IMG/VR virus record: IMGVR_UViG_3300037200_000074 | Reading direction: 5' to 3' (one strand) | Origin: an uncultured virus (IMG/VR IMGVR_UViG_3300037200_000074) | Lineage: Duplodnaviria; Heunggongvirae; Uroviricota; Caudoviricetes | Length of the DNA stretch: 20,000 bases | Shown here: positions 1 through 20,000 of the stretch, piece after piece | Layout of the letters: the number at the start of each line of letters is the position of its first letter | Position numbering within the stretch: position 1 is the stretch's first letter | Position numbers and translations under genes: made by a program | Notes under the pieces: generated by a model | Database searches by the model: none | Told to the model about the DNA's origin: nothing | The model's input: the letters and a program-made list of their open reading frames with translations, nothing else

Positions 1-328
1 AGGGAGACTCAGAACCAATCGACACCTTGCCTAAACCAGACCGAACGACCTCATAAGAGTCCTTGAGGTCGCCTGTTTCGTCTAGCGGTTCGTCGTTAGG
101 ATTTATTCCGCGCTGTTGCCGACGCCTAAGCGTACTCTCTTGTAGAGGTGCCCACGCAGGGAACGGTCCTACCTGAGGTTGATAAGTACCAAACTTACTT
201 CTAGCTATGAACAGTACTTCTTCTGCAGCACCTTCAAGCGCGTCGCCAATAGCCTCTTTGGAATTGAGGCGCATGCGACCAAGAAAGGCACCCATGACAG
301 CAAACGAAGTGAAGTTTATGTCTGCCAT
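1..328 (-). CDS. Partial phage virion morphogenesis protein (HK97 gp10 / Mu gpG-like), runs off the left edge
   Basis: Not in the ORF track. Manual translation from ATG 328: MADINFTSFAVMGAFLGRMRLNSKEAIGDALEGAAEEVLFIARSKFGTYQPQVGPFPAWAPLQESTLRRRQQRGINPNDEPLDETGDLKDSYEVVRSGLGKVSIGSESP. WAPL..ST and PL.ETG.L..S motifs are typical of this family. The start overlaps the end of the GIY-YIG ORF. Confidence 0.75.
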   Translation of the reverse strand, partial: MADINFTSFAVMGAFLGRMRLNSKEAIGDALEGAAEEVLFIARSKFGTYQPQVGPFPAWAPLQESTLRRRQQRGINPNDEPLDETGDLKDSYEVVRSGLGKVSIGSESP

Positions 329-885
329 TTTAATGCCAGTCGTATGTGATCTCTAGCACTCTTAAGATTTTTACCTCGTAGTGTTACATACTTGGTACAA
401 ACCTCTTCGTAACTGTGGTTTTTCAGTTGTTCGCGAAGCCATGAAGCCCAACTCATACCATTAGGCGCATCACCTCTTTTAACTGTTCCTCGGAGTGACT
501 CACTTAAACTAGCTCGATGCGCGGTAGTCTGTTTTTTACCAATTTTTGCCGCGCTCATCTTAGCCCGAACTTCAAAAGTAAATCTTATAGGGTTTACTAC
601 AAACAAAGTCATGTTGTATTCAGGCTTAGTTAAGATCAAATAAACTTGTTCACGTTCTCGAACTACGCTTTCAGTACATCGTTCAATAACTCTACAAGAA
701 AAATTATTGAGTCCGTACTTGTTTACAGCTCGCTGTAGTATAATGTTACTGTGTTTATTATTTCGCAGTAATTTTTTGTGCGCTCTCCAGCGGAGATTCA
801 TAGTAATAGAAGAACCTATGTAACGTTTCCCATTGATTGTGTTAGTGATCTCATAGACCCCACACCCATCCAGTACTTCGCTCAT
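316..885 (-). mobile_element. Free-standing GIY-YIG homing endonuclease with NUMOD3-like segment
   Basis: GVYEITNTINGKRYIGSS (GIY-YIG), RW..H, E-Q and PEYN motifs, then 'EVRAKMSAAKIGKKQTTAHRASLSESLRG' (NUMOD3-like). Visibly more AT-rich than its neighbours. Confidence 0.9.
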
Positions 886-907
886 AGGCTCTTCCTATAC
901 TATCGTC

Positions 908-1126
908 TCATCTAGGTGGTAGAACCCTACCTTGGTTTTTATTGGCTCGCTCGTCGAGCGTGGACTTCCAGATACCGTATCTGGTGACCCCATCCTTATC
1001 GACTTCTGAGTAGTCAAATATAAAGGTGTCTCCAAACTGTTGTCCTTTAATTATACCTATCGCCGTCAGGACTGCGTCATCCATGTCTTGCACCTCCGCC
1101 CATGTAGGCGAAGCTACACCTGCCAT
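908..1126 (-). CDS. Probable second tail assembly chaperone ORF
   Basis: Small ORF directly after the first chaperone ORF. No clear SD; its frame is open for 14 codons upstream, overlapping the previous gene in the -1 frame. Confidence 0.5.
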   Translation of the reverse strand: MAGVASPTWAEVQDMDDAVLTAIGIIKGQQFGDTFIFDYSEVDKDGVTRYGIWKSTLDERANKNQGRVLPPR

Positions 1127-1128
1127 GG

Positions 1129-1608
1129 TTACGAAGATGGGGTCACTGGTAAGTCCCGGACTTTGTTAAGCTTACTCTTAGCGTAAGGTAGGGTAGCGAC
1201 AGTAATACGCTTGCGAGTTTCCTCCTGGTCGAGCCCCTCATCCATGCATTCCAGCAGAGTCTTCTTGACAATAGCGCTTAGCTCCGGCTGAGTAAGCTCT
1301 TGCCATTTCTCCATGAAGCTGTCGAGATCATCATCGTCTTCAAAACGACCGATCATGGCATCAAAGTGAGTTGGATTCATGAGCGGTGACGGCGCACCGC
1401 CACTCCAGTTACGGATGGATAGGAACGCCGTGCCTATCGTCTTAAGTTCATCGTCCTTATAGTAGTGCTCTCCAAGAAGGTTACGCAGCTTAAGACGAAT
1501 GACTCCTTTGGGCAGCCCTACCGTAACTCTGGTGTTGTCTTTTAATACGTGCGTAAACGTTGCATCTTCAGACGACACCGGAGCTACGGATGTAGCTTCG
1601 TTGTTCAT
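1129..1608 (-). CDS. Probable tail assembly chaperone
   Basis: Immediately downstream of the tail tube gene; AGGGAG SD; charged, largely helical 159-aa protein. Confidence 0.6.
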   Translation of the reverse strand: MNNEATSVAPVSSEDATFTHVLKDNTRVTVGLPKGVIRLKLRNLLGEHYYKDDELKTIGTAFLSIRNWSGGAPSPLMNPTHFDAMIGRFEDDDDLDSFMEKWQELTQPELSAIVKKTLLECMDEGLDQEETRKRITVATLPYAKSKLNKVRDLPVTPSS

Positions 1609-1630
1609 TTGCTTCTCCCTAGGTTATTAG

Positions 1631-2122
1631 TTACGCCGCCCCCGCCAGCGTATTACCACTGAACGTTGCGTCTGACGTGTCTCCCGTGAGTTGAATGCGA
1701 CGCGGGAAGAACATTTTGTACGTTCCGGTGATATCTTCATTTCCCTTGTACGAGCCCGCGTCCGTTTGATAGATGATACCATCGACGTATTGGAACATAT
1801 CGACAGAAGCATCATCGTTGCGAGTAGTTTGCTGCATGGTCACTTCGATGTCGGGATTACCCGCGAAGTAGTTGTCCTGACAGAACTGACCGAGCGTGTC
1901 GGGGATACCGTCCTGACGGTAGTACTGGATGGTTACATCCCAACCATTGAAGACTGGTCGAGCTACGGTGACGCCACCGTTGTTGGTCGGAATGACTTTG
2001 CGCTCAGTCCAGAGTGGCTGAATGTGGGTGTCGGAGTAAAGACCAAACTCTTGAATAACCTGTCCGTTCAACGTAATGCTGACGGTAAGGTCTCGGCCTA
2101 TATTTTGTTTATGCTGTGACAC
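1631..2122 (-). CDS. Tail tube protein
   Basis: 163 aa, beta-rich, directly follows the sheath; GTG start with AGGAG SD. Confidence 0.8.
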   Translation of the reverse strand: MSQHKQNIGRDLTVSITLNGQVIQEFGLYSDTHIQPLWTERKVIPTNNGGVTVARPVFNGWDVTIQYYRQDGIPDTLGQFCQDNYFAGNPDIEVTMQQTTRNDDASVDMFQYVDGIIYQTDAGSYKGNEDITGTYKMFFPRRIQLTGDTSDATFSGNTLAGAA

Positions 2123-2132
2123 TATTCGTCTC

Positions 2133-3677
2133 CTACGTCAACGCGGTGTTGGTTACGACTTGTACGTCTACAGACTGACCGCCTGTGACATTGATAATGA
2201 AGCGGTTCACGTTAGCGAGGTACGCTACAACCGCGTCCGCCTGCATGATACCCATCTTGATTTGGGTAACTGGATTGTTCGTGAGATCACACGTAAACGT
2301 GTACGCGTCGATTGCGTTACCTATCTGAGGCGCAAAGTATCCGTTACCTGCAGCCCGTGCCGCTTCACGCAAAGGATCGTCAGCCTGGGTAGACTGAGGT
2401 TGATCAACGAACTGACCCATCGTAATACCGGATAGTGCTCGCACGATGTCGTTGGTCTTACGCGTATATGCGATTTCGTTCTGGGCGATGTTCGACGAGG
2501 AATTTTTACCATGTCGAATACCCAGTGCGTTTGCGCTCGGAATGCGGTCTGCGATGAAGTCAATGCCCGCCGCTTGCAGGGTAGCCTCGTCGGAGTCACT
2601 ATAAGTCTGTGCCAGTGGCCCGTAGGTCTTGTCGGTACCGAGTAGACCGTAAACTTTCTTGTTGCCGGGTGAGACGTGTGGGAGTACCGAGCAGCACACA
2701 CCTGCAAGAACACCCGCCGAAGGAATATAGATATTCAGACCCAGGTACGTGTCGAAGTAAACCGCGAATCCCAACATGAGGATGAGGTACGGATCGTCTG
2801 CCCCTGCACTAGCCTTCGTAGAAACTGCAGTGGCCACGCTAGTACCAAGTGGAAAGTTACCGATAGCTGCTGAAGCTTCAGTACGTGCGAATTGCAGCAT
2901 GGTGGACCAAGTCGTGTTATCGGTGCAACCCGCTAGCCAAAACACATCCATACCCTGATTAGACAGCGCCTGCATACCTGTACGCATCGCGCCGCTGACA
3001 GTGCCAAGCAGTGTAGCTGATGTGATACCGGAGGTACCGTCTGTACCACCTGCAAGTGTTGCTGTCATACCCGCAGTAAGCTCGACCGTGCTAGAAGTAC
3101 CGGCACTAGCAATGATATAGTTTGAAGGAGCGTTATATGCTCCGCCGGTGTTCATAGCTGCTATCAGCGCAGCTACCGAACCAGTAGCTGGAATGCGATC
3201 GTAAATTTCTGCCAAACTACCCGCTAGGTACACCGATGCCTTTAAGGTAGCGGGGAACGTACCTGCACTGATGGTTACCATAAGGGTATCACCCATAATG
3301 CCGTTGTAAAGTCCCGTAAATATGATCTGCTTAGTACTACCACTAGCTCCGAGGTAACCTGTAGCCGCCGTAGAGGTTCCATCATCAACTCGAACAGTTG
3401 AGAGGCCACCCTGTGGGCTTTGTTTCAAAAAGACTGCGCCCTCTTGAACCATAGGGGCTACATTACCTGCAATTGGCAGACCGTAGTTACTAGTGAGATC
3501 ACTAGCGCTGCTGTTGTTGAGGACAACGTTCAGCGGACCCCAGCTACCCCCACCAACTACCGCACCTTGCAGCGTAGAGCCACTAGTAGTAATCTGCGGC
3601 TGTGGCGGTAAGACATTTACGTAGACGTCATCTGCACCAACCGCGCCGCCTGCAGTGCCGTAGCTAACCTGACCCAT
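2133..3677 (-). CDS. Contractile tail sheath protein
   Basis: 514 aa with sheath hallmarks: DVYVNVLPP, G..WGPLN, LAGGTDG, PSAGVLAG, SPGNK, and C-terminal CDLTNNP...I..G.MQADAVVAYL. Confidence 0.9.
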   Translation of the reverse strand: MGQVSYGTAGGAVGADDVYVNVLPPQPQITTSGSTLQGAVVGGGSWGPLNVVLNNSSASDLTSNYGLPIAGNVAPMVQEGAVFLKQSPQGGLSTVRVDDGTSTAATGYLGASGSTKQIIFTGLYNGIMGDTLMVTISAGTFPATLKASVYLAGSLAEIYDRIPATGSVAALIAAMNTGGAYNAPSNYIIASAGTSSTVELTAGMTATLAGGTDGTSGITSATLLGTVSGAMRTGMQALSNQGMDVFWLAGCTDNTTWSTMLQFARTEASAAIGNFPLGTSVATAVSTKASAGADDPYLILMLGFAVYFDTYLGLNIYIPSAGVLAGVCCSVLPHVSPGNKKVYGLLGTDKTYGPLAQTYSDSDEATLQAAGIDFIADRIPSANALGIRHGKNSSSNIAQNEIAYTRKTNDIVRALSGITMGQFVDQPQSTQADDPLREAARAAGNGYFAPQIGNAIDAYTFTCDLTNNPVTQIKMGIMQADAVVAYLANVNRFIINVTGGQSVDVQVVTNTALT

Positions 3678-3838
3678 TACTTAGATTTCTCCTCTTGGTT
3701 GCTAGGCGCAGCTTTTTCCGCATCATCGTCGTTGTACCGAACGAACACCCCGGTACCCTGCATCTCGGTGGGAATGGTGTCGTAGCTCTCCCCACGAGTG
3801 TATGGACCGAAGGTTTCACGACATCTATACTTAATCAT
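3677..3838 (-). CDS. Small hypothetical protein (53 aa) preceding the sheath
   Basis: Not in the ORF track. MIKYRCRETFGPYTRGESYDTIPTEMQGTGVFVRYNDDDAEKAAPSNQEEKSK. ATGA overlap with the upstream stop and TAATG overlap with the sheath start fill the gap exactly. Confidence 0.75.
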   Translation of the reverse strand: MIKYRCRETFGPYTRGESYDTIPTEMQGTGVFVRYNDDDAEKAAPSNQEEKSK

Positions 3839-4476
3839 AATTGCCCCACTTGCAGCTTTTGTCTTGCCGGTGCTCCGACTACGACATTGGTTTCGATTGT
3901 GATGACCTGTGTTGCATCAACTTCTACCACTTCAGTAAAGTCTGATTCGTACATAAACCTACGCACATACACAGAGTCTACCTGTTCCATATCTACAGTT
4001 TTGTTTACTTGATATTTGAACAGCGTGATGGTGCTGTCACCATTACGCAAGCGGTATGCGTCCGTTAACAATATTCGAACTAATTTACATATAGCTTTCC
4101 GACTCTCTTCGCTATATGACCATACTTCAATTATTGCTTGCTTCTTCTCGCGGGCTACCTCGATATATTCCGTTCCTGAAGCAGGAACCCCTGTTGACCC
4201 AGGGGTGGTGTAATTCACCTGCGCAGGCTTCCTATTAAGGAAAGGGAAGACCCCGCCCTTATCTCCTTCGTAGATTGCGACCTGAGCTAGTTTATTCTCC
4301 AGTCGCTTCATAACGTGATTCTGAATAGGGTGTCCATAGGCTATGAGCGTAGCCGGTATTTGTCCTGCTGTAGCCAATGGATTCGGGAAGCGCATAGGAA
4401 CATTAGGCTGATAAGGAGCTAAGCCTTCAGCTATGAAGTACGCTAAATTATCTAAGACCTCGTCAATGTCTGCCAT
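3835..4476 (-). CDS. Putative tail terminator / tail completion protein
   Basis: Position before the sheath; 'IEVWSYSEESRKAI' and 'YVRRFMYESDF' pattern resembles tail terminators. Confidence 0.6.
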   Translation of the reverse strand: MADIDEVLDNLAYFIAEGLAPYQPNVPMRFPNPLATAGQIPATLIAYGHPIQNHVMKRLENKLAQVAIYEGDKGGVFPFLNRKPAQVNYTTPGSTGVPASGTEYIEVAREKKQAIIEVWSYSEESRKAICKLVRILLTDAYRLRNGDSTITLFKYQVNKTVDMEQVDSVYVRRFMYESDFTEVVEVDATQVITIETNVVVGAPARQKLQVGQL

Positions 4477-6833
4477 TATGCTTGCTGTACAGCCTCAAGA
4501 ATTACACCAGGATTAAATGTACTAGTAGTGGTGGTGGCCGCTGATTTATACGTAACGCTCATTATGCCATTAAGCGTAGTGTTAAGAGTTGAAGTAGGTG
4601 TAAGAGCTTCAACGAATACCTGCGCTACCACTAAGCCAGTTATACCAGTAGTCGCACTTGTACCGTTTAAAATACGCAGCCATCCTGAGACCGCTCCCGT
4701 CGATCCAATATTAGTAACCGTAAAGAAAATTTCGATGTCGAAGGGTACAGCGGTGCCTGTTGCAGCAGAAGTTACTGCTGCCGTCGCGATTGCAGCGTCG
4801 GCCGTGGTTCCGGTCGTGCCGTATCGCAGCGTAAACGTTGAAGCGTTCGCCGCCGTTGCGGTACACGTACCAGGCAACCGTGCGCGGTAGACGGTGCCCA
4901 CAAGTAGCCCACCTGTGCCGACCGGGGCCGTGGCAATTACGGTCTCGGTCGTATTGAGCCCGGCCGTTGCCGCAGTCTTTGCCTGCCCACTAATAGCCAT
5001 ACCAACATTGTTGGTAATGTTCTTAGCTGTCGAGGACGTGCTGTTATCGGTGATCGCGGTCGTGTTGCCACGCAAGTTGTTGTTGTAAATCTCAAGCGCG
5101 CCGTATGCACCGGAGTTAATCGTAATGCCGGTAGTGTTTGCACCGATGCCACCAGTAGGCCCAATGCGATTACCTATGGCTTTGAGTTCAGTTACTGAGC
5201 CTGCAGAGGCGTTGAGTACGATGCCGATGCCGTTACCCGCGATACGGCACAACGAGACGCCTATGTCCTGACAGCCATTTGCGACAACGCCGCTCGTGCC
5301 GTTGCTATAGATGTCGCAATTTACTACGTCGATACCCGTTGGTAACGTAGCAGCGGTAGAGGCTACTTGCAGACCGTTTAACGCTGCAGACGACATCCAA
5401 GAGTTGAGAATCTTGACTCGTTGTACATTACCCGTTCCAACAATCTGCACACCGTTCTGACCTGCAGTATCAAAGTATGTGTTTACTGCATAGACACCAA
5501 ACACGCCATTTGGTGACGTAGGATTTAGGCGCATATTGTTGAGCGCACGAATCCAGTCGCAGTCTGATATGAGTAAAGAACCGCACTGATTTACTTCACA
5601 GTGCGATATAGCTGCCGGAGCCCCATCGCAAGTAATATTGTGAAGTATAGAATTGACGTTAGCACCATTACACTGATTATCGAAGTTTATGGTACCTGAA
5701 AATTGTATGTTATAAGTTGCACAGAGAGTACCATTGTGAATGATGCCATTATAGACGGCGGTGAAGGCGCAGTCTCGCGTGTTGATGTAGACGTTCGACC
5801 CACCATTGATGGCATAGCCGCCGGTCTTAAACTGTACCGCGCCAAGTGCTGTAGTAGTAGCTGCTACTGCAGTAGTACATCCTGTGAGAGACGTAGTAGT
5901 AGACCCGGTAAAGTTTACGAGGGTCCAAACGTTCTGACAGTTAACATAGCAAGAACCAGCACCACCACCACCGGGTATAAACGAGTTCGCGGCAATCGTA
6001 AGTGTGACGCCGCCAGTGGTTGGGATTGCAACAGCCGCGCCGGTAAGCGTCGTAGCATTGCCGTTAAACGTAATACCCTCGAAAGTCTGTTGCCAATCAC
6101 CGCAGGTGATGAAGTCTGCAGATTGCGACGCACTCAAGAATATTGTCTTGAACTCACCTGCACCAGCATGGTGGAAGTGCTTACCGGAAGGAATCGATGG
6201 GTTCGTACCGCTCGAAAGAACCATCGTACAAGGCGGCCACAGGAGCACACTGCCAGAAGGCGCGGCGGCGTAAAGAGCGTTTAGGTTCGCCGAGTCATCA
6301 GTAGCGCCGTCGCACGCAAGGTTCTGATACGAGTTTGCCGTGACTAAGACAACTGCTGCGTTAAATTTTGAGATGAAGAGTTTGTCTAGTGCGGCCAGAG
6401 CACCCTGCAAAGTTGTAGTTGCAGGATTCAGCATCGCAGTAACTTGAGCTGCGGTTAAGTCAAGCAGAGCTCCGAGGGCACCAGTGTTGTTACCCTTGAT
6501 AGTGTTCGCAGGCGCATTAGCAAGATACGAGTTAGATACTGAGCTAGCAGCTAGTGATAGATTGGGATTACGAGTATCGCCTAAGTTAGTGACTGGGCTA
6601 ACAGTCGTAAGACTCTCAAGATATGAAAGAGACAGTGCAGTATCAGGTATGCTTCCTGCAGTGATATTAGCGCCGGAGATAGTCGGTGCACTACCTGTGA
6701 GGAATTGATGCGTACCGCCTGCGGAGTCCTCATAGTAAGGCAAAAACGTGGCGCTATCCATGTAAATGGATATTTTACCAGTTGATGGCGGGGTAGGAGT
6801 AGCCTGTGATACTAAAGTAAGTACGGATGCCAT
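4476..6833 (-). CDS. Fiber/spike protein with pectate-lyase-like right-handed beta-helix (putative depolymerase or glycan binder)
   Basis: 'ACDGATDDSANLNAL' (pectate_lyase_3-type N-terminal motif), Asn/Gly/Ile-rich PbH1-like repeats (IYSNGTSGV, IAGNGIGI, IYNNNLRGN), fiber-like N-terminal segment 'ANTIKGNNTG...DLTAAQV', beta-sandwich-like C-terminus. Confidence 0.75.
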   Translation of the reverse strand: MASVLTLVSQATPTPPSTGKISIYMDSATFLPYYEDSAGGTHQFLTGSAPTISGANITAGSIPDTALSLSYLESLTTVSPVTNLGDTRNPNLSLAASSVSNSYLANAPANTIKGNNTGALGALLDLTAAQVTAMLNPATTTLQGALAALDKLFISKFNAAVVLVTANSYQNLACDGATDDSANLNALYAAAPSGSVLLWPPCTMVLSSGTNPSIPSGKHFHHAGAGEFKTIFLSASQSADFITCGDWQQTFEGITFNGNATTLTGAAVAIPTTGGVTLTIAANSFIPGGGGAGSCYVNCQNVWTLVNFTGSTTTSLTGCTTAVAATTTALGAVQFKTGGYAINGGSNVYINTRDCAFTAVYNGIIHNGTLCATYNIQFSGTINFDNQCNGANVNSILHNITCDGAPAAISHCEVNQCGSLLISDCDWIRALNNMRLNPTSPNGVFGVYAVNTYFDTAGQNGVQIVGTGNVQRVKILNSWMSSAALNGLQVASTAATLPTGIDVVNCDIYSNGTSGVVANGCQDIGVSLCRIAGNGIGIVLNASAGSVTELKAIGNRIGPTGGIGANTTGITINSGAYGALEIYNNNLRGNTTAITDNSTSSTAKNITNNVGMAISGQAKTAATAGLNTTETVIATAPVGTGGLLVGTVYRARLPGTCTATAANASTFTLRYGTTGTTADAAIATAAVTSAATGTAVPFDIEIFFTVTNIGSTGAVSGWLRILNGTSATTGITGLVVAQVFVEALTPTSTLNTTLNGIMSVTYKSAATTTTSTFNPGVILEAVQQA

Positions 6834-7063
6834 TACAGAATCATCAACTCGCCTTCACATGTTACGGTGCCATCAAGTTCTATAGGGCCTACCGCTACCT
6901 GGTAAGTCCCCGCTGGAATGTCAAACGTTGTTCCACCGGGGACTACCTGCGGTACCTGTGCAGAACCACTCGACGTTGGCAAAATCGAAGGATCAATCAA
7001 GTCCGGAGACGTGATCATCGATAGGATGCCGTTGATAATCGTGAGCGGTTTGCGGTTTGCCAT
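6833..7063 (-). CDS. Small hypothetical virion-associated protein
   Basis: 76 aa; TAATG overlaps at both ends; beta-rich C-terminus. Confidence 0.7.
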   Translation of the reverse strand: MANRKPLTIINGILSMITSPDLIDPSILPTSSGSAQVPQVVPGGTTFDIPAGTYQVAVGPIELDGTVTCEGELMIL

Positions 7064-7572
7064 TACGCGAGGGTAATAGCGTACTGTGGATCGAAGTTGA
7101 GATTACCTGCTGCAGTAGCTTCACCAACTTGTTGACACACTGCACCAGCCGCAGTCGGAGCGACTGAAACGGTTGCGCCAACAGTACCTAAGTACTGGGT
7201 AGCTCCTGGGGTAAGACCAGTGACTGCATTGTTATTACCGTAAAAGTAAACTAGTGCAGTAGCTGCAGAAGAAAAAGCGGTCAGTACGAAGCCATGTGCT
7301 GGCTTACCCGCTGCAGAATTATCAGCGTTGCGCACGTTGACTACGCCTGCATTAGGCCACACGTTGACCAACGCCCCCGCCGACAATGCCTCACTAGCAA
7401 CAATGCTAGCAGTGTCTGGTCCAACACCAGTCGGAAGCATGGTGATATCGATTTGACCTTGAGAGTTTAGTGCAGGGATTGCACCTGCGCTGCCAACACC
7501 GGCAGAAACTTGAAGTCCTCGCACCATGGTAATTACACCATTTACGAGATTAAGAAATGCGTTACCTGCCAT
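7063..7572 (-). CDS. Putative capsid decoration/cement-like protein (DUF2190-like)
   Basis: Ala/Gly-rich; ASEALSAGALV...NAD...GFV...GLTPG..QYL...APT...QQVG pattern; AGGAG SD. Confidence 0.6.
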   Translation of the reverse strand: MAGNAFLNLVNGVITMVRGLQVSAGVGSAGAIPALNSQGQIDITMLPTGVGPDTASIVASEALSAGALVNVWPNAGVVNVRNADNSAAGKPAHGFVLTAFSSAATALVYFYGNNNAVTGLTPGATQYLGTVGATVSVAPTAAGAVCQQVGEATAAGNLNFDPQYAITLA

Positions 7573-7581
7573 GATGATCTC

Positions 7582-8481
7582 CTAAGTGGTTAGTATTATA
7601 GGGGAGCGAGGGTGCCACAGTATAGTCGTGGCGTTAACCGCAAGGCCAACTTGAGTATTGTACAAGTCGCCGTTAGCTGGAGTTGGAACAACTTGAGTAA
7701 TGAAGCCATTACGGCTAAGGTAAAGGGGTAATCCCGGTTGCCAATTCCAGGTTGGTTCTATAACATAACCAAACACAACTGAAGTTACTTCAGCAGCCGC
7801 TGCATATGCAGCAGTAATTATGCTTACCGGAAGATTGATTAAGTTAATGTTAGTCGAGTCAGCGTAAACAATGAAGCCTTGGTATTCTACAACTGCTCGG
7901 TCGCCTGATAAAGTGCCGCCTGCAGTACCGCTAGTAATAACTAGTTCACTAGGGTTTGCATTAGGCGGTGGCTCATAGATTTGGCCGGCCCCAACATTAA
8001 CATATATTGAAGGCTTAGGCGTTGCTACGCTAAACTCAGGTATCTCAGGTGGGCGGTAAGGAAATACTGGGCGCGTTTCGGGATGTTCGATACCTTCAGG
8101 AACAGGCTCGTCTTTGATTACCTCAAGAATAGCTGTAAGGAACCACTCATCAGGAAATGGTTTAATCAACAGATAGTCGGCACCTACCCTCTTATGATCA
8201 GAAACTGACTTCTGACCCATAGAAGTGACTAATACTATCTTACCAAGGTAGCCGCTCTTCCGCAGGGTCAGAGCTACCTCAACGCCTGTCATACCTCGCA
8301 TGATTATGTCAAGTAGAATGACTACAGGCTTAAGACCCTTAGTAATTGCCTGTATAAGAGACTCACCGTTGTCGAATACGCCAATTACGTTCATCCCATA
8401 CTTAACACACACAGCTTTGTTACGTTGAAGTTGCTGTGTTGAGTCATCGGCCATAGCTACTGTGACGCCTTTTAGGTACAT
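7582..8481 (-). CDS. Response-regulator receiver (REC) domain fused to a decoration/cement-like domain
   Basis: aa 1-123 REC with D12-D13, D58 (LLDIIM), T86 and K107-P108. Pro-rich linker aa ~124-178. C-terminal domain (WNWQPGLPLYLSRNGFITQ..P...QVGLA) resembles the downstream protein. Confidence 0.85.
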   Translation of the reverse strand: MYLKGVTVAMADDSTQQLQRNKAVCVKYGMNVIGVFDNGESLIQAITKGLKPVVILLDIIMRGMTGVEVALTLRKSGYLGKIVLVTSMGQKSVSDHKRVGADYLLIKPFPDEWFLTAILEVIKDEPVPEGIEHPETRPVFPYRPPEIPEFSVATPKPSIYVNVGAGQIYEPPPNANPSELVITSGTAGGTLSGDRAVVEYQGFIVYADSTNINLINLPVSIITAAYAAAAEVTSVVFGYVIEPTWNWQPGLPLYLSRNGFITQVVPTPANGDLYNTQVGLAVNATTILWHPRSPIILTT

Positions 8482-8822
8482 GTGCCTAACCGCGCGTCAA
8501 TTTTAGCCTGATACTTTTGAATGATCGGACTGACCTTATCGTTGTACTCTTCTTGCAAGCTGTCAACTTTAAGGTCTAGCTGTTTTTGATAATCTTCTTC
8601 ATGCCACCTATACAAGTAACTCAGTAAAAGATCGCCATTACGACCTCCAAGAGCCCTTGCTTTGTCCGCAAATTTAACCGGGCCAAGCCGTATTGTATTA
8701 TAAGCTTCTTCTGCCTGCAGTATAGCTGCACGAAGCCACTCTTGGATAGACTGAATCTCTGCATCTCGCTCTGCCAACAAGTCCTTCACAGCTTCCAGAT
8801 ACTCGCGTCCACTCAAACTCAT
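8472..8822 (-). CDS. Hypothetical helical protein
   Basis: 116 aa, charged and helical; overlaps both neighbours (ATGA at 8819-8822). Confidence 0.7.
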   Translation of the reverse strand: MSLSGREYLEAVKDLLAERDAEIQSIQEWLRAAILQAEEAYNTIRLGPVKFADKARALGGRNGDLLLSYLYRWHEEDYQKQLDLKVDSLQEEYNDKVSPIIQKYQAKIDARLGTCT

Positions 8823-9592
8823 ACGAATAGGCTCTCGGCGATAAGTTGATATCCTTGGAGACCGACTGTGAATGAAGTTACGTTCTGAATTTGGTATCTA
8901 TTACCATTCTGGTCGGATATAATATATCCAGGTTCGAGGTACAGCCCGTTGAGGATAGGAACGTAAATGAACAGTTCAGAACGATGAGTAGTAGTAGGTT
9001 GCTTGATCTCGGGAGTAGGACCGAGTCGTTTGTATGGTTGGATGCCTAGTGGAACAACAGCAGGACTAAAATCAGCATCATCAGGATCGCCAATATAGTA
9101 ATAGCCATCTCTAAGTATGATGGCCCGTTCATTTTGCTTACCCGCTCCCTGATACTTAACATACCCTAGCAGCTGCTCCGAGTCGCCACTACCCCATGAG
9201 ACTGACAAGCTAGCCTGTATCTCAGTGCGCACAAACACATTGTACGATAATGGACGTAAGTCAGCTACAGTGAACATTTCATAGTCATTGCGGTAAGGGT
9301 GGATGCGACAAGCAACGTCACCTACTTTGAGGACGCCTGCATCACACATGCCCGCAAAGATCATGTCATAGATGTTGGTGTTCTCTTCAGCAATAGCAGC
9401 ATTACTACGCATCATGCGAATACGAAGATCAGAGTATATCTTGTTTTCAGTATTGATTATAGACCCAGATGACGGTGTGCGACCATCGCTGCCATCAGAT
9501 AGTCGGTATATATCGTAAGGCTCTCCAATGATATCAGCAGCTACGCCTCTACCGTATTGAACAATAGAGTCTAATTCTTCAAAATCTATCAT
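8819..9592 (-). CDS. Putative head closure / neck protein
   Basis: Follows the adaptor; 'IGEPYDIYR', 'LKVGDV' and 'PGYIISDQNGNRYQI..V' beta-barrel patterns. Confidence 0.55.
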   Translation of the reverse strand: MIDFEELDSIVQYGRGVAADIIGEPYDIYRLSDGSDGRTPSSGSIINTENKIYSDLRIRMMRSNAAIAEENTNIYDMIFAGMCDAGVLKVGDVACRIHPYRNDYEMFTVADLRPLSYNVFVRTEIQASLSVSWGSGDSEQLLGYVKYQGAGKQNERAIILRDGYYYIGDPDDADFSPAVVPLGIQPYKRLGPTPEIKQPTTTHRSELFIYVPILNGLYLEPGYIISDQNGNRYQIQNVTSFTVGLQGYQLIAESLFV

Positions 9593-10398
9593 ACACGCAC
9601 TCGACCGCCTGAAGCAGAGCCTAGTCTACCTGAAGGGTCAGGACCAGCGTATAGTGCATTACCTAACATGTTCACGTAGTAACGAAACAGTTGAACACGC
9701 TGGAACAGTTGATCAGGTCTAAATTGTGCACCACCTTGGTCGCCTTTAGCACCTGCTGAAGTAAGAGCTAGTGTAGTGCGTGCGGATAAGATGTCTTTGC
9801 GCAGTTGCAAACAGACGGGGATGTACCCATAGAGAGTCTTGATAGTACCATCACTTTGCTTAAGGTCAAGAGATGGTTCCGGGTAAGTATTTCCCGGATT
9901 AGTGACGTTAAGTGCGATCCCATTGTTATCACTTACCGATACTGTCAAAGTAAAAGCAGTTGCGCGTGTGATTAATAGCTGACCGAACACTGGTGAAGTA
10001 GTTAAAGGCTGTCCTGCATCCGGAGGTTGAAAGTTAACTCTTCCCGCGACACAACCATTACCCGAGTTGTTGATAGCGTTCACTAATCCTGCCATTACAG
10101 CGCCACGTGGATCAGTAGCCAGGAGGTCAGACATCTGAGTAGTGTACAATATTTGTTGGCCGTCGATGCCTACAGTTAGTACTTGACTCAGTTCAGGTGT
10201 GCCTGTAGCAACTATGAGACCGATAGGCCGACCAGTAATGATCGACTCTTCTTCAATCCCTAAATTGTTCATATAAAATTCAAGCTGACCGACACGTGAC
10301 AAGTATCGATAGCCAGCGACATGACCGCCCGTCGGTACACCAGACATTGGTACCGTCAGTAAATCTCTGATGTACGCTTTTTCGATGAGTGTCAGCAT
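9589..10398 (-). CDS. Putative head-tail adaptor with an inserted beta-domain
   Basis: Starts 'MLTLIEKAYIRDLL'; helical C-terminus 'RVQLFRYYVNMLGNAL..GP' ending '..RVRV'; position after the capsid genes. Confidence 0.6.
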   Translation of the reverse strand: MLTLIEKAYIRDLLTVPMSGVPTGGHVAGYRYLSRVGQLEFYMNNLGIEEESIITGRPIGLIVATGTPELSQVLTVGIDGQQILYTTQMSDLLATDPRGAVMAGLVNAINNSGNGCVAGRVNFQPPDAGQPLTTSPVFGQLLITRATAFTLTVSVSDNNGIALNVTNPGNTYPEPSLDLKQSDGTIKTLYGYIPVCLQLRKDILSARTTLALTSAGAKGDQGGAQFRPDQLFQRVQLFRYYVNMLGNALYAGPDPSGRLGSASGGRVRV

Positions 10399-10417
10399 GA
10401 CATATCCTTACCGACGA

Positions 10418-10452
10418 CATAGCCACCTGGGAGAAGCGGCCAGGTGGCTATG
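10418..10452. terminator. 13-bp perfect stem-loop (possible terminator or RNA-processing hairpin)
   Basis: CATAGCCACCTGG-N9-CCAGGTGGCTATG in an intergenic region; no strong U-tract. Confidence 0.55.
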
Positions 10453-10489
10453 AACGTTATGGCTCCGCGCCTATGCTTCACCACAGTGT

Positions 10490-10747
10490 TTAGGCAGTAG
10501 CCGCAATCTTGACGCCTGCGTCACGAAGTATCGTGACTTCAATAGGGTCCGTCAGCTTCTGACCTACAGTGTATCGGCAATATGATCCATTGACCGCAGC
10601 TCCCGTGGTTTCGAGTACCGTCCATTCCTTAGGCTTTTTGATAGGCTTCATCGGCACAGTGACTTCGATTGGATTGAGGACTTGCTGTTGCATGTCGCGC
10701 AGTGCAACCGCTACTGCCATCCTCTGAACTGCTGGGTACTTAATCAT
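10490..10747 (-). CDS. Small hypothetical capsid-region protein
   Basis: 85 aa; ATGA coupling with the upstream gene. Confidence 0.7.
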   Translation of the reverse strand: MIKYPAVQRMAVAVALRDMQQQVLNPIEVTVPMKPIKKPKEWTVLETTGAAVNGSYCRYTVGQKLTDPIEVTILRDAGVKIAATA

Positions 10748-11319
10748 TCTGCGAGCCCCTGTGAAATCATGTCCTGAGCCGTAGCATTGTCAACTAGAAT
10801 GCGTTGATTTTTGTAGGCTCGAAACACTCCGGTAGGTCCTGCATAGCCGAATGATTTGAGAGCGGTCACTTCAGTAGATGAGGTAGACACGTTCTCGGGA
10901 TAGTGAACCGGAAGGATATCCAGTAAACTGCCGGGGTAGGTTTTAACCGCAATTGTAGCGAGGGTGATGTCCACGCCACCGTTCAGCACTGCTGTTGCCT
11001 TCGCGCCTGTGGCTGACGCACTTGCAAAGTCCGTAGCCCAAGGGTTGCTGCCTGCGGTAATGGCTGCTTGAATAGCAGCTGCAATGTTTGTTGCTACTGT
11101 GCTAAGGCTGTCGGTACCCCCGACGCTAACACTCAACGTGTCCGGTTGGACAGAAGTTGCGTCAGTACCCACCGTAAGCTGAATGACTTCATTCGGAGTA
11201 GGTTGACCTTGAACAGTAATTGGAATGATGGTCGAACCGGCTTGCACATCGGGTTGCACACCCTGAAAGGATTTAAATGCAGGTGAGCCGGGAACTGGAC
11301 CGCCGCGAATAGAGCCCAT
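10744..11319 (-). CDS. Putative head decoration / structural protein
   Basis: Directly after the MCP; AGGGAG SD; Ala/Thr-rich; ITVQGQPTPNEVIQLTV...VATNIAAAI module. Confidence 0.6.
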   Translation of the reverse strand: MGSIRGGPVPGSPAFKSFQGVQPDVQAGSTIIPITVQGQPTPNEVIQLTVGTDATSVQPDTLSVSVGGTDSLSTVATNIAAAIQAAITAGSNPWATDFASASATGAKATAVLNGGVDITLATIAVKTYPGSLLDILPVHYPENVSTSSTEVTALKSFGYAGPTGVFRAYKNQRILVDNATAQDMISQGLAE

Positions 11320-11340
11320 GAAATTCTCCCTAGTTGTGAA

Positions 11341-11366
11341 GGAGGGCCGGAGTTACCCGACCCTCC
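11341..11366 (-). terminator. GC-rich hairpin after the MCP stop
   Basis: mRNA GGAGGGUCGG-GUAACU-CCGGCCCUCC; only a short U-run follows. Confidence 0.55.
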
Positions 11367-11372
11367 TCAGCA

Positions 11373-12818
11373 TTAGACCTGCGAACCAACTTCGAATACT
11401 GCTGCGCGTTTGTAGCGAGCAGGCGTAGCGGAGGGAATCACTGCCGGAGTGATGGTCGCGTCGGTTGGCACCGTGAAGCCACCGATGTAAAACCAGCCCT
11501 GAGACATGATCTGACCCATGCGGTCGATTGGGAGACGGTGCACCATGGCGATGTCTTTCACCATCCGGATATCCGAGATACCTCGACCTGTGAGTTCAGC
11601 CGCAACAGTCGCCACACCTGCAAACGGCGCTTCCTGCACAAACCTGTCAGCGCATACTACTGCACGCCGAGCGAACAACGTCTTGCCGGCAGTGTTAGTG
11701 AAGGTAAAGATCGGCATGTTTGTCGTAGGTACGAACGTCATACCGAAGTTCTTGAGTACCCGAGCGTTAGCATACGACGAAGATTTTTCCGCACCTTGGG
11801 TAAGGATTTGGAATGCCGGGTCGGAGAACATCTGCGCGTCGAGAATGGGATCGATGAAGCACGGGAACGTACCATCCGGGAGCGGCGGGCGCACCTGGTT
11901 GAGACGGAAGCCTGCTACGATGTTGATAAACGTCTGCAACGTCGTGGTAGACGCAGCTGAGAGTTCAACACGCGACCGTGCAGTACCTGGACGGTAGTAT
12001 GCCGGAGCGTCAGCAGCATAGATGATGTCGTTTGCAGCTGCGGTGATGCCAGTGCCCTGAATGGTCAGAGTGCCCGAGAAACCGACCTGGAACAACGGCG
12101 CTGCCATAGTCGAGGTGTTGCTACCATCCGGCACCGCTGCCAAGATGGTGATGGCCGTCTTCGCGCCGGTAGTCGCATTGACGTAATACGCCGGGAGCGG
12201 GTAGACCGACGAGGTAGCTTGCGGTAGACCGTAAGGGAATTGATATCCCTGAATGGTCGCCGTAGCGAACGCAGTGTCGAAGCCGTAGATGTTATCCACG
12301 TGAACGGTAGTATTAGCGCCAGAGGTAGCCGAAGCTGCCGTAGCGTAGGTACGCCCGCCTTCATACGCACGAAGAAGAACGTTGATAGCCTTGAGGTCGA
12401 GTGACAGACCTGCCTGGCGACCGAGGTTCTCGATGTTCTGTTTGAAGCCATCGGCGACAAGCTCGCGCTCTTGATAGAGGTTGAGGTCGAGCGCATACGG
12501 CGTCATACCGATGATGACTTTGTACTGCTCCACACCGTAGGTGGGATTCGCTGCACCGATACCGCCGACGTTGGTCAGGCCGTTGTCGATGTTAACGTTG
12601 GTGGTCGGGTCGATGTCGTCAACGACCGGAACCAGTTCACCAGCACGAGAGTAGATCGTAACTTCACCGGAACGCACTGGCTGCGGTTTGCGATACACAG
12701 CGGTACGAACGACGCAGTTGGGTTCGAGTTGGTCTTGAAACTCCCGGTCCAGCATGTTCTGTTGGAAAGCAGGCTGTAGAACAAGGGGGAAATTTTCATA
12801 CCCCGCGCCAGTTATCAT
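11373..12818 (-). CDS. Major capsid protein (large, probably with an insertion domain)
   Basis: 481 aa after the scaffold; 'FKQNIENLGRQAGLSLD' long helix, 'FIDP', 'PIDRMGQIMSQGW'; GC3-rich codon bias consistent with high expression. Confidence 0.85.
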   Translation of the reverse strand: MITGAGYENFPLVLQPAFQQNMLDREFQDQLEPNCVVRTAVYRKPQPVRSGEVTIYSRAGELVPVVDDIDPTTNVNIDNGLTNVGGIGAANPTYGVEQYKVIIGMTPYALDLNLYQERELVADGFKQNIENLGRQAGLSLDLKAINVLLRAYEGGRTYATAASATSGANTTVHVDNIYGFDTAFATATIQGYQFPYGLPQATSSVYPLPAYYVNATTGAKTAITILAAVPDGSNTSTMAAPLFQVGFSGTLTIQGTGITAAANDIIYAADAPAYYRPGTARSRVELSAASTTTLQTFINIVAGFRLNQVRPPLPDGTFPCFIDPILDAQMFSDPAFQILTQGAEKSSSYANARVLKNFGMTFVPTTNMPIFTFTNTAGKTLFARRAVVCADRFVQEAPFAGVATVAAELTGRGISDIRMVKDIAMVHRLPIDRMGQIMSQGWFYIGGFTVPTDATITPAVIPSATPARYKRAAVFEVGSQV

Positions 12819-13034
12819 AAGGTGGCTCCACTGTTACTTGTAACAGGAGCGCCTCATGAGGCTCTTCCCCAAGTATCGGCTCCTTACTGAATCACGGACC
12901 GTTCCGAGTATCATCAGCAAGTGCAACGTCCTGATCGTTGCTTATGCCGTTATATTCCCTACGTCCTCTTGAGTTCCTTCTGCGTATTTACGAAGTAGGC
13001 TTCCCCTCTTTCAAAGGGAAGCCTATGAATTATA
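12819..13034 (-). promoter_or_regulatory. Structured 216-nt intergenic leader of the MCP gene
   Basis: Inverted repeats at 12831-12846, 12851-12862, 12895-12906, 12923-12941 and 12996-13025; SD GGAG at 12826-12829. Confidence 0.6.
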
Positions 13035-13709
13035 CTACCGCTGTCCGAGCGAAGCCCATGCCGATTTGTGTTGGTCAGCATTCACTGCCGTTCTGTCAGC
13101 GTGATTCTGACCAGAGCTAGGGGCAGTGCTACGACCGGGACCAGAGCCACCCGAACGACCATCACCACCAGTGCCAGTAGCTCCTCCCTTAAAGAGGAAG
13201 GGCATTTCGGTCTTGAGAGCGGTAATTTGTTCTTCATGACCGACTACCTTCCCGTCTTCATACTTAACCTTATCCAGGTCAATTAGCTTATCCAGCTTAT
13301 TGAAGGCTTCGTCAGTGAGTCCTTGTGTCTTGCAGTATTCTTTCAAATCCGTGTGAATAAGGCGCAAGTCGCGCTGGCGCATTTCTTCTTGAAACTTAAG
13401 CTGTGACTTAGTGAGTTCCTTCTCACGGTCCTCCGCTAGCTTCTTCCAGTCGCCAGCTTCCTTAGCGGCCTTTTCTTCAGCTTCATGTTGTTTCTTCTCA
13501 TAGTCCGCAAGCTTAGCAGAGGCTTCGGAATGCTTTGTCCGCTCTGCAGCGGCTTCATTCCGTAGCCTCGTAACATAAGCCTCGTCGTAAGTAGTAGACC
13601 CACCACCGCCCGTACCACCTGTACCCCCACCGCCGCCTGCGCCTGCGCCGCCTTCGCCCTCAAAACTACACAGGCCAAAAAGACTGCGAGCCAAACTGTT
13701 AAGATCCAT
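13035..13709 (-). CDS. Capsid scaffolding protein (GP20-like)
   Basis: Start corrected to ATG 13709 (GGAGGAG SD). Gly-rich N-terminus, 'YVTRLRNEAA..R' coiled coil, 'LKTEMPFLF' motif, G/S-rich tail. Confidence 0.85.
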   Translation of the reverse strand: MDLNSLARSLFGLCSFEGEGGAGAGGGGGTGGTGGGGSTTYDEAYVTRLRNEAAAERTKHSEASAKLADYEKKQHEAEEKAAKEAGDWKKLAEDREKELTKSQLKFQEEMRQRDLRLIHTDLKEYCKTQGLTDEAFNKLDKLIDLDKVKYEDGKVVGHEEQITALKTEMPFLFKGGATGTGGDGRSGGSGPGRSTAPSSGQNHADRTAVNADQHKSAWASLGQR

Positions 13710-13738
13710 GCTTCTCCTCCATGCCTCCATATTCGGGA

Positions 13739-13784
13739 CAAAAAGAAACACACCTCCAGGGTCGATTGCTGGAGGCGTGTTCTT
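13739..13784 (-). terminator. Intrinsic terminator upstream of the scaffold gene
   Basis: mRNA AACACGCCUCCAG-CAAUCGACC-CUGGAGGUGUGUU followed by UCUUUUUGU. Confidence 0.7.
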
Positions 13785-13883
13785 AGAGAAGCCTAGGTTA
13801 CTGTGATCGTGTCATCATCAAAGCCTTGAACAGTGACGAGTGAAATTTTCAGGGTAAGTTTGGCTTCCGCTTCCAACTGTTCG

Positions 13884-14144
13884 TTAGAGCAGTTGGTCAA
13901 CCCTCTTGTTCAACAGATCGAGCTCAGTGAGCGCGAGGTTGTCGAGTGCGACGGAGACTTTGGATTCTGCGCCCGTAATGAGCGGAACTAGGAATGACGG
14001 AACGTCAAGCCTGGGAAGGACGATCGTATTGAATGCAGTGAGTGCCTCACCCGTCAGAGCAGGAAGTTGCTTCTCCACTCCGTTGAATGCGGCGTCTGCC
14101 GCTTGCTTCACTGCATCCAAGATAGGACCGAGGTATGAACTCAT
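13884..14144 (-). CDS. Hypothetical amphipathic protein
   Basis: 86 aa; AGGGAG SD. Confidence 0.7.
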   Translation of the reverse strand: MSSYLGPILDAVKQAADAAFNGVEKQLPALTGEALTAFNTIVLPRLDVPSFLVPLITGAESKVSVALDNLALTELDLLNKRVDQLL

Positions 14145-14187
14145 CTTATCTCCCTGTGACTGGTAGTCTTGATAAGCCCCGCTTCGC

Positions 14188-14796
14188 CTAAGGAGCTACG
14201 AATTCCTTGTTCTCTTCGGTAGGTTCATCACCCGTCGCACTGTTGGATGCAACACCAGGTTGACCAACCGTCTCACCTTGATATAGAGCTGCCCCTGCCT
14301 GCAGGTCTTCATCATGTTGTTCGATCGTCCGCTGTTCCACCGGAGCAGGCGTCAACGTAGACGCGCTGATAGGACCCCGGCGATTGTAGTCATGACCTAC
14401 CGTGACAGGTGCCGGGTTCGCCAGCGTAAGGTCCGGTTGCGTTACCGGGTTGCTGTCCGGATTGCTAGGAATGGCCGCCGGTACTTTGCCGGATTCACGC
14501 AGATGCCGCTGAACGATATTTTGCACATCGTTGAGCATGAGAGCCTCGTCGTTGTTCAACCGCTGGATGAACTCCATACCGAAGCTCGGAGCAATGATCG
14601 ACCGCAGGTCGGTCTTGAGCAGAGTAGCTGCACCCGCTGGCGTCTCTGCAAGCAACGTAAGTGCTGCAGCTACTGCAGCAATTGCAGTAGGGCTGACTTG
14701 GGCTTCACCTGGAACGGTGTACGCCTTGAGTTGATTAATTTCGGAGTCGCTGAGTTCCACCTCAAGCTTATCCAGAGCCTCGAACACTTTGTCCAT
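14188..14796 (-). CDS. Hypothetical protein (helical N-terminus, acidic Pro-rich disordered C-terminus)
   Basis: 202 aa; AGGAG SD. Confidence 0.75.
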   Translation of the reverse strand: MDKVFEALDKLEVELSDSEINQLKAYTVPGEAQVSPTAIAAVAAALTLLAETPAGAATLLKTDLRSIIAPSFGMEFIQRLNNDEALMLNDVQNIVQRHLRESGKVPAAIPSNPDSNPVTQPDLTLANPAPVTVGHDYNRRGPISASTLTPAPVEQRTIEQHDEDLQAGAALYQGETVGQPGVASNSATGDEPTEENKEFVAP

Positions 14797-14863
14797 GTAA
14801 TCTCCTAGAAAGTAGCTAGCTTCTTCCTAGTCTTATTCCCGGTTAGCGTCCGAACAACTCCTA

Positions 14864-16531
14864 CTACGTCCCGGAACCACCTGTAGCATTACCACCAGTC
14901 GCCGCAGGCTTTAGTATCTCTAGTTGCTCTTCACGAAATTGATCAAATTCTTTCTGAGCCTGGTCAGCTATGGACGCGGGGTCGGGGTGCCCAAGGGCTG
15001 CAGCGAGTGCTTCGAACACGTAACGCATCGGCAGCATCTGTTTGCCTTCACGCGAACTACCCCCGGCTGCAAGTAGTAATGCCTGGGCCGTCTGATATAA
15101 ATCAGCGCCTCTGGGCTGCCACCACGATGGCCAGACATTGCGTAAGGGGTAGTCCTCTTCAGGTATATCAGCAGTTGTGACTCCCCAGAGTTGAATAAAG
15201 CCAAGCTGAACTCCCTTCAATATTAATTTGATGAGTGGAATCATCATCCCGTCACCATAGTCTAGTCGCATGCGACCTACAAGCCATACAAGTGCTTGAT
15301 GCAGTAGCTCAAGCGCCCTACCAGACTGTGGGCCACCCGCATGTTCCTGGTCGGATTTCATGCCACCGACTACTTCCATAGACCACTCTCGGATAAGCTT
15401 AGACCATTCCCGCGCTGCAGTCAAACCTTGACCAGCTATCTCCAGCATCTTTGCGTCACCATCCGAAGGAATGGACACAATGCGCGCCGGAGTGCGGTCA
15501 ATGTTAGGAGTACCCTCTGGTGTTTCCAAGCCTACTGCAGGTAGCTGTGTGCGCATACCTCCGCTCTTGATAGCCAGCAGCGGGTCCATGCTATACTTGA
15601 AGCCACGTCCTATTTGAGATACTAGATAATCTAGTTCAATGCAGTTATCGACGATGGCTTCGAAAGTACTCGGACCATCGATTTCTTCTCGCTCATGAAG
15701 ATTCCGACCCCATATCGCTGGGACGACTCCCCATTTATGCGGGTAATTTCTACTCTTGTCCGGCGTCCATTCATAACGACCGTTAGTACCATCGTCTTTC
15801 TTCTTTCCGATATTATTAAAATCTTTACGCCGTAGGGGTATCATCCATTGCTCTTGGTATGCATCGAGCGTATGGTTTACCCAGAACTCGTCATTACCTG
15901 ACGGATCGTCCTTAGGATCATATCCTAATTCAGTACGTGTGTAGCCAAAGTCCAGTAAGTCCTTGAGGCTTGTTTTGTATATTTCGGCAAGTGAGACTAA
16001 CTCATCGGGGTCGTCATGATCGAACACTGGCTGCAAGTCAGCCCCGCGTACTACTCGTACCCAAGGCCGTCCTGACTTGGTGACCTTCACGATAGCGCAG
16101 ACTGAGCCGGACGAACCTTTCTGAACGCACTCAAACATTGTTGCGTCCATCTTTACCACGTAGCGGATGAATTCAATGATTTGAGTAAGCTTCTTAGTCT
16201 TACTGTCGCCAGCCTCATCATCTTCACCCTCCACAGCAGATGCGAAGGGGTCATACACTTTAATGTAAGAAGAGTGGCCTTCTCCGAACGTGAGTGCTGC
16301 GGTCTCATCCACAACTACCTTTGCCATCCGATAACGTGCGGACGGACGCCGCTCGCCTATGGAGACATAGACGCCATTGTCGTCGAATTCTGTCTCAAAT
16401 GGATAGGGTAAGTTATCGTAGATAGTACCATCCCGCACCCGGTCAAGAGCATCGAGTTCTTTCACTCGCTCGGGAATGGGATCAGGCCATTGTTTAAAGA
16501 AGCTCTGCTTGAGAATGCGGAACTCAGACAT
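14864..16531 (-). CDS. Portal protein (SPP1 gp6-like)
   Basis: 555 aa after terL; 'WGVVPAIW..N', 'DAKMLEI' and 'QSGRALELL..AL' motifs. Confidence 0.85.
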   Translation of the reverse strand: MSEFRILKQSFFKQWPDPIPERVKELDALDRVRDGTIYDNLPYPFETEFDDNGVYVSIGERRPSARYRMAKVVVDETAALTFGEGHSSYIKVYDPFASAVEGEDDEAGDSKTKKLTQIIEFIRYVVKMDATMFECVQKGSSGSVCAIVKVTKSGRPWVRVVRGADLQPVFDHDDPDELVSLAEIYKTSLKDLLDFGYTRTELGYDPKDDPSGNDEFWVNHTLDAYQEQWMIPLRRKDFNNIGKKKDDGTNGRYEWTPDKSRNYPHKWGVVPAIWGRNLHEREEIDGPSTFEAIVDNCIELDYLVSQIGRGFKYSMDPLLAIKSGGMRTQLPAVGLETPEGTPNIDRTPARIVSIPSDGDAKMLEIAGQGLTAAREWSKLIREWSMEVVGGMKSDQEHAGGPQSGRALELLHQALVWLVGRMRLDYGDGMMIPLIKLILKGVQLGFIQLWGVTTADIPEEDYPLRNVWPSWWQPRGADLYQTAQALLLAAGGSSREGKQMLPMRYVFEALAAALGHPDPASIADQAQKEFDQFREEQLEILKPAATGGNATGGSGT

Positions 16532-18002
16532 CGCGCGGGTCCCGGAACACTACTTCGTTGTTCGAGTTCATTAGCTCACGTTCCAGCCAGATCATGTATC
16601 CAGCAGCGTCGCTCAAGTGAGTAAGCTCTGGATTTTCTTTATCAATATCGTTTGTCCCTACTTTATATTTTACTGCTTGCCAGTCTTGAACAGTGTAGGG
16701 CGCTTTGGTACCGTCTACAATAAGACCGATACCCTCCGCGTTGAACATCTGAACCTTCGTAGCGTTGATACGATCCATGACTGCTGGGTTAGTGGTAGGA
16801 ACTTTAAAATTGTACTGGATGCCATGAAACTTGAGTGCGCCTAAGATTAGTGCCCAGTTTGAGCGTGCTGCCGATTGGGCAGACATAGTCTGAGAACGCG
16901 CGCCGCCAGAGGCGTCACCATATATAATGACACCCCGTTCTTGAGCCTGTCGCTTGTAGTGCTTAATAAAGTAATCAATGACATCAGGCGTGCCAGCATC
17001 CTTCAAGCGTATCTCGTCCAGCACATAGAGATAAACAGGCTGGAAGCCTGGTACCATCTTTTCGCGGTACGCCTTGAGATTAGCTACCTGTTTGAACAAC
17101 TGAGGTGTACGTTCCATTACCCGGTTTCGGTCCATCTGCCTATGCCACTGCCCAATAACTGAGCACATGAGCCCAACGTTGAAGTCCAGCGCCCAACACA
17201 ATGGCTTAGTGCTGTCGTACCTGAAGGGAGCCAGCAAGCTAGGTAGCGGTTCCGTCCGGTCAATAGTGCAGTGCTTCTCAAGGTCAAAGCCTTTGTACAC
17301 TGTACCTTGAGTAGCGTTACCCCAGTTACCGTCGATAAGGATAGGCCAGAGGTCTGGTGAATATGCTTTCTGAAGAGTATTGATGTACTCTTCCAAGTCG
17401 CGCATGAGATAGTTCTCGCGCGCGGACATGTGAATGACCCTGCAGAACTTATCCCGGACTATGTGCTGATACAACCAGTGAGCCATATCAGTAGGCGGAT
17501 TGGTCGTAAATCTCATCATAGCTTTGTATGCTGGATGCGTGTCACTAAATCTTACACCTTCAGGCGACAAGCGCCGCCGAGGTATGAGAAACTCTTTATA
17601 CGCCTTCTCACCCGAGGGACCCCAAGTAGTTAACTCGTCCGCCCATATCGTGTCAGCTTCAAGTGATCGCCAATTTTCATAGTTCTCGGCGCTGAGAGGT
17701 ATTACCTTAGCGCCGTTACTCCGTAGAGTGATGATACCGTCAGAGAGGTTGTAATAGTGTTGTATACCACGCTCTTTGAGTTCATCTCGTAATGTTACCG
17801 CAGTGCCCTTTTTAAATTGACCCAGGTCCTTGTTAGCGATAGCATGATTACCGCGTGGGTTCTCGTTCATACGATCGATGAACCACTTAGCTGCAATATT
17901 CGTCTTACCGGATGCAAAACCACCTAGAAGCCCAAAGAACAAGTCTTGGGCTTCTAGGAAGTCTGCCTGTTTAGGTAGTATCTCTACGTGGTGAAGAGAC
18001 AT
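16524..18002 (-). CDS. terL: Terminase large subunit
   Basis: Walker A GGFASGKT, Walker B IWADE, coupling motif TTNP, nuclease residues LDFN, DEI and HLSDAAGY. Confidence 0.93.
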   Translation of the reverse strand: MSLHHVEILPKQADFLEAQDLFFGLLGGFASGKTNIAAKWFIDRMNENPRGNHAIANKDLGQFKKGTAVTLRDELKERGIQHYYNLSDGIITLRSNGAKVIPLSAENYENWRSLEADTIWADELTTWGPSGEKAYKEFLIPRRRLSPEGVRFSDTHPAYKAMMRFTTNPPTDMAHWLYQHIVRDKFCRVIHMSARENYLMRDLEEYINTLQKAYSPDLWPILIDGNWGNATQGTVYKGFDLEKHCTIDRTEPLPSLLAPFRYDSTKPLCWALDFNVGLMCSVIGQWHRQMDRNRVMERTPQLFKQVANLKAYREKMVPGFQPVYLYVLDEIRLKDAGTPDVIDYFIKHYKRQAQERGVIIYGDASGGARSQTMSAQSAARSNWALILGALKFHGIQYNFKVPTTNPAVMDRINATKVQMFNAEGIGLIVDGTKAPYTVQDWQAVKYKVGTNDIDKENPELTHLSDAAGYMIWLERELMNSNNEVVFRDPRDV

Positions 18003-18003
18003 C

Positions 18004-18264
18004 TTACCCTAGCAGGGGATCGTTCGGGGCCTCTGCTGCGTTCTGTACGCGGGGGTTCACGCCTTTGCGTTTCGCCTCAGACCGAGGTTTCGATGGTCGG
18101 TTCTCACCTGGCGTCTGGTTCTCCAACTGCTTCTGCCGACCACGTCTGCCAATCTCTGACATGTACTCCGGACCACGCTCGATGGCTAGTTTTTTACCAC
18201 CCTCACGGCCATGCTCTGCAAAGAACTCCCTATTGTCGGGGTCCTTGGGGTCTCTGCTATCCAA
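18004..18264 (-). CDS. KGG-repeat (GsiB/YciG-like) hydrophilic stress protein
   Basis: Repeats 'REFFAEHGREGGKK' and 'PEYMSEIGRRGRQK' resemble the KGG/GsiB repeat. Likely TTG start at 18264 with a GGAGGAG SD, overlapping the terS stop (86 aa). Confidence 0.7.
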   Translation of the reverse strand: MDSRDPKDPDNREFFAEHGREGGKKLAIERGPEYMSEIGRRGRQKQLENQTPGENRPSKPRSEAKRKGVNPRVQNAAEAPNDPLLG

Positions 18265-18733
18265 CTTGCTCCTCCTCTGCTGGCGCTCCGCGATCAACAC
18301 GCACTGTGTAAATCACTTCGTTAGATTTGTTCTCTGTATTCTCAGCAGAAGGCTGACCGAGTCGAATACCACGCACATCTCGCGCTAGTCGCATTGATAT
18401 GTTCAAAGCTTCTACTGTAGTGCGGTATGTCTCAGCTCGGGACCGCAGAATCTGATAATTCTGCGTAGGATCTTTCATGTCCTCAGCGAGTTTTTTACCA
18501 ACTCCTACCAGGTGGTCTGCAGCAGTTATATGTCCCTCTAAACCAACCGCTTCAGTTTGCTGCTGAACCACTACTTTGATGTAATCTTCGCGAGCCTGGC
18601 GCCAGTTGTCTCTGTTCATTTCTAGGGCTACAAGCATACGCTTGACCTGGAAATGTGCAGCAATTTTAGAGGGGTCCCACCCTTCTACTACAAACTTCTC
18701 CTTGAGGATAGGCCAGTTAACTCCCTCGTCCAT
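18257..18733 (-). CDS. terS: Putative terminase small subunit
   Basis: N-terminal HTH ('VNWPILKEKFV...SKIAAHFQV......NWRQAR'), helical core, position upstream of terL. Confidence 0.7.
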   Translation of the reverse strand: MDEGVNWPILKEKFVVEGWDPSKIAAHFQVKRMLVALEMNRDNWRQAREDYIKVVVQQQTEAVGLEGHITAADHLVGVGKKLAEDMKDPTQNYQILRSRAETYRTTVEALNISMRLARDVRGIRLGQPSAENTENKSNEVIYTVRVDRGAPAEEEQVG

Positions 18734-18895
18734 GACTCAGCCATTCCGTGTTGTTAATTGTCTCCCCTTCTGTCAAAGCTAAAATACTATCAAAAAGATC
18801 AGTACAACTTTGACATAAGAAGGAAGGCGGTCGAACTGTTGCTTTAGACTCTTCACTTTAAACTGCTTCGTTAGTTTAGGCGCGTCAACCTGCGT

Positions 18896-19813
18896 CTATG
18901 CTAGTTCTCTATCGCCTTCCCAGCCAGCTTGTGTTTGGAATCCCGCAGCGTTCCGGTGACCGCCACCTCCGTATACTTTTGCTATCTCACTAACGTCAAT
19001 ACCCTCGTCAGTAGACCGCAAGCTAAATGTGCGCCCTTCAGGGGTGTCCCAATAGCAGGCTGCAAAACTACCAGGCTTAGCCATTAGGTTACCCGCGTCG
19101 CTCGTCATAGTGAACGGGACGTTACACACTGGTACTTCATACCCGCCGATGATCATCGTGCGCTGACAAACTTTAAGTATGCTATCTACATCTTGAAGGT
19201 GCTTCCGCTCAATACCCTCGCCTTGTACCGCTAGCGCTTCAATACCTTCGTAACCACTATTCATTAACGAATCCCAGACTTCAAAATCAAAAGGATATGA
19301 CGATAGTCCAGCTTGAATAGCTCTAGTTCCGCTAAGAGCAAAACGCCAGAGGTCACGGTCTTCAATGTGATTAAGAAGAGTAGGCCGTGGCTCGTCTTCA
19401 TGAAAGAAATTCCACGCTATACCGGCTCCACTACGTTCCATATCAAATTGAGCCATCAGAAGTAGTACCTGAGGATTGTTCGGATTCGTCATACGCGCCA
19501 GATTGATTAAAGTCTTATAGTCTTCTGGCCCTTGAATAGGGTAGTGAGCCTTCAGGTCTTCCTGTGCAGTCTTGTGATGGTCGAGTACTAGTACCGACGC
19601 AGCAATTCTTACCATGTGCATAAGCACGCCAGCTTTGTAGCTGAAGTCTACGATTACTACATCGCGCCCTGTAACATCGGGCGGAGGCTGACCATGAATA
19701 CCTTGAAAGAACTCAACATTGTCAGCACCTAAAGCTGCGCGCACCGCCCATGCTGCACCGAACCCGTCGAAGCAGTTGCTGTGATAGATACACAGCATTT
19801 TAGATTGGCTCAT
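18896..19813 (-). CDS. DHH/DHHA1 family phosphoesterase
   Basis: Start corrected to ATG 19813 (MSQSKMLCIYH). Motifs YH..C.DG, IVDFS, LDHHKT, EDRDLW, SLRS and GGGGHRNAAG. Confidence 0.9.
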   Translation of the reverse strand: MSQSKMLCIYHSNCFDGFGAAWAVRAALGADNVEFFQGIHGQPPPDVTGRDVVIVDFSYKAGVLMHMVRIAASVLVLDHHKTAQEDLKAHYPIQGPEDYKTLINLARMTNPNNPQVLLLMAQFDMERSGAGIAWNFFHEDEPRPTLLNHIEDRDLWRFALSGTRAIQAGLSSYPFDFEVWDSLMNSGYEGIEALAVQGEGIERKHLQDVDSILKVCQRTMIIGGYEVPVCNVPFTMTSDAGNLMAKPGSFAACYWDTPEGRTFSLRSTDEGIDVSEIAKVYGGGGHRNAAGFQTQAGWEGDRELA

Positions 19814-20000
19814 TGATATAATACCCTGTCTCTTTACATGATACGGGTGCAACGTCTTTGGGTGGTGGAGTCGGTTGCGAGGCAACGCGCACACCCTCGG
19901 CACCGCAAACGCACGGGATGGCAATGCACGTCTGGCACGGCACGATCATGCCGTCCGGTTGCCGCGCTTGTTCGAGCGTCATTGGGTGCGGATTAGGCGG
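19800..20000 (-). CDS. Partial Cys/Pro-rich hypothetical protein (CxxC...CxC), probably starting beyond the window
   Basis: Frame is open to the window edge (PPNPHP-MTLEQ...); stop overlaps the DHH start. Confidence 0.45.
   Translation of the reverse strand, partial: PPNPHPMTLEQARQPDGMIVPCQTCIAIPCVCGAEGVRVASQPTPPPKDVAPVSCKETGYYINEPI

Follow-up and report, generated by a model that had tools for sequence, protein, structure and literature searches.

Fusion of a two-component receiver domain to a predicted neck-fibre bead in an uncultured tailed phage

Receiver (REC) domains are known as switches that act in the cytoplasm and are coupled to DNA-binding or enzymatic outputs. Such domains are also met in phages, and Table 2 of PMC7289586 lists CDS-30 of Alteromonas phage V22, a solo CheY-like gene, as metabolic/auxiliary. 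The closest described fibre is that of the Anabaena/Nostoc myophage A-1(L), for which Yu et al. 2024 (PMC10966104) give residues 1–125 of gp82 (gp82N, 125 residues with a pilus-protein-like fold) as the neck-binding part and residues 126–241 (gp82C) as the first bead of the fibre, onto which the N-terminal hairpins of gp81 dock. In the 20,000-nt stretch of DNA from an uncultured Caudoviricetes phage analysed here (hereafter the window), a complete two-component receiver is, judging from its sequence, fused to the first bead of such a fibre at the place where A-1(L) gp82 has its neck anchor, which is an unusual place for a receiver. Searches of open-access texts yielded no account of a receiver joined to a virion fibre.

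The fusion is encoded by a 299-aa ORF with an ATG start on the minus strand (7582–8481). The uninterrupted frame described at this position by an initial annotation of the window is real and of this length, with the strand corrected to minus; the plus-strand frame over the same interval is crowded with stops. The REC domain, the linker and the C-terminal domain lie in one frame, as had been described, and their coordinates are given in Table 1 together with those of the neighbouring genes. Two 151-nt contigs from an RNA library fall on 7545–7819; they were not taken as proof of transcription because DNA is possible in such libraries.

Table 1 Features of the receiver fusion and its neighbours in the window
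Feature	Coordinates	Strand	Basis
REC domain, aa 1–123	8113..8481	-	PF00072, PDB sequence matches, AF2 fold
REC residue D12, codon	8446–8448	-	
REC residue D13, codon	8443–8445	-	
REC residue D58, codon	8308–8310	-	
REC residue T86, codon	8224–8226	-	
REC residue K107, codon	8161–8163	-	
Pro-rich linker, probably disordered, aa 124–178	7948..8112	-	Composition, low pLDDT
Bead domain, aa 179–299	7585..7947	-	gp82C homology, capsid-decoration fold (gpD / phi29 gp8.5 base-like)
169-aa gp81 homologue	7063..7572	-	tblastn to A-1(L) gp81, phrog_4368, complex model
76-aa protein, candidate connector	6833..7063	-	Weak N-terminal likeness to the 169-aa protein
785-aa Thr/Gly/Ala-rich protein, presumed distal fibre part	4476..6833	-	Cassette position only
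213-aa protein, encoded immediately ahead of the tail sheath gene	3835..4476	-	Homologue in L005
116-aa helical protein	8472..8822	-	3' end overlaps the receiver gene start by 10 nt

The N-terminal domain was matched by the Pfam profile Response_reg (PF00072) over aa 8–117 (E 1.9e-13, 51 bits against a cut-off of 30.2, profile positions 1–109 of 111), and the same profile exceeded its cut-off in all seven relatives scanned (51–69 bits). Alignment to CheY and Spo0A receivers placed D12/D13, D58, T86 and K107-P108 on the catalytic positions, with Leu104 at the K-3 position and Tyr103 one residue before it, and with the profile match this bears out the earlier reading that the receiver is genuine and its active site intact. 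Searches of PDB sequences returned Spo0A and CheY receivers at E 1e-9 to 2e-9, the best solved natural matches being Spo0A-N 1dz3 (E 1e-9) and the CheY entries 4iga and 1tmy. The AF2 model alternates strands at residues 7–11, 31–36, 54–58, 81–87 and 103–107 with five helices in the (beta-alpha)5 fold, and its pLDDT is above 90 across most of residues 1–90 and 72–88 across residues 91–125. In all nine aligned sequences of the receiver subfamily, which are 40–63% identical to the 299-aa protein, D12, D13, D58, T86 and K107 were invariant, and so was the stretch KPFPDEWFL (aa 107–115), of which PDEWFL is the start of alpha5; the residue after D+2 was Arg, Lys or others, not the common Pro. NCBIfam gave the domain generic receiver matches only, each far below cut-off, and no specific host regulator family. 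The window encodes no kinase, as already noted, and no kinase ATPase domain was found in a 62.5-kb, 85%-complete relative either, so that any phosphodonor must be the host's.

The linker contains 14 Pro among its 55 residues, and pLDDT is below 50 at residues 136–178. Its first 20 or so residues resemble, in alignment, the C-terminal tail of a solo receiver (P0005). In agreement with the initial annotation, the linker has no internal start: ATG, GTG and TTG are all absent in frame between codons 106 and 235. The bead thus cannot be produced alone, and the only gp82C-type subunit of the fibre always bears the REC domain at the end that corresponds to the gp82 anchor.

Similarity to gp82 begins at about residue 174 of the 299-aa protein (P0001). 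As a single sequence, the bead matched residues 123–239 of A-1(L) gp82 (8keg_a) at E 8e-6 with phmmer and the A-1(L) genome at E 3e-7 with tblastn, and the profile of the bead family matched gp82 residues 132–241 at E 1.6e-23. The AF2 model of aa 179–299 is a 120-residue beta domain (pLDDT 95.4). Capsid decoration or cement proteins are its best structural matches in both VIA (Z 11.6 for 8saj with rmsd 2.6 over 112 aligned residues, 10.3 for 8qsy, 10.1 for 8giu, 9.2 for 8hdt and 6.6 for 6qyy) and Foldseek (best 8saj at E 4.1e-4 and TM 0.64; 6qyy at E 7.5e-3; TM range 0.5–0.64). The solved relatives of this fold are trimeric. The domain is thus decoration-like and the receiver is tethered to a virion structural module, as the initial annotation had proposed, but the module is better described as a neck-fibre bead (gp82C/gp81) than as a head decoration protein. 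The proposed paralogy to the next gene is faint in direct comparison (BLASTP E 0.007 over 49 aa), and the same region of phrog_4368 is matched by the 299-aa protein (E 1.9e-12) and by the 169-aa protein (E 1.7e-16). Neither protein was matched by Phage_cement_2 (PF09956) at E up to 0.01; among 37 bead-family relatives scanned, three passed the 24-bit cut-off of this profile and one more fell below it. The bead family comprises 1730 representative clusters at E ≤ 0.001, and in its other proteins the bead is preceded by a fibre or tail element, namely collagen, Mtd_N or the N-terminus of the phrog_1718 "tail protein".

Over its full length of 169 aa, the protein encoded by the next gene shares 49.1% identity with A-1(L) gp81 (tblastn E 5.7e-49); by itself it had no PDB sequence match below E 0.1. 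Given this homology and the match of the bead to gp82, the ORF appears to open a four-gene bead-chain fibre cassette. The order of a bead protein and then a gp81-like gene is found in three phages, namely the phage of the window, A-1(L) and L012. The 76-aa protein may be a connector, since residues 1–17 bear a weak likeness to the hairpin at the N-terminus of the 169-aa protein (BLASTP E 0.003); it also resembles the product of the same-position gene in L012 (BLASTP E 0.001) and has no family match in Pfam, PHROG or NCBIfam. The 785-aa protein occupies the place of A-1(L) gp80, to which it is dissimilar, and is missing from the syntenic relative L005; searches of Pfam, PHROG, NCBIfam and PDB sequences gave no match for it, and its gene has a recombination-like patch at the C-terminal end in comparison with L004. 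GC content does not mark off the cassette (0.44–0.51 across parts).

A complex of the bead and the 169-aa protein was predicted with 3 + 3 chains, the trimer being assumed. The models reached ipSAE 0.92 in three of three runs (best control 0.26); 116 of 157 solved complexes pass the mark applied to such models, as do 2 of 215 mismatched pairs. The runs agreed in 100% of contacts with a partner pLDDT of at least 84, on a partner alignment of 3 rows. The modelled interface joins residues 293–299, 215–216, 252, 254, 265–266, 275 and 277 of the 299-aa protein to residues 2–18 of the 169-aa protein, so that the N-terminal residues of the latter are predicted to contact the bead trimer on its distal face. 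This modelled polarity would put the REC domain at the proximal end.

The receiver gene lies within a structural operon, with stop/start overlaps on both sides. Upstream, the 116-aa protein matched a 115-aa protein of L005 (E 2e-23) and a 117-aa protein of L006 (E 2e-16; both BLASTP), each encoded immediately before a receiver, and the receiver gene follows genes for 257 and 116 aa in all three phages with visible context. Downstream of the cassette, the 213-aa protein is 56% identical to the product of L005 10377–11018 (BLASTP E 2e-82), and the tail sheath gene was assigned by phrog_23 (E 4e-27). L005 has the same capsid gene as the window and lacks the cassette; there, the 213-aa homologue lies directly after a solo receiver with stop and start overlapping, which places the cassette (4476–7947) between two ancestral neighbours. 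Since the 116-, 257-, 269- and 213-aa neighbours belong to no known family, the assignment to the neck follows from gene order only. NCBIfam gave nothing for the 116-, 213-, 257-, 785- and 76-aa proteins, PDB sequence searches with the 213-, 257- and 785-aa proteins gave nothing usable, and the annotation of Ralstonia phage Raharianne, whose capsid protein (32% identity) makes it one of the nearest named phages, was uninformative on neck genes.

Most distinct members of the receiver subfamily are solo proteins of 125–148 aa, and in related phages the same receiver is found as such a solo gene in the same place, the cassette being absent. The part that follows the conserved REC domain varies: it is a bead in P0001 and in P0003, a homologue of 41% identity whose two-domain build was matched over 99% of the length; P0004 has an unrelated viral domain there, and in P0005/6, P0008, P0009 and P0010 nothing follows. 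For the C-terminal domain of P0004 no PDB match was found below E 0.85, and the ESM Atlas gave only unnamed viral clusters (0.90–0.91). A conserved REC domain with a varying C-terminal part is the pattern of virion proteins that have a conserved anchor and swapped distal parts. The idea that a signalling domain had been freshly captured into a structural gene was not upheld, the receiver being instead a lineage-conserved solo gene at this spot onto which the fibre cassette was joined. The ancestral lineage would have had a solo receiver gene between the 116-aa gene and the 213-aa gene ahead of the sheath, and a mobile fibre cassette would later have joined in frame onto its 3' end.

A blastn search of 7000–8900 against 50,697 phage records gave no match, and tblastn with the whole 299-aa protein gave seven phage records, none of them with a coverage of 80% or more. 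Pattern scans for the receiver subfamily returned two IMG/VR loci (one of them the same phage), one metagenome locus and one genome locus, L007; the last is 28% identical over residues 103–205 and was judged spurious. Among proteins of 525–2000 aa, 281 candidates contained no receiver of this kind at E ≤ 0.001, which is weak evidence.

We tentatively propose that the phosphorylatable receiver is the proximal module by which a bead-chain virion fibre docks, a reading to which we give slightly less than an even chance. The 299-aa protein would be the proximal subunit of the fibre, with its C-terminal 120 residues as a gp82C-type bead whose distal face, the last seven residues included, would take the N-terminal hairpins of the gp81-like repeating bead; the presumed connector (76 aa) and the presumed tip (785 aa) would follow. 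The REC domain, on its Pro-rich tether of about 55 residues, would stand in the place of the neck-binding domain of A-1(L) gp82 and may serve to dock the fibre at the neck region of the virion, probably via the invariant alpha5 surface KPFPDEWFL, which is the least certain step. The five phosphorylation residues have all been retained, so that host kinases or acetyl phosphate in the infected cell probably control docking or its timing through phosphorylation. Both the presence of the REC domain in the particle and its contact with a neck protein are putative. Should the receiver be part of the particle, virion architecture would have recruited two-component chemistry, and there would be a simple test of whether host physiology tunes particle morphology.

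Several observations run counter to docking. A disordered tether of 55 residues with three independent REC domains differs from the compact trimeric base formed by gp82N, and a neck-bound solo receiver of the L005 type, without a fibre, has no obvious use. Strict conservation of the phosphorylation residues fits cytoplasmic signalling at least equally well, and solo receivers annotated as auxiliary signalling genes occur in other phages. That attachment or deployment of the fibre is gated by phosphorylation of the built-in receiver, with the solo receivers acting as phosphorylation-dependent neck or assembly factors, we regard as quite unlikely. If this gating were true, it would depend on the kinase or acetyl-phosphate state of the host at the time of assembly whether progeny carry neck fibres, and the signalling state of a bacterium would be written into phage particle morphology.

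As the main alternative to docking a fibre, the receiver may be a cytoplasmic auxiliary protein, produced late in infection, that drains or competes for phosphoryl groups of a host two-component pathway or binds a host target when phosphorylated. The bead fusion would then be a tolerated by-product of cassette insertion or a trimerising device, with the fibre attached otherwise. We consider this doubtful, though with an appreciable chance of being right. It agrees with the invariance of the five catalytic residues in the nine aligned sequences, with the solo state of the majority of distinct members, with the need for a host phosphodonor implied by the 85%-complete relative, and with the annotation of solo CheY-like genes in other phages as signalling AMGs (V22; BFVD list). 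However, the bead has no start codon of its own, so that the sole gp82C-type subunit of the fibre always carries the REC domain at the end equivalent to the anchor of gp82, and the fusion has been maintained in two lineages that are only 41% identical. The location of the gene in a structural operon with overlapping stops and starts, not among early or auxiliary genes, and the lack of a match to any specific host regulator family, with all NCBIfam matches far below cut-off, also argue against it. A cytoplasmic decoy of this kind would make these phage receivers, with their distinctive partner surface KPFPDEWFL, a small and conserved family expressed late.

The fold of the bead raises another alternative, namely that it binds the capsid surface as a head decoration and displays three REC domains outward, possibly as metal- or phosphate-binding knobs. 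The best fold matches, from 8saj to 6qyy, are capsid decoration or cement proteins, three bead-family relatives pass the Phage_cement_2 cut-off, and the base of the phi29 head fibre offers an analogy for binding of this kind. Nevertheless, we find it improbable: the bead is homologous to gp82C and neighbours a gp81 homologue, both of which are fibre beads that are not capsid-bound, its distal face is used for gp81-like hairpins in the model, the 299-aa protein itself has no Phage_cement_2 match, and L005, a close relative that shares the capsid gene, lacks the cassette.

There is a similarly slim prospect that the domain is a purely structural pseudo-receiver, a folded adaptor that is never phosphorylated. 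Leu at the aromatic switch position K-3, the Arg, Lys or other residues after D+2 where Pro is common, and the fact that kinases are out of reach for extracellular virion proteins would all suit such an adaptor. Pseudo-receivers usually lose some residues of the catalytic quintet, and against this stands the invariance of D12, D13, D58, T86 and K107 in all nine aligned sequences, at 40–63% identity to the 299-aa protein.

The frame itself was found repeatedly. An IMG/VR contig 99.4% identical to the window has the same frame with one substitution (H96P), and a contig from the run of another sample (X4) bridges 7815–8285 with 0 differences, a span that takes in parts of REC and bead and the linker between them. 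The three DNA runs showed no indels, joints or loose ends, and their contigs jointly cover the ORF; a 2-nt gap between pieces in X2 (7983/7986) and an uncovered part in X3 (7871–7937) are not informative. The linker is of low complexity and the evolutionary neighbours of the two halves differ, but with these contigs, the same two-domain build in P0003 and the folding of both REC and bead at AF2 pLDDT above 90, the chance that the fusion is an assembly chimera, a frameshifted gene pair or a decaying pseudogene is negligible.

With this locus, the bead-chain neck-fibre cassette, described not long ago in cyanophage A-1(L), is extended to unrelated phages from peat, and its bead is shown to belong to a large family with a decoration-protein fold. 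Compared with V22-type solo CheY-like genes (also in the BFVD list), the present receiver is likewise a small receiver in a tailed phage without a cognate kinase, whereas those genes, V22 being compared by its table entry, are not fused to virion modules. With CheY, Spo0F and Spo0A-N (PF00072) it shares the (beta-alpha)5 fold, the acidic pocket, the phospho-acceptor Asp, the Thr and the Lys-Pro. It differs from them in belonging to no specific cellular subfamily, in Leu at K-3, in the invariant PDEWFL, and in its place in a structural operon and its fusion to a virion domain rather than to a DNA-binding or enzymatic output. The bead has the fold of decoration and cement proteins (PF09956; phi29 gp8.5 N-base, Pam3, TW1, Adjutor, phage 21 SHP), but its context and closest homologues are fibre beads that are not capsid-bound, and PF09956 does not match it.

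The likeness to A-1(L) is closest in the beads. The 169-aa protein and gp81 are homologous over their full length, and the C-terminus of the REC fusion falls with the 169-aa protein in phrog_4368; the bead of the fusion is nevertheless of the gp82C type (motif EPTWNWQPG), with marginal direct similarity to the gp81 type (the E 0.007 match above). Of 23 window proteins, these 2 alone matched the two stretches of the A-1(L) record that were compared (36.3 of 68.3 kb). The distal protein of the window, at 785 aa, is unrelated to gp80, and the cassette lies inside the head-tail operon, while that of A-1(L) is far from it. Like gp82, the 299-aa protein is encoded by the first gene of the cassette, ahead of a gp81 homologue, and has a homologous C-terminal bead that is modelled to receive gp81-type hairpins; unlike gp82, it has no gp82N, and residues 1–123 are instead a receiver, followed by a Pro-rich tether of 55 residues.

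The REC fusion, P0001, is encoded by a 299-aa frame beginning with ATG. The uninterrupted frame reported by the initial annotation does exist, but on the minus strand, since the plus strand over this interval contains many stops. The N-terminal part had been read as a response-regulator receiver, and the Pfam search bore this out, with Response_reg matching aa 8-117 at E 1.9e-13 and 51 bits, where the curated cut-off is 30.2. The top natural PDB sequence match was the Spo0A receiver 1dz3 (E 1e-9), and the CheY entries 4iga (E 1.8e-9) and 1tmy (E 2e-9) also matched. In these alignments the proposed residues D12/D13, D58, T86 and K107-P108 fall on the catalytic positions, and K-3 is Leu104 with Tyr103 one residue before it, as first read. 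The linker (aa 124-178) contains 14 Pro among its 55 residues, and codons 106-235 were found to lack an in-frame ATG, GTG or TTG, in line with the earlier claim for the linker; the C-terminal domain is therefore made solely within the fusion. An AlphaFold2 model of the full protein (83-row alignment) gave two confident domains, with pLDDT mostly above 90 for aa 1-125 and above 90 for aa 180-299, and an unstructured linker (below 50 for aa 136-178); given the pTM of 0.48, the domains have no fixed mutual orientation.

That the fusion is an artefact or a pseudogene is very improbable, because a related contig, contigs from other runs and a diverged homologue all agree. The 11,315-nt IMG/VR contig L004, 99.4% identical to window positions 4481-15795 (68 differences), retains the P0001 frame with the single substitution H96P. 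The window stretch is present in many runs labelled peat metagenome, and when contigs from three runs (a possible source run left out) were compared over 7000-9000, no indel, joint or loose end was found. The 471-nt contig X4 bridges receiver, linker and bead (7815-8285) with 0 differences, and P0003 (286 aa, 41% identity) shows this two-domain architecture across 99% of the query. At position 96, most relatives have Pro (SDPK), which makes His, as in the window, the uncommon variant. A peat metatranscriptome library yielded two 151-nt contigs that map precisely to the point where the fusion gene ends and the 169-aa gene begins; this hints weakly at expression, as DNA carry-over is possible.

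All assigned window genes lie on the minus strand, and the phage is novel and myovirus-like. Its capsid protein has at most 32% identity to any phage-collection record, with Ralstonia and Komagataeibacter phages nearest. The DHH phosphoesterase is 43% identical to phiCbK-like Caulobacter phage proteins and also matches Vibrio and Pseudomonas phages, which points weakly to a host among the Proteobacteria. The GIY-YIG endonuclease gene is inserted amid the tail genes.

Features of the window, in gene order, and of related records
Feature	Record	Position	Strand	Match or remark
DHH phosphoesterase (DHH/DHHA1)	window	18896-19924	-	phrog_4771, E 1.4e-100; upstream of terminase genes
Large terminase	window	after DHH phosphoesterase	-	PF03237
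Portal	window	after large terminase	-	phrog_64
Scaffold	window	after portal	-	PF06810
Major capsid protein	window	after scaffold	-	phrog_1357
191-, 85-, 269-, 257-, 116-aa proteins	window	between capsid gene and REC fusion	-	no known family
REC fusion	window	7582-8481	-	after 116-aa gene
Codon 96	window	8194-8196	-	sole ORF difference from L004
Metatranscriptome contigs	window	7545-7819		two, 151 nt each
169-, 76-, 785-, 213-aa proteins	window	in that order after REC fusion	-	76-aa protein at 6833-7063
Variable patch	window	4509-4770		C-terminal ~90 codons of 785-aa gene
Tail sheath	window	after 213-aa gene	-	phrog_23
Tube-sized protein	window	after tail sheath	-	
GIY-YIG homing endonuclease	window	316-885	-	PF01541; phrog_314, E 4.4e-28; downstream of tube gene
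Open stretch at receiver start	L005	9971-10024		
Bead cassette	L012	3135-5555		
Bead match	L002 (Xanthomonas phage FoX4)	5001-5321 (record 40298-40618)		opposite in strand to annotated gp42c

To place the C-terminal domain, aa 125-299 were searched with HMMER against all 1.84 billion cluster representatives; 1730 proteins reached E <= 0.001, 155 of them E <= 1e-10, and most have 130-220 aa with the domain at the extreme C-terminus. A Pfam scan covered 37 of the 150 matches listed (all 21 of at least 250 aa, three of 228-241 aa and 13 shorter, with nine of 215-224 aa left out); among these, none had a receiver, three passed the Phage_cement_2 (PF09956) cut-off, and others carried collagen repeats, Mtd_N or DUF5907. 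When 112 family members were combined into a profile, one solved entry matched strongly, 8keg chain a, named 'neck fiber gp82N' (E 1.6e-23, residues 132-241), which the window domain as a single query matched at E 8e-6 (residues 123-239). The bead-domain model (pLDDT 95.4) resembles capsid decoration/cement proteins, with VIA-align Z of 11.6 for 8saj (phage Adjutor), 10.3 for 8qsy (HFTV1), 10.1 for 8giu, 9.2 for 8hdt (Pam3) and 6.6 for 6qyy (phi29 head fibre base), and a top Foldseek hit at E 4.1e-4 (TM 0.64). Thus, the label "decoration-like" suits the fold, and the nearest homologues are fibre beads. In phage FoX4 the bead match lies just upstream of tail-fibre genes, and the strand assigned to gp42c in the deposited annotation may be wrong.

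The Anabaena myophage A-1(L) is described as having five neck fibres of bead-chain build, in which trimeric gp82 binds the pentadecameric neck protein gp5 via gp82N (residues 1-125), gp82C (residues 126-241) is the first bead and gp80 the distal bead; gp82C is reported there as left unmodelled in the map (Yu et al. 2024, PMC10966104), and is therefore beyond the reach of fold searches. When 23 window proteins were compared by tblastn with stretches 1-20,000 and 52,000-68,304 of the A-1(L) record, two matched: the 169-aa protein to gp81 (its full 169 residues at 49.1% identity, E 5.7e-49) and REC fusion aa 174-297 to gp82 (E 3e-7). The window order, X-gp82C bead, gp81 homologue, 76 aa and 785 aa, thus parallels gp82-gp81-gp80. 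The IMG/VR locus L012, from another uncultured phage, has a window-like gene order, with a bead protein of 163 aa, a homologue of gp81 (53% identity) and an adaptor-like gene of 133 aa, but between terminase and portal, unlike in the window; the cassette therefore looks mobile between unrelated phages, at different genome positions. Within the 785-aa gene, a ~260-nt patch holds 48 of the 68 window-L004 differences and 42 of the gene's 45 changed codons (36 synonymous and 9 not in the whole gene), as if it had been brought in by recombination from a diverged fibre-tip allele, though the patch lies at the L004 contig end, where an assembly-end effect is possible.

A complex of three copies of P0001 aa 170-299 and three of the 169-aa protein was modelled in three runs, each with ipSAE 0.92 (best control 0.26), with 100% contact agreement and partner pLDDT of at least 84; the score mark, attained by 116 of the 157 solved complexes and by 2 of the 215 mismatched pairs, is only roughly valid here because of our own alignments and multi-copy chains. 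On the fusion side, the modelled interface comprises the C-terminal seven residues, 293-299, together with 215-216, 252, 254, 265-266, 275 and 277; on the partner side it comprises residues 2-18. This polarity is that described for gp82C-gp81 of A-1(L), and would place the receiver at the proximal end of the fibre, in a model rather than a measurement. The 76-aa protein resembles the N-terminus of the 169-aa protein in its first 17 residues (E 0.003), and since the similar 169-aa residues contact the bead in the model, the 76-aa protein may also plug into a bead.

A word-based search of 5.8 billion clusters found few receiver relatives, namely P0003 and P0004 of near length and six shorter proteins (P0005-P0010), and no subfamily member among longer proteins. 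P0005 and P0006 represent one sequence for which two starts were predicted, and P0007 is near-identical to a protein of the metagenome locus L006; merging these leaves eight distinct members. The bead is present in two (P0001 and P0003), while P0004 joins a same-subfamily receiver to a different viral domain of ~60 residues (aa ~150-226), which matches the C-terminal ends of the functionally unassigned phrog_30556, 34633, 10272 and 21918 and nothing among PDB sequences. Four members look solo (125-148 aa), and one further member lies on two contigs that are short or end there. D12, D13, D58, T86 and K107 are kept in all nine aligned sequences, as is the unusual run K107-P-F-P-D-E-W-F-L115 where helix 5 begins, a face that is a common partner surface of receivers.

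In all three phages with visible context, homologues of the 257-aa and 116-aa proteins precede the receiver (BLASTP E 2e-23 and 2e-16 for the latter). In the 62.5-kb relative L005, the end of a solo receiver overlaps the start of the gene homologous to that of the 213-aa protein (56% identity, E 2e-82). The sheath gene comes next, and this locus lacks both the bead and the genes of 169, 76 and 785 aa. The L005 genome (85% complete by tool figure) has one receiver and no HATPase_c domain. In this solo receiver, the codons for the conserved beta1 stretch YLKGVTVI precede the sole ATG (MADDS...), in an open stretch with no ATG, GTG or TTG, which suggests a non-canonical start codon or another translation start mode. 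Because the first ~20 linker residues of P0001 resemble the tail of P0005 and similarity to gp82 begins near residue 174, the join of receiver and bead is placed at roughly residues 146-175.

We therefore consider it highly probable that the protein is a genuine fusion, that the C-terminal half forms the first bead in a fibre of bead-chain build, and that the receiver is the resident and the fibre cassette the newcomer. More tentatively, with chances a little short of even, the receiver serves to dock the fibre at its proximal end. This is favoured because the receiver occupies the gp82 anchor position, the bead has no start codon of its own, a conserved-N, variable-C pattern typifies virion proteins, the fusion is retained across 41% identity, and the gene is translationally packed amid structural genes. 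The invariance of the phosphorylation residues suggests that their chemistry matters, so phosphorylation within the infected cell may govern docking or when it occurs. The main rival, less probable but still to be reckoned with, takes the receiver as a cytoplasmic decoy or phosphate sink with the fusion incidental; it accounts at least equally well for the active-site conservation and the solo forms, and solo CheY-like genes are listed as auxiliary in other phages, such as Alteromonas phage V22 (Table 2, PMC7289586). A capsid-bound display protein, with its decoration-like fold yet fibre-bead kin, is improbable, and so is a structural pseudo-receiver that is never phosphorylated despite its intact active site.

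No description of a receiver fused to a virion fibre was found in open-access text. Each half is of a known kind, and the receiver-bead combination was found only in this phage and P0003. Ahead of the first bead, A-1(L) carries gp82N and L012 a short strand-plus-collagen stretch, whereas the window phage carries a receiver.
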